Of a stretch of DNA of 64,000 nucleotides, positions 1-64,000 are shown in pieces. How positions within the stretch are numbered: the stretch's first letter is position 1; every line of letters begins with the position of its first letter. This DNA is from Macrostomum hystrix (taxonomy: Eukaryota > Animalia > Platyhelminthes), in assembly GCA_950097015.1 (NCBI GenBank), contig CATNEN010000003.1, positions 10,726,001 to 10,790,000 of the forward strand, in the 5' to 3' direction. Both the position numbers and the translations under genes were made by a program. The notes beneath the pieces were generated by a model. The model made no database searches and had not been told where the DNA came from. It was given only the letters and a program-made list of their open reading frames with translations.

Positions 1-150
1 AGAATCCGCCCCTTCAATCTTCTAGAATCCGCCCCTTCAATCTTCTAGAATCCGCCCCTTCAATCTTCTAGAATCCGCCCCTTCAATCTTCTAGAATCCG
101 CCCCTTCAATCTTCTAGAATCCGCCCCTTCAAGCTTCTAGAATCCGCCCT
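1..150. repeat. 23-bp minisatellite (AGAATCCGCCCCTTCAATCTTCT)n, truncated by the window start
   Basis: About 6 direct tandem copies visible. Confidence 0.95.
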
Positions 151-1519
151 TTAAGCTTCTTGACGTTTGTAAAAACGTTTTGCAACCAAATTCTTCCGTT
201 TTGTTATAATCTAGCATGGTAAACACTTCTGGAAGAAAATAATGTTTTGTAAAGTAGCAACTTATGAATATATTTCAATATGTAAGAGTACATAAGGTAA
301 GGAAAAATCAGAGCTAAAAGTCTTTAAAAAAATTATTGTATTTTCAGCCCAGGAAATCAAACGATAGCTAGCTCATTAAAATCTCGAAAAAATCATGTTT
401 AAACTATTGTAGTGTAGCTGGGTCAATATTTTCTGATCAATAAAACAGAAACAATGACAGGAAGCCGGTGTGATTTTTCCCAGCGCTAAAATTTAACTGT
501 GCTCCTTTTTATAGATTTAAGAATTCGTTTTTACAGCAATTTTATATACTATAACCAACCAATTGAGCTATAAACTCCGTGTAGCTAAATTAACTGTATC
601 AAATGTCATCCGGCAGTCTATCTTTACTGACTTAGAGAGGGACCTCTTCAGTTGGTTGTGATCCCTTAGCTGAAATTATAACGCATATTACAAAATATAT
701 AGCTACGGGTCCACATTTACAACGAAATGTACCAGTTCAAAAAAGACTAAGAGGTCACAGTTTTGTCTAGTGTGCATTTAGTGGACGCATGCTGCAAGAC
801 AAACTGTTTGATGATTGTTATTGTATAAATCGTAAACATTCAACAGATTCTGTAGATGATGGTTATTATTAAACACTGCAATTTTTGATTCATTAAAGTG
901 CTTCACTTTAGGCTTCAATGTATGCATGTTTTGTGCGTAGATAGGTACATGCATTATGCATTTACATATGTAGCCGGATGTTAAAAATTAGCTGCATTCT
1001 TTCTGATAAAGGCTCAGTTCTGTAGGAAAATTCAGTTCTATGTTTAAATGAATGTTTTAAAAACATTGTGATCGAGATATTGAACATATATGCGCTATTA
1101 AATTGTGAGGATATCAAACAATTTGTATATATGTCACGAAGTTTATCCTGTATTTTTTACTTTAGCCCGCAGCCTGTTAGTGGTTAGTGTGGGAAACAAA
1201 ATCACGTATCATTATTATCTTTCATCTTTTTAGGGTTCTATTTTAGCGGAGAATTTTAAATCGTATTAACAAAGCAAAAACACAGAAACTGTGATCGCTT
1301 TTAAAGAAGCAAATACGCGTACAGTTTAACTTGCTACTATTTATAAAAACGTTTTATATTCAGAGTAATTTTTGTGCCGTGTTGTTTACGACAAGTTTTC
1401 ACTTTATATAAAATATACATTTTCAGATTTTCTTATTAATCATTTCTTAAGGCTAATCTCTCTAGTTGTTTAGCAAGGCAAAAAATTAAGTTTTTATTTT
1501 CGTTCATCTTTTACTAAAA

Positions 1520-4500
1520 ATGCCTTGCGGATTTCAGACATGTGGCCCAAATGAGGCTCTTGTTATTTCGGGTAAGCAGCATTCGTAATAATCCCTTGTC
1601 TTCTTTTCTGTAGTCATTGTTGGCTATGTATAGGCCTAGCTACATCTATTTATCACATCACTTTTAATTACAGTTCTAATGTAATTTTGAGTTGGCTTAT
1701 ATTTATAACTTGATGCCTATGGTTCTGATAATATTTCTGTAATACTAGAACTGTTTATTTTAGTTTAATATCCTAGGTTTTATATAAATAGCAAACCAAA
1801 TCAGAAAAACTTAAATGGTCTATGTTGTCTTATGTGAAGTCCACACCAATAAATTAAACACAATATAAAAGTGTAACTCAATTCTAAATGCATTAAGTAG
1901 CACATACTTTAGTTAACTTACATATTGTTTTTTGGAATTCATGATTAAGTTGATTATATATCTAAATAAGACAACAAATCTATTATTGAATTTAAAGAAT
2001 TTTAAAATAACTTATCTAGAACAGAATAGAAAAAAGTAATTTTTCCAGATTTTTATATTATTGTGGATAGAATTGAGTCAAGGCAAGTGGTGTTGCAAAG
2101 TGGTCAACAATCAAAGAGCAGACAGAGCCCTTTCAGTGTGATACATTATTATTAATAGTTAGCAGTGGTAGATCCATCATGTGCATTAATAATCACACCA
2201 TAAAGAATGCCATAATCAGCAGTTTTAATAGAAAAAATGTACTTCGAAACATAATCTTTTTACTTTTCCACTAGAATCTTGTCTGACTACCATCTTAGCT
2301 AACTAGATTGGGGTGGTTGAGCAGCAGAGCAGTTAACACATTAGCCACTCACACCAAGGTCCCTGAGTTTGATTCTATGGTGAGGCCACACATATTTAGG
2401 GCGCTGTCATGCAAAGGCTTGGAGGTAAATTTATGCACTTGATTGACAACCTGCACAGCACAGTGATTTAGTGTAAGTGACAATGAGAAAGTCAGGGCAG
2501 TTGTATGAGCATGTGCCTGCGTACAGTATCCATGTGCGTGTGTGCTCAGTAGTTAGAGAAGTGGGCAGAATTGCCTCCTCACTGGCTGCAACTGGTCTGA
2601 TGTCACCAAATGATGTGCCATTGCTAGCAGCCCTCCTGCAGTTATTATTATATTATTACATGTTGCTAGATAGGGAAATAATATAATCCAGAGAGGTTAT
2701 ATTCTACTCAACAAAATGTAGCTACGGCTCGTAATCTGAGTTGTGAGTCACAAAATCTTATCAAATTTTTGCTCACAGGCTGCTGCCTCGGCAAGCCATT
2801 GTACATCCCCGGCGGTAGGAAGTTTATCCTACCAGGGATTCAGCAAGTCCAGCGCATCTCCCTGAACACAATGACCATCACCATTGAGTCTCCAAAGATT
2901 TACACCCAGTTGGGTGTGCCAGTGACTGTCACCGGGGTGGCCCAGCTGCGCATCAAAGGCCAGAATCAGGAGATGCTTGCTGCCGCTTGCGAACAATTTC
3001 TAGGCAAAACTGAGCACGAAATCGCCGAAGTTGCTAGGGAGACACTTGAAGGTCATCAGCGCGCAATCATGGGCAACATGACCGTGGAAGAGATCTACAA
3101 GGATAGGAAGAAGTTTAGCAAGGCCGTGTTCGAGGTCTTTGACAATTTTTCAACTTGCCTGTTTCTGAAATAAGTGTTAAGAACTAAGAGTTTGTGATCG
3201 TGATGAATGTACTGTAATGACCAATCTTGAGATCATGAATGAAAGGATGGTAATGACCAATCTTCAGATCATAATTTAACAGTTGGTAATAACCAATATT
3301 GTGATCATAAATGAAAGGATAGCAATGACCAATCTTGAGATCATGAATGAATAGAGGGTAATGACAAATCTTGAGATCTGCATGAATGAAAGAATGGTAA
3401 TGACCAATCTTCAGATCATGAATGAAAGGATGGTAATGACCAATCTTCAGATCATGAATGAAAGGATGGTAATGACCAATCTTCAGATCATGAATGAAAG
3501 GATGGCAATGACCAATCTTCAGATCATAATTGAAAGGATGGTAATGACCAATCTTCAGATCATGAATGAAAGGATGGTAATGACCAATCTTCAGATCATG
3601 AATGAAAGGATGGTAATGACCAATCTTCAGATCATGAATGAAATGATGGTAATGACCAATCTTCAGATCATGAATGAAAGGATGGTAATGACCAATCTTC
3701 AGATCATGAATGAAAGGATGGTAATGACCAATCTTCAGATCATGAATGAAAGGATGGTAATGACCAATCTTCAGATCATGAATGAAAGGATGGTAATGAC
3801 CTATCTTGAGATCATAAACAAGTCGAGTAGCATGGAAACTCACGAGTATAAAATAATCAATCACGTGACCAAAAATGGTTGTCCAGGTGGCCTCGTCAGA
3901 CCTGGTCAACATGGGCATCAGCGTGGTCTCCTACACCCTGAAGGACATCAAAGACGATGAAGGCTACCTGAAGGCTCTCGGCCTGTCCCGCACCGCCCAG
4001 GTGAAACGGGACGCTCGCATTGGCGAGGCCGAAGCGCAGAAGGAGTCTGGCATTAAAGAGGCCATGGCTGATCAAGAACGCATGGCGGCCAAGTATAAGA
4101 ATGACATCGAGATTGCTAAATCACAGCGAGACTACGAACTAAAGAAGGCCGCATTCGATCAGGAGGTTCAGGCTAAAAAAGCCGAATCGGACCTGGCCTA
4201 CGAGCTTCAGGCCGCCAAGACTAAGCAGCAGATCAAAGAGGAGGAGATGCAGATTAAAGTGGTTGAACGAACTCAGCAGATCAATGTGCAGGTGACTGAG
4301 TGAACCACCTTTGTTTTGTGACTTTTTTGTTTAGATTAAAGTGGGTGCAATTCTACAGAGATTATACTTTGAGGGCAGAGATTCCACTAAGGTTAGATTT
4401 GGAAGGCTGAGATTCCAGTGAGATTAGATTAGCGAGGCTGGGATTTCAGTGAGATTAGATTAGCAAGGCTGAGATTCCAGTGAGATTAGATTAGCAAGGC

Positions 4501-5144
4501 TGAGATTCCAATGAGATTAGATTAGCAAGGCTGAGATTCCAGTGAGATTAGATTAGCAAGGCTGAGATTCCAGTGAGATTAAATTAGCGAGGCTGAGATT
4601 CCACTGAGATTAGATTAGCAAGGCTGAGATTCCAGTGAGTTCTCACCCCATTGCGCAGGAGCTGGAAATTGTTCGCAAGGAGCGCCAACTTGACGCAACT
4701 GTACGCAAGCCGGCCGAAGCTGAGCGCTACAGACTGGAGAAAATCGCCGAAGCCGAGAATCAGAAGATTGTACTCGAAGCCCAGGCCGAAGCTGAATCCA
4801 TTCAACTCAAAGGCGAAGCCGAGGCCTACGCAATCGAGGCTAGGGCGAAGGCTACGGCTGAACAGATGGCCAAGAAAGCCGACGCCTGGAAGGAATACGG
4901 CGAGGCTGCTAAACTCGACCTGGTGCTGAAAACTCTGCCAAAACTGGCTGCCGAAATTGCTCAACCGTTGGCCGGCGTTAAAAAGATCACAATGGTTAGC
5001 AACGGCGGCAAAGGCACGGAGCTGGGAGCCGCTAAAATCACCGGCGAAGTCATGGACATCATGGAGAGGCTGCCACGGGTCGTCAATGCCATGGCGGGCG
5101 TGGACATCGCCAAGACTATGGGCGCTGGCAGCAAGGCGCGGTAA
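1520..5144 (+). CDS. FLOT1: Flotillin-1 (SPFH/band 7 + flotillin coiled coil); exons 1520-1571, 2779-3134, 3887-4291, 4659-5144
   Basis: Spliced translation [18 protein letters not shown]|CCLGKP...[13 protein letters not shown]...[32 protein letters not shown]|[23 protein letters not shown]...|[27 protein letters not shown]...[12 protein letters not shown]; all introns GT-AG with consistent phases. Confidence 0.95.
2310..2660 (+). mobile_element. tRNA-derived SINE, diverged copy in flotillin intron 1
   Basis: Reverse complement of the copies at 44603-44919 and 39485-39685; tRNA-like head with a degenerate B box (GTTTGATTCT) and a (TTA)n tail. Confidence 0.8.
3215..3815. repeat. 33-bp minisatellite in flotillin intron 2
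   Basis: (ATGAATGAAAGGATGGTAATGACCAATCTTCAGATC-like)n; source of spurious ORFs 3184-3918 and 3361-3960. Confidence 0.95.
4380..4640. repeat. 31-bp minisatellite in flotillin intron 3
   Basis: (GAGATTAGATTAGCAAGGCTGAGATTCCAGT)n ending about 20 bp before the acceptor. Confidence 0.95.
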
Positions 5145-5209
5145 CTCATTGTTGATCGATTTGATAAATTCGACGGATTAATTTTGATCGATCAATTGGT
5201 TTTTTTTTC

Positions 5210-6165
5210 TATGGGATCTGAGATGGGATTTGGGAGTTGATTTTGATATGGGATCTGAGATGGGTTTTGGGAGTTGATTTAGATATGGGATTTGGGAGTT
5301 GATTTAGATATGGGATTTGGGAGTTGATTTAGATATGGGATTTGGGAGTTATTTTAGATATGGGATTTGGGAGTTGATTTAGATATGGGATTTGGGAGTT
5401 ATTTTAGATATGAAATCCGAGATGGGTTTTGGGAGTTGATTTAGATGTGGGATCTGAGATGGGTTTTGGGAGTTGATTTAGATATGGGTTTTTGAAGTTG
5501 ATTTAGATGTGGGATCTGAGATGGGATTTGGGATTTGATATAGATGTGGGATCTGAGATGGGTTTTGGGAGTTGATTTAGATGTGGGATCTGAGATGGGA
5601 TTAAGGATTTGATTTAGATATGGTATCGGAGATGGGTTTTGGGAGTTGATTTAGATGTGGGATCTGAGATGGGTTTTGGGAGTTGATTTAGATGTGGGAT
5701 CTGAGATGGGATTTCGGATTTGATTTAGATATGGTATCGGAGATGGGTTTTTGGAGTTGATTTAGATGTGGGATCTGAGATGGGTTTTGGGAGTTGATTT
5801 AGATGTGGGATCTGAGATGGGATTTCGGATTTGATTTAGATATGGTATCGGAGATGGGTTTTTGGAGTTGATTTAGATGTGGGATCTGAGATGGGATTTC
5901 GGATTTGATTTAGATATGGTATCGGAGATGGGTTTTTGGAGTTGATTTAGATGTGGGATCTGAGATGGGTTTTGGGAGTTGATTTAGATGTGGGATCTGA
6001 GATGGGATTTCGGATTTGATTTAGATATGGTATCGGAGATGGGTTTTGGGAGTTAATTTAGATGTGGGATCTGAGATGGGTTTTGGGAGTTGATTTAGAT
6101 ATGGGTTTTTGAAGTTGATTTAGATGTGGGATCTGAGATGGGATTTGGGATTTGATTTAGATATT
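5210..6165. repeat. 25/37-bp minisatellite downstream of the flotillin stop
   Basis: (GATTTAGATGTGGGATCTGAGATGGGTTTTGGGAGTT)n and shorter variants. Confidence 0.9.
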
Positions 6166-7321
6166 GGATATAATATTGTCTAATCGACGCTAATATATTT
6201 GTTGCTATTTTCACGACTAAAATTAACGCTTTTTAAATTATCCATTTGTTTCTTCAACTGGCCCTGTAATCATGAGCTGAGTATTTTTATACAGTTAAAC
6301 AAAAGCGCTTACGGTTAATATGCGAATTGATATACATTTGCTAAAACTCTCTTAGGTACACTGAGTTTATTTGTTTTGAGCATCGTTTTAATACATTCAA
6401 ACATTGTTTAAATATTCTCCTTAAATACACACTTTATTTCTGCAGTTAAAAGAGAAATTTCACGGCCTTCATGGCGCGAATTCAAACTTTATGAAGAATC
6501 GCGCGACATTTTCAGTTTTTATCCGAAATTTGGGTTCGAAAATCTCGGATACTTACTAGACTGTTTATCTGATGTATTGTCGATTTCTGATTCATAATGC
6601 ACCATGTTTCATATGCTTGCCGATAGTCTAGAATGCATGTATATTATTCTGTGCGTCATATTTATATACTACTATCATTTTAGGTGTCAGTAGATATGTC
6701 CGTTTTTTTATTATCCAATGCTAGAATTTGAAACATTTTCAGATTTTTTAGGGTTTTGCCTACTTAATAAACTAAACTACTTCCCATCGGAATTAATTAG
6801 GATCTTGTGCTAATACTTCTGTCCCAAAGCAGGTTTTTACATTTATTGACTTGTTATTCAGCTTACAGTTGCATGAATATTTATTTATAAAATACAATCT
6901 GGCGTTTTTATATTGGCTATTAAAAATCTAACCTCTAAAAATTACTGCAAATTGCAGATTTTTCTGCGTTTTCTGCTTTTTTGAAGCTAAAATTAGATTA
7001 TTTTCATAAGTATTTGGCATCGAGACCGTTTGTTTTTTAGGAGTGTGGTGGTTTTCAAGGCAATACATTTTCTGCCTCTCCATCAGCCTAGCCAATCTAA
7101 TTGATAGAAATAATAATAACAATAAAGCCAGTGAAATTCAGTAACTCGTGACTTTTTCTTTCTGCAGCTGCTCGCCAACAACCAATGAGCAACTCGGAGC
7201 AGAGAAACAACTCTGAAAGGCTTCTTATTGGCTGAGCAGAATTATAAATACTGCTATTTGGTGGGAGCCTAAACTAATTTGGCTGCAATCGAAAATCGAA
7301 TCGCTTACCGCACCTTGCAAA

Positions 7322-10300
7322 ATGTTCCCCTTTCTGAATTTGCTCTCACGAGTCGTGCTTTTCCTGATGAACTCACTTCATCCTGAAGAGAAGCAGCAAG
7401 CGTCACTCACTGACGAGGAGCTGCTGGCTGCCATCAGGGACGACGACGTGGCCTCAGTAGATCGGCTCATTGCCAGTGGCAAGAGCATCGACGCCTTCGT
7501 TGCGTTTAGAGGCACATTTTATACCCCAGCGATGCTTGCGTGCGAATTCGGAAGACACGACATCCTGATGAGACTCATCCACGGCAGGGCGGATGTAGAC
7601 AAGCAGAACTGGAGAGGAACCACGGCATTGTGGATTGCATCACAAAATGGTTATCAGCAGCTTGTGGATTCGCTCATCAGAGCACAAGCCGACATCAACA
7701 TTCAACAACACCAGGGCACATCACCTCTCTGGATTGCCTCACAAGAAGGCCATCATGAGGTGGCTCGCTCACTCATTCAAGCAGCAGCCGATGTCAATCT
7801 TCAAGAGAAAGTTGATGGCTTATCACCTCTCTACATTGCCTCACATTTCGGCCGTCATGAGGTTGCTCGCTCACTCATTCAAGCAGGAGCTGACGTCAAT
7901 CTTCAAGAGAAAGTTAATTGCTTATCACCTCTCTACATTGCCTCACAAAAGGGCCATCATGAGGTTGCTCGCTCACTCATTCAAGCAGGAGCTGACGTCA
8001 ATCTTCAAGAGAAAGTTAATGGCTTATCACCTCTCTACATTGCCTCACAAAATGGCCATCATGAGGTGGCTCGCTCACTCATTCAAGCTGGAGCCGACGT
8101 CAATCTTCAAGAGAAAGTTAATGGCTTATCACCTCTCTACATTGCCTCACAAAATGGCCATCATGAGATGGCTCGCTCACTCATTCAAGCAGGAGCCGAC
8201 GTCAATCTTCAAGAGAAAGTTGATGGCTTATCACCTCTCTACATTGCCTCACATTTCGGCCGTCATGAGGTTGCTCGCTCACTCATTCAAGCTGGAGCCG
8301 ACGTCAATCTTCAAGAGAAAGTTAATGGCTTATCACCTCTCTACATTGCCTCACAAAATGGCCATCATGAGGTGGCTCGCTCACTCATTCAAGCTGGAGC
8401 CGACGTCAATCTTCAAGAGAAAGTTCATGGCTTATCACCTCTCTACATTGCCTCACAAAATGGCCATCATGAGGTGGCTCGCTCACTCATTCAAGCAGGA
8501 GCTGACGTCAATCTTCAAGAGAAAGTTAATGGCTTATCACCTCTCTACATTGCCTCACAAAATGGCCATCATGAGGTGGCTCGCTCACTCATTCAAGCAG
8601 GAGCTGACGTCAATCTTCAAGAGAAAGTTAATGGCTTATCACCTCTCTACATTGCCTCACAAAATGGCCATCATGAGGTGGCTCGCTCACTCATTCAAGC
8701 TGGAGCCGACGTCAATCTTCAAGAGAAAGTTCATGGCTTATCACCTCTCTACATTGCCTCACAAAATGGCCATCATGAGGTGGCTCGCTCACTCATTCAA
8801 GCAGGAGCTGACGTCAATCTTAAAGAGAAAGTTGATGGCTCATCACCTCTCTACATTGCCTCAGAAAATGGCCATCATGAGGTTGCTTGCTCACTCATTC
8901 AAGCAGGAGCTGACGTCAATCTTCAAGAGAAAGTTAATGGCCGCTCATCTCTCTACATTGCCTCACAAAATGGTTATCATGAGGTGGCTCGCTCACTCAT
9001 TCAAGCTGGAGCCGACGTCAATCTTCAAGAGAAAGTTCATGGCTTATCACCTCTCTACATTGCCTCACAAAATGGCCATCATGAGATGGCTCGCTCACTC
9101 ATTCAAGCAGGAGCCGACGTCAATCTTCCAGAGAAAGTTCGTGGCGCGTCACCTCTCTACATTGCCTCACAAAAAGGCCGTCATGAGGTGGCTCGCTCAC
9201 TCATTCAAGCAGGAGCTGACGTCAATCTTCAAGAGAAAAAATATGGCGCGTCACCTCTCTACATTGCCTCACAAAATGGCCATCATGAGGTGGCTCGCTC
9301 ACTCATTCAAGCAGGAGCTGACGTCAATCTTCAAGAGAAAGTTAATGGCTTTTCACCTCTCTACATTGCCTCACAAAATGGCCATCATGAGGTGGCTCGC
9401 TCACTCATTCAAGCAGGAGCTGACGTCAATCTTAAAGAGAAAGTTGATGGCTCATCACCTCTCTACATTGCCTCACAAAATGGCCATCATGAGGTTGCTC
9501 GCTCACTCATTCAAGCAGGAGCTGACGTCAATCTTCAAGAGAAAGTTAATGGCCGCTCATCTCTCTACATTGCCTCACAAAATGGCCATCATGAGGTGGC
9601 TCGCTCACTCATTCAAGCAGGAGCCGACGTCAATCTTCCAGAGAAAGTTCGTGGCGCGTCACCTCTCTACATTGCCTCACAAAAAGGCCGTCATGAGGTG
9701 GCTCGCTCACTCATTCAAGCAGGAGCTGACGTCAATCTTCAAGAGAAAAAATATGGCGCGTCACCTCTCTACATTGCCTCACAAAATGGCCATTATGAGG
9801 TGGCTCGCTCACTCATTCATGCAGGAGCTGACGTCAATCTTCCAGAGAAAGTTCATGGCTTATCACCTCTCTACATTGCCTCACTTTGCGGTCATCATGA
9901 GGTGGCTCGCTCACTCATTCAAGCAGGAGCTGACGTCAATCTTCAAGAGAAAGTTGATGGCTTATCACCTCTCTACATTGCCTCACAAAATGGCCATCAT
10001 GAGGTGGCTCGCTCACTCATTCAAGCAGGAGCCGACGTCAATCTTAAAGAGAAAAAATATGGCTCATCACCTCTCTACATTGCCTCACAAAATGGCCATC
10101 ATGAGGTGGCTCGCTTACTCATTCATGCAGGAGCTGACGTCAATCTTCCAGAGAAAGTTCATGGCGAGTCACCTCTCTACATTGCCTCACAAAATGGCCA
10201 TCATGAGGTTGCTCGCTCACTCATTCAAGCAGGAGCTGACGTCAATCTTCAAGAGAAAGTTAATGGCCGCTCATCTCTCTACATTGCCTCACAAAATGGT

Positions 10301-13300
10301 TATCATGAGGTGGCTCGCTCACTCATTCAAGCAGGAGCCGACGTCAATCTTAAAGAGAAAAAATATGGCTCATCACCTCTCTACATTGCCTCAGAAAATG
10401 GCCATCATGAGGTTGCTTGCTCACTCATTCAAGCAGGAGCTGACGTCAATCTTCAAGAGAAAGTTAATGGCCGCTCATCTCTCTACATTGCCTCACAAAA
10501 TGGTTATCATGAGGTGGCTCGCTCACTCATTCAAGCTGGAGCCGACGTCAATCTTCAAGAGAAAGTTCATGGCTTATCACCTCTCTACATTGCCTCACAA
10601 AATGGCCATCATGAGATGGCTCGCTCACTCATTCAAGCAGGAGCCGACGTCAATCTTCCAGAGAAAGTTCGTGGCGCGTCACCTCTCTACATTGCCTCAC
10701 AAAAAGGCCGTCATGAGGTGGCTCGCTCACTCATTCAAGCAGGAGCTGACGTCAATCTTCAAGAGAAAAAATATGGCGCGTCACCTCTCTACATTGCCTC
10801 ACAAAATGGCCATCATGAGGTGGCTCGCTCACTCATTCAAGCAGGAGCTGACGTCAATCTTCAAGAGAAAGTTAATGGCTTTTCACCTCTCTACATTGCC
10901 TCACAAAATGGCCATCATGAGGTGGCTCGCTCACTCATTCAAGCAGGAGCTGACGTCAATCTTAAAGAGAAAGTTGATGGCTCATCACCTCTCTACATTG
11001 CCTCACAAAATGGCCATCATGAGGTTGCTCGCTCACTCATTCAAGCAGGAGCTGACGTCAATCTTCAAGAGAAAGTTAATGGCCGCTCATCTCTCTACAT
11101 TGCCTCACAAAATGGCCATCATGAGGTGGCTCGCTCACTCATTCAAGCAGGAGCCGACGTCAATCTTCCAGAGAAAGTTCGTGGCGCGTCACCTCTCTAC
11201 ATTGCCTCACAAAAAGGCCGTCATGAGGTGGCTCGCTCACTCATTCAAGCAGGAGCTGACGTCAATCTTCAAGAGAAAAAATATGGCGCGTCACCTCTCT
11301 ACATTGCCTCACAAAATGGCCATTATGAGGTGGCTCGCTCACTCATTCATGCAGGAGCTGACGTCAATCTTCCAGAGAAAGTTCATGGCTTATCACCTCT
11401 CTACATTGCCTCACTTTGCGGTCATCATGAGGTGGCTCGCTCACTCATTCAAGCAGGAGCTGACGTCAATCTTCAAGAGAAAGTTGATGGCTTATCACCT
11501 CTCTACATTGCCTCACAAAATGGCCATCATGAGGTGGCTCGCTCACTCATTCAAGCAGGAGCCGACGTCAATCTTAAAGAGAAAAAATATGGCTCATCAC
11601 CTCTCTACATTGCCTCACAAAATGGCCATCATGAGGTGGCTCGCTTACTCATTCATGCAGGAGCTGACGTCAATCTTCCAGAGAAAGTTCATGGCGAGTC
11701 ACCTCTCTACATTGCCTCACAAAATGGCCATCATGAGGTTGCTCGCTCACTCATTCAAGCAGGAGCTGACGTCAATCTTCAAGAGAAAGTTAATGGCCGC
11801 TCATCTCTCTACATTGCCTCACAAAATGGCCATCTTGAGGTGGCTCGCTCACTCATTCAAGCAGGAGCCGACGTCAATCTTCCAGAGAAAGTTCGTGGCG
11901 CGTCACCTCTCTACATTGCCTCACAAAAAGGCCGTCATGAGGTGGCTCGCTCACTCATTCAAGCAGGAGCTGACGTCAATCTTCAAGAGAAAAAATATGG
12001 CGCGTCACCTCTCTACATTGCCTCACAAAATGGCCATTATGAGGTGGCTCGCTCACTCATTCAAGCAGGAGCTGACGTCAATCTTCCAGAGAAAGTTCAT
12101 GGCTTATCACCTCTCTACATTGCCTCACTTTGCGGTCATCATGAGGTGGCTCGCTCACTCATTCAAGCAGGAGCTGACGTCAATCTTCAAGAGAAAGTTG
12201 ATGGCTTATCACCTCTCTACATTGCCTCACAAAATGGCCATCATGAGGTGGCTCGCTCACTCATTCAAGCAGGAGCCGACGTCAATCTTAAAGAGAAAAA
12301 ATATGGCTCATCACCTCTCTACATTGCCTCACAAAATGGCCATCATGAGGTGGCTCGCTTACTCATTCATGCAGGAGCTGACGTCAATCTTCCAGAGAAA
12401 GTTCATGGCGAGTCACCTCTCTACATTGCCTCACAAGAAGGCCATCATGAGGTGGCTCGCTCACTCATTCAAGCAGGAGCCGACGTCAATCTTCCAGAGA
12501 AAAAATATGGCGCGTCACCTCTCTACATTGCCTCAAAAAATGGCCATCATGAGGTGGCTCACTCACTCATTCAAGCAGGAGCTGACGTCAATCTTCAAGA
12601 GAAAGTTCGTGGCTCATCACCTCTCTACATTGCCTCACAAAATGGCCATCATGAGGTTGCTCGCTCACTCATTCAAGCAGGAGCTGACGTCAATCTTCCA
12701 GAGAAAGTCCATGGCGCGTCACCTCTCTACATTGCCTCACAAAATGGCCATCATGAGGTGGCTCGCTCACTCATTCAAGCAGGAGCCGACGTCAATCTTC
12801 AAGAGAAAGTTGATGGCTTATCACCTCTCCATATTGCCTCACAAAATGGCCATCATGAGGTGGCTCGCTCACTCATTCAAGCAGGAGCTGACGTCAATTT
12901 TCAAGAAAAATCATTGAAGCAGCGATCCAGCAGAAGGTATGTATTTGATTAAAATTAAAAGTTTGTAATTATAATAATTCATTTCTATTGCCTTATCGGG
13001 ACAGATGTGCAGCTGACGGGACTCATTGCGTAACGCATTTGCATCTGCAATACGAGCTCAATACAAGCAAAGATTCCAGTTTCTTACTTGCACAACCTGC
13101 TCATCTGTTATTATTTTTCTCAGACGTTTTGTTTTTGAGTTTGTGTCATTATTCCTGGATATGCTCACTGCTTCTAGAGAAAACACTAACCACAAAACTT
13201 CACTGTCTAAACAGGCAAAATCTTTTAAATGTTTCTGAGCATGGAAAATTTGAGCAAGGGAATTTAATAGAAGTTTGAAAACCGCTTTCACTACTCCTCT

Positions 13301-15285
13301 CACCCTTCAGAGCCTCCCAGCCTCACTGAAATTCAGCACTGCCGCCTCCTCTCACCCTTCAGAGCCTCCCAGCTTCACTGAAACTCAGCACTGCCGCCTC
13401 CTCTCACCCTTTAGAGCCGCACCCAGCGACGCAGAGTTGAGCCAGCTGCTGCACTCCAAGCTCTCTCAGTCGGGATTCGTGGACTCCAGAGCCGCCTTGC
13501 AGATCGCTGTGGCTGACGTCTTGCAGGATGTTCTCAGGAAGAGATTGAACTCTGAGAAATGGTTCGCTGTGGGCAGCTTCTCTGAGGCCTGGGGCAACAG
13601 CCTGGTCTCTCTGGATGGCGGAACTGACATCGACTCTGACATCGATGTTATTCAGCTGATTCCAGGAAGGCCGATTCACCCGAGAGATGTGTGCGAGTGC
13701 GACCGAGTGGAGGCTGCTCAGACAGTGGAGCTCAGCAATGGCCACATCCTGATCTCCGGATTCGGTGAGAATTTCCTGCCAGAGACTATCGGGATGGCTG
13801 GGACAAGAATCGAGCATGTGTTTGGCTTGCTCATCTTCTTTGGCTTTCTAAAGCAAACAACAAACAAGGAAAACAAGCAAATTTTTCTGTTTTCTGAGAG
13901 TTTCTGAGAGTTAAAAGCTGGAAGCATTTGCAATATTTCTCGCATTTCCCATTCCTCCAGCCTCCAACCCAGCCCAGACAAAAAAGGGCTCAGCCCTGAG
14001 ACCGGCTGTGGACGAAGTCACCGCCCGCCGCCTCTGCCGCTACCCTCCCATCGCGCCGCTGCAGCCACCAAGACTCTCCAACTCCAACATCCCCCAGTCC
14101 GTGCTGCAGTCGCTCCAGCGAGACCTCACCTCTGCCTCATCCCCCTGTCACGTGGTGCACGCAGCTCCTCCCGGAATGGGGGGCCAGCAGCTCCGAGTGA
14201 GCAGCAGCTTCCTGGAGAGGCGACTGCTGCGGATTCTCAGCACTCTGCAAGGCCAGCTGTTCGTCACACTCAAGTGGCTGCTGAAGAAAAAGATCTCAAA
14301 CGTCGGCTTGAAGTCCTATCACGCAAAGACCGTCACGTTCCGAATGCTGGAGGAGACACCGGCTGAGCAGTGGAAGCCGGAGAATCTCGTGAGTCTCACG
14401 AGACGCTCGCTGCAGATGCTGCTTGACGGTGTGGAGAGCGGCTGCAGATCAGACACACCTGACGGTCGGATCCTGGAGCACTTCTTCCTGAGCGATGCCG
14501 CTGTGTACCTGAAAGGCTTGAAGTCGCCCACATCAGCTGAGAGAGTGAGCGAAGCGTTGAATCGGGCAGCCGGTGCATTGAGAGACGCCATGGCTGAGCT
14601 GCCTCAGCTGCTGCTGCAGTTCGAGGACAGTCTGCGACCCGTCACCAAATCGGGCCGATTCCACTTCCACCCGTTCCTCATCCTGCCGATTCTTCACGTC
14701 AGACCCGTGTCAGAAGCCAAGACATGCGAGTTCCACGAGATCTACGACATCGTGAGAGAGTCGGTGCTTCGTCTGTCCGATGGAGACCGCAGCCCGCAGT
14801 CCCGAGAGAGTCTCGCAGAGCTGATCAACAAACTGCCAGAATGCGCCCGATCAGCGCGAGAGTCTCTCAAAGCGCTGGCCTGCCTGAAGTTCGGCGACCG
14901 ACTCAGTGCAGCGAGAGTTGTGAGCGACTGCGGGCCGTTCAGTGCGAGCAGAGGCATCGATTGGGGAGCTGAGAGGTCGGCGAGTGAGGCCACTGCGGAC
15001 TTTGTGTGGCAGCACCTGACGAGCCGAGACTCCGCCTGTAAATTCTGCTTCGAGTTTTACAAGCGACCGAAGCTGCCGATTGAGCACAAAGTCTTTGCCC
15101 GCTGCTTTCCGCTGCAGATGAAGAACTACAGCAACTGGTTCTATCTGAACTTTGACGCTCTGCTGCGGGCTCTTCGCAATGAGCTGACAGGAGCAGGAGA
15201 CGGGAGCGATCAGGACTGGATCCGGGATGTGGCTCAGAGGGAGGATGCGGATGAGCAGGAGCTGCTGGTGGCTGCGGCGATCTGA
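7322..15285 (+). CDS. Ankyrin-repeat / cGAS-like (Mab-21, cGLR) nucleotidyltransferase fusion, copy 1; exons 7322-12936, 13415-13764 (alternative in-frame acceptor 13373), 13961-15285; about 2430 aa
   Basis: About 53 ANK repeats; donor AAG|gtatg (phase 2) joins ...tttag|A GCC GCA CCC. Exon 2 has VGSFSEAW...DSDIDV (NTase GS + DxD). Exon 3 has PAVDEV (third acid) and the Mab-21 C-lobe motifs [40 protein letters not shown]. The true start may be a downstream Met (MNSLHPEE). Confidence 0.85.
7700..12910 (+). repeat. Coding tandem array of 102-bp (34-aa) ankyrin units
   Basis: Near-identical units with higher-order periods of 1530 bp (15 units) and 714 bp (7 units). Confidence 0.97.
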
Positions 15286-15639
15286 GGAGATCTGGAGCTG
15301 CTGCGGCGGCTGCGCAATTGAACAAATAACCATTCAACAGCTGGTTGTTCCACTCCATGAAATAAAGAGCCGCTTTCAAGAACTGCGGAAGGTCTGCGAT
15401 GCAACCCAGATTTTTGGGGGAATTTGCAGTAACGACTTTAACGCAACGCGTATTTGGGGCTTCGGGAAGGACTTCGTCCTGCACTCGCCTACAGCAAGAG
15501 AAACAAAGGGTGGTTGCAGGTGCTGCACGTAGTGCCGTTGCACGCGGGGCTGCTTTACAGGATGTGTCACCTCTGGTTTTTTTTAATGTCATTTTTCCTT
15601 AAAAAATGCTTAAATTTGACCACTCCCATTCGGGTGGAT

Positions 15640-16000
15640 CACTAGATTTACTATGTACACTCACTTCTCTCTCAAATAAAGTTTCTTTCACTCCCGGTAG
15701 GTATAATGGAGAATTGCACCTACCCGTCTACTCTTTCGCAGGGCCTGGGACGAATTTAACTTTAAGATTAAATCCTATAGACTGGACTGCATATCACGAC
15801 GACATGGCATATAAAAAAGCAGAGGAAACTTCTACTTCAGCAGAAGAAGCTTTGTCTAAAAACATATAGCTAGATGAACAGATGTTACAAGAACTAGAAG
15901 CCATCCCCTCAGAAGATTTAACTGTAAAGGAACGGTTAACACGACAGCTTGCATGTAAAAAGAATTATTCAAGCAAAAGTTAGATTTGGCCTAGGGTTAA
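15640..16000 (+). pseudogene. Polinton/adintovirus-type PLA2X (parvovirus VP1u-like phospholipase A2) remnant
   Basis: ELHLPVYSFAGPGTNL...NPIDWTAYHDDMAY...(stop/frameshift)...DEQMLQELEAI...ERLTRQL / IIQAKVRFGLG resembles the YxGPGxxL...D..A..HD.AY PLA2 motif. Confidence 0.7.
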
Positions 16001-16059
16001 CCCGTCATAAAACACACAAGCCTAATAAATGCCTATTCTGCACAACACTTTATGGCCAG

Positions 16060-16650
16060 GGTCTTACTCTGGAAGAGGCAATAAAAAAGCACATGCCATA
16101 TCGTATCGTAAGCCAAAAGTATTTAGAAAATGTGTGCACCATTTTAAAGACGAGATATGGCATGCGGATTTAGTTGTTATGCCGACAGAACGAAATTTTA
16201 AATATATTCTAACAGTTCTGGACGGCTTCACTCGTTTTGCTTGCGTGATTCCTTTAAAGTCAAAGAAATAAGAATAAGTAGCTAAAGCATTAGAAGCTAA
16301 TATATAAAAATCAGGCCGGAGTTCAGAACGCCTATAGATGTGTAGAGGAAGGCAAAGAATTTTATAACCACTACATGTATAAACTAAACTACATGCAGTA
16401 AATGCTAGTAACGAGGAACCACTTGCGTGCCTGCGACCTCCCACATCTAAAATTCAAGTAAGTAACAAAGTTCACATATATAAATACAAAGATAAGTTTT
16501 AAAAGGGTAGAAAGGGGTATTGGAAAATATCACAAGTGTTTATAGTGAAGAAAGTTTAAAAAAACAACGCTTATATATAACTTATATTTTAGAAAATAAG
16601 GATAAAGAAGAAATTATTGGAAGTTTTTATAAAGAACAGCTTTTAAAGGC
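16060..16650 (+). mobile_element. Polinton/Maverick-type rve integrase remnant (frameshifted, internally deleted)
   Basis: DEIWHADLVVMP...FKYILTVLDGFTRFACVIPLKSK; GKEFYN (about 16350-16367); SKIQVSNKVHIYKYKDKF*KG; YILENKDKEEIIGSFYKEQLLK. These are collinear with Polinton integrase motifs. Confidence 0.8.
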
Positions 16651-17007
16651 CTTATGCAGTTCCTGCAGTACCTGCCTGCGAAGCAGCATTACATGCCTTC
16701 TCAACTCTATTCATTTGTTTATTTAATACTTTAATACTACACATGCTTTTAACGGACGTACGCTGGATTTTTTATAGTAAGTTTTCTTGTAACAACACAT
16801 GTGTTAAGCAGACTTTCATCTTGTTGTAATAAAATGAATGTCCTAGCTAGAGCGTGAGGAATTTAAAGCTAGCGACTATTCACCGGATTCGGTGTCCGAC
16901 GCAATCGGTTCAATAGCAGCAGGGGAAATCTGAAAATAAATAGCGTTAAGAGACTGGGGTGGGCGAGCGAAGCGAAGAGACCCGCGTGTCGTCCTCCGGC
17001 CCGGCGA

Positions 17008-17204
17008 CAGTGGCGCAACCAGGGACGGGGGTGGCGGCCGCCCTCCCCAAGTCCAACGGCCATACCGGCCCTTGAAATTGGCCCAGGAATGGTGGGCGAA
17101 AACCGCGAAACAGAGCGCGCTCCACCTGGCGGCCGCCCCCCCTTCGACCCGCGGGGCAATGTACGCAAAGGGCAATGTACGCAAAAACCGCCCCTAAGGC
17201 ACTG
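17008..17204. mobile_element. Possible hAT-type MITE (197 bp)
   Basis: Ends CAGTG...CACTG flanked by 8-bp near-duplicates CCCGGCGA (17000-17007) and CCTGGCGA (17205-17212); the terminal inverted match is short. Confidence 0.4.
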
Positions 17205-17599
17205 CCTGGCGAAACTCCCAATGAAAAAAAAGAATAACAGTATGAACACGAAGACTCGAATAATTTGATTGGGAGTGATTTAATATTATGTTTTGACTCG
17301 CCGACTCCAGATAAGAATAGGAATTGATTTGACTCTAGTTTACCTGCTCAACTTGATTTAAAAGTTACACCGACAGAATAAGGATATTCGCACGGAAAGC
17401 AATTATAGTGCGCTCATAGTGAAAAGCAAAATTTGGTCCGGGGAACTCGGATATAAAAATGTTACTTAACTGGCCTAATCCGCGCCCTACTCTTCCCCGA
17501 GAGGCTCCGGTTGTCTCTGCTTTCAGCGCTGCCCCGACAGATCCTATCGGTTGGCACTCCTTCTGCCTGACGACGGAGTCTCCGAAGAGAGCACGTACT

Positions 17600-19510
17600 G
17601 ACTTCGACAACAAGCGCCTATCTATACCACCCTTGTCAGCGGCGCACTCTCAAGACGCGTAGCGCCGAAAGCTACGCCGATAGATCGACGCCTGGCTGTC
17701 CGAGTGGAGGAAGATTTCTGCTCCGTGGACATTTTGATTGTATCCGGGGCGCAGGAACAGGGCGGTAGAGTTTATGCCGGTGTGCTGGGAGAAGGTCGCC
17801 ACAGTTTTCCCTCCGGACATAATGCAGTAGCCGAAACCAGAGACCGAGTTGATTTGCGAACCGTCGGTGAAGCAGTGAATTTCACGGGGTTGGCCGTGGT
17901 CACGTACTTACTGGCGAGGCGGAATGCTGGTTTTGAATTTTAGCGGTGGGCACAGCTTCGACGGAATTCCGTCTGAGAGAATTTTGAGGCCTCCTCCTGC
18001 GTCCAGGTCCCGTAGGCTGAGGTCGCTGTGGGGCTGGAGGTTCCGCTTGCTGAAGGCAAGTTGCTTCCGGATGGAGACGCCCGCGTCCAGAAGACGGCGA
18101 GCCGTCTTCATCGCTTCCCCTTTGATAAAAAGATCTAAAGGGGGAAGGTCCAGGAAGGCATTCATGCCAGCGAAGGGAGTGGAGGGTGCCGCACTCATGA
18201 TGGCTCGACAAGCACGGCCCTGCACCTTGTTTAGGGCCTCCAGGACCCGTTGGTCTCCAGGGCACTATTCCAGATGAAGCCGGCAAAAGAAATGGCCTGT
18301 GTAACAATGGTAGTGTAAATCCATCAGAGACGGCGGGGGGTGAGGCCCCAGGTAGCACAGAAGGCTCTGCGGATCTGCGCGAGCGTAGCGAGAGCTTTGC
18401 GAGTTTTAAATTTGACGTGAGGTGTCCAGCTCAGCCTGTGATCGAGGATGACACCTAAGCATCTAGTTTGCTTCTCCATGGCGATGGGTTTGTCATAGAG
18501 AAGAAGAGGCTCAATCCTCCAGTTTCGTTTGCTGGTGAACATAATGGCGACGGTCTTGGACTCAGAGAGTTTGAGGCCGCAGCTATGAGCCCAGCGCTCG
18601 GCACGGTGGATGAAAGCTTGCAAAAGGTCTCTAAGGACCGGGGGAGAAGGTCCGGCCACAGTGGCGGTGATGTCGTCAGCATAGCCGATTTTTTGGACCG
18701 GGTCCGGGTTAGGGCTGCAGAGCAGCTCGTCCATGACAAGGTTCCAAAGGATCGGACTGAGAACGCCACCCTGCGGGCCTCCCTTCTGGACTTTCACAGA
18801 ACGGGAGTGGCCAAGCAGGTGCTCGTGCGCAGCCCGGCGCTCCAGGGCTCGCCTAAAGGCTCCGAAGAGCGCATTGTCGAAGGCAACATCAATGTCGAGG
18901 AAAAGCGAGAGAGCGAAACCGTGCCAAGCACGGCGCGCTCCAGCTTGTCGACAATGGCATGCAGAGCACTTTCGATGGAGCGTCCGGATCGAAAGGCGTG
19001 CTGGTTGGCGGAGAGCGGGGAGTTCCTCAGCTCAACGTGAAGGAGGCGCCAAAGAACCAGCCTTTCAAGCAGCTTAGGAAAGAAAGATGTTAAGCTGATG
19101 GGGCGGAAGACTTTGGCGGAATGGTAGTCTCCCTTCCCAGTCTTGGGGATTAAGACGATGGTGGCTTCCTGCCAAGACATGGGTACGTACCCGAGGGTGA
19201 TACAGGCCTTGAACAGGTTGCAGAGGAGGCCGAGGAACCTGTCATTTTTCACCGCTTCATGTAGGAAGTCGGGGTAAATGTTGTCAGGTCCAGGCGACTT
19301 AAAATGTGAAAAGGAATTAGCAGCGCGAGCTGTCCGTTCTCTAGTAATAATGGTGGTCGCAAGGATGTGTCCACCAAGAGTGTGGTCCGGCGGGTCCTGA
19401 AGCGGCGCGGTCCACGGGAAAGCGCGGGCGAGCATGATGTTCAGCGATTCGCCAGGATTCTCAGCAAGCCGGCCGTCAGGTCTTTTGATCACTGAGAGCT
19501 TCGTCATTTT
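17600..19510 (-). mobile_element. Decayed, 5'-truncated non-LTR retrotransposon (LOA/R1-like): RT + RNase H
   Basis: KSPGPDNIYP, IPKTGK..FRPISLTSF, QHAFRSGRS, GGPQGGVLSPILWNL, GYADD, LGVILDHRLSW; RNase H motifs CFTDGS (about 17870) and HSDSQA (about 17700); several frameshifts and stops. Confidence 0.9.
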
Positions 19511-19521
19511 GTCAAGAGTGA

Positions 19522-19865
19522 CTCACCTGACAGAATTCTCACCTGATAGACAGAATTCTCACCTGACAGATAGAATTCTCACCTGACAGACAGAATTCTC
19601 ACCTGACAGACAGAATTCTCACCTGACAGATAGAATTCTCACCTGATAGACAGAATTCTCACCTGACAGATAGAATTCTCACCTGATAGACAGAATTCTC
19701 ACCTGATAGACAGAATTCTCACCTGATAGACAGAATTCTCACCTGATAGACAGAATTCTCACCTGATAGACAGAATTCTCACCTGATAGACAGAATTCTC
19801 ACCTGATAGACAGAATTCTCACCTGATAGACAGAATTCTCACCTGTTAGACAGAATTCTCACCTG
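19522..19865. repeat. 20-bp minisatellite (CTCACCTGATAGACAGAATT)n
   Basis: About 17 tandem copies abutting the LINE 5' truncation. Confidence 0.95.
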
Positions 19866-20180
19866 GTATTGAATATTCTCATTTGTTAAAAACGCATTCC
19901 CACCATCACATTTTTTTCTTTTCGCATATCGATCAGAATCCTATTCTCAGAATTCTCACTTGTTAACGGAATTCTCGCCTTTTAGACAGAAATAAGACAG
20001 AAATGAAATATCGCCAGCAATAGCAGCTTCTCGCCAACAACCAATGAGCAACTCGGAGCAGAGAAGCAACTCTGAAAGGCTTCTTATTGGCTGAGCAGAA
20101 TTATAAATACTGCTATTTGGTGGGAGCCTAAACTAATTTGGCTGCAATCGAAAATCGAATCGCTTACCGCACCTTGCAAA

Positions 20181-23100
20181 ATGTTCCCCTTTCTGAATTT
20201 GCTCTCACGAGTCGTGCTTTTCCTGATGAACTCACTGCTTCCTGAAGAGAAGCAACAAGCGTCACTCACTGACGAGGAGCTGCTGGCTGCCATCAGGGAC
20301 GACGACGTGGCCTCAGTAGATCGGCTCATTGCCAGTGGCAAGAGCATCGACGCCTTCGTTGCGTTTAGAGGCACATTTTATACCCCAACGATGCTTGCGT
20401 GCGAATTCGGAAGACACGACATCCTGATAAGACTCATCCATGGCAGGGCGGATGTAGACAAGCAGAACTGGAGAGGAACCACGGCATTGTGGATTGCATC
20501 ACAAAATGGTTATCAGCAGCTTGTGGATTCGCTCATCAGAGCACAAGCCGACATCAACATTCAACAACACCAGGGCGCCTCACCTCTCTGGATTGCCTCA
20601 CAAGAAGGCCATCATCAGGTGGCTCGCTCACTCATTCAAGCAGCAGCCGATGTCAATCTTCAAGAGAAAGTTGATGGCTTATCACCTCTCTACATTGCCT
20701 CACAAAATGGCCATCATGAGGTGGCTCGCTCACTCATTCAAGCAGCAGCCGATGTCAATCTTCAAGAGAAAGTTGATGGCTTATCACCTCTCTACATTGC
20801 CTCACATTTCGGCCGTCATGAGGTTGCTCGCTCACTCATTCAAGCAGGAGCTGACGTCAATCTTCAAGAGAAAGTTAATTGCTTATCACCTCTCTACATT
20901 GCCTCACAAAATGGCCATCATGAGGTGGCTCGCTCACTCATTCAAGCTGGAGCCGACGTCAATCTTCAAGAAAAAGTTCATGGCTTATCACCTCTCTACA
21001 TTGCCTCACAAAATGGCCATCATGAGGTGGCTCGCTCACTCATTCAAGCAGGAGCCGACGTCAATCGTCAAAGAAATTCTGGCGAGTCACCTCTCTACAT
21101 TGCCTCACAAAATGGCCATCATGAGGTGGCTCGCTCACTCATTCAAGCAGGAGCCGACGTCAATCTTCAAGAGAAAGTTGATGGCTTATCACCTCTCCAT
21201 ATTGCCTCACAAAATGGCCATCATGAGGTGGCTCGCTCACTCATTCAAGCAGGAGCCGACGTCAATCTTCAAGAGAAAGTTAATGGCTCATCACCTCTCT
21301 GGATTGCCTCACACGAAGGCCATCATGATGTGGCTCGCTCACTCATTCAAGCAGGAGCCGACGTCAATCGTCAAGAGAAAGTTAATGGCTCATCACCTCT
21401 CTGGATTGCCTCACACGAAGGCCATCATGAGGTGGCTCGCTCACTCATTCAAGCAGGAGCCGACGTCAATCGTCAAATAAATTCTGGCGAGTCACCTCTC
21501 TACATTGCCTCACAAAATGGCCATCATGAGGTGGCTCGCTCACTCATTCAAGCAGGAGCTGACGTCAATCTTCCAGAGAAAGTTCGTGGCGCGTCACCTC
21601 TCTACATTGCCTCACAAAATGGCCATCATGAGGTGGCTCGCTCACTCATTCAAGCAGGAGCTGACGTCAATCTTCAAGAGAAAGTTGATGGCTTATCACC
21701 TCTCTATATTGCCTCACACAATGGCCATCATGAGGTTGCTCGCTCACTCATTCAAGCAGGAGCCGACGTCAATCGTCAAATAAATTCTGGCGAGTCACCT
21801 CTCTACATTGCCTCACAAAATGGCCATCATGAGGTGGCTCGCTCACTCATTCAAGCAGGAGCTGACGTCAATCTTCCAGAGAAAGTTAATGGCCGCTCAC
21901 CTCTCTACATTGCCTCACGAAATGGCCATCATGAGGTGGCTCGCTCACTCATTCAAGCAGGAGCCGACGTCAATCGTCAAAGAAATTCTGGCGAGTCACC
22001 TCTCAATATTGCCTCACACAATGGCCATCATGAGGTTGCTCGCTCACTCATTCAAGCAGGAGCTGACGTCAATCTTCCAGAGAAAGTTCATGGCGCGTCA
22101 CCTCTCTACATTGCCTCACAAAATGGCCATCATGAGGTGGCTCGCTCACTCATTCAAGCAGGAGCTGACGTCAATCTTCCAGAGAAAGTTAATGGCCGCT
22201 CACCTCTCTACATTGCCTCACACAATGGCCATCATGAGGTGGCTCGCTCACTCATTCAAGCAGGAGCTGACGTCAATCTTCGAAAGAAAGTTGATGGCTC
22301 ATCACCTCTCCACATTGCCTCACAAAATGGCCATCATGAGGTGGCTCGCTCACTCATTCAAGCAGGAGCTGACGTCAACCTTCCAGAGAAAGTTCATGGC
22401 TCATCACCTCTCTGGATTGCCTCACACGAAGGCCATCATGAGGTGGCTCGCTCACTCATTCAAGCAGGAGCCGACGTCAATCGTCAAATAAATTCTGGCG
22501 AGTCACCTCTCTACATTGCCTCACAAAATGGCCATCATGAGGTGGCTCGCTCACTCATTCAAGCAGGAGCCGACGTCAATCTTCAAGAGAAAGTTAATGG
22601 CTCATCACCTCTCTGGATTGCCTCACACGAAGGCCATCATGAGGTTGCTCGCTCACTCATTCAAGCAGGAGCCGACGTCAATCGTCAAATAAATTCTGGC
22701 GAGTCACCTCTCTACATTGCCTCACAAAATGGCCATCATGAGGTGGCTCGCTCACTCATTCAAGCAGGAGCTGACGTCAATCTTCCAGAGAAAGTTAATG
22801 GCTTATCACCTCTCCATATTGCCTCACAAAATGGCCATCATGAGGTGGCTCGCTCACTCATTCAAGCAGGAGCTGACGTCAATCTTCCAGAGAAAGTTAA
22901 TGGCCGCTCACCTCTCTACATTGCCTCACGAAATGACCATCATGAGGTGGCTCGCTCACTCATTCAAGCAGGAGCCGACGTCAATCTTCCAGAGAAAGTT
23001 AATGGCTCATCACCTCTCTACATTGCCTCACAAAATGGCCATCATGAGGTGGCTCGCTCACTCATTCAAGCAGGAGCCGACGTCAATCGTCAAATAAATT

Positions 23101-26100
23101 CTGGCGAGTCACCTCTCTACATTGCCTCACAAAATGGCCATCATGATGTGGCTCGCTCACTCATTCAAGCAGGAGCTGACGTCAATCTTCCAGAGAAAGT
23201 TCATGGCGCGTCACCTCTCTACATTGCCTCACAAAATGGCCATCATGAGGTGGCTCGCTCACTCATTCAAGCAGGAGCTGACGTCAATCTTCCAGAGAAA
23301 GTTAATGGCTTATCACCTCTCCATATTGCCTCACAAAATGGCCATCATGAGGTGGCTCGCTCACTCATTCAAGCAGGAGCTGACGTCAATCTTCCAGAGA
23401 AAGTTAATGGCCGCTCACCTCTCTACATTGCCTCACGAAATGACCATCATGAGGTGGCTCGCTCACTCATTCAAGCAGGAGCTGACGTCAACCTTCCAGA
23501 GAAAGTTCATGGCTCATCACCTCTCTACATTGCCTCACAAAATGGCCATCATGAGGTGGCTCGCTCACTCATTCAAGCAGGAGCTGACGTCAATCTTCCA
23601 GAGAAAGTTCGTGGCGAGTCACCTCTCTACATTGCCTCACAAAATGGCCATCATGAGGTGGCTCGCTCACTCATTCAAGCAGGAGCTGACGTCAACCTTC
23701 CAGAGAAAGTTCATGGCTCATCACCTCTCTGGATTGCCTCACACGAAGGCCATCATGAGGTGGCTCGCTCACTCATTCAAGCAGGAGCCGACGTCAATCT
23801 TCAAGAGAAAGTTAAGGGCTTCTCACCTCTCCACATTGTCTCACTATTCGGCGATCATGAGGTGGCTCGCTCACTCATTCAAGCAGGAGCCGACGTCAAT
23901 CGTCAAAGAAATTCTGGCGAGTCACCTCTCTACATTGCCTCACAAAATGGCCATCATGATGTGGCTCGCTCACTCATTCAAGCAGGAGCTGACGTCAATC
24001 TTCCAGAGAAAGTTCATGGCGCGTCACCTCTCTACATTGCCTCACAAAATGGCCATCATGAGGTGGCTCGCTCACTCATTCAAGCAGGAGCTGACGTCAA
24101 TCTTCCAGAGAAAGTTCATGGCGCGTCACCTCTCTACATTGCCTCACAAAATGGCCATCATGAGGTGGCTCGCTCACTCATTCAAGCAGGAGCCGACGTC
24201 AATCTTCAAACAAATTCTGGCGATTCACCTCTCTACATTGCCTCACTTTGCGGTCATCATGAGGTGGCTCGCTCACTCATTCAAGCAGGAGCTGACGTCA
24301 ATCTTCCAGAGAAAGTTCGTGGCGCGTCACCTCTCTACATTGCCTCACAAAATGGCCATCATGAGGTGGCTCGCTCACTCATTCAAGCAGGAGCTGACGT
24401 CAATCTTCAAGAAAAATCATTGAAGCAGCGATCCAGCAGAAGGTATGTATTTGATTAAAATTAAAAGTTTGTAATTATAATAATTCATTTCTATTGCTTA
24501 ATCGGGACAGATGTGCAGCTGACGTGACTCATTGCGTAACGCATCTGCATCTGCAATACGAGCTCAATACAAGCAAAGATTCCATTTTCTTACTTGCACA
24601 ACCTGCTCATCTCTTATCATTTTTCTCAGACGTTTTGTTTTTTGAGATTGTGTCATTATTCCTGGATATTTTCAAGTATGCTCACTGCTTCTAGGGAAAA
24701 CACTAACCACAAAACTTCACTGTCTAAACAGGCAAAATTTTTTAAAATGTTTCTGAGCATGGAAAATTTGAGCAAGGGAATTTCATAGAAGTTTGAAAAC
24801 CGCTTTCACTACTCCTCTCACCCTTCAGAGCCTCCCAGCCTCACTGAAACTCAGCACTGCCGCCTCCTCTCACCCTTCAGAGCCTCCCAGCCTCACTGAA
24901 ACTCAGCACTGCCGCCTCCTCTCACCCTTTAGAGCCGCACCCAGCGACGCAGAGCTGAGCCAGCTGCTGCACTCCAAGCTCTCTCAGTCGGGATTCGTGG
25001 ACTCCAGAGCCGCCTTGCAGATCGCTGTGGCTGACGTCTTGCAGGATGTTCTCAGGGAGATAATGAACTATGAGGGCTGGCATATTCAAGGCAGCTTCTC
25101 TGAGGCCTGGGGCAACAGCCTGGTCTCTCTGGATGGCGGAACTGACATCGACTCTGACATCGATGTTATTCAGCTGATTCCAGGAAGGCAGTTTCACCCG
25201 AGAGATGTGTGCGAGTGCGACCGAGTGGAGGCTGCTCAGACAGTGGAGCTCAGCAATGGCCACATCCTGATCTCCGGATTCGGTGAGAATTTCCTTCCAG
25301 AGACTGTCGGGATTGCTGGGACAAGAATTGAGCATATGTTTGGCTTGCTCAACTTCTTTGGCTTTCTAAAGGAAACAACAAACAAGGAAAAGAAACACAT
25401 TTTTCTGTTTTCTGAGAGTTAAAAGCTGGAGGCATTTGCAATATTTCTCGCATTTCCCATTCCTCCAGCCTCCAACCCAGCCGATTCATGGAATGGCTCC
25501 GCCCTGAGACCGGCTGTGGACGAAGTCACCGCCCGTCGCCTCTGCAGCTACCCTCCCATCGCGCCGCTGCAGCCACCAAGACTCTCCAACTCCAACATCC
25601 CCCAGTCCGTGCTGCAGTCGCTCCAGCGAGACCTCACCTCTGCCTCATCGCCCTGTCACGTGGTGCACGCAGCTCCTCCCGGAATGGGGGGCCAGCAGCT
25701 CCGAGTGAGCAGCAGCTTCCTGGAGAGGCGACTGCTGCGGAGTCTCAGCACTCTGCAAGGCCAGCTGTTCGTCACACTCAAGTGGCTGCTGAAGAAGAAG
25801 ATCTCAAACGTCGGCTTCAAGTCCTATCACGCAAAGACCGTCACGTTCCGAATGCTGGAGGAGACACCGGCTGAGCAGTGGAAGCCGGAGAATCTCGTGA
25901 GTCTCACGAGACGCTCGCTGCAGATGCTGCTTGACGGTGTGGAGAGCGGCTGCAGATCAGACACACCTGACGGTCGGATCCTGGAGCACTTCTTCCTGAG
26001 CGATGCTGCTGTGTACCTGAAAGGCTTGAAGTCGCCCACATCAGCTGAGAGAGTGAGCGAAGCGTTGAATCGGGCAGCCGGTGCATTGAGAGACGCCATG

Positions 26101-26889
26101 GCTGAGCTGCCTCAGCTGCTGCTGCAGTTCGAGGACAGTCTGCGACCCGTCAACGACTTGGGCCGATTCCACTTCCACCCGTTCCTCATCCTGCCGAGGC
26201 TCGATGACCGACACGTGTCAGAAGCCAAGACATGCGAGTTCCACGAGATCTACGACATTGTGCGAGAGTCGGTGCTTTGTCTATCCGATGGAGACCGCAG
26301 CCCGCAGTCGCGAGAGAGTCTCGCAGAGCTGATCGACAAACTGCCAGACTGCGCCAGATCAGCGCGAGAGTCTCTCAGAGCGCTGGCCTGCCTGAAGTTC
26401 GGCGACCGACTCAGTGCAGCGAGAGTTGTGAGCGACTGCGGGCCGTTCAGTGCGAGCAGAGGCATCGATTGGGGAGCTGAGAGGTCGGCGAGTGAGGCCA
26501 CTGCGGTCTTTGTGTGGCAGCACCTGAGGAGCCGAGACTCCGCCTGGAAATTCTGCTTTGTGTTTGACGAGCGACCGAAGCTGCCGATTGAGCACGAAGT
26601 CTTTGCCGGCTGCTTTCCGCTGCAGATGGAGAACTACGAAGACTGGTTCTACCTGAACTTTGACGCTCTGCTGCGGGCTCTTCGCAATCAGCTGACAAGA
26701 ACAGTAGACGCGAGCGATGAGGACTGGATCCAGGATGTGGCTCAGAGGGAGGATGCGGATGAGCAGGAGCTGCTGGTGGCTGCGGCGATCTGCGGAGATC
26801 TGCGGAGATCTGGAGCTGCTGCGGCGGCGGCGCAGAAGAATCACTCACGAGCTGTGCCGGCTGCCGGGCTGGCTGCAGCAAAAGATTGA
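20181..26889 (+). CDS. Ankyrin-repeat / cGAS-like (Mab-21, cGLR) nucleotidyltransferase fusion, copy 2; exons 20181-24442, 24933-25282, 25469-26889; about 2010 aa
   Basis: Paralogue of copy 1 with the same intron positions and phases; about 40 ANK repeats (mixed 33 and 34 aa); IQGSFSEAW...[26 protein letters not shown]. Confidence 0.85.
20560..24415 (+). repeat. Coding tandem array of 99/102-bp ankyrin units
   Basis: 34-aa units (..EKVxG..) interspersed with 33-aa units ([16 protein letters not shown]). Confidence 0.97.
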
Positions 26890-28029
26890 GAGGCTGAGTT
26901 GAGCTGAGACTGGCTGGAGGACCCTGAGAAAGATCAGAGTCAAACTAGCAGAATCGGCTCTGGAAGCTCTTCTGTGGCTTCTGTGGCAGTGGGATTTCTA
27001 GTGAGGCAGTGGGATTTCTAGTGAGGCAGTGGGATTTCTATCATGGTTCGCGACAACAAAATTAGTTGTGAAAATCGGACTTTCTCTCCTTACCAATGAG
27101 TGAAAATGAGACGATATTGTGTACTGATATTTGAGACCATCTGCTGCTAGCACAAGAACTGAAGTGGTGAGTTCTTGCCTTCACATGTACTCTTGAACCC
27201 GCTTTGAGTTTTATTTTTCAACAGTACGCAGCCTTCAGAGGCGCCGCGCAGTTGGGGCCCGATGGGTGCAAGTGTAGGTAATTGCTATTTCTGTTTTTAC
27301 ATTGCGTAAATTCATATTTTTTCATTGATTGTGTACAATGTGTGTACAATGTGTGTACAGTTAACTGTTAAAGTTTGGTCGCTATTTTAGCATTTGCGCA
27401 TTTACTTTGTATATTAGGACAGTATTTCTGAAGGGTTTAAGCCATGAAAACTGTTTTAGCCCAGATTTTATCTACGGAGTTCAAAGTTCTACCTAAGCGA
27501 AGACCTTAGAGTTAGACCTAAGCGAAGACCTTAGAGACCCTCTCAACAAGTAAACAAATCTGCCTTGAAAAATGATTTGCTTCAAGTGAAAATGTGAGCG
27601 GCCTCGAAAATAAATTTTCACAAAGTCAGCACTGGGTTTTCTTAGATAAAGCAGTGGTGGGGCCAAGGCCTGTAGCAGCTGGTGTCTTCTGCTTTACATT
27701 TCTTGGCGTTTCTGCTAAACCTGATTCTTATCGAAAATTCTTATCGCAAACTAATCATTCGTTTCTTAACTGCTGAGCTGAAAGAATTGAGTTTTTGATT
27801 CTAGAATATTCTACTAAATAATAGCATGCCAAAAAACTGAAGAATAAACCGACTCCTATTTTGTTTCTTGAGTTCTTATTTTGTATCAGCAATCAAGCAT
27901 TGACTCGCATATCCACCAGCTTCTCAATTAATTTCCAATTGTTCTACAGTTTCTAACCAGTACCTACGCGCAGTCCCAAGAGATTCCCAGAAAGCATTGC
28001 AACAAAATTTCTCAGCTTCTTGTTCCTTG

Positions 28030-29075
28030 TGAGGCAGTGGGATTTCTAGTGAGACAGTGGGATTTCTAGTGAGACAGTGGGATTTTTAGCGAGGCTGTGG
28101 GATTTCTTGTGAGACAGTGGGATTTCTATTGAGGCTGTGGGATTTCTAGCGAGGCTGTGGGATTTCTTGTGAGGCAGTGGGATTTCTAGCGAGGCAGTGG
28201 GATTTCTTGTGAGACAGTGGGATTTTTAGTGAGGCTGTGGGATTTCTAGTGAGGCTGTGGGATTCTAGTGAGGCAGTGGGATTTCTAGTGAGACAGTGGG
28301 ATTTCTAGTGAGACAGTGGGATTTCTAGTGAGGCAGTGGGATTCTAGTGAGGCAGTGGGATTTCTAGTGAGGCAGTGGTGATTCTAGCGAGGCAGTGGGA
28401 TTTCTTGTGAGACAGTGGGATTTCTAGTGAGACAGTGGGATTTCTAGTGAGGCAGTGGGATTTCTAGTGAGGCAGTGGGATTTCTTGAGAGGCAGTGGGA
28501 TTTCTTGTGAGGCAGTGGGATTTCTAGTGAGGTAGTGGGATTTCTAGTGAGGCAGTGGGATTTCTTGTGAGACAGTGGGATTTCTAGTGAGGTAGTGGGA
28601 TTTCTAGTGAGGTAGTGGGATTTCTAGTGAGGTAGTGGGATTTCTAGTGAGACATTGGGATTTCTAGTGAGGCAGTGGGGATTCTAGCGAGGCAGTGGGA
28701 TTTCTTGTGAGACAGTGGGATTTTTAGTGAGGCAGTGGGGATTCTAGTGAGGCAGTGGGATTTCTTGTGAGACAGTGGGATTCTAGTGAGGCAGTGGGAT
28801 TCTAGTGAGGCAGTGGGATTTCTAGTGAGGCAGTGGGGATTCTAGCGAGGCAGTGGGATTTCTTGTGAGACAGTGGGATTTCTAGTGAGGCTGTGGGATT
28901 TCTAGTGAGGCAGTGGGGATTCTAGCGAGGCAGTGGGATTTCTAATGAGGCTGTGGGATTTCTAGTGAGGCAGTGGGATTTCTAGTGAGGCAGTGGGATT
29001 TCTAGTGAGGCAGTGGGATTTCTAGTGAGGCAGTGGGATTTCTAGTGAGGTAGTGGGATTTCTCGTGAGACAGAG
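28030..29075. repeat. 20-bp minisatellite (GTGAGGCAGTGGGATTTCTA)n; a short related array lies at 26985-27040
   Basis: About 50 tandem copies. Confidence 0.95.
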
Positions 29076-29356
29076 GGACTTTCGGAAGATATATAGTGTA
29101 TTTGCAAGGAGGTATGGTTTACTGATTAATTAGTAATAAATTACTGATTACTGATTTACTGCTTTAATAAAACTTCAATTCTCGAGTTACATGTTTGGAT
29201 GGGTGTTGTATTTTTACATGACCAATAATCCTTTTTACGTTCTTTTCGGTTGCAAGAACGTACGAGTAATAACTGGATGTCTATGTCAAAAAGAAACAAG
29301 TTTGTCAAGTGGCAAAGAATTCTTCAAAGACTTCTTATACAAACGTGCTTTTTAAA

Positions 29357-29557
29357 ATGTCTTCACGCATCAATTCAACCAAGATCCAACAAAATGGGTT
29401 GGTTGAGGCAGCTGGAATGCTTTCTGTCCTGCTACTTGGCTGCATGGTGATTTGGCTCCTGATTCACGGGATACTTCGTTGCGCCTCAGTCGACAGCATC
29501 AACGACATCATGGATGATCAGAGGGACAAGCCTAATGGCCAACACGCGGTGAATTAG
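29357..29557 (+). CDS. Possible small single-pass membrane protein (66 aa)
   Basis: AAAATG context; one hydrophobic stretch AAGMLSVLLLGCMVIWLLIHGIL; no recognised homology. Confidence 0.25.
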   Translation: MSSRINSTKIQQNGLVEAAGMLSVLLLGCMVIWLLIHGILRCASVDSINDIMDDQRDKPNGQHAVN

Positions 29558-30030
29558 CCAAATATGTGGTGCCTGCTGCCTAGAATATTTTGACAAGAAC
29601 TATAAGAACAATTTTATTGATTTCGAAATCTTCACTAACATGTGCGTCAATAGTTTCGTGTCGTGCACGAAATGCTTGTGCATTTTATTTTTCTTTTATA
29701 ATCCACTATTCATGCTACTATCGAAGATCTATGGATAGTAGTCTAAATGGAACATTAAAATAATCCAGAAAAATGAACTATTCTTTCTGTCGGCCTAAAT
29801 TTGATTGGCTGTCGAATGGACGGGGCATTTGTTACGGTTCTATATCAACCTGAAGTCTAGATTGTGTTACATTATCGACTATACACTTTCATTAGTGAAT
29901 GAAATAAGCTAGTATATCTGAATTAGCCTAATGCACAGAAGATCAAATAGCGAATTTCACACAATTTCACCCAAGAAAATCTAAAAAACATTTAATTCTC
30001 GCGCAAACAAAGAGTCAGCACCGTGAACAC

Positions 30031-33000
30031 ATGTCCGGGATTCAAACTATAGTGCAAGCAATAATAGCTATCATCTTAGCAGCAGCAGCAGTCATCTCTG
30101 CAGTGGAGCCTAAAAGAAGTTCCTTCAGCGAAAGCGAGGCCAGAACTGTGTGTACAGCTCGGTGTTTTAAGCTGTTCAAAGAGAGGGTGAGATAATTTTT
30201 CAATAAAATTTTATAGATCCAAATACGAGCCTTCATTTCCTTTCCCTGTCTCCTCTCTCCTCTGTCTCATCTCTCCCCTGTTTTATCTCTCCCCTGTCTC
30301 ATCTCTCCCGTGTCTCATCTCTCCCCTGTCTCATCTCTCCCCTGTCTCATCTCTCCCCTGTCTCATCTCTCCCCTGTCTCATCTCTCCCTTGTCTCATCT
30401 CTCCCCTGTCTCGTCTTTCCCGTGTCTCATCTCTCCCATGTCTCATCTCTCCCCTGTTTTATCTCTCCCCTGTCTCATCTCTCCCCTGTCTTATCTCTCC
30501 CGTGTCTCATCTCTCCCCTGTCTCATCTCTCCCTTGTCTCAACTCTCCCGTGTCTCATCTCTCCCCTGTCTAATCTCTCCCGTGTCTCATCTCTCCCCTG
30601 TCTCATCTCTCCCGTGTCTCATCTCTCCCGTGTCTCATCTCTCCCCTGTCTCATCTCTCCCCTGTCTCATCTCTCCCCTGTCTCATCTCTCCCTTGTCTC
30701 ATCTCTCCCCTGTCTCATCTCTCCCCTGTCTTATCTCTCCCGTGTCTCATCTCTCCCCTGTCTCATCTCTCCCTTGTCTCAACTCTCCCGTGTCTCATCT
30801 CTCCCCTGTCTAATCTCTCCCGTGTCTCATCTCTCCCCTGTCTCATCTCTCCCGTGTCTCATCTCTCCTCTGTCTCATCTCTCCCGCGTCTCATCTCTCC
30901 CCTGTCTCATCTCTCCCCTGTCTCATCTCTCCCTTGTCTCATCTCTCCCCTGTCTCATCTCTCCCGTGTCTCATCTCTCCCCTGTCTCATCTCTCCCCTG
31001 TTTTATCTCTCCCCTGTCTCATCTCTCCCCTGTCTAATCTCTCCCGTGTCTCATCTCTCCCCTGTCTCATCTCTCCCGTGTCTCATCTCTCCTCTGTCTC
31101 ATCTCTCCCGCGTCTCATCTCTCCCCTGTCTCATCTCTCCCCTGTCTCATCTCTCCCGTGTCTCATCTCTCCCCTGTTTTATCTCTCCCCTGTCTCATCT
31201 CTCCCCTGTCTTATCTCTCCCGTGTCTCATCTCTCCTCTGTCTCATCTCTCCCGTGTCTCATCTCTCCCATGTCTCATCTCTCCCGTGTCTCATCTCTCC
31301 CGTGTCTCATCTCTCCCCTGTCTCATCTCTCCCGTGTCTCATCTCTCCTCTGTCTCATCTCTCCCGCGTCTCATCTCTCCCTGTCTCATCTATCCTGTAT
31401 CTCATCTATCCTGTATCTCATCTCGCCCGTGTCTCATCTCTCCCCTGTCTCATCTCTCCCGTGTCTCATCTCTCCCCTGTCTCATCTCTCCCGTGTCTCA
31501 TCTATCCTGTATCTCATCTCTCCCGTGTCTCATCTCTCCCCTGTCCCATCTCTCCCCTGTCTTATATCTCCCGTGTCTCATCTCTCCCCTGTCTCATCTC
31601 TCCCGTGTCTCATCTCTCCTCTGTCTCATCTCTCCCGCGTCTCATCTCTCCCTGTCTCATCTATCCTGTATCTCATCTCGCCCGTGTCTCATCTCTCCCG
31701 TGTCTCATCTCTCCATGTCTCATCTATCCTGTCTCATCTCTCCCCAGTGTCTCATTATCCCCTGTATTCTACTCCCCACTTGTCACTTGTTTGCCTTCTC
31801 TCATCTCTCACCCTGTCATATATTTGCCCGGTTACATATGAAAGATTTCTGATTTTGTCTCTCTTTTTGCTTGATTGCTGTTTAACCAAATATCGTAGAA
31901 CAAAGAGAAATATTTGAAATAAAAAGTCACTTTGTCAAATTGGGCATTAAAAATCGCTTTCGATGCATTTTTTTTCGTTCAAAGTCACCGCAGTCGTCCC
32001 AATTGGTATTATACGAGTATAAAGCATAAACAGACGCGGCATCAACTGGTATAAAACCAAGTTTACTACCTTCTTTTACAAGAAGCTACGTCACAATTTC
32101 CCGATTTCCTGCAATGCTATTAGCTTCATAGTCTATGGGATACAAGTGGCATTGCGACACAATTTCTGGACTAAAACCCTAACTCCCTAACTCCCTGCAC
32201 GCTGTGCAGTTAAATGCGAAATTCTGAGAGACTGGGGTTAATTGTAAAGACGATAAAGTCTACTTTGCGAGTCAATTCATTCGTAACAGTTAGACGCTAG
32301 CAAAACTAAATTAGTTCATCAATTTTCGACCGACATTTATGGCGCGAGGTTTTGATCAGGAACTAATTGAAAAAATCAATATATATATTTGTTACAATAA
32401 AAACAGCTTCTATTAAAGTCAAAACAAATATTTGCCTAAATAATTCTGACAGAAAATATGCGTCGAAGCGATTTTTTGTAGAGCTATGGTCCACGCTTCG
32501 GTAGAAATGACGTCAGATTTTGGTAGAAATGTGGTCAGCTTTTGGTAGAAATGACGTCAGATTTTGGTAGAAATGAGGTCAGCTTTTGGTAGAAATGACG
32601 TCAGATTTTGGTAGAAATGACGTCAGCTTTTGGTGGAAATGACGTCAGATTTTGGTGGAAATGACGTCAGCTTTTGGCAGAAATGATGTCAGCTTTTAGT
32701 AGAAATGACGTCAGATTTTGGTAGAAATGACGTCAGCTTTTGGTAGAAATGACGTCAGCTTTTGGTAGAAACGGCGTCAGCTTTTGGTAGAAATGACGTC
32801 AGCTTTTGGTAGAAACGGCGTCAGCTTTTGGTAGAAATGACGTCAGCTTTTGGTAGAAATGACGTCAGCTTTTGGTAGAAATGACGTCAGCTTTTGGTAG
32901 AAATGACGTTAGCTTTTGGTAGAAATGACGTCAGCTTTTGGTAGAAATGACGTCAGCTTTTGGTAGAAATGACGTCAGCTTTTGGTAGAAATGACGTCAG

Positions 33001-36000
33001 CTTTTGGTAGAAATGACGTCAGCTTTTGGTAGAAATGACGTCAGCTTTTGGTAGAAATAAAGTCAGCTTTTGCTAGAAATGACGTCAGATGTTAGTAGAA
33101 ATGACGTCAGCTTTTGGTAGAAATGACGTCAGCTTTTGGTAGAAATGACGTCAGCTTTTGGTAGACATGAAGTCAGATTATAGTAGAAATGACGTCAGCT
33201 TTTGGTAGAAATGACGTCAGATTTTAGTAGAAATGACGTCAGCTTTTGGTAGAAACGGCGTCAGCTTTTGGTAGAAATGACGTCAGCTTTTGGTAGAAAT
33301 GACGTCAGCTTTTGGTAGAAATGAAGTCAGATTTTAGTAGAAATGACTTGCTAAACTACGCTCGTATCTCTCCAAAAGTTTTTTACACCAGGATAAATAT
33401 TTTTTACCTTAATCCTATGACATATGCCAAAACTTTCAGGCCTCGGCCAGAATCGCTCAGACAATTTTTGAAAACCCCACATTGATCAATCGAGAATGCA
33501 GAGTGACAGATGACATGCTGAGGTACAGCTCGATAGACAGAACCGCTGCGTCAGAATGTCAGGTGGTGAGTTGCAGCCACTGCCTCTGTCAGTATGTCAG
33601 AATATAATCTGTGTCAGCTCGTATATAAAGAAATATTTCTCAGATCCATCTAGAGAAATACTTGTCAGATCTATCTAGAGAAATACTTTTCAGATGTATA
33701 TAGAGCAGTTCTTGTCAGATCTACGTAGATAAATTATTGTTAGATCTATCTAGAGAAGTTCTTTTTAGATCTATCTAGAGAAGTTCTTTTTAGATCTATC
33801 TAGAGAAGTTCTTTTTAGATCTATCTAGAGAAGTTCTTGTCAGATCTATCTAGAGAAGTTCTTGTCAGATCTATCTAGAGAAGTTCTTGTCAGATCTATC
33901 TAGAGAAGTTCTTGTCAGATCTATCTAGAGAAGTTCTTGTCAGATCTATCTAGAGAAGTTCTTGTCAGATCTATCTAGAGAAGTTCTTGTCAGATCTATC
34001 TAGAGAAGTTCTTGTCAGATCTATCTAGAGAAATTATTGTCAGATCTATATCTATAGAAATACTTGTCAGATATATCTATAGAAATACTTGTCAAATCTA
34101 TCTAGAGAAGTTCTTGTCAGATCTATATCTATAGAAATACTTGTCAGATCTATATCTATAGAAATACTTGCCAGATCTATCTAGAGAAGTTCTTGTCAGA
34201 TCTATATCTATAGAAATACTTGTCAGATCTATATCTATAGAAATACTTGCCAGATCTATATCTATAGAAATACTTGTCAGATCTATATCTATAGAAATAC
34301 TTGCCAGATCTATCTAGAGAAGTTCTTGTCAGATCTATATCTATAGAAATACTTGTCAGATCTATATCTATAGAAATACTTGCCAGATCTATCTAGAGAA
34401 GTTCTTGTCAGATCTATATCTATAGAAATACTTGTCAGATCTATATCTAGAGAAATACTTGCCAGATCTATCTAAAGAAGTTCTTGTCAGATCTATATCT
34501 ATAGAAATACTTGTCAGATCTATATCTATAGAAATACTTGCCAGATCTATCTAGAGAAGTTCTTGTCAGATCTATATCTATAGAAATACTTGTCAGATCT
34601 ATATCTATAGAAATACTTGTCAGATCTATCTAGAGAAGTTCTTGTCAGATCTATATCTATAGAAATACTTGTCAGATCTATATCTATAGAAATACTTGCC
34701 AGATCTATCTAGAGAAGTTCTTGTCAGATCTATATCTATAGAAATACTTGTCAGATCTATATCTATAGAAATACTTGCCAGATCTATCTAGAGAAGTTCT
34801 TGTCAGATCTATATCTATAGAAATACTTGTCAGATCTATATCTATAGAAATACTTGTCAGATCTATATCTATAGAAATACTTGTCAGATCTATATCTATA
34901 GAAATACTTGCCAGATCTATCTAGAGAAGTTCTCGTCAGATCTATATCTATAGAAATACTTGTCAGATCTATATCTATAGAAATACTTGCCAGATCTATA
35001 TCTATAGAAATACTTGTCAGATCTATATCTATAGAAATACTTGCCAGATCTATCTAGAGAAGTTCTTGTCAGATCTATATCTATAGAAATACTTGTCAGA
35101 TCTATATCTATAGAAATACTTGCCAGATCTATCTAGAGAAGTTCTTGTCAGATCTATATCTATAGAAATACTTGTCAGATCTATATCTATAGAAATACTT
35201 GCCAGATCTATCTAGAGAAGTTCTTGTCAGATCTATATCTATAGAAATACTTGTCAGATCTATATCTATAGAAATACTTGCCAGATCTATCTAGAGAAGT
35301 TCTTGTCAGATCTATATCTATAGAAATACTTGTCAGATCTATATCTATAGAAATACTTGCCAGATCTATCTAGAGAAGTTCTTGTCAGATCTATATCTAT
35401 AGAAATACTTGTCAGATCTATATCTATAGAAATACTTGTCAGATCTATCTAGAGAAGTTCTTGTCAGATCTATCTAGAGAAGTTCTTGTCAGATCTATAT
35501 CTATAGAAATACTTGTCAGATCTATCTAGAGAAATTATTGTCAGATCTATCTATAGAAATACTTGCCAGATCTACGTAGAGAAATTCTGATGGAATCCTA
35601 AGTAAAAATTGTTTTGGTTGGCTTAAAAGGCAGTTTTGCAACGGGTACCCCGCCAACAGACCAAAGGGTGTGGGGTTGTCGGTGTTCTGTTTTCGAACAT
35701 GTGTCAAGCATATGCTTTGCCACTGGCCAGTTGAAAGGGGAAAATAGCAAATTTGAATCTGTTTATAAAACTTTTTCTGCCAGTATTTGGAATTTTTTTC
35801 AGCAAAAATGAAAAATTCCCGCCTTGTGGCTGACGAGTTTTTATCCATCAATACTTTTTGGCTTTTGGCACCGGACCTTTTCACAGCTCTACATTCACAT
35901 TGACATTCTGACATTCACACTCTCACGATCTCTCTAGTTCACACCCTCACTCTCTCTCTAATTCACACTCTCTCTCTAATTCACACTCTCTCTCTAATTC

Positions 36001-38405
36001 ACACTCTCTCTAATTCACACTCTCTCTCTAATTCACACCCTCACTCTCTCTCTAACTCACACCCTCACTCTCTCTCTAACTCACACCCTCACTCTCTCTC
36101 TAACTGACACCCTCACTCTCTCTCTAACTCACACCCTCACTCTCTCTCTAACTCACACCCTCACTCTCTCTCTAACTCACACCCTCACTCTCTCTCTAAT
36201 TCACACCCTCACTCTCTCTCTAACTGACACCCTCACTCTCTCTCTAACTCACACCCTCACTCTCTCTCTAACTCACACCCTCACTCTCTCTCTAACTCAC
36301 ACCCTCACTCTCTCTCTAATTCACACCCTCACTCTCTCTCTAACTCATACCCTCACTCTCTCTCTAACTCACACCCTCACTCTCTCTCTAACTGACACCC
36401 TCACTCTCTCTCTAACTCACACCCTCACTCTCTCTCTAACTCACACCCTCACTCTCTCTCTAACTCATACCCTCACTCTCTCTCTAACTCACACCCTCAC
36501 TCTCTCTCTAACTCATACCCTCACTCTCTCTCTAACTCATACCCTCACTCTCTCTCTAACTCATACCCTCACTCTCTCTCTAATAGACACTCTCTCTATT
36601 TCTCTCACATTTACACTGTCACCCTCCCTCTCGCACTTCATTCTATCTGCCCACCCCCATGCAGAATTATGCCAGTAAATGCAGGGTCCCAATGGCATTC
36701 CTAAATTTACTCCCGCTAGATTCGTGATTTGTGCAGCCCCGGGCCACCGAAGGTCATACTAACATGTGCATTTTTTCTAATCTTCTGTCTAAAATTTTCT
36801 TTCGCAGCGCTCGCTATCAGCCAAAACCGGATAATAAAAAGTGACATTTTTTATGAGTGAAAAATAAGAAATATATATATATTGGCTTGGCAATGGCTAA
36901 CACATGGAATATAAATAATGGGGGGCATTGTTGCGACCCTCCGACTCGAGCGAAAGTAATTTCGCCGCCGTATAATCCAACGCCTTCACTATGCGCCAGA
37001 TAGTTTGACGACACCATCAGTTGGAACACAGCATCGGCATATAGGGAGGACTGCGCGGAAATGATTTTTATTGTGCCTCGGGTCATGTAGGCTCCAACAT
37101 TTGCAGCCTATTTTTGCTGCACTAAATGTTACTGGCTGTACAATGCTGGGCTGCCACCAATCTAAACACCAATCAATCTGAATGCCTGTCTAAGTGTTTC
37201 AGACTATCGACTTACTAATCTACCCATCTAATCTACCCATCTGTCTGCCTATCTAACTACCTATCAAACTACCTATCTATGTACAAATCTATCTACGTAT
37301 CTAACTACTTATCTATCTACCCATCTGTCTACGTATCTAACTACTTATCTATCTACCCATCTATATACGTATCTAACTATTTATCTCTATCTACCCATCT
37401 ATCTGCGTATCTAACTATTTATCTATCTACCCATCTATCTGCGTATCTAACTACTTATCTATCTACCCATCTATATACGTATCTAATTACTTATCTATCT
37501 ACTAATCTATATACGTATCTAACTACTTATCTATCTACCCATCTATCTGCGTATCTAACTATTTATCTATCTACCCATCTATCTGCGTATCTAACTACTT
37601 ATCTATCTACCCATCTATATACGTATCTAATTACTTATCTATCTACTAATCTATATACGTATCTAACTACTTATCTATCTACCCATCTATCTGCGTATCT
37701 AACTACTTATCTATGGACAAATCTATCTAGGTTATCGATCTACCCATCTATCTGCCCATCTATTTACCAATCTAACTACCAATGTTTCAATTAGTACATG
37801 TACCCATCTAGCTACCTATCTAACTACTTATCTATCTACTAATCCAACTGACCATCTTCTTATCTATTTATCCACCCATATATTTAGATATAAATCCCTA
37901 GTTAAGCAGTGTAAATGTATTCGTAAAGATAATTTTGAAAATATTTAACTAGCAAGCTGAGTTGAAACACACGGTTAGCTGACGAAAGATTAACAGCGGG
38001 GTAAGCCAAAACTAGGCATTGTGTATGCATTATCTCAGGCCGTTTTTTAACAAAGTTTCATTGCTAGGAGAAGCTGTTTCTATATAGTCACCTGTCCAGG
38101 TCCTGATGGTTCTGCTGCAGCATTGCTGCTTTCATTTTATTGCTGCTTTCGGTACATTAGCAGCAAGACAAAAGCTTAATGACAGACAGAAAGGCATTCT
38201 GAGGCATTCTTAGCCTTCAAAACCAAATGGCAGTTCGTGTTATTCTTCGAAGCTAAAAGATTTGCCACTGGCTAAAAGTGCACATGAATGTACTTAAGGT
38301 GTAACATTTCGATTGGATATATAAATGAACAGTGTGACTCTGCAATTTAAAATGTAAAGATTAAATTTTTATTTTAATAGATAGATAGATAGGTAGATAG
38401 ATAGG

Positions 38406-38460
<55 letters not shown>

Positions 38461-38461
38461 G

Positions 38462-38530
<69 letters not shown>

Positions 38531-38532
38531 TA

Positions 38533-38619
<87 letters not shown>

Positions 38620-41600
38620 AATTGATTGACTGATTGATTGATTGATTGATTGATTGATACATAGAATTGTCCTCGCATTTCAGTGCGTATACACCTGCAC
38701 GAGCTACCTGATGCCATCAAGCCGTATCAACAGTACCCTCGAGCCCAACTGCTCCACATTCTGTCAGTCAGTCAAGCTGGTTCACTCATTCGAACCAACT
38801 TCCTGCAGACAGGCTTGCGAATTTCTAATCAGCGTCTTTGACAAACAGTTCAGAATTGGAGGTGAGATAGCTCAGCTGTCTCCACCGCCGCCGCCACGGC
38901 CGGCAAGCATACTTCAAGCTACAGGCGCGACAGCAATCCTTCTAGACTGGTCAGCCGGTTACAATCTGTCAGCGGCATCACCAAATCATGATCCAATTGT
39001 GTTCCTAGTTCAAATGTTGGTAAATAGTACAGTAGATGAGGAGGCTGATCGTTCAATCAACTCTGAAATCGTTTGGCAAAGTCTGGCATTTACAACCTTG
39101 CTGAACGTGCGTCTGAACGATCTGCCAGGTCACAGCCGGTACAGGTTTCGCGTGGCCTCCGTGCTGGCATCTGGCGCCATAGCCTATTCAGCCGCTTCCG
39201 AAGAGTTGGAGCTGGCAGCAGCACCGCAGGCGGAAGCATCGCCAGCTGGCGGTGGCTCGGAGACTAGTCGTCGAGTTATTCAAAGACTAACGGAGAGCGG
39301 TTCAGCGCTACGGGAGTGTTCAATAGGCAGTCCAGAGCTGATCGAGAGCCAGTTTTGCGTTGATGTTCTTGTTCAGTGGCTAGTGTCGAGACGAAGAATC
39401 AATATTAGAGAGCTCGAGGTGAGAACACCTTTATTAGTATCTGAGCATTTCAGTTCTAACGTAGATTAGGGATAATTTTCAGTAATATTAAATATTGCTG
39501 GAGGGCTGTGGGCAATGGCACATAAATTGAGGCAATTCTGCTCATTTCGCTGACTCCTGAGCACACACTCACACAGCTGTGTTACATCTGCCCTGACTTT
39601 CTCATCGTCAGGCAGTGTACACTCTCACTGTGTACACTCTCACTGTGCCTTGGAGGTTGGCCCTCAAAGGTGTAAATTGCACGACAAGCCCCCAAGCCTT
39701 CTCTCCCGACTTCTAACCGCTTTGGATTTGGATTTGGAAGGACTCATCGACATTCCACTGAAAGATCTGGAAGGACTCATCGATATTCCACTGAAGGATC
39801 TGGAAGGACTCATCGACATTCCACTGAAGGATCTGGAAGGACTCATCGATATTCCACTGAAGGATCTGGAAGGAGTCATCGATATTCCACTGAAGGATCT
39901 GGAGGGACTCATCGATATTCCACTGAAGGATCTGGAAGGACTCATCGATATTCCATTGAAGGATCTGGAAGGACTCATCGACATTCCACTGAAGGATCTG
40001 GAAGGACTCATCGACATTCCACTGAAGGATCTGGAAGGACACATCGACATTCCACTGAAGGATCTGGAAGGAGTCATCGATATTCCACTGAAGGATCTGG
40101 AAAGAGTCATCGATATTCCACTGAAGGATCTGGAAGGACTCATCGATATTCCACTGAAGGATCTGGAAAGGAGTCATCGATATTCCACTGAAGGATCTGG
40201 AAAGAGTCATCGATATTCCACTGAAGGCTCTGGAAGGACTCATCGATATTCCATTGAAGGATCTGGAAGGACTCATCGACATTCAACTGAAGGATCTGGA
40301 AGGAGTCAGCGATATTCCACTGAAGGCTCTGGAAGGACTCATCGACATTCAACTGAAGGATCTGGAAGGAATCTCCCAATATTTTGTAAAGCTCTGATAG
40401 ATTCGACAAATATAACTGATCTTGAATTAAGCGGTAAACTAGTTTTCGGATAGCCATTCTGTAGTCATTAAAAGGAAGCAAAAAAATTCTTTAAATAATT
40501 TCAGCCCAGCAAAGAGGCGAAATTGGGCACTTGAGCACGTCTGCAAATATTGGCGAACTGCTTGAGACTTTTGTTAATTGTTTCGCAGCTTTTATTTGCT
40601 CGTAGCATCTCATGCGCAGCGAATGAAATGCAAACAGGCACACATGCTTCGGGTAGTATCAAGAAACGGAATTACAGCCATACGTCTTTGTGTTTTTTTT
40701 GCAGATTTCTTGGTCGGCATTGCATAGCCATGACAGCCAGCCGACTGGGCTCGTTATGAAACAGTTGCTAGCGAAAGTGAGTTGGGCATGCATTTTTTCT
40801 GTAGATTTCTGTAGATTTCTGTAGATAGATAAAGTAGTTAAACAGTTAGATTTATTATATTCTCACAAAGATTTACTTGATTGACATGAAGATTTAGTAT
40901 ATTTATTACAGCTTTTGTATATTGTAAAGTAGATAAAGTAGATTTTCGGTAGACTAAATAGACTGGTCGTAAATAATGGTTAGGAAAATTATTACTAACT
41001 TATGAACTATTTTTTAAGGTACAATTTAATTTCAGACCAAAAGTGAGTTTCTGATACTCGGCCTAAGACCAGCAACCAACTATTTAGTTAAGGTAAGTTG
41101 GCAATTAAGCATGCACCAAAAACAGACCAAAACTAACCGAAGTGTTACGCATATCGAAAACTGAAAATTTACTAAATTTTTACTGGCTTACTGGCTTTTT
41201 AGTCTTGCGTAAAAAATATTTTGTATCCGAGGCACATCTATTCAAAGAGTAAAAGCAAATGGAAAACGACAATGTCCCAGATTATAGTCACGGCGCTGTG
41301 AATTGGTGCGAAAATATGGTATCACATTCAGAGTTCCTAGGAGCAATAGGCACAAAATAGCAGAAACGGAAAGATCTGAAAACATAAAGTAGACTTTGAA
41401 ATCTAAGCTAAAAAATAGTCGAAGCGGGTCGCTACAAACAGTCACAACCATCACAACCATCTCATTGCCTCTCTCTGTGGTAGGGAATTGTTATTTTTCA
41501 CATATTGTGCACTGTGTGTGTTTCTATGTGTTTGTGTGCGTGTGTGTGTGACACCGCCCTGCAGATAAATCTGCGTATAGTTGTTGCAGTACCGACAATT

Positions 41601-42051
41601 TAAAGTATTTTAGTGCCAATAAAGGCGTTAAAACAAGATGGCAAAGTTAATAAAGCAAGGCCTGGATTTCCGCAGTGTTTGGTTATCCCCCAAGCGGGTG
41701 CTGCTGCTGCTGTTGTTTTGCTAAGTTTTTTTTATTTTACTTCTGTTTCATTTTTCCCAATATTCGATAGGACAGATTTAGTTTATGCAGATGCGAAATT
41801 CAAGCAATTAAACTACTTCTCGGCTTAAAATATTACCTGATTAGATGGAAAGATAGAATATGGTGACTGTGCAATAGAGAAGAGACTGAAAAACCTCAGA
41901 GACAAATTCAAGAATAAAAAAACACAGAGACAGACAGACAATCAGACAGACAGACAGACAGGTAGTTTCAGAGGCAGACAGAAAGACAGACAGAAAGACA
42001 GAGAGACAGACAGAAAGACAGACAGAAAGACAGAGAGACAGGCAGACAGAC

Positions 42052-42110
<59 letters not shown>

Positions 42111-42135
42111 GAGATAGACAGACAGAGTGACAGGC

Positions 42136-42186
<51 letters not shown>

Positions 42187-42203
42187 AAGACAGAGTGACA
42201 GGC

Positions 42204-42246
<43 letters not shown>

Positions 42247-42263
42247 AAGACAGAGTGACAGGC

Positions 42264-42302
<39 letters not shown>

Positions 42303-42399
42303 AAGACAGAGTGACAGGCAGACAGACAGACAGACAGACAGAAAGACAGAGTGACAGGCAGACAGACAGACAGACAGACAGAAAGACAGAGAGACAGGC

Positions 42400-42452
<53 letters not shown>

Positions 42453-42459
42453 CAATGAC

Positions 42460-42518
<59 letters not shown>

Positions 42519-42727
42519 AAGACAGAGTGACAGGCAGACAGACAGACAGACAGACAGAAAGACAGACAGACAGACAGACAGAAAGACAGAGTGACAGGCA
42601 GACAGACAGACAGACAGACAGAAAGACAGAGTGACAGGCAGACAGACAGACAGACAGACAGAAAGACAGAGAGACAGGCAGACAGACAGACAGACAGATA
42701 GACAGACAGACAGACAGACACAATGAC

Positions 42728-42794
<67 letters not shown>

Positions 42795-45700
42795 GAGACA
42801 GAGGCAGACGGAGACATGTAATAACTGTCTTATATTTCTCGCTGCAGGTGACGGCAATAATGTCGGAGGAGGAGTCTGAGAACGGTCGGCAGCAACACAC
42901 TCTACAGTCGCACGAGTCAATAATTGTTAAAACAATGACTGTGCCTAGAGTTCTGTCGCAAAGGGGTAGGTTTCCTAAAATAAAATAAAAAACTGTAGGC
43001 CCGAAACAGAAAGAATAAAGTGATTTAAACTCTTCAACTTTTAATTCTAGAAAATCTCACGAACACGTCGATGACAACTCGACCAATAGTTCAGCACGCA
43101 GATGAGACAACTCAAATTGATAACGAATGCTCGTGCAGCGACAAGCAAGAAGCTTCCGAACTTGTTGTCAAGCAGCCTTATTATGAGAATGGCCAGTTAA
43201 AAGTGCTCATTATGTGGTCGAGCTCGTCCTTCGGTGAGACAATACAATGCGACGATTAATCTCAAATCCTCACCTGGATAAGAAATCCCAAAATCCTCAC
43301 CTGGATAAGAAATCCCTAAATCCTCACCTGAATAGCAAATCCCTAAATCCTCACCTGGATAATAAATCCCAAAATCCTCGGCTGGATAAGAAATCAATAA
43401 ATCCTCACCTTAATAAGAAATCCCAAAATCCTCACCTTAATAAGAAATCCCAAAATCGTCACCTGAATAGCAAATCCCTAAATCCTCACCTGAATAAGAA
43501 ATCCCTAAATCCTCACCTGAATAGCAAATCCCTAAATCCTCACCTGAATAAGAAATCCCTATATCCTCACTTCGAAAAAATCCGTAAATCCTTACCTTGC
43601 AATGAAATTTCTGCATCCTGAACTGAAATCCCTAAATCCTTACCACTTTTATAAGAAATCCCCGAATCCTCACCACTTTAGTAAGAAATCCCCGAATCCT
43701 CGCCACTTTAGTAAGAAATCCCCGAATCCTCGCCACTTTAGTAAGAAATCCCCGAATCTTCACCACTTTAGTAAGAAATCCCCGAATCCTCACCACTTTT
43801 ATAAGAAATCCCCGAATCCTCACCACTTTAGTAAGAAATCCCCGAATCCTCGCCACTTTAGTAAGAAATCCACGAATCCTCACCACTTTAGTAAGAAATC
43901 CCCGAATCCTCGCCACTTTAGTAAGAAATCCCCGAATCCTCACCACTTTAGTAAGAAATCCCCGAATCCTCACCACTTTAGTAAGAAATCCCCGAATCTC
44001 TTTTATTTTATTTGTTGCCAGTCAGTGGCAGTCCAGAGTCCGCAGAGTTGGTCAACATATTCTCAATTCGTTGGAGGCGGAAGGTCTGCATTGAAGCCAA
44101 CGATAAACAAAATGAAACCCGACAGACAATTGTCTATGTAAGTTATCCGCGTGCATGTACTCCCAGTCCGTGGACTGAAAAAATTTACGCAGCCTTTGGA
44201 ACAAAAAAATTCATTGCAGAACAGACTAATGCTGACCATTGCTGGCTTGCAGTACTATTGTCATTATTCGCTGCAGCTAACAGGACTAACAGATAGCGGT
44301 CAAAGCAAATTTACCTGGAATACCTGCTTCTGCACTGGCAGCTGCAAGGAGACGCCAATTAAGGGCAAACAACTGCCTCGCTGTGATTTTTATGGTAATG
44401 TCATCTATTATCTGGCGTACAAAAGCTATATTGTTAGATATAAATCACAACTGATATGGGGCACATAGCTTTCCAAGAACACTTCAGACAGTCTGACTAG
44501 AACTTAGCATTTCCAAAAGAGGAATGAAAAAATGAATGTAATCCCTTGTGAGGATTGAGGATCTGCTTAACTGGATTTAGATAATCCCATATAACAGTCC
44601 TATAATAATAATAATTGCAGGATGGCTGCGGGCAATGGCACATCATTTGGTGACACTAGACCCGCAGCCAGCGAGGAGGCAATTCTGCACATTTCGCTGA
44701 CCCCTGAGCACACACGCACACAGATACCGTACGCAGGCACACGCTCACACAGGTGTGTACATCTGCCCTGACTTTCTCATCGTCAGGCAGTGTACACTCT
44801 CACTGTGCCTTTGAGGTTGGCCGTTCAAGGGCGTAAATTGCTGGCCTCACCGTGGAATCGAACTTAGGGACCTTGGTGCGAGAGGCAAACGCGATAGCCG
44901 CTCTTCCACCGACCCACCCATAACAATCCTAAGAAAATTCGATGCAAACCTAGGATTTCCTAAAGAAGAAGGTTTAGACGATCCCTCATGACTATCCAGT
45001 TCTCCTAAAGGTTTTAGATAATCCCTTACGAGAATCAAGAATATCTAACAACTAAAAACTAAACTTAAAAACTTTATTTACGATTTTTAATAATTCCGAT
45101 AAACTCATTAAACACCGTCTGTTGCAGAAGTGGCACGGGTTATGCAACCGCCAATCCATCTGAAAGTGTTTGTGGCGCAATCGATGGCCCGATTATCTTG
45201 GTCCGCGCCGGATTATCCCCCAATGCGATTTATTCGAGGCTTCAAGATTCAATGGGGGCCGCGAGAGCCGGAGGAAGTTCAGCCGGATGCTTATTCGGTT
45301 GGAGGCCTCATGCCACGAGTGAGACAGCAGCTTGCTGGTGGTCTTTTAGAGGGAAAATCACGTGTTCGCATCGGAGATACCGATGCCAAAACATCACGTG
45401 AGCAGTATTGGAGAAACACATGCCAAAACATCACGTGACCAGTATAGAAGACACAGATACCAAAACATCACGTGACCAGTATAGAAGACACAGATACCAA
45501 AACATCACGTGTGCAGAATTGGAGACACAGATGCAAAAACATCACGTGACCAGTATTGGAGAAACACATGCCAAAACATCACGTGACCAGTATAGAAGAC
45601 ACAGATACCAAAACATCACGTGACCAGTATAGAAGACACAGATACCAAAACACCACGTGACCAGTATAGGATACACAGATGCCAAAACATCACGTGACCA

Positions 45701-46502
45701 GTATTGGAGAAACACATGCCAAAACAGCACGTGACCAGTATAGAAGACACAGATGCCAAAACATCACGTGACCCGATAGGAGACACAGATGCCAAAACAT
45801 CACGTGACCCGATAGGAGGCACAGATACCAAAACATCACGTGACCCGATAGGAGACATAGATGTCAAAAAATCACGTGACCAGTATAGGAGACACAGATT
45901 TCAAAGCATCACGTGACCAGTATGGGAGACACAGATACCAAAACATCACGTGACCAGTATAGAGGACACAGATAACAAAACATCACGTGACCCGATAGGA
46001 GACATAGATGTCAAAAAATCACGTGACCAGTAAATACGAGACACAGATTTCAAAGCATCACGTGACCAGTATGGGAGACACAGATAAAACAAAACATTGA
46101 ATTTAAAGGATGTCAAATCGTGAAAAATTAGAAATATTTTAACTTCAGATAAGCCTCTCCAAAGCTCTGACGCGCATCGTTGAGTCAGGCGAGCGACAGT
46201 ACTTGCTGCACAGTCTACAACGCGGCACAGTGTACATAGTGAGCATTCAAACACTGTCTATATTTGGTAACAGTCGGCCAGCCGTTAGACACTTCAGCAC
46301 GCCCGCTCTAACCGACGGGGCGGCGGCTAGATCAAAGACAGCGTTGGATAGTAAAAATCAAATATTTCTATCGGACGGTGATCTAGTGCAAAAGTACATT
46401 ACGGGTGGCACGTGGAGCACTTCATCGATTGTGAATGTTGCTAAATTGCTTCAGGTACTAGCTGTTGCTGCTGCGATGGTTTTAGTCTGGTTGCCTGCTT
46501 AA
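30031..46502 (+). CDS. ANOS1: Anosmin-1/KAL1-like protein (signal peptide, Cys-rich box, 4 FN3, hydrophobic C-tail); exons 30031-30186, 33440-33565, 38684-39418, 40705-40776, 41036-41092, 42848-42965, 43051-43233, 44022-44137, 44220-44394, 45128-45318, 46149-46502; 760 aa
   Basis: All junctions GT-AG and phase-consistent (2283 nt). Motifs CTARC; ECQV|CVYTC; CSTFC; CRQACEFL; [11 protein letters not shown]; [11 protein letters not shown]; [14 protein letters not shown]; [11 protein letters not shown]; [17 protein letters not shown] match the anosmin pattern. Confidence 0.8.
30240..31760. repeat. 16-bp pyrimidine-rich minisatellite (TGTCTCATCTCTCCCC)n
   Basis: Tandem copies in anosmin-like intron 1. 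Confidence 0.95.
32500..33348. repeat. 22-bp minisatellite (GTAGAAATGACGTCAGCTTTTG)n
   Basis: About 38 copies, most carrying TGACGTCA. Confidence 0.95.
33630..35590. repeat. 25/27-bp palindrome-rich minisatellite with a recurring 79-bp higher-order unit
   Basis: CAGATCTATCTAGAGAAGTTCTTGT and CAGATCTATATCTATAGAAATACTTGT units. Confidence 0.95.
35915..36590. repeat. 24-bp minisatellite (ACCCTCACTCTCTCTCTAACTCAC)n
   Basis: Tandem copies. Confidence 0.95.
37215..37800. repeat. About 36-bp TATC-derived minisatellite
   Basis: CTATCTACCCATCTATCTGCGTATCTAACTACTTAT units. Confidence 0.9.
38378..38660. repeat. Compound microsatellite (TAGA)n(TTGA)n directly before an acceptor
   Basis: Direct reading. 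Confidence 0.97.
39485..39685 (-). mobile_element. 5'-truncated copy of the tRNA-derived SINE
   Basis: Shares GGGCAATGGCACAT...GAGGCAATTCTGC...CATCTGCCCTGACTTTCTCATCGTCAGGCAGTGTACACTCTCACTGTG with 44617-44840. Confidence 0.85.
39735..40370. repeat. 33-bp minisatellite (GGAAGGACTCATCGATATTCCACTGAAGGATCT)n
   Basis: About 19 copies, intronic. Confidence 0.95.
41925..42805. repeat. (GACA)n microsatellite with variants
   Basis: Direct reading. Confidence 0.97.
43260..43998. repeat. Adjacent related 27-bp and 30-bp minisatellites
   Basis: AAATCCCTAAATCCTCACCTGAATAAG units, then TAAGAAATCCCCGAATCCTCACCACTTTAG units. Confidence 0.92.
44603..44919 (-). mobile_element. Full-length tRNA-derived SINE with target-site duplication
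   Basis: On the minus strand: A-box-like TGGAAGAGCGG, B box GTTCGATTCC, (TTA)n tail; flanked by ATAACAGTCCTA (44591-44602) and ATAACAATCCTA (44920-44931). Confidence 0.88.
45355..46085. repeat. 36-37-bp minisatellite containing TCACGTGA
   Basis: AAAACATCACGTGACCAGTATAGAAGACACAGATACC units in the last anosmin-like intron. Confidence 0.95.
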
Positions 46503-46639
46503 ATTTCAGATTATTTTTTAACAACTCATTAAAAAAATTATTTGTTCCTTAAAAGTTGACAAACTTAAGCCTTTTTGTTCCACGAAGTGTCATATCTATC
46601 CCTATCAGATTTCTAGTTCCCAAATTATTGCTGCAAGGG

Positions 46640-47280
46640 TTCCTAATTATCCATTCCCACTAACCTAATTATCCCTTCGAAATTATCCCCTCGAAGTTTC
46701 CTAATTATCCCCTTCCTAGTTTTCCAATTATCCCTTCCTTGTTACCTAATTATCCCTTCCTAGTTTCCTAATTATCCCTTCCTACTTTCTTAATTATTTC
46801 TTCCTAGTTTCCTAATTATCCCTTCCTAGTTTCTTAATTATACCTTCCTAGTTTCCTAATTATCCCTTCCTAGTTTCTTAATTATACCTTCCTAGTTTCC
46901 TAATTATACCTTCCTAGTTTCCTAATTATCCCTTCCTAGTTTTCTAATTATCCCTTCCTCGTTTCCTAATTATCCCTTCCTAGTTTCCTAATTATGCCTT
47001 CCTAGTTTCCTAATTATCCCTTCCAAGTTTCCTAATTATCCCTTCCTAGTTTCCTAATTATCCCTTCCTAGTTTCCTAATTATCCCTTCCTAGTTTCCTA
47101 ATTATGCCTTCCTAGTTTCCTAATTATCCCTTCCAAGTTTCCTAATTATCCCTTCCAAGTTTCCTAATTATCCCTTCCTCGTTTCCTAATTATCCCTTCC
47201 TAGTTTCCTAATTATCCCTTCCAAGTTTCCTAATTATCCCTTCCTAGTTTCTTATTAATTATATTTTCCTAGTTTTCTAA
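46640..47280. repeat. 22-bp minisatellite (CCTTCCTAGTTTCCTAATTATC)n
   Basis: Tandem copies. Confidence 0.95.
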
Positions 47281-47869
47281 TTAATCTTCCCTCGTTTCTT
47301 TCATACCCCTCCATAGTTTCTCAATTACACACCAAAGGTTTCTTAACAATCCCAACCAAATTTTCAATTCAAATAGCAGATTGTTTTATCGAATCGAGTT
47401 AGAAAAATTTATCAAATTTCGTCTTTCAGTTTGGTAACTACGAGTATTTCAGTAATAATGTCTTATTTGTCCATCGAAAATCTTAATAATGTAATTTTGT
47501 GGATGAAAATTACCTCATCTTTTACGCTAGTAACTGCGGTCATGCGTTGTGTCACAACTCTACCCGACACAATCTATAAGAAATGCTTGCGTTTCACTAT
47601 CAGTTCACTATTAAGTGTTCTAATATACATAAACACATGTATATGCTGAATTCATGCTTAATTCATTCATTTTTGCCTCATTCATCAAAAACATGTACTC
47701 ATGATATAAAAACGAATTTTATTGTTGAAATAATTTCACTAGGCTCGTACTTTGTTGATAAGCTGATCAAGTCTTTGTTTAATTGATTTAAATGGTTCAA
47801 TTTATTTCAATCTCCTAATATAAGAAATGAAATCAAGTCTCTGATTTCAGAGACTCACTCTCTCAACAT

Positions 47870-49130
47870 TCTCTCCTGCCTGTCCCACACTCTCTCCTCC
47901 CTGTCCCACACTCTCTCCTGCCTGTCCCACACTCTCTCCTCCCTGTCCCACACTCTCTCCTGCCTGTCCCACACTCTCTCCTCCCTGTCCCACACTCTCT
48001 CCTGCCTGTCCTACACTCTCTCCTGCCTGTCCCACACTCTCTCCTGCCTGTCCCACACTCTCTCCTCCCTGTCCCACACTCTCTCCTGCCTGTCCCACAC
48101 TCTCTCCTCCCTGTCCCACACTCTCTCCTGCCTGTCCCACACTCTCTCCTGCCTGTCCCACACTCTCTCCTGCCTGTCCCACACTCTCTCCTGCCTGTCC
48201 CACACTCTCTACTGCCTGTCCCACACTCTCTCCTGCCTGTCCCACACTCTCTCCTGCCTGTCCCACACTCTCTCCCGCCTGTCCCACACTCTCTCCTCCC
48301 TGTCCCACACTCTCTCCTGCCTGTCCCACACTCTCTCCTCCCTGTCCCACACTCTCTCCTGCCTGTCCCACACTCTCTCCTGCCTGTCCCACACTCTCTC
48401 CTGCCTGTCCCACACTCTCTCCTGCCTGTCCCACACTCTCTCCTCCCTGTCCCACACTCTCTCCTGCCTGTCCCACACTCTCTCCTCCCTGTCCCACACT
48501 CTCTCCTGCCTGTCCCACACTCTCTCCTGCCTGTCCCACACTCTCTCCTCCCTGTCCCACACTCTCTCCTGCCTGTCCCACACTCTCTCCTGCCTGTCCC
48601 ACACTCTCTCCTGCCTGTCCCACACTCTCTCCTCCGTGTCCCACACTCTCTCCTGCATGTCCCACACTCTCTCCTGCCTGTCCCACACTCTCTCCTGCCT
48701 GTCCCACACTCTCTCCTGTCTGTCCCACTCTCTCTACTGCCTGTCCCACACTCTCTCCTGCCTGTCCCACACTCTCTCCTGCCTGTCCCACACTCTCTCC
48801 TGCCTGTCCCACACTCTCTCCTGTCTGTCCCACTCTCTCTCCTCCGTGTCCCACACTCTCTCCTGCCTGTCCCACACTCTCTCCTGCCTGTCCCACACTC
48901 TCTCCTGCCTGTCCCACACTCTCTCCTGCCTGTCCCACACTCTCTCCTGCCTGTCCCACACTCTCTCCTGCCTGTCCCACACTCTCTCCTGCCTGTCCCA
49001 CACTCTCTCCTGCCTGTCCCACACTCTCTACTGCCTGTCCCACACTCTCTCCTGCCTGTCCCACACTCTCTCCTGCCTGTCCCACACTCTCTACTGCCTG
49101 TCCCACACTCTCTCCTGCCTGTCCCACACT
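47870..49130. repeat. 21-bp minisatellite (CTCTCTCCTGCCTGTCCCACA)n
   Basis: About 60 copies; source of spurious GQAGESV/RECGTGR ORFs. Confidence 0.95.
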
Positions 49131-49528
49131 CTCCTCTCACCACATTCCAGTCGACAACTGAAATTGGAAAGGCTGATATTGAAATAAAAAATAGAAATAT
49201 TAATGACTTTTTATTAATGGCGTCCTGCAGGATGATGACAAAACGAGTTTTTGTCCTCAATTACGGTCTGTCACTTAGCAGTGCACGAGCTTTGAAAGTT
49301 GCAACACGGACATATTTATTATTTATTTTGTTGTAGAAAACATCAATACAAATCGAATGAAATAATATACCTTTTTTAGGAAAATGGGGGTCGGTCGGGG
49401 AGTTGTCATTTTCTAGGTTTATAGCTGCACGGAAATGAAAATAGCAGAGCTATATATTGTGCGATAAAATGTAAATTGTAATACGTTCGCAAGCTTATTC
49501 CGTAGAATCGTTATACTCGTACAAAATA

Positions 49529-50570
49529 TACGAGGGGTGTCCAAAAAGTAGTGATAATTTTGTAATTCAACGAGTTTGGTGTCATTGGAAAGCGGAAAGT
49601 TTCATCTTTAATTAATTTGACTACTAAAATATGACGAAATTCGAACTATTCAACAAGTTACAACTATACGACGCAATTAGCATGCGATCATCATCTGGAA
49701 GGGAATATTTTTTCAACATACGCTCGTATAGTTACCGCCAGAAATCACACACTTTTGCCAGCGACTGATTAAGCCATCAATCGCATCTGCGCAGACCTGT
49801 CGCGAAATCACGTGAACGAGAGGATTCGGTGAACTTACTGCTTCGGCCTATCAGATGGAACTTCAGATCTGGAAACAGCGCGAAGTCGGCAGGTGTGGAG
49901 GATCACCAGAGGAAGATCTGGTGAGTGTGGAGGATGAAGAACATCGAACTTTAGCCTTTTAATGGCCTCCCGATCCATTGTCTTTTGGGCAGTATGCGGC
50001 CGGGCGTTGTCATGGTGAAGGATGAACAGCCTGACTTCTGAGCGCCGGTTGTTCTGGATGTACGCCGTCTGGCTGGCAAGAAGATATGAATAACGGTCTG
50101 CATTGATGGTCGTATTGTGTCTCACGCCTAGCCTTGAGTGGTGGATCGGAACCTCTGACTGCACACACTTTTGACTCTTGCTTTGTCGGTGCGTCAAAAT
50201 GTGGAAACGTCTCGTCACCAGTGACAATCAATTGGCGGAAAAAATTCCAACCACCACGCTGACTGACCAGATTCAGGTTGCCTTGGCATGTCTGCTGGCG
50301 CTGCAGTCTCAGATCAGGCTTGAGGAGCTTTGTGACCCAACAGCCAAGGCTTCTGAACTTGGTGCCAGTGCATGGTCAATTCCTGCTGGCATGTGCAAGT
50401 CAGCCAACTCCCTGACTCAAATTTTTTTCGAACCAGCGGTACACCGTCATTCGACTTATCGCTTCAGCTCCATGAATGCTGCACAGATGACGGTGGATCT
50501 CCGACCCACTCTATCCGATGCTCCACAGTTGTGTTCACGTGATTCAATCGGTCGCAATTCTATCATTTTG
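49529..50570 (-). mobile_element. Decayed mariner (Tc1/mariner) transposon
   Basis: TIR-like TACGAGGGGTGTCCAAAAAGT at 49529; minus-strand fragments IVTGDET, LHHDNARPHTA, HPPHSPDL and AIDGLISRWQKCVISGGNY; many frameshifts; second TIR not found. Confidence 0.85.
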
Positions 50571-52679
50571 GCAGCTAGCGCGTGTACAATATACTAAAAC
50601 TCCCCAATGCACCGAAGATCTTTTGCAGAGCTTTTAGAGATCGTTTAAGCAAGTGAAACAATGCTAGATGCATATGCATCTACTTTCGATTCTGGTCTTT
50701 ATTCAGAGCACGATTGGTTTATTTAGGCTTATCTCGCCATGACGTTCCTATCAATTGTAATTTATATGTTGTATGTGTTGCATGTGCGTGTACAGTGCGA
50801 CGATAAGCGAAATAATTCAATAGATCATTCAATAGATATAGTTTTCCATGAACTGCAACTACAAGTCTACAAGCGAGACTACTACCGCACAAAATATCAA
50901 GATGGACATGATCTGATCTGAGTAGTCTGACAAAGTGGCTGAAAAATCGGGCATAAATGTACCCTCAATACTTTCTTCACTGCCACATATCTAGGCACTC
51001 AGATCTGAATTAAAGTAAACTTTCATTGAGCTAACCTAATAAAAATGTTGAGTGTATTGTTTAACTACGCTGTTTGAATTCCATTGCACACGTTTAAAGG
51101 GACGAAATTCAGCGAATTAACTTTAAAAAATTAAAAAATCTGTAAGTATCAGAATGAACAAACCAGCATGCTTGATGTTTGATACGAAACCATCGTCGAC
51201 TTAAAGTAAAGTAGTTTGTCTGTAACTAAATAATATTATATATTTCTTAATTTAGCTAAGTCAGCTTATAGAGAGTAATTTGTAATTTTTAATTGTCAGC
51301 AAAAATCGTTCATAGCTAAAAAATAATAGCTAATAGCTTACATAGCTAGATAATTATAATTAATACAGTAGCAAACATTAATAAATAATAAAAAAATTAA
51401 ATTCCTATCTAAATATTATGCTAGTTTCCTAATTTATCTTTTTTAAGGGAGTAGCACTGTTTAGGCAGCATTAAGCTTTAGCTTAGCTATTTTTTTCATT
51501 TCACTAGACTAATTGTTGGAGGGCTATTTCACTAATATTTCACAGCTGATCCCAAGTTGTCGTAGATCTCTTTTTATTATTATTTTAAATCCTACTGATA
51601 ACACTAATTATTACAACCAGTATAACACATATAATTCTTATATTAGAGTATTTGATAACTCTATGGTAGCATGTGAGTGTCCGAGCGGTAAGACACCTTC
51701 TATTTTATTAATATGAATAACTCATATATGAATAACTTATTTCGCACTGGTTATATTAGTAACACACAGTCTTATTAAATTTCCAGTCCCAACGCAGGGC
51801 TTCCAATGGATCGGAGGGTATCAGTTACCCACGCACTTACTTATGGAAAATCACTATTTCTTCCTCACCCTTTACAGGCTTATTTATCAAATGCACTCCT
51901 TTACAGGTAATTCCTTTATCACACCCTTTACAGGCTTTTAAACACTTAATTCGGATCCAACCCTTCTTTTGCTTTTACTGTTCAATACGAATTGTTCGTC
52001 TGAATTTATAGCTTTCCAGCTTGACAAATAAATGACAATCTTCGAAATTCTGCTTCTTCTAAGCTTTTCAAGTCTAGTTGCACGAATCGAATAACCAGTT
52101 AATGGTATGAACGGTCGAGAGACGGTTGATCTTTCTCCTCCAAAATACGTGTGTATATATATAGATTGGCGGGGGTGGTTCCCCGGTGCATTAAAACAAA
52201 CGGTGTATTAAAACAAAGGGTGCATTAAAACAAATATTAAATTTCCTTACTTTTCGCGTAAATTTAAAAGAAAAATATAGTATAATTATTCGCCTATTAC
52301 ATAATTTTAGCTGGTTTAGATAAAAAGATTAAAGAATTTTTATAGTCAATTTTTTTGCAGTTCAATAGTAAAGTTTATCTTAAAAATGTGTGCTTTCCCT
52401 GTCAATTGTGTGCTTTCTTGTTGGCAAGTTTTTATCTTAGCCAGGGAAATTCTAAGACTGCTCTTAATAAAATAGCCTGAGCATGTAGGATAACATCTAA
52501 AAAGACCCCCATTCACTTCAATAGCCAATTGGGTTTTGCAGTGGCTGTTTCTGTGGGCCCCTATGCAATAATTCTAAAATTGTTCATAGTTCTGTGCAAA
52601 TAAAACATAGGACTAGGTCATACTTTTCAGATGGTTAGAATCCTGATCCTATTTTGTTGCTAATTTAATAAGTATTGGT

Positions 52680-53140
52680 GAGAGTGAATGTGAGATATAT
52701 GAAAGGGAATGTGAGATGGATAAGAAGGAATGTGAGATGGATAAGAAGGAATGTGAGATAGATTAGAGGGAACAGGAGTGAGAGAATGTGAGATAAGTGA
52801 CAGGGAATGTGAGATTGTGAGAGAGAATGGGAGATTGTGAGAGAGAATGGGAGATGGGTGAGAGGAAATGGGAGATGGTGAGAGGAAATGGGAGATGATG
52901 AGAGGGAATGGGAGATTGTGAGAGAGAATGGGAGATGGGTGAGAGGAAATGGGAGATGGTGAGAGGGAATGGGAGATGGATGAAATAGAATGGTAGATGG
53001 GTGAAATAGAGTGGTAGATGGTAAGATGGGTGAAATAGAATGGTAGATGAGTGATACCGAGTGGGAGATGGGTGAGTGAGAGGGAATGGGGGTGGTTGAG
53101 AGGGAATGGGAGATAGGTGAAAGGGAGATGGGTGAGTGAA
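52680..53140. repeat. Degenerate ~20-bp purine-rich minisatellite
   Basis: GAATGGGAGATGGGTGAGAG-like units. Confidence 0.85.
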
Positions 53141-53679
53141 TAAGAAATTATGTACTGTAGTTTGTTTATGTTTTCTGAACTATGCTGTATAGTAATTAAT
53201 GTTGTGGTTTTCCATTTAGTTTAGAAATTTTTCTGATGTGTTTATGATTGTCATGACATTATAATTTAATTTTTTTAAGCTCTCTTGTGTAGTAATTTAA
53301 TTCTGCAATTAAATTGTTATTGAATCATTCATTGCTGAAGTACCTATTTTAGATTAATTCTTTTTCTATCAAATTTTGTTAGTTTTATGGCATATATATA
53401 TACTATATAGTAATATTGTAAAGAATATTACAAATTTATTCATTATTTTATTTTTTAGATAGCTGCTTCATAAAACTATACCTAGCTATGATTTTATGCA
53501 TTCACATGCTTTGATTAGCCACTTTATTTTCATATAAACATTCAAATTTATATACCCATGGAGGGGCACAATATATAAAAAATGAAGAAACTGCTATTAA
53601 TAAAGTCGTATCTATTATTTTCAGACAATTTTTTGTGCAACATTTATTTTCTAAATTTGATTTATAAAAAGCAATCGAA

Positions 53680-55929
53680 ATGGCAACAGGAGACAGGGAG
53701 CATTCTTCAATTGATGGACAGCTCCCACTTACACAAGACTGTGTAGGTATGACAGACTGTAATGGCAGCTCCTGTGCCACAGTCACTGCTGAGTTAAGCA
53801 ATGAGCTCCAAATTTTGCGCAATAGAATTGATCAATTGGCGTCGCTTGAACAGTTCAGGTCTGATGGAGAAAGAATTCAGTCTAATCTTCAGGATATGTG
53901 AGTATTGGTTTCATATTTTTGTATTGAACATATTATTTACTTCTCAATGAAACACTGCTTGCTTTGCACAACATCTTACTCCAGTGTACACACACATCCT
54001 TATAATTCGCTACCCAATGTGCATTTTCTCTAATGTACATTTAAAACAAATCCTAACCTAATGTACATCCAATGTAAACCAATTCCCTATCCCAATGCAC
54101 TCTTGTCGAACCCCTTTACCCCCAATGTACATTCACTCTAGTCCAACCCCCTTACCCCCATGTACATTTACTCTAGTCCAACCCCCCTTACCCCAATGTA
54201 TATTTACTCTAGTCCAACCCCCCTTACCCCAATGTATATTTACTCTAGTCCAACCCCCTTACCCCCATGTACATTTACTCTAGTCAAACCCCTTTACCCC
54301 CAATGTACATTCACTCTAGTCCAATCCCCTTACCCCAATGTACATTTACTTCAGTCTAATCCCTCCTACATTTTCCAGAAGGACCAACTGGTCCGAGCAC
54401 TGTGCTGCGTGGCGGATTGGTCGAGATCAGCAAAACAGTTATTTAGGTAAGCTCAATTTACATTATAATATTCCTACAGCTTATAACTTTGTACCAGTGT
54501 CTATAATAACTGATCATTGCTGTTTTGTTTTCAGCCAGCATCGAACATCGATTGCAAAGTCTGGAATCAGACACTGCACTGCTAGCCAAACGGCAAAGTC
54601 AGTTAGAACAGGTAGAATATTATAGTAGCTTTAATAATGTGTGTGAGTTCTCTGTCAATAATTGATTTTTACTTATGAAAAAACTGCTTAATCAGAACCG
54701 TAGCCGTTCTGGAGTTCAAAAAAACAGGACTCATGTATTTTGAAAGAATATTTAGACATTGAGCATGTTTAAAGCATTTTGAAATCAGATTAAGGAATCT
54801 TAGCAATCAGATTCAGGCATCGAGAAATGAGATTCAGATATCTAGAAATGAGATTCAGATATCTAGAAATGAGATTCAGGCATCTAGAAATGAGATTCAG
54901 ACATCTAGAAATGAGATTCAGATATCTAGAAATGAGATTCAGATATCTAGAAATGAGATTCAGACATATTAGAAATGAGATTCAGACATATTAGAAATGA
55001 GATTCAGGCATCTAGACATGAGATTCAGACATCTCTAGAAATGAGATTCAGATATATTAGAAATGAGATTCAGACATCTAGACATGAGATTCAGATATCT
55101 AGAAATGAGATTCAGACATCTAGAACTGAGATTCAGACATCTAGAAATGAGATTCAGACATATTAGAAATGAGATTCAGGCATCTAGAAATGTGATTCAG
55201 GCATCTAGAAATGAGATTCAGACATATTAGAAATGAGATTCAGGCATCTAGACATGAGATTCAGACATCTAGAAATGAGATTCAGATATATTAGAAATGA
55301 GATTCAGGCATCTAGACATGAGATTCAGACATCTAGAAATGAGATTCAGATATATTAGAAATGAGATTCAGACATCTAGACATGAGATTCAGACATCTAG
55401 AAATGAGATTCAGATATATTAGAAATGAGATTCAGACATCTAGACATGAGATTCAGACCTTCAGAAAACATATTCTGTGGTTATAGAAGCGAATTGGTTA
55501 AGCTTGAGTTCGCTCTCCTGTTCTGAGCAGGAGCTGCATCAAGTGCGCAGTCAGCAGGCCGGTCTCCTGGCTTCCCTCTCAGTCTTGGAGAATCATGTCG
55601 CCAATTGTCCACAGCAGTTTTCGCAATCCAACACCGCTGCGACATCAGCAAACGATGCCGAAATCATTAATAACCTTCGCGCTCGGTTAAACCATTTGGA
55701 GAATTTTATGAGAGAACAGCAGCAACAGCAGCAACAGACTAACGGCAAAACGTCGATTCGTCATCGACAAAGACGACGTCACAGGTCGCCGCCGACTACA
55801 ACTACGACGACAACGTCGGGCGATTTGTCCTCGGATGAAGATTTCGTCAACAACGGTGTGTGGCAGTCGAGGCAGGCTTCCAGTACCAGCAGCGGCTGGT
55901 CTGAGGAATCTCTACACGGGTTGGACTAG
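53680..55929 (+). CDS. Uncharacterised coiled-coil protein; exons 53680-53897, 54379-54446, 54535-54611, 55531-55929; 253 aa
   Basis: Phase-consistent GT-AG junctions (762 nt); heptad-like segments LSNELQILRNRIDQL, IEHRLQSLESD..LEQELHQV, INNLRARLNHLE; low-complexity tail. Confidence 0.7.
54060..54350. repeat. About 37-bp intronic minisatellite
   Basis: AATGTACATTTACTCTAGTCCAACCCCCTTACCCC units. Confidence 0.85.
54810..55460. repeat. 21-22-bp intronic minisatellite (GAGATTCAGACATCTAGAAAT)n
   Basis: Tandem copies. Confidence 0.93.
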
Positions 55930-56199
55930 TTTTTTTGGCCTTCTATTTTTACTGGTAGCTATCTATTGGTGACTCTGAGGATAGGTTTACTGGGTTAGAA
56001 GTTATGGCGGGTCTGGCGGCCTCCCCGAGTCCATGGACTGAACAGCTGTATGAGTAGCTTTTAGATATGCCTGCTATGGTGCGACTGTGTCACTGGCTGT
56101 ACGTCTGGTCTTACTAATTAGTTGGTTGTCATTTTCTTTGCATATTTCAGTTTTTTTATTATATAACCTCAGCATCTAAAGTTAAGATTTCCAAATATC

Positions 56200-56670
56200 T
56201 AAGTAAGAATTCGACATCTAAAGGTGAGATTTCAACATCTCTACGTGAGATTTTAACATCTCTCGGTGGGATTTCAACATCTCTAGGTGAGATTTCAGCA
56301 TCTCGGCGGGATTTCAAGATCTCTTGATGAGTTTTCTTCATCTCTAGGTGAGATTTCAACATCTCTAGGTGAGATTTCAACATCTCTAGGTGAGATTTCA
56401 ACATCTCTAGGTGAGATTTCAACATCTCTAGGTGAGATTTAAACATCTCTTAGTGAGATTTAAACATCTCTAGGTGAGATTTCAGCATCTCGGCGGGATT
56501 TCAAGATCTCTTGATGAGTTTTCTTCATCTCTAGGTGAGATTTCAACATCTCTAGGTGAGATTTCAACATCTCTAGGTGAGATTTCAACATCTCTAGGTG
56601 AGATTTCAACAACTCTAGGTGAGATTTCAACATCTCTAGGTGAGATTTCAACATCTCTAGGTGAGATTTA
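56200..56670. repeat. 21-bp minisatellite (CTCTAGGTGAGATTTCAACAT)n
   Basis: Tandem copies with a duplicated sub-block. Confidence 0.92.
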
Positions 56671-57994
56671 AACGTCTAAGGAGTAATTAAAAATCTCGGA
56701 GAGAAAAAATATGTCTATCTTAGATTTAACATTTCTAAGTTGATCACAAGCACAATTGTTATTATTTTTTGAAGCGCCATTAATAAATTAAATACTACTG
56801 ACCAATGCCCATTACATACTACTCATTAGAATTGTATTTCATTAAAGTGATCCGACATGTATCGAAATATTGATAATCTACTACGTTGGAGTGATAATTT
56901 CAAGTTCTTATAGCATCATTCTCAATCATAAATCCGGTAATAAACCATCCATTGTTGCAGTTTCCATCCGCCGTACTGTTTTGCTGAGATGTGAAATACT
57001 ATTTTATTTTATTTTTTCGGTTTATAAAATGCCCTGGTGGCACTTGTCACATATTTTCCTTTAAACGTTTCATTTAATCGTATAACAAGCTAACGTTTTA
57101 CATGTGTTCCAGTTCACCTCAATATTCTACCTTCATTAACACTAACTTAACTTTTTGTTTTGTCAACACTGAGAAAAACAGTTTATAAGAAATCATTACT
57201 GTTTTGTATGTGAAGTTTTCAATAAATAATCTAGTTAAACAGCAAACTTTGTCTATTTAGTTTGTTCATTCCATCGAAGTTCTTTGACTTTTTAGAGTTT
57301 TCTAGTAAAATAAAAAATAAAGCTTTTATTTCTTACAATGCTACTTACTAGTAGAGTGATGCGTGCTTTTTTGGTGCGCAAAAATAATGTATATTTAAAT
57401 GGACTACCTGCTTGCCTGCTTCTTTTATTTCAGTCATTTATTTCAAGCTGAGTCAGAGCTGTTTAGTCCAAGAGATTGGCTATCCATAAAACACGTGATT
57501 GGTCCAACATAAATTTACCAATTCTTTTCCATCTTTAAGGTTTATAGAGTTTTTCACTTTAAAGCCGCATTGTTAACCTTTGTACCTAATCTAGCTTTCT
57601 TTATGTCGCTTAATCAGCTATACTTTACTTCAGGTAACGTTACACTTTATGTTTATCAGTTTAAGCTTTTGAACGTCGCTAAACTTAGTTATGACAACTT
57701 CAGTTTCAAAAATTCGGAACAATCAAAAATGCTTCCATACACTTTTATTTAAAACAAAAGCTACTATTTTGGTTTATAATTTTCTTCATTCACATCTACT
57801 TTTTTTCAATCTAAAAATCTGTCTAACCTCACCTATAAAATTTTAAATATTTTGTGTTAGCCAAAATAAATACGATTGACACGTTAGTGTGTCCATTTTC
57901 TATTTATTGTCATTTAAATTTTGCTTGTACTATTTGATTTTTTTTAAATAAAGCAAGCCGAGACTTTAATTACAAAAATACACACATTCAAAAA

Positions 57995-58497
57995 ACCCGA
58001 TTCCCCTCTCACCCTCAATGTACACACACCCCAGCCAACCCCGATTCCACCCTCAATGTACACACCCTAGCCAGCCCAGATTCCCCTCTCACCCTCAATG
58101 TACACACACCCCAGCCAACCCCGATTCCACCCTCAAGGTACACACCCCAGCCAGCCCCGATTCCCCTCTCACCCTCAATGTACACACCCCAGCCAGCCCC
58201 GATTCCCCTCTCACCCTCAATGTACGCACATCCCAGCCAATCCCGATTCCCCTCTCACTCTCAATGTACACACACTCCTAGCCAGCCCCGATTCCCCTCT
58301 CACTCTCAATGTACACCCACTCCTAGCCAGCCCCGATTCCCCTCTCTCTCTCAATGTACACACACTCCTAGCCAGCCCCGATTCCCCTCTCACTCTCAAT
58401 GTACACACACTCCTAGCCAGCCCCGATTCCCCTCTCACTCTTAATGTACACACACTCCTAGCCAGCCCCGATTCCCCTCTCACCCTCAATGTACACG
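57995..58497. repeat. About 40-45-bp C-rich minisatellite
   Basis: CCCGATTCCCCTCTCACCCTCAATGTACACACAC...AGCCAG units. Confidence 0.9.
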
Positions 58498-58571
58498 CAC
58501 AACATCGTGGTCAGTTTTGTGTTATCTCTTATAAAAGAGTTCATAATCCTCACTGCAGCTACTTGGCAGTG

Positions 58572-59090
58572 ATGTCCAAGTCAAACGCTGGGCCGCAGCA
58601 GTACTACGCCAGGATACCAGCCTACGCCTCCGCCTTACACTCGGGCCCAAACGGCGCCAGGCCGCACCGGGTGTCCGTTGAACCAGACGCCGGTCGTTTC
58701 GTTGGCGACTGGCGCTGGTGGAATGGCGATAACAATAGTTCTAACCAGGGCTGCGGTCAGCACACTAGCAGCCTAGCCCAGTTGGGCAAAAGTCCGCGCG
58801 GAACATTCGTACCCCGGCCGAGATCCAGTCTGCCCGGCGAAGTCGGCTGGGCGCCCGCCGTGTTCGGTCCGGCTCCTCTGCCGCCGCCACCGCGCGGTCA
58901 TCAGTTGGAGATGACGGAGTTCTGGTCGGATCTGGAGCATCGCTATAGCTACAGGTATCTGGGAGCTTATAGGCCACCGCCTAGCAATCAGCAGCAAACC
59001 AATGCTGGAACTGGTGACTCTAGTAGTGGCGGCGGCGGTCAGCGAGGAGACGAAGTTTCCAGTCAGAGCTCTGTTGCTGAGAAGAAATGA
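58572..59090 (+). CDS. C4orf45/SPMIP2 (DUF4562)-like protein, 172 aa
   Basis: GC-rich coding-like ORF after an acceptor (CACTGCAG, 58558); motifs SGPNGARPHRV..RFVG, PGEVGW, GHQL...EF...EHRYSYRY...RPPP recalled as resembling DUF4562; not verified by search. Confidence 0.55.
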   Translation: MSKSNAGPQQYYARIPAYASALHSGPNGARPHRVSVEPDAGRFVGDWRWWNGDNNSSNQGCGQHTSSLAQLGKSPRGTFVPRPRSSLPGEVGWAPAVFGPAPLPPPPRGHQLEMTEFWSDLEHRYSYRYLGAYRPPPSNQQQTNAGTGDSSSGGGGQRGDEVSSQSSVAEKK

Positions 59091-59239
59091 TACTAATGAG
59101 GCTGTTAGAAGAAATGATTTTGGATTCTGTTTTCTTTAAAAATATTTTCTTTAGCTTAATTTTTAATTTCGTCTTTAATTTGTTGCGCAAAATTATTTCT
59201 CGCAAAATTATTTCCTGAGATTATTGTGACGATTCCGAA

Positions 59240-59645
59240 TCTCCCAGTGAGAATTCATGATCTCCCAGTGAGAATTCAGGATCTCTCAGTGAGAATTCAT
59301 GATCTCTCAGTGAGAATGCATGATCTCCCAGTGAGAATTCATGATCTCTCAGTGAGAATGCATGATCTCCCAGTGAGAATTCATGATCTCACAGTGAGAA
59401 TTCATGATCTCACAGTGAGAATTCATGATCTCTCAGTGAGAATTCATGATCTCTCAGTGAGAATTCATGATCTCCCAGTGAGAATTCATGATCTCTCAGT
59501 GAGAATTCATGATCTCCCAGTGAGAATTCATGATCTCTCAGTGAGAATTCATGATCTCACAGTGAGAATTCAGGATCTTTCAGTCAGAATTCAGGATCTC
59601 TCAGTGAGAATTCATGATCTCCCAGTGACAATTCAGGATCTCGCC
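59240..59645. repeat. 21-bp minisatellite (CAGTGAGAATTCATGATCTCT)n
   Basis: About 19 copies. Confidence 0.95.
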
Positions 59646-60094
59646 GTGATAATTGATGATCTCTTATGAATTGTAGGTCTTCGTTCACTCGGAAAAAAAA
59701 TTTGCCGTCCACTCAGCTGATTTTTTTATATCATATTTTTTCTCCTTTAAACACTCCTTTGATCAGATATTAACTGCTGAAAAAAATTACTTTGCATCTT
59801 TAACTTTTTTCTGTTTCATAAAACCGTATTTTACAAAGAAATTTTAAGAGATATTTTGCTTGCTTATGTTTTTGCGTTAGCCAAGCCAATTTCCTAGATT
59901 TCTTTTACCGGATTTGTCTATTTTTTACTTCCTTTTTGAAGCATGACTGACACATCTTTCTTAAGTAAATAGTACACAGCTGCTTTCACTGTTAAATGTG
60001 TTCCATTATACTACTGATTTTAATTACCCCTTTTCTTAATCCCTAATAGATTCCCAAAAATTTCACCCTTTATCTTCAGATCCCTACTTATTTT

Positions 60095-63000
60095 ATTTCC
60101 CTAAATCCCGAAACCTCCAATCTTCAGATCCTCACTTATTTCCCAAATCCCTTAATCTCCAATCTTCAGATCCTCACTTATTTCCTAAATCCCTAAATCT
60201 CTAATCTTCAGATCCTCACTTATTTCCCCAATCCCTAAACCTCCAATCTTCATATTCTCATTTATTTCCTAAATCCCTAAACCTCCAATCTTCATATTCT
60301 CATTTATTTCCTAAATACCTAAATCTCTCATCTTCAGATCCTCACTTATTTCCCCAATCCCTAAACCTCCAATCTTCAGATTCTCATTTATTTCCTAAAT
60401 CCCTAAACCTCCAATCTTCATATTCTCATTTATTTCCTAAATCCCTAATTCTCTAATCTTCAGATTCTCACTTATTTCCCAAATCCCTAAATCTCTAATC
60501 TTCAGATTCTCACTTATTTCCCAAATCCCTAAATCTCTAATCTTCAGGTTCTCACTTATTTCCCAAATCCCTAAATCTCTAATCTTCAGATTCTCACTTA
60601 TTTCCCAAATCCCTAAATCTCTAATCTTCAGATTCTCACTTATTTCCCAAATCCCTAAATCTCTAATCTTCAGGTTCTCACTTATTTCCCAAATCCCTAA
60701 ATCTCTAATCTTCAGATTCTCACTTATTTCCCGAATCCCTAAACCTCCAATCTTCAGATTCTCATTTTTGCCCAAATCCCTAAATCTCTAATCTTCAGAT
60801 TCTCATTTATTTCCCAAATCCCTAAACCTCCAATCTTCAGATTCTCATTTATTTCCCAAATCCCTAAACCTCCAATCTTCAGATTCTCACTTATTTCCCG
60901 AATCCCTTAACCTCTAATCTTCAGATTCTCATTTATTTCCCAAATCCCTAAACCTCCAATCTTCAGACCATTACTTATTTCCCAAATCCCTAAACCTCCA
61001 ATCTTCAGATCCTTACTTATTTCCCGAATCCCTAAACCTCCAATCTTCAGATTCTCATTTTTTCCCAAATCCCTAAATCTCTAATCTTCAGATTCTCACT
61101 TATTTCCCAAATCCCTAAATCTCTAATCTTCAGGTTCTCACTTATTTCCCCAATCCCTAAACCTCCAATCTTCAGATTCTCACTTATTTCCCAAATCCCT
61201 AAATCTCTAATCTTCAGATTCTCACTTATTTCCCAAATCCCTAAATCTCTAATCTTCAGGTTCTCACTTATTTCCCAAATCCCTAAATCTCTAATCTTCA
61301 GATTCTCACTTATTTCCCAAATCCCTAAATCTCTAATCTTCAGATTCTCACTTATTTCCCAAATCCCTAAATCTCTAATCTTCAGGTTCTCACTTATTTC
61401 CCAAATCCCTAAATCTCTAATCTTCAGATTCTCACTTATTTCCCGAATCCCTAAACCTCCAATCTTCAGATTCTCATTTTTTCCCAAATCCCTAAATCTC
61501 TAATCTTCAGATTCTCATTTATTTCCCAAATCCCTAAACCTCCAATCTTCAGATTCTCATTTATTTCCCAAATCCCTAAACCTCCAATCTTCAGATTCTC
61601 ACTTATTTCCCGAATCCCTTAACCTCTAATCTTCAGATTCTCATTTATTTCCCAAATCCCTAAACCTCCAATCTTCAGACCATTACTTATTTCCCAAATC
61701 CCTAAACCTCCAATCTTCAGACCATTACTTATTTCCCAAATCCCTAAACCTCCAATCTTCAGATCCTTACTTATTTCCCGAATCCCTAAACCTCCAATCT
61801 TCAGATTCTCATTTTTTCCCAAATCCCTAAATCTCTAATCTTCAGATTCTCACTTATTTCCCGAATCCCTAAACCTCCAATCTTCAGATTCTCATTTTTT
61901 CCCAAATCCCTAAATCTCTAATCTTCAGATTCTCACTTATTTCCCAAATCCCTAAACCTCCAATCTTCAGATTCTCACTTATTTCCCGAATCCCTTAACC
62001 TCTAATCTTCAGATTCTCATTTATTTCCCAAATCCCTAAACCTCCAATCTTCAGACCATTACTTATTTCCCAAATCCCTAAACCTCCAATCTTCAGACCA
62101 TTACTTATTTCCCAAATCCCTAAACCTCCAATCTTCAGATCCTTACTTATTTCCCGAATCCCTAAACCTCCAATCTTCAGATTCTCATTTTTTCCCAAAT
62201 CCCTAAATCTCTAATCTTCAGATTCTCACTTATTTCCCGAATCCCTAAACCTCCAATCTTCAGATTCTCATTTTTTCCCAAATCCCTAAATCTCTAATCT
62301 TCAGATTCTCACTTATTTCCCAAATCCCTAAACGTCCAATCTTGAGATCCTCACTTTTTTCCCGAAACCCTAAACCTCCAATCTTGAGATTCTCACTTAT
62401 TTCCCAAATCCCTAAACCTCCAATCTTCAGATTCTCACTTATTTCCCAAATCCCTAAATCTCTAATCTTCAGATTCTCACTTATTTCCCAAATCCCTAAA
62501 TCTCTAATCTTCAGGTTCTCACTTATTTCCCAAATCCCTAAATCTCTAATCTTCAGATTCTCACTTATTTCCCGAATCCCTAAACCTCCAATCTTCAGAT
62601 TCTCATTTTTTCCCAAATCCCTAAATCTCTAATCTTCAGATTCTCATTTATTTCCCAAATCCCTAAACCTCCAATCTTCAGATTCTCATTTATTTCCCAA
62701 ATCCCTAAACCTCCAATCTTCAGATTCTCACTTATTTCCCGAATCCCTTAACCTCTAATCTTCAGATTCTCATTTATTTCCCAAATCCCTAAACCTCCAA
62801 TCTTCAGACCATTACTTATTTCCCAAATCCCTAAACCTCCAATCTTCAGACCATTACTTATTTCCCAAATCCCTAAACCTCCAATCTTCAGATCCTTACT
62901 TATTTCCCGAATCCCTAAACCTCCAATCTTCAGATTCTCATTTTTTCCCAAATCCCTAAATCTCTAATCTTCAGATTCTCACTTATTTCCCGAATCCCTA

Positions 63001-64000
63001 AACCTCCAATCTTCAGATTCTCATTTTTTCCCAAATCCCTAAATCTCTAATCTTCAGATTCTCACTTATTTCCCAAATCCCTAAACGTCCAATCTTGAGA
63101 TCCTCACTTTTTTCCCGAAACCCTAAACCTCCAATCTTGAGATTCTCACTTATTTCCCAAATCCCTAAACCTCCAATCTTCAGATTCTCACTTATTTCCC
63201 AAATCCCTAAATCTCTAATCTTCAGATTCTCACTTATTTCCCGAATCCCTAAACCTCTAATCTTCAGGTTCTCACTTATTTCCCGAATCCCTAAACCTCC
63301 AATCTTCAGATTCTCACTTATTTCCCGAATCCCTAAACCTCCAATCTTCAGATTCTCACTTATTTCCCGAATCCCTAAACCTCTAATCTTCAGATTCTCA
63401 CTTATTTCCCGAATCCCTAAACCTCCAATCTTCAGATTCTCATTTTTTCCCAAATCCCTAAATCTCTAATCTTCAGATTCTCATTTATTTCCCAAATCCC
63501 TAAACCTCCAATCTTCAGATTCTCACTTATTTCCCGAATCCCTTAACCTCTAATCTTCAGATTCTCATTTATTTCCCAAATCCCTAAACCTCCAATCTTC
63601 AGACCATTACTTATTTCCCAAATCCCTAAACCTCCAATCTTCAGACCATTACTTATTTCCCAAATCCCTAAACCTCCAATCTTCAGATCCTTACTTATTT
63701 CCCGAATCCCTAAACCTCCAATCTTCAGATTCTCATTTTTTCCCAAATCCCTAAATCTCTAATCTTCAGATTCTCACTTATTTCCCGAATCCCTAAACCT
63801 CCAATCTTCAGATTCTCATTTTTTCCCAAATCCCTAAATCTCTAATCTTCAGATTCTCACTTATTTCCCAAATCCCTAAACGTCCAATCTTGAGATCCTC
63901 ACTTTTTTCCCGAAACCCTAAACCTCCAATCTTGAGATTCTCACTTATTTCCCAAATCCCTAAACCTCCAATCTTCAGATTCTCACTTATTTCCCAAATC
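60095..64000. repeat. 41-42-bp satellite array running off the window end
   Basis: (CTCACTTATTTCCCAAATCCCTAAATCTCTAATCTTCAGATT)n with recurring variant blocks. Confidence 0.97.

Follow-up and report, generated by a model that had tools for sequence, protein, structure and literature searches.

The window, a 64,000-nucleotide stretch of Macrostomum hystrix DNA, contains two genes arranged in tandem, copy A (7322-15285) and copy B (20181-26889). Each comprises a long ankyrin open reading frame (7322-12952, 1876 residues; 20181-24458, 1425 residues), and two further exons of 116 and 440-472 codons, linked by two phase-consistent GT-AG introns. Splice donors, acceptors, and phases were read by hand off the window sequence, giving the following features.

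7171-7321, forward strand: promoter-like block of copy A (direct reading; 25-mer matches to 20030-20180 begin at 7171)
7322-12936, forward strand: copy A exon 1, N-terminal cap and 53 ankyrin repeats (open reading frame, Pfam, and repeat count)
12937-13414, forward strand: copy A intron 1, GT...AG (sequence reading)
13415-13764, forward strand: copy A exon 2, nucleotidyltransferase (NTase) N-lobe with a long helix, the GS motif, and the D-I-D catalytic pair
13765-13960, forward strand: copy A intron 2, GT...AG (the PAA65091.1 alignment crosses the junction)
13961-14619, forward strand: copy A exon 3, part 1, third catalytic Asp (VDEV), R-x-S-x-S-x-x-E, and the Mab-21_C lobe (SYHAKT, HFFL)
14620-15285, forward strand: copy A exon 3, part 2, family-specific tail domain
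18794-19507, reverse strand: LINE reverse transcriptase fragment (RVT_1, E 1.3e-5, under the cut-off), between the copies and outside both genes
20030-20180, forward strand: promoter-like block of copy B (25-mer matches with the copy A block)
20181-24442, forward strand: copy B exon 1, N-terminal cap and 40 ankyrin repeats
24443-24932, forward strand: copy B intron 1 (sequence reading)
24933-25282, forward strand: copy B exon 2, NTase N-lobe
25283-25468, forward strand: copy B intron 2 (sequence reading and Macrostomum lignano alignment)
25469-26889, forward strand: copy B exon 3, catalytic Asp, Mab-21_C lobe, and tail

The promoter-like block of copy A includes a CCAAT element (7182-7186), an inverted CCAAT (7227-7231), and TATAAATA (7243-7250), followed by the ATG at 7322. 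Exon 1 of this copy ends at 12936 in phase 2, and exon 2 (13415-13764) ends in phase 1. Summed exon lengths were 2429 codons for copy A and 2010 for copy B, in agreement with the first-pass annotation, which had joined the three frames of each copy across such introns into proteins of about 2430 and 2010 residues. The domain order that it proposed (ankyrin array, NTase lobe, Mab-21 helical lobe) also held, with GS...DID in exon 2 and VDEV in exon 3 of both copies. Protein lengths are sums of exons, and exons were searched separately.

Joining was examined by comparison with relatives. The M. lignano protein PAA65091.1 (1117 residues; ankyrin repeats, NTase, and Mab-21_C) aligned to exons 2 and 3 of both copies, and in each case the two alignments abutted at residue 632. 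Across the 144 loci in the genome, exon 2 almost always stands as a short open frame of its own. At one paralogue (L038:5751-7106), the NTase N-lobe shares one unbroken open reading frame with Pfam ankyrin repeats. Together, sequence, homology, and this intron-less paralogue support the predicted joining of ankyrin and enzyme exons into single proteins. The 3' end of copy A intron 1 is a 52-nt minisatellite (13294-13418, 2.4 units) whose units each contain an acceptor-like site, the last being the sole one in phase. Copy B intron 1 has a 52-nt acceptor minisatellite at 24812-24936. Use of either of the two upstream acceptor-like sites in intron 1 would stop translation after 6 codons and leave an ankyrin-only product.

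Within the first ~400 residues of each copy, Pfam Ank and Ank_2 matched both copy A (E 2e-77 and 1e-71) and copy B (E 1.4e-81 and 1.5e-95). Counting by repeat ends returned exactly 53 (copy A) and 40 (copy B) repeats, the numbers first given as approximate. Tandem Repeats Finder reported a 102-nt unit present in 50.9 (A) and 37.9 (B) copies with 90-91% matches, bearing out the earlier description of the repeats as homogenised. The homogenised 34-residue units of copy A span about 7799-12898; in copy B, 28 units have 34 residues and 11 have 33. Repeats of the window genes are 87% identical to one another. Copy A also contains near-perfect higher-order duplications, with units 15-27 recurring as 30-42, and units 21-27 again as 43-49.

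Differences between repeats were concentrated at eight hypervariable positions of the 34-residue unit (2, 5, 6, 8, 12, 16, 17, and 19), with a pN/pS of 1.10 compared with 0.26 on the framework. In the DARPin design, the library positions are 2, 3, 5, 13, 14, and 33, and all six map onto these hypervariable positions. Repeat variation is located at binding-surface positions. The window arrays differ from DARPins in being natural, in reaching 53 repeats of a 34-residue unit rather than 2-3 internal modules, and in varying at two further positions (DARPin 9 and 16). Copies A and B have 5 unit types in common, and no unit type identical to one in copy A was found at sampled loci other than copy B. 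Unit counts across paralogues ranged from 6 to 53 in this one assembly. Other long arrays with open frames included L032 (about 44 units) and L022 (about 30 units).

Family assignment of the enzyme half was approached through both profiles and structure. Exon 3 scored 20.0 (A) and 17.9 (B) bits against Pfam Mab-21_C (PF20266; cut-off 24.1) when exons were scanned separately, which lowers Pfam scores, and exon 2 matched no Pfam family in either copy. Relatives P0004, P0026, P0032, and P0036 exceeded the Mab-21_C cut-off (25-32.6 bits), whereas exon 3 in the window was subthreshold and exon 2 unmatched; Pfam Mab-21 (PF03281) matched no family member scanned. As the window exons fall under Pfam cut-offs, the assignment rests on the relatives and on the fold.

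We used an AlphaFold model of the M. lignano relative P0007, which is 57% identical to exon 3 (pLDDT 91.6, pTM 0.91). In Foldseek, cGAS made up all of the best matches of this model and Cv-cGLR1 ranked 36th (E 3e-8 to 3e-7), consistent with the cGAS-like fold that had been anticipated. VIA-align superposed 256 residues of P0007 onto cGAS ternary complexes and Cv-cGLR1 (Z 19.0-19.1, rmsd 3.4 Å). Across mouse and human cGAS, Cv-cGLR1 of the oyster Crassostrea virginica (8gjw), 8gjy, and human MB21D2 (7lt1), the bilobal fold was common to ~255-273 residues (Z 17.7-19.1), although identity was only 14-22%. A family profile built from an ankyrin-containing alignment (A1) was swamped by ankyrin proteins, such that an ankyrin-free alignment (A2) was used instead. 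Among PDB sequences, the family profile matched only one cGLR1 chain (8gjy, E 1.2e-4) and cGAS. These data support a predicted bilobal cGAS/Mab-21 NTase fold, as modelled for the 57%-identical relative.

In both copies, G53, S54, D75, and D77 of exon 2 and D17 of exon 3 correspond to G41, S42, D63, D65, and D121 of P0007, upholding the first reading of all three acidic catalytic positions as intact. Nucleotide-contact residues (R-x-S-x-x-x-x-E, K, K, and Y-H-x-K) are likewise retained in copies A and B. Among 42 aligned sequences from the family and outgroup, 39-41 had a residue at each of the five catalytic positions, and 36-39 of these retained the catalytic one. The GS/DxD/D catalytic residues are common to the window genes and the structures compared, and alignment with cGAS also covers R-x-S-x-S-x-x-E, K..K, and S-Y-H-x-K-T. 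The predicted active site is thus supported as complete in both copies. Unlike cGAS, the window proteins have no cGAS-type basic N-terminus and add a 1300-1800-residue N-terminal ankyrin solenoid and a ~220-residue C-terminal domain. Their enzyme core is near-neutral in charge, not basic, which does not favor nucleic-acid sensing.

The tail is a family-specific, mixed helical domain of 220-250 residues. The helical tail noted at first reading is present, at a size above the ~200 residues given, and Foldseek matched it to no fold at E<=0.001. The best VIA-align score (Z 7.9, to TPR-like and 14-3-3-like helical proteins) lies in the noise range for helical models. The ESM Atlas offered only leads with a score of 0.85, to mollusc Mab-21_C clusters. 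At the C-terminus, copy A has a frameshift and, at 15283-15285, a TGA in place of the Cys codon found in copy B and in the sampled close paralogue L030. In copy B, a ~10-nt duplication near 26788-26803 shifts the frame over the last ~30 codons. The C-terminal end typical of most sampled close paralogues is thus missing from both copies, whereas it is intact in, for example, the L030 and L032 genes.

An earlier suggestion to search the genome for further ANK-Mab21 paralogues proved productive. We found at least 98 exon-3 and at least 144 exon-2 matches, almost all stop-free. Architecture statistics were drawn from 20 sampled loci, 15 of them close relatives. An ankyrin open reading frame lay upstream on the same strand at 17 of the 20 by tblastn, which replaced a strict ankyrin regular expression that missed diverged arrays. 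About 15 sampled paralogues have enzyme halves that are 90-93% identical, and dN/dS was about 0.3 against paralogues 58-74% identical. Fusions to caspase domains are present among the relatives. We consider it probable (roughly 0.6) that copies A and B are recently duplicated tandem members of a Macrostomum-specific family of ankyrin-cGLR (ANK-cGLR) fusions, each with three exons behind a TATA/CCAAT promoter block of its own. A family of more than 100 such genes may recognize varied targets.

STING-like genes were also found in this genome. STING_LBD matched L021:1000-2007 (reverse strand) at 25 bits (E 1.4e-5; Pfam cut-off 27) when the full open frame was scanned; scanning from the first start codon returned no Pfam match. 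Against PDB sequences, this open reading frame gave 13 weak matches, all to STING chains. It belongs to a family of at least 13 paralogous loci. STING-like proteins are encoded at 8.97-9.10 Mb of contig C2.

A working model of function goes with this placement. The enzyme half acts as a near-constant module, while the ankyrin half varies by gene in repeat number and surface residues. The array would act as a ligand-binding sensor, most likely for a protein, with specificity set by the eight hypervariable positions per repeat on a concave binding surface. Arrays would diversify through unequal crossing-over and gene conversion, a reshaping of solenoids that would be much alike in fungal high-internal-conservation NLRs and lamprey VLRs. 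Ligand binding would switch on the nucleotidyltransferase, and the resulting nucleotide second messenger would then be read by the expanded STING-like family. A further-reaching reading, possible but doubtful, is of a germline-encoded, fast-diversifying repertoire of more than 100 genes, in which a near-constant cGLR second-messenger synthase and a hypervariable ankyrin solenoid would sense pathogen or non-self proteins and signal via expanded STING.

If true, it would describe a cGLR system that senses proteins rather than nucleic acids; to our knowledge, the cGLRs whose ligands have been identified are all nucleic-acid sensors. The family lends itself to a natural test, in which the ankyrin surface is predicted to pick the ligand and the enzyme to report it. 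Swap experiments are straightforward, as about 15 genes have 90-93% identical enzymes but different arrays. Flatworms are otherwise described as a phylum that has mostly lost cGLRs, and here a free-living flatworm has a large set of cGLR and STING-like genes. Li et al. 2023 (PMC9980059) leave open what most animal cGLRs bind and what the catalogued ANK and TPR fusions do.

The likeliest of the alternatives, though still rather unlikely, is that the ANK-Mab21 fusions are real but neither sense in immunity nor make cyclic nucleotides. The Mab-21 module would then be a scaffold or another transferase, and the arrays would evolve rapidly for non-immune reasons such as reproduction, adhesion, or the cytoskeleton. 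Scaffold or alternative transferase roles of this kind have been proposed for MAB21L1/2 or MiD51. Five M. lignano relatives have no activity label in a 140-enzyme screen (Li et al. 2023, PMC9980059, Table S3), which offered dsDNA and poly I:C; the same authors note that many cGLRs seem inactive for want of their ligand. The near-neutral enzyme core, a tail without a known fold, the lack of a known ligand, and the structural proximity of the human orphan MB21D2 (Z 17.7, nearly as close) are also compatible with such a role. However, the GS/DxD/D site and cGAS nucleotide-contact residues are conserved across the family under purifying selection, and by both sequence and structure the family comes closest to cGAS and cGLR1 rather than to MAB21L1 or MiD51. 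No requirement for these conserved residues is known in non-enzymatic Mab-21 proteins. Fusion of relatives to caspase domains and the expansion of STING-like genes also speak against this reading.

Decay of the two window copies was also considered, as dN/dS among copy A, copy B, and the neighboring paralogue L022 is 0.8-1.1, or about 1 between A and B. Under this reading, both are dying or dead young duplicates with an unneeded or untranslated enzyme half, yielding an ankyrin-only product or none. The C-terminal ends of both copies, damaged by nonsense and frameshift changes, fit such a fate, as do the out-of-phase decoy acceptors in intron 1, the LINE fragment between the copies, and the absence of AATAAA/ATTAAA within 700 nt past the copy B stop. 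Yet the 5.6- and 4.3-kb open reading frames and all other exons are stop-free, framework codons of the arrays have a pN/pS of 0.26, and the promoter blocks are conserved. A site-by-site control further weakened the pseudogene reading of the enzyme half. Copies A and B each have 0-2 residues at sites invariant in the other sampled paralogues, no excess over other copies, and 44 of their 46 differences fall at sites also variable among other paralogues. Excess dN was confined to the tail and to one 33-nt patch (dS 0.69) that resembles gene conversion, with the core at a dN/dS of 0.54-0.63. We therefore judge decay to be improbable. It is very improbable that the giant arrays are an assembly artefact in which a shorter array was falsely expanded or collapsed: the near-perfect higher-order duplications of copy A are of a type hard to assemble, but the 220-Mb assembly comprises only 42 contigs, two independent copies as well as L032 and L022 are long with open frames, and mis-assembly would rarely leave an 1876-codon frame open.

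Placing the window genes in an ANK-cGLR fusion family, we compared them with described systems. The architecture, of which the first-pass annotation knew no characterization, is not new. ANK-cGLR is listed as a domain class by Li et al. 2023 (PMC9980059), who count M. lignano proteins of this family as cGLRs and annotate Ank_2 on several of them (Table S2). M. lignano ANK-cGLRs (e.g. PAA65091.1) share up to 71% identity over exon 3, the order of ankyrin repeats, NTase, Mab-21_C, and tail, and GS..SDID..D; these proteins are without characterization in the literature. In contrast, the M. lignano models examined have about 3-16 repeats that are 40-58% identical, against 53 and 40 repeats at 87% in the window genes. 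Fusions from a different phylum (Li et al. 2023, Fig. 4C) also pair a cGLR core with ankyrin repeats, proposed as ligand- or protein-interaction modules. By description, these are set apart as few per genome (3 of 42), with no giant homogenised arrays reported. What is new in M. hystrix is the giant, homogenised, and hypervariable arrays.

The arrays also invite comparison with the HET-E/HET-D type of fungal NOD-like receptors, which have ANK, TPR, or WD40 repeats of high internal conservation (Dyrka et al. 2014, PMC4986451). Both have near-identical tandem repeats, variation at the binding surface, and repeat numbers that vary between paralogues. No NACHT or NB-ARC domain was matched by Pfam on any window piece or relative scanned, and the resemblance is one of analogy, not membership. 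The window genes are animal, their repeats are N-terminal where the fungal ones are C-terminal, and their predicted output is a cGLR nucleotidyltransferase, to which the fungal strategy of highly conserved internal repeats would thus extend.

Copies A (7322-15285) and B (20181-26889) of the tandem pair lie in a 220 Mb assembly of 42 contigs. Two long ORFs (7322-12952 and 20181-24458) consisted almost entirely of ankyrin repeats, and downstream of each lay two shorter open frames in the same orientation. Splice junctions were taken directly from the sequence, exons were searched singly, and protein lengths were obtained as summed exon lengths.

Exons of copies A and B
Copy A exon 1, ending at 12936, plus strand: ankyrin array; donor AG/GTATGT, phase 2
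Copy A exon 2, 13415-13764, plus strand: nucleotidyltransferase (NTase) N-lobe; preceded by TTTAG, ending G/GTGAGA, phase 1
Copy A exon 3, 13961-15285, plus strand: Mab-21_C region and tail; junction read on the sequence
Copy B exons 1, 2 and 3, 20181-24442, 24933-25282 and 25469-26889, plus strand: as in copy A; junctions read on the sequence

These sums gave 2429 (A) and 2010 (B) codons, matching the approximately 2430 and 2010 residues estimated in the first-pass annotation. Its approximate repeat numbers proved exact when repeat ends were counted (53 in A and 40 in B), and its overall observation of paired ankyrin-NTase-Mab-21 genes was confirmed. Tandem Repeats Finder returned a 102-nt unit in 50.9 (A) and 37.9 (B) copies, with 90-91% matches. 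Upstream, both copies shared a 150-nt block containing CCAAT, an inverted CCAAT and TATAAATA approximately 70 nt 5' of the ATG. Just 5' of this block in copy B, between the genes, lay a LINE reverse transcriptase fragment (18794-19507, minus strand) and a 20-nt tandem repeat in 17 copies (19529-19865).

Three independent lines of evidence supported the join between ankyrin and NTase exons as probably real, in agreement with the phase-consistent GT-AG introns proposed earlier and with the junctions read here. PAA65091.1 (P0002), a 1117-residue Macrostomum lignano protein, runs from ankyrin repeats through an NTase region to a Mab-21_C region within a single gene model; when it was aligned to exons 2 and 3 of both copies, the two alignments met at residue 632. 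Genome matches to the exon-2 peptide (at least 144 places) and the exon-3 peptide (at least 98) contained stops in almost no case. As exon 2 was a separate short open frame at almost every place, this exon structure is characteristic of the family. Finally, a single continuous ORF of 452 codons in the paralogue at L038:5751-7106 encoded both the NTase N-lobe and Pfam ankyrin repeats, so that this fusion requires no inference about splicing.

The 3' end of intron 1 was a 52-nt minisatellite with an acceptor-like site in each unit (13294-13418 in A; 24812-24936 in B). Every unit, both in the window and upstream of exon 2 in paralogous loci L023-L034, comprised a polypyrimidine tract and a CAG or TAG acceptor. 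Close paralogues carried from 1 to at least 8 units, the last abutting exon 2 in 12 of 13 repeat-carrying loci. Only the last acceptor was in phase; the two upstream of it would lead to a stop six codons further on, and might yield a truncated, ankyrin-only product as a regulated alternative.

We then examined the enzyme half. With exons scanned singly, Pfam Mab-21_C scored 20.0 (A) and 17.9 bits (B) on exon 3, below the cut-off of 24.1, and exon 2 scanned alone matched no Pfam family in either copy. Several closer M. lignano relatives exceeded the Mab-21_C cut-off. Exon 3, as the query of an exhaustive HMMER search, recovered 141 representative proteins. The nearest were all from M. lignano, and the closer matches looked up carried the source names 'ANK_REP_REGION' or 'Mab-21 domain-containing'. 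Four distant matches that were scanned (P0087, P0093, P0099 and P0104) were ordinary Mab-21 + Mab-21_C proteins.

Structure prediction was performed on P0007, a 598-residue M. lignano relative (57% identical to exon 3) that has no ankyrin part, using a 42-sequence alignment (mean pLDDT 91.6, pTM 0.91). The best 50 Foldseek matches were cGAS structures and the oyster Cv-cGLR1 (E 3e-8 to 5e-7). VIA-align gave Z 19.1 to cGAS with cGAMP (4k9b) and 19.0 to Cv-cGLR1 (8gjw) over 256 residues at 3.4 Å, and Z 17.7 to human MB21D2. This model of a relative supports the cGAS/Mab-21 fold predicted for the pair. Likewise, a profile of ankyrin-free family members, searched against all PDB sequences, matched nothing other than cGAS and a 'cGAS-like receptor 1' chain (8gjy, E 1.2e-4), pairing the family motifs L-K-Y..K-K, S-Y-H-A-K-T and H-F-F with their cGAS counterparts.

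The acidic catalytic positions were indeed intact, as first read: both copies retained the G-S loop, the D-I-D pair and the third Asp. Also present in both were the R, S, E, K, K, Y, H and K residues, a group that lines the nucleotide pockets in cGAS. Across the 42 aligned sequences, the five catalytic positions were kept in 36-39 of the 39-41 with a residue there. The family alignment (consensus around P0007 residues 75-81 and 127-128) also contained a conserved N-lobe H...C-x-C ('HPRDVCEC' in window exon 2) and, following the third catalytic Asp, a C-C of which copies A and B have one C. Together these could form a family-specific metal site.

Variation within the arrays was concentrated at a few positions of the unit. 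Among 51 distinct units with a 34-residue core, the variable positions were 2, 5, 6, 8, 12, 16, 17 and 19, while helix 2 and the G-A-D-V-N turn were essentially invariant. In DARPin numbering these correspond to positions 33, 2, 3, 5, 9, 13, 14 and 16, including all six randomised in DARPin libraries. The randomised positions make up the concave binding surface. Framework codons had a pN/pS of 0.26, and therefore the ankyrin fold is under purifying selection; the value of 1.10 at variable codons indicates that constraint on the surface is relaxed or variation favoured, and is not proof of positive selection. Copy A contained recent higher-order duplications, units 15-27 recurring as 30-42 and units 21-27 as 43-49, which is the signature of unequal crossing-over.

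An ankyrin ORF (380-1602 codons) lay upstream on the same strand in 17 of 20 sampled paralogues. The remaining three had LINE (endonuclease and reverse transcriptase) or integrase ORFs at the expected place of the ankyrin exon, and may thus have been broken up or inactivated by transposon insertion.

LINE or integrase ORFs in array-less paralogues
L027:7072-9999, minus strand
L035:3395-6394, minus strand
L029:1-1839, plus strand

Members of the young subfamily were 90-93% identical in the enzyme exon, yet their arrays spanned 6 to 53 units, with 74-90% identity within each array. No unit type identical to one of copy A's was present in the sampled loci except copy B. Older paralogues showed ordinary ankyrin divergence (34-62%). 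As the M. lignano models examined had only approximately 3-16 repeats at 40-58% identity, the giant homogenised arrays look like a species-specific feature of the young subfamily, with array collapse in the older M. lignano assembly being possible. Upstream of three ankyrin ORFs (L023 1-2358, L025 1-5112 and L034 1-5136, in gene orientation) were 2-5 kb of repetitive sequence, stop-free in all three gene-strand frames.

Family-wide, exon 3 dN/dS was approximately 0.3 at 58-74% identity, with a median of 0.59 among close copies. Between A and B it was 0.83 for exon 3 (0.54 in the enzyme core, 0.97 in the tail) and 1.35 for exon 2. Nearly all of the exon 2 excess came from a 33-nt patch that immediately precedes the GS loop (13539-13571, codons 42-52 of A; 25057-25089 in B). 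As its dS was 0.69 (dN 0.70) against 0.013 in the remaining exon, and the B version resembled that of paralogue L022, the patch looks like a gene-conversion tract between paralogues. Moreover, 44 of 46 A/B differences fell at positions where other paralogues are variable too, and neither copy carried more changes at family-invariant sites than other copies. Since differences sit at paralogue-variable sites and excess dN is localised, these results and the core dN/dS argue against random decay.

The last approximately 220 residues form a separate domain (pLDDT 82.8 for the copy B tail). Foldseek found no structural relative at E<=0.001, and the best VIA-align score (Z 7.9, to TPR-like helical proteins) was at noise level. 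Acidic GEDRQDQ tandem repeats, the usual C-terminal end in most sampled close paralogues, were missing from both copies. Copy A (15283-15420) had a TGA at a codon that encodes Cys in copy B and in L030, a sampled close paralogue, with a frameshift further on. In copy B (26788-26899) a duplication of approximately 10 nt shifts the frame, the ancestral frame being readable downstream; L022, 53 kb upstream, shared this altered ending. We read A and B as probable members of a subfamily whose C-terminus is altered or damaged.

Ankyrin-cGLR fusions are a listed domain class, described in a coral, and M. lignano proteins belonging to this family are annotated with Ank_2 domains in Table S2 of the same study (Li et al. 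2023, PMC9980059). Five M. lignano members were in its 140-enzyme screen, in rows without the active-enzyme label given to Sp-cGLR1 or Cg-cGLR1. Neither architecture nor family is therefore new, and the novelty implied in the first-pass annotation was overstated; its interpretation is partly supported, with the structure upheld and the function predicted. The 40-53 homogenised repeats, surface-focused variability, constant-enzyme/variable-array pattern and family size seen here were not found in the limited set of literature searched. The suggested parallel to fungal NLRs whose repeats show high internal conservation (Dyrka et al. 2014, PMC4986451) holds for repeat behaviour, but A and B lack a NACHT domain, making the likeness an analogy only.

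In addition to what is shown here (the architecture, the class of fold, the complete active site and the pairing of a constant enzyme with variable arrays), a sensing mechanism may be proposed. The array would bind a ligand, switching on the NTase to produce a nucleotide signal. Proteins are the typical binding partners of ankyrin surfaces and the core of the enzyme lacks a basic character (K+R 38 versus D+E 35 in copy A), so a protein ligand would be likeliest. High isoelectric point is associated with nucleic-acid-sensing cGLRs (Li et al. 2023, PMC9980059). The pair offers a concrete, testable system for the question of non-nucleic-acid cGLR ligands. Plausible receivers of the signal are STING-like proteins of the same genome, where at least 13 loci held intron-poor ORFs resembling the STING ligand-binding domain (sub-threshold, 25 bits versus a cut-off of 27).

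STING-like ORFs
L021:1000-2007, minus strand (G000:C2:9104028-9105035)
12 more, mostly at G000:C2 8.97-9.10 Mb

Weak matches of one such ORF to PDB sequences were all STING proteins, a TIR-STING fusion among them. A signalling or cell-death setting would also fit, without being proved by, the fusions of M. lignano relatives: P0070 (PAA59752.1) and P0163 (PAA80948.1) combine the same cGLR-like module with ankyrin repeats and a C-terminal caspase domain (Peptidase_C14, E ~2e-25), and P0069 joins it to WSC, ankyrin repeats and a RING finger.

Follow-up and report, generated by a model that had tools for sequence, protein, structure and literature searches.

Tandem ankyrin arrays varying at DARPin-type binding positions and predicted to be joined to cGAS-like enzyme exons in the flatworm Macrostomum hystrix

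Two long ankyrin arrays are encoded in a 64,000-nucleotide stretch of the Macrostomum hystrix genome (the window; contig CATNEN010000003.1), and in both of them the beta-turn and the end of helix 1 gain amino-acid changes faster than silent ones, the framework of the units being under purifying selection. These two regions make up the concave, ligand-binding face in known ankyrin proteins. Taking all parts of the explanation together, we regard it as likely that the arrays are parts of two tandem germline-encoded genes, which belong to a large family of ankyrin-plus-cGAS-like receptor genes in flatworms. More than 100 loci of this kind were found in the genome.

Structure of the two genes

Both genes comprise three exons, with the ankyrin array in exon 1 and a nucleotidyltransferase of the cGAS/Mab-21 fold in exons 2 and 3. 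The features of the locus are as follows.

7322..12936, forward strand: gene 1 exon 1 (open reading frame 7322-12952 and its translation; donor AG/GTATGT at 12936/12937)
7697..12895, forward strand: ankyrin array 1 (TRF period 102, 50.9 copies, 91% matches; unit list)
12937..13414, forward strand: gene 1 intron 1 (3' end within a 52-bp tandem repeat, 13294-13418)
13415..13764, forward strand: gene 1 exon 2, first half of the nucleotidyltransferase core (sequence and family alignment)
13961..15285, forward strand: gene 1 exon 3, remaining cGAS/Mab-21-like domain and C-terminal extension (stop codon 15283-15285)
16029..19507, unstranded: transposon debris between the genes (an integrase-core fragment and reverse-transcriptase fragments)
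16029-16271, forward strand: integrase-core fragment (Pfam rve, E = 4e-5)
18324-19507, reverse strand: reverse-transcriptase fragments (Pfam RVT_1, E = 1.7e-14 and 1.3e-5)
20181..24442, forward strand: gene 2 exon 1 (open reading frame 20181-24458 and its translation; donor AAG/GTATGT at 24442/24443)
20556..24401, forward strand: ankyrin array 2 (TRF; unit list; signatures)
24933..25282, forward strand: gene 2 exon 2, first half of the nucleotidyltransferase core (acceptor ttag/A, donor G/GTGAG)
25469..26889, forward strand: gene 2 exon 3, remaining cGAS-like domain (acceptor ccag/C at 25468/25469)

The span of 7700-24415 assigned to the ankyrin region in an earlier sequence-only reading also takes in exons 2 and 3 of gene 1 and the transposon debris between the arrays.

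Exon 1 of gene 1 encodes a conserved hydrophobic N-terminus, diverged N-terminal ankyrin repeats, an array of 51 units and the linker SLKQRSSR, and was matched by Pfam Ank/Ank_2 (E = 3e-20). The same N-terminus and linker enclose the 38-unit array of gene 2. No C-terminal capping repeat was found in exon 1 of either window gene, whereas the paralogs retain it. The junction of exons 1 and 2 was seen in the transcripts of paralogs, not directly for either window gene. In gene 1, the RNA-contig depth was zero across 12976-13269 of intron 1, and the contigs start at 13413, their upstream loose ends matching the exon-1 end of paralogs (PLPEKQN); the acceptor ttag/A at 13415 preserves the reading frame. 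Further downstream, the GT..AG joint at 13764 was present in RNA contigs, and the 26 letters at the exon 2-3 joint in RNA contigs (runs X7 and X9) were those of 25469-25494 in gene 2.

Variation falls on the positions randomised in DARPins

The window holds 89 full ankyrin units; 78 have a length of 34 aa and the other 11 a length of 33 aa. Array 1 consists of 50 units of 34 aa (102 nt) preceded by one of 33 aa. Array 2 combines 28 units of the longer form with 10 of the shorter, the latter mostly of the NRQ[RI]NSGES type. Translation of both open reading frames bore out the unit consensus proposed from the sequence alone. The units matched ankyrin-1, NOMPC and DARPins in the PDB with E values down to 7e-103, and an AF2 model of eight units gave each of them a beta-bridge (positions 6 and 9), a helix 1 (11-18) and a helix 2 (21-29). 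In array 1, the mean pairwise identity was 0.85 for amino acids and 0.91 for DNA; the corresponding values for array 2 were 0.81 and 0.89. Only 60 DNA types and 38 signatures at the variable positions were distinguished among the 89 units; array 2 carries 22 signatures, six of which also occur in array 1.

Amino-acid entropy was highest at unit positions 7 (2.63), 9 (2.50), 3 (1.35), 18 (1.29), 17 (1.28) and 6 (1.11), followed by position 13 (0.83); the other framework positions reached about 0.8 at most and mostly 0.3 or less. DARPin modules bear six randomised positions and one partially randomised position (PMC6796971), which were located here with the off7 and DARPin-16 sequences (PMC6130421). 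Unit positions 3, 6, 7, 9, 17 and 18 correspond to DARPin x33, x2, x3, x5, x13 and x14. Thus, the fully randomised DARPin positions are precisely the six with the highest entropies, as the sequence-only reading had claimed. Such a coincidence has a probability of 7e-7 under a uniform null and of 1.75e-5 under a null whose weights come from the diverged arrays of this gene family. In the model, positions 17 and 18 lie at the end of helix 1, and 6 and 9 on the beta-bridge.

The arrays share with DARPin libraries an invariant consensus framework and diversity at module positions 2, 3, 5, 13, 14 and 33 of the concave surface. They differ from the libraries in being natural, in a 34-aa unit with one extra loop residue besides the 33-aa alternative, and in comprising only 38 signatures in dozens of modules (vs. 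two or three) without a C-cap. Furthermore, the partly randomised position 26 is invariant in the arrays, module position 9 (His of TPLH), which is no randomised DARPin position, is variable, and x2 is barely selected (see below).

Selection at the variable codons

We fixed the six DARPin positions beforehand as the selection class and let the synonymous rate be shared across the unit. The maximum-likelihood codon model yielded an omega of 3.55 at the variable class and 0.35 in the framework (LRT against omega = 1, 29.9), and with all units included an omega of 3.49 (LRT, 36.3); over both fits, omega in the framework was 0.35-0.53 and the p values ran from 4e-8 to 2e-9, all to be read with the caution that the trees came from the same short recombining units and that the models permit one base change per step, both of which can inflate omega. 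Site by site, omega was 9.4 at x5, 4.3 at x3, 3.9 at the non-DARPin position 9, 3.2 at x14 and x13, and 2.9 at x33, and near neutral (1.1) at x2. In a tree-free minimum event count, the non-synonymous rate at the six codons exceeded the synonymous rate of the framework 5.3-fold (p = 3e-6), or 2.4- to 2.5-fold with all units. In pairwise comparisons, dN at the variable codons was 0.42 against a framework dS of 0.065.

The strength of the omega result follows from taking the framework synonymous rate as the neutral yardstick. When measured against synonymous change within the same six codons, the ratio was 1.1-1.7 and not significant. The diversifying selection on ligand-contact residues that had been proposed from the sequence alone is borne out, though more weakly than had been proposed: it holds relative to the framework (omega of 3.5), but not significantly on the own-codon yardstick, nor at x2.

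The variable positions might simply be the least constrained ankyrin surface, drifting neutrally, with unit duplication keeping the remainder uniform. The own-codon ratio is consistent with this account, as is the correlation between the entropy profiles of young and old arrays (Spearman, 0.66), and the DARPin positions were themselves picked partly for low natural conservation. Neutral drift is bounded by the synonymous rate, however, and the excess at the variable codons (2.4-5.3 times; LRT p < 1e-7) argues against relaxed constraint. So do the convex-face positions 17, 18, 21, 22, 25 and 32, which match the concave ones in variability in diverged arrays but underwent only one-quarter to two-fifths as many changes in the homogenised arrays and hardly vary in any of the nine young arrays. 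We consider relaxed constraint as the sole cause improbable.

The framework toggles between synonymous codons much as described before (GCT/GCC 52:37, GTG/GTT 72:14, GCA/GCT 82:7), and also at GGC/GGT (80:7) and AAT/AAC (84:5). The variable codons do differ at two or three bases, for instance TTA/GCG/TCA/GAG/CGC at unit position 9 and GTT/AAA at unit position 6. Such codons without intermediates would fit a dedicated mechanism that writes the variable codons, either targeted mutation or somatic cassette shuffling of the lamprey VLR kind with the arrays as cassette stores, as would the extensive reassortment described below and the great length of the arrays without a C-cap. The wobble bases of the codons touching the most variable ones are nonetheless fixed (Gly GGC in 87 of 89 units; Ser10 TCA and Ser16 TCA in 89 of 89 each), which disfavours a local mutation hot spot, because a mutator acting on the region would also strike bases that lie one to three nucleotides away. 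As unit types are common to paralogs in the germline assembly and no flanking orphan cassettes were seen, a dedicated mechanism appears highly improbable.

Homogenisation and reshuffling across the family

The same pattern was found in seven more homogenised paralog arrays (event-count ratio, 1.9-3.3), and omega reached 3.3-4.8 at the same variable class in L013, L014 and the arrays with the KEVVDSLIKARADV framework. In contrast, the pattern was absent from four old diverged arrays (0.66-0.97). The variability pattern thus separates nine homogenised arrays from four diverged ones.

Units expand, contract and reshuffle through whole-unit duplication and through recombination, both inside an array and from one array to another. 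In array 1, a block of 15 units was recently duplicated, 13 units matching exactly at lag 15; all four allele combinations were present in 22 of the 28 variable-site pairs; and paralog arrays count 51, 38, 28, 38 and 32 units. The concerted evolution suggested by the sequence-only reading applies in a loose sense only, as the framework dS was about the same within arrays (0.061-0.066) as between the two (0.067). The units of both arrays make up one common young pool and were not homogenised array by array. The unique sequences flanking the arrays differ between the genes by a dS of 0.036-0.047.

The enzyme exons

In both genes, exon 2 encodes the G-S motif VGSFSE and the D-x-D motif DSDIDV, and exon 3 the third catalytic Asp in PAVDEV. 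D135 is nearly invariant in the family alignment, and the third Asp, D192, is present in 43 of the 49 members. Exon 3 in the window scored 20 bits against Pfam Mab-21_C, under the cut-off of 24.1, and that of gene 1 is 70% identical to Macrostomum lignano proteins. The homolog P0005, 58% identical to exon 3, was modelled in place of the joined protein of the window (pLDDT 88.7); the best PDB matches listed were all cGAS or Cv-cGLR1, with a probability of 1.00 and target-normalised TM scores of 0.50-0.59. Together with the expression and splicing seen in RNA contigs, where the exon 1-2 junction is that of paralogs, motifs and homolog model indicate that the array is spliced to a nucleotidyltransferase of the cGAS/Mab-21 fold retaining the G-S, D-x-D and third-Asp motifs.

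The enzyme exon is near-constant among paralogs with anciently different ankyrin exons: dS among paralogs was 0.03-0.07 in exon 3 vs. 0.55-0.76 in the N-terminus of exon 1. Exon 2 of gene 2 differs from that of gene 1 by a dS of 0.042, and dN/dS between the enzyme exons of the two genes was 0.8-1.35. Together with the loss of the C-cap from both, this ratio means that the two window copies could be drifting and not functional. They might be young decaying duplicates, the pattern being a fossil of selection on the ancestral unit pool, since a dS of about 0.04 is too short for stop codons to arise. Against decay, there are open frames of 1876 and 1425 codons, a framework omega of 0.35-0.5 within the arrays and RNA contigs with exon 2-3 junction sequence specific to gene 2. 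We hold decay to be unlikely, albeit less so than the other alternatives weighed here; it bears on present function only and leaves the reading of the variability pattern unaffected.

Comparison with known systems

The closest likeness in working was found in the repeats with high internal conservation of fungal NLRs (ANK, TPR and WD; Podospora HNWD/HET-E type; Dyrka et al., 2014; PMC4986451). Both have near-identical tandem repeats that differ in unit number and are reshuffled, are joined to a signalling domain of the innate-immunity type, and show diversifying selection at binding-surface codons (here with an omega of 3.5 and a non-significant own-codon ratio). The published line for high internal conservation is a repeat identity of at least about 85% over at least 100 aa; array 1 lies at it (0.85 at the amino-acid level) and array 2 slightly below (0.81). 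Only 0.8% of metazoan repeat proteins carry such repeats (PMC4986451). Unlike the fungal case, the host is an animal, the arrays have 38-51 units (vs. 7 to more than 16) and the partner is a cGAS-like nucleotidyltransferase instead of a NOD/STAND ATPase. We reject membership in the fungal NLR type, as there is no NOD (NACHT/NB-ARC) and the downstream exons have the cGAS/Mab-21 fold.

Among animals, ANK joined to a cGAS-like receptor (cGLR) is a recorded minority architecture, with Stylophora pistillata, a coral, as one example (Li et al., 2023; 10.1101/2023.02.22.529553), and the flatworm genes share it. In the same survey, hypervariable or internally homogenised ankyrin arrays are not described, and most platyhelminths are without cGLRs apart from proteins that are Mab21-like, unlike the more than 100 loci in this flatworm genome.

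The arrays also recall TALE, PUF and PPR proteins in having units of about 34 aa near-identical save for a few specificity residues. In a code of that type, one repeat reads one polymer unit via one to three residues. The flatworm fold is instead ankyrin, with six to eight positions varying per unit and no known polymer ligand. The 'modular recognition code' read from the sequence finds no support, as nothing suggests a one-repeat-one-monomer relation.

Proposed function

We propose that the ankyrin array would be the ligand-sensing part and the enzyme the constant signalling part, which may make a nucleotide second messenger upon ligand binding. The ligands would probably be proteins or other non-nucleic-acid ligands of parasites or viruses, and an arms race with these could impose the diversifying selection on the sensing surface. 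The evolutionary regime would be that of the highly internally conserved WD, ANK and TPR repeats in fungal NLRs.

The same evidence for selection would fit a function other than pathogen sensing, such as self/non-self recognition, mate or sperm recognition, or keeping selfish elements in check, in a hermaphrodite flatworm whose sexual conflict is intense. Comparable fungal arrays serve allorecognition (PMC4986451), and a STING partner was not found in the genome, the one profile match to the STING ligand-binding domain (PF15009) scoring 25.6 bits under a cut-off of 27 and unconfirmed by hmmscan. On the other hand, those members of the cGAS-like receptor family that have been characterised act as immune sensors, and nothing in the data ties expression to reproductive tissue, which makes a non-pathogen function unlikely.

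Beyond pathogen sensing by the two genes, we tentatively entertain, as possible though somewhat doubtful, a large and fast-evolving cGAS-like repertoire in flatworms, in which DARPin-like ankyrin surfaces, and not nucleic-acid binding, would set specificity, and a constant signalling exon would either recombine with numerous variable sensor exons or be homogenised across them. The extreme version of this repertoire, somatic reshuffling of the arrays in single worms, has no support.

Significance

Most animal cGAS-like receptors have, to our knowledge, no known ligand, and the field has focused on nucleic acids. A family in which the enzyme is fused to a long ankyrin array, and in which the classical protein-binding face bears a clear mark of diversifying selection, speaks for cGLRs with proteins or other ligands as their targets, and the array surfaces offer concrete candidate binding surfaces. 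More than 100 loci in one flatworm are at odds with the literature, in which the majority of flatworms have no cGLRs apart from Mab21-like ones. RNAi and transgenesis are feasible in Macrostomum lignano, and the hypothesis is thus testable in the laboratory. A strategy documented so far in fungal NLRs, in which repeats stay near-identical, units are shuffled and selection acts on a few codons of the surface, extends with this finding to animals. If true, the flatworm repertoire would be an animal counterpart of NLR diversification in fungi and plants, a natural binder library wired to a second-messenger output.

Gene models and repeat arrays

Ankyrin repeats were translated from two open frames, 7322-12952 and 20181-24458, in which a Pfam search found Ank with E 3e-20, and the top solved-structure relatives of the arrays were ankyrin-1, NOMPC and DARPins. 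The closest public proteins, at 70% identity, are those of Macrostomum lignano. The two genes and the features between them are as follows.

Gene models and intergenic features
7322-12936, gene 1 exon 1
13415-13764, gene 1 exon 2
13961-15285, gene 1 exon 3
15606-15869, weak match to a parvovirus-type PLA2-like domain (E 0.002)
16029-16271, + strand, integrase-core fragment, intergenic transposon debris
18324-19507, - strand, reverse-transcriptase fragments, intergenic transposon debris
20181-24442, gene 2 exon 1
24933-25282, gene 2 exon 2
25469-26889, gene 2 exon 3

In both genes, the last unit is truncated after NLQEK and followed directly by the array-end linker SLKQRSSR and the splice donor AG/GTATGT (12896-12936 and 24402-24442; donors at 12936/12937 and 24442/24443). 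The C-terminal capping repeat is absent from both window genes and present in five paralog loci of the same genome (L013, L015, L017, L018 and L024). The RNA evidence consists of contigs from four small public runs, a paralog mix with 0.38-0.41 of sampled words. These contigs cover the downstream ORFs with the introns skipped, have zero depth across 12976-13269 and start at 13413, their upstream ends being the exon-1 end of paralogs. At 13764 they contain a GT..AG joint, beyond which the 26 letters carried are those of the start of gene 2 exon 3 (25469-25494). The RNA contigs settle the intron positions and the junction between exons 2 and 3 of gene 2, and the joint of exons 1 and 2 in the window is predicted. 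The exon frames are consistent, and the junction R-AAPSD is the same in P0002, a protein of M. lignano.

A hydrophobic N-terminus (7322-7378), possibly a membrane anchor or signal-like segment, lies ahead of the ankyrin domain and is conserved in all close paralogs (L013, L017, L018 and L024). A 52-bp tandem repeat of 2.4 copies spans the acceptor of intron 1 in both genes (13294-13418 and 24812-24936); paralogs located on contig C18 have far more copies of it, in 52-bp steps. The source genome is 220 Mb and minisatellite-rich. Long minisatellite arrays are unusually dense in the window and take up much of its non-coding part; their periods are 16-42 bp and their copy numbers reach 95 (72 TRF rows; for example, 28029-29083, 30244-31765, 33622-35574 and 60093-64000).

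Location of the variable positions

Cutting at the conserved ADV/N boundary gave 51 full units in gene 1 and 38 in gene 2, with 34 amino acids in 78 of the 89 and 33 in the other 11. The consensus, the unit count and the list of synonymous toggles given by the sequence-only reading were all correct when the 89 units were compared. Amino-acid entropy was highest at unit positions 7, 9, 3, 18, 17 and 6, descending from 2.63 to 1.11, and the seventh-ranked position (unit position 13) had 0.83. Printed sequences of DARPins served as the source of the randomised positions. In the internal repeats of off7 and DARPin 16, differences occur at module positions 2, 3, 5, 13, 14, 26 and 33 (PMC6130421), the design comprises six randomised positions and one partly randomised (PMC6796971), and the randomised positions sit on the concave surface (PMC8229355). 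With the worm-to-DARPin alignment anchored on the invariant G, the S/TPL motif and GADVN, the six most variable worm positions are x3, x5, x33, x14, x13 and x2. Exactly these six would be drawn by chance with a probability of 7e-7 when every position has the same weight, and of 1.75e-5 when the weights follow how variable each position is in four arrays of this gene family that are old and diverged. The six top entropies are the six randomised positions, and the observation that ankyrin variation falls on DARPin positions is confirmed.

AlphaFold modelling of eight units from a single sequence (pLDDT 76) placed positions 6 and 9 on the beta-bridge flanking the Gly, with helix 1 running from 11 to 18 and helix 2 from 21 to 29. 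Thus, positions 17-18 end helix 1, as had been claimed. The description of the arrays as a natural DARPin library is apt for the location of the variation but not for its size and randomness. The 89 units comprise only 60 distinct DNA types and only 38 distinct variable-position signatures, six of which are common to both arrays.

Selection tests on the window arrays

Pairwise NG86 comparison yielded a dS of 0.065 and a dN of 0.024 (ratio 0.37) for the framework, and a dN of 0.42 for the six codons. We also counted minimum events without a tree of units, using a minimum spanning tree over the codons of each site and synonymous-maximising paths. This tree-free minimum was 29 non-synonymous events on 14.5 sites for the six codons and eight synonymous events on 21.3 sites for the framework, corresponding to a rate ratio of 5.3 (p=3e-6); the ratio was 2.4-2.5 when every unit was included and the unit frame differed a little. 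The codon-model likelihood was computed with a FastTree topology, F3x4 frequencies, a single synonymous rate common to both classes, and classes set beforehand from the DARPin design. The framework had an omega of 0.35 and the six codons one of 3.55 (LRT against omega=1, 29.9; p=4.5e-8). With all 59 unique units, the values were 0.53 and 3.49, respectively (LRT 36.3). Caveats on these estimates are that the units are short and recombine, that the trees come from the same data and that the codon models are single-step. Site-wise omega was 9.4 at x5, 4.3 at x3, 3.9 at module position 9 (the His of TPLH, a non-DARPin position), 3.2 at both x14 and x13, 2.9 at x33 and 1.1 at x2.

Measured against synonymous changes within the same six codons, the ratio was 1.1-1.7 and not significant in both NG86 and event counts. 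The NG86 synonymous count in these codons is inflated, as multi-base codon differences pass through 'synonymous' steps, and multi-base paths account for the majority of the inferred own-codon 'synonymous' steps. The own-codon ratio is the weak side of the selection evidence, not support. The proposal of diversifying selection on ligand-contact residues is supported with the framework synonymous yardstick (omega ~3.5, with replication in paralogs) but not with the own-codon yardstick.

Paralog arrays as controls

Eleven paralog arrays were taken from the same genome. Seven are homogenised (pairwise identity 0.73-0.86) and carry two distinct frameworks, the second being KEVVDSLIKARADV, and the remaining four are old and diverged (identity 0.43-0.60). 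The ratio of non-synonymous to synonymous event rates at the six positions was 1.9-3.3 in all nine homogenised arrays, including the two of the window, versus 0.66-0.97 in the four diverged arrays. The likelihood model gave omega of 3.3-4.8 for the paralog arrays, with module positions 5, 3, 13, 14 and 9 recurring.

If constraint were simply relaxed, whatever is free to vary would do so. The convex-face positions 17, 18, 21, 22, 25 and 32 vary as much as the concave ones in the diverged arrays, whereas in the homogenised arrays they hold one quarter to two fifths of the changes found at the concave positions. Positions that are free in the old arrays are thus little changed in the young ones, and the young variation is more than freedom to vary. 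The data also speak against a local mutation hot spot: a regional mutator would be expected to hit the wobble bases of codons adjoining the most variable codons, yet these are fixed (Gly GGC in 87 of 89 units, both neighbouring Ser TCA in 89 of 89). With the framework synonymous yardstick, diversifying selection is supported; it passes the controls for relaxed constraint and hot spots and recurs across paralog arrays.

The two unit lengths correspond to two loop classes, QEKVxGxS with 34 amino acids and Q[RTI]N[ST]GxS with 33, which occur together in arrays of both frameworks (array 2 of the window, W2, and L013, L015, L017, L018 and L024). Thus, the length dimorphism predates the framework split or was exchanged across it.

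Evolution of the arrays

Within array 1, a block of 15 units is duplicated, and 13 exact matches occur at lag 15. All four allele combinations were found in 22 of 28 variable-site pairs, indicative of within-unit recombination or recurrent change. Framework dS was 0.061 and 0.066 within the arrays and 0.067 between them, giving no sign that the two window arrays were homogenised separately after gene duplication; the units of both arrays form a single young pool that the genes share. In their unique flanks, genes 1 and 2 diverge by 0.036-0.047, slightly less than framework dS. The two arrays are collinear in their first few units and rearranged in the interior. We considered a TALE-like code and somatic diversification and found no support for either, nor for the 'modular recognition code' proposed earlier for the arrays.

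The enzyme exons

Exon 2 encodes the motifs VGSFSE and DSDIDV, and exon 3 encodes PAVDEV. In an alignment of 49 sequences, comprising family members and distant Mab-21-plus-TPR relatives, the G-S, D-x-D and Asp positions are conserved, with D135 nearly invariant and D192 present in 43 of 49. The window exons were searched one by one, and exon 3 alone scored 20 bits against Pfam Mab-21_C, under the cut-off of 24.1, while the natural full-length homolog P0005 passed with 24.9 bits. The fold was tested on P0005: the model predicted from the family alignment had a pLDDT of 88.7, and its best PDB matches listed were all cGAS or oyster Cv-cGLR1 (probability 1.00). At least 101 matches to exon 3 were counted in the genome, many with ankyrin exons upstream. 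A profile search of the genome found no STING ligand-binding domain above the cut-off; the sole similar match (C2:9104529-9104996, locus L025) scored 25.6 bits against a cut-off of 27, and hmmscan of the ORF did not confirm it.

Between genes 1 and 2 (13416-15285 versus 24934-26889), dN/dS was 1.35 for exon 2 and 0.81 for exon 3 at a dS of ~0.045, meaning that the cGAS-like domain is either under relaxed constraint or under positive selection. Exon 3 of gene 1 (13961-15285) differed from paralogs by a dS of 0.03-0.07 in seven of seven tested, and the non-repetitive N-terminus of exon 1 (7322-7711) by 0.55-0.76 from three paralogs with the other framework (L017, L018 and L024). This mosaic divergence suggests either that the enzyme exon was homogenised family-wide or that sensor exons were swapped. 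Without the C-cap and with fast-evolving enzyme exons, both window copies may be less than ideal representatives of the family.

Comparison with known systems and proposed function

The closest precedent for the window arrays is the repeats of fungal NLRs: 10% of their ANK repeat domains have at least 85% internal identity, together with repeat-number polymorphism, the concave ankyrin face in Podospora holds five positively selected positions, and among metazoan repeat proteins only 0.8% have repeats of this kind (Dyrka et al., 2014; PMC4986451). Unlike the fungal NLRs, the present case is in an animal, has a cGAS-like enzyme in place of the NOD domain, and extends to 38-51 units. The evolutionary regime is already known, and what is new is the animal host, the cGAS-like partner and arrays of this length. 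Li et al. (2023; 10.1101/2023.02.22.529553) list ANK-cGLR fusions as a minority architecture and report most platyhelminths to be without cGLRs beyond Mab21-like proteins. Our literature search retrieved no paper tying Macrostomum to cGAS, cGLR or Mab21, and no description of homogenised hypervariable ankyrin arrays in animals. We infer that the arrays and the enzyme together constitute an innate immune sensor of variable specificity.
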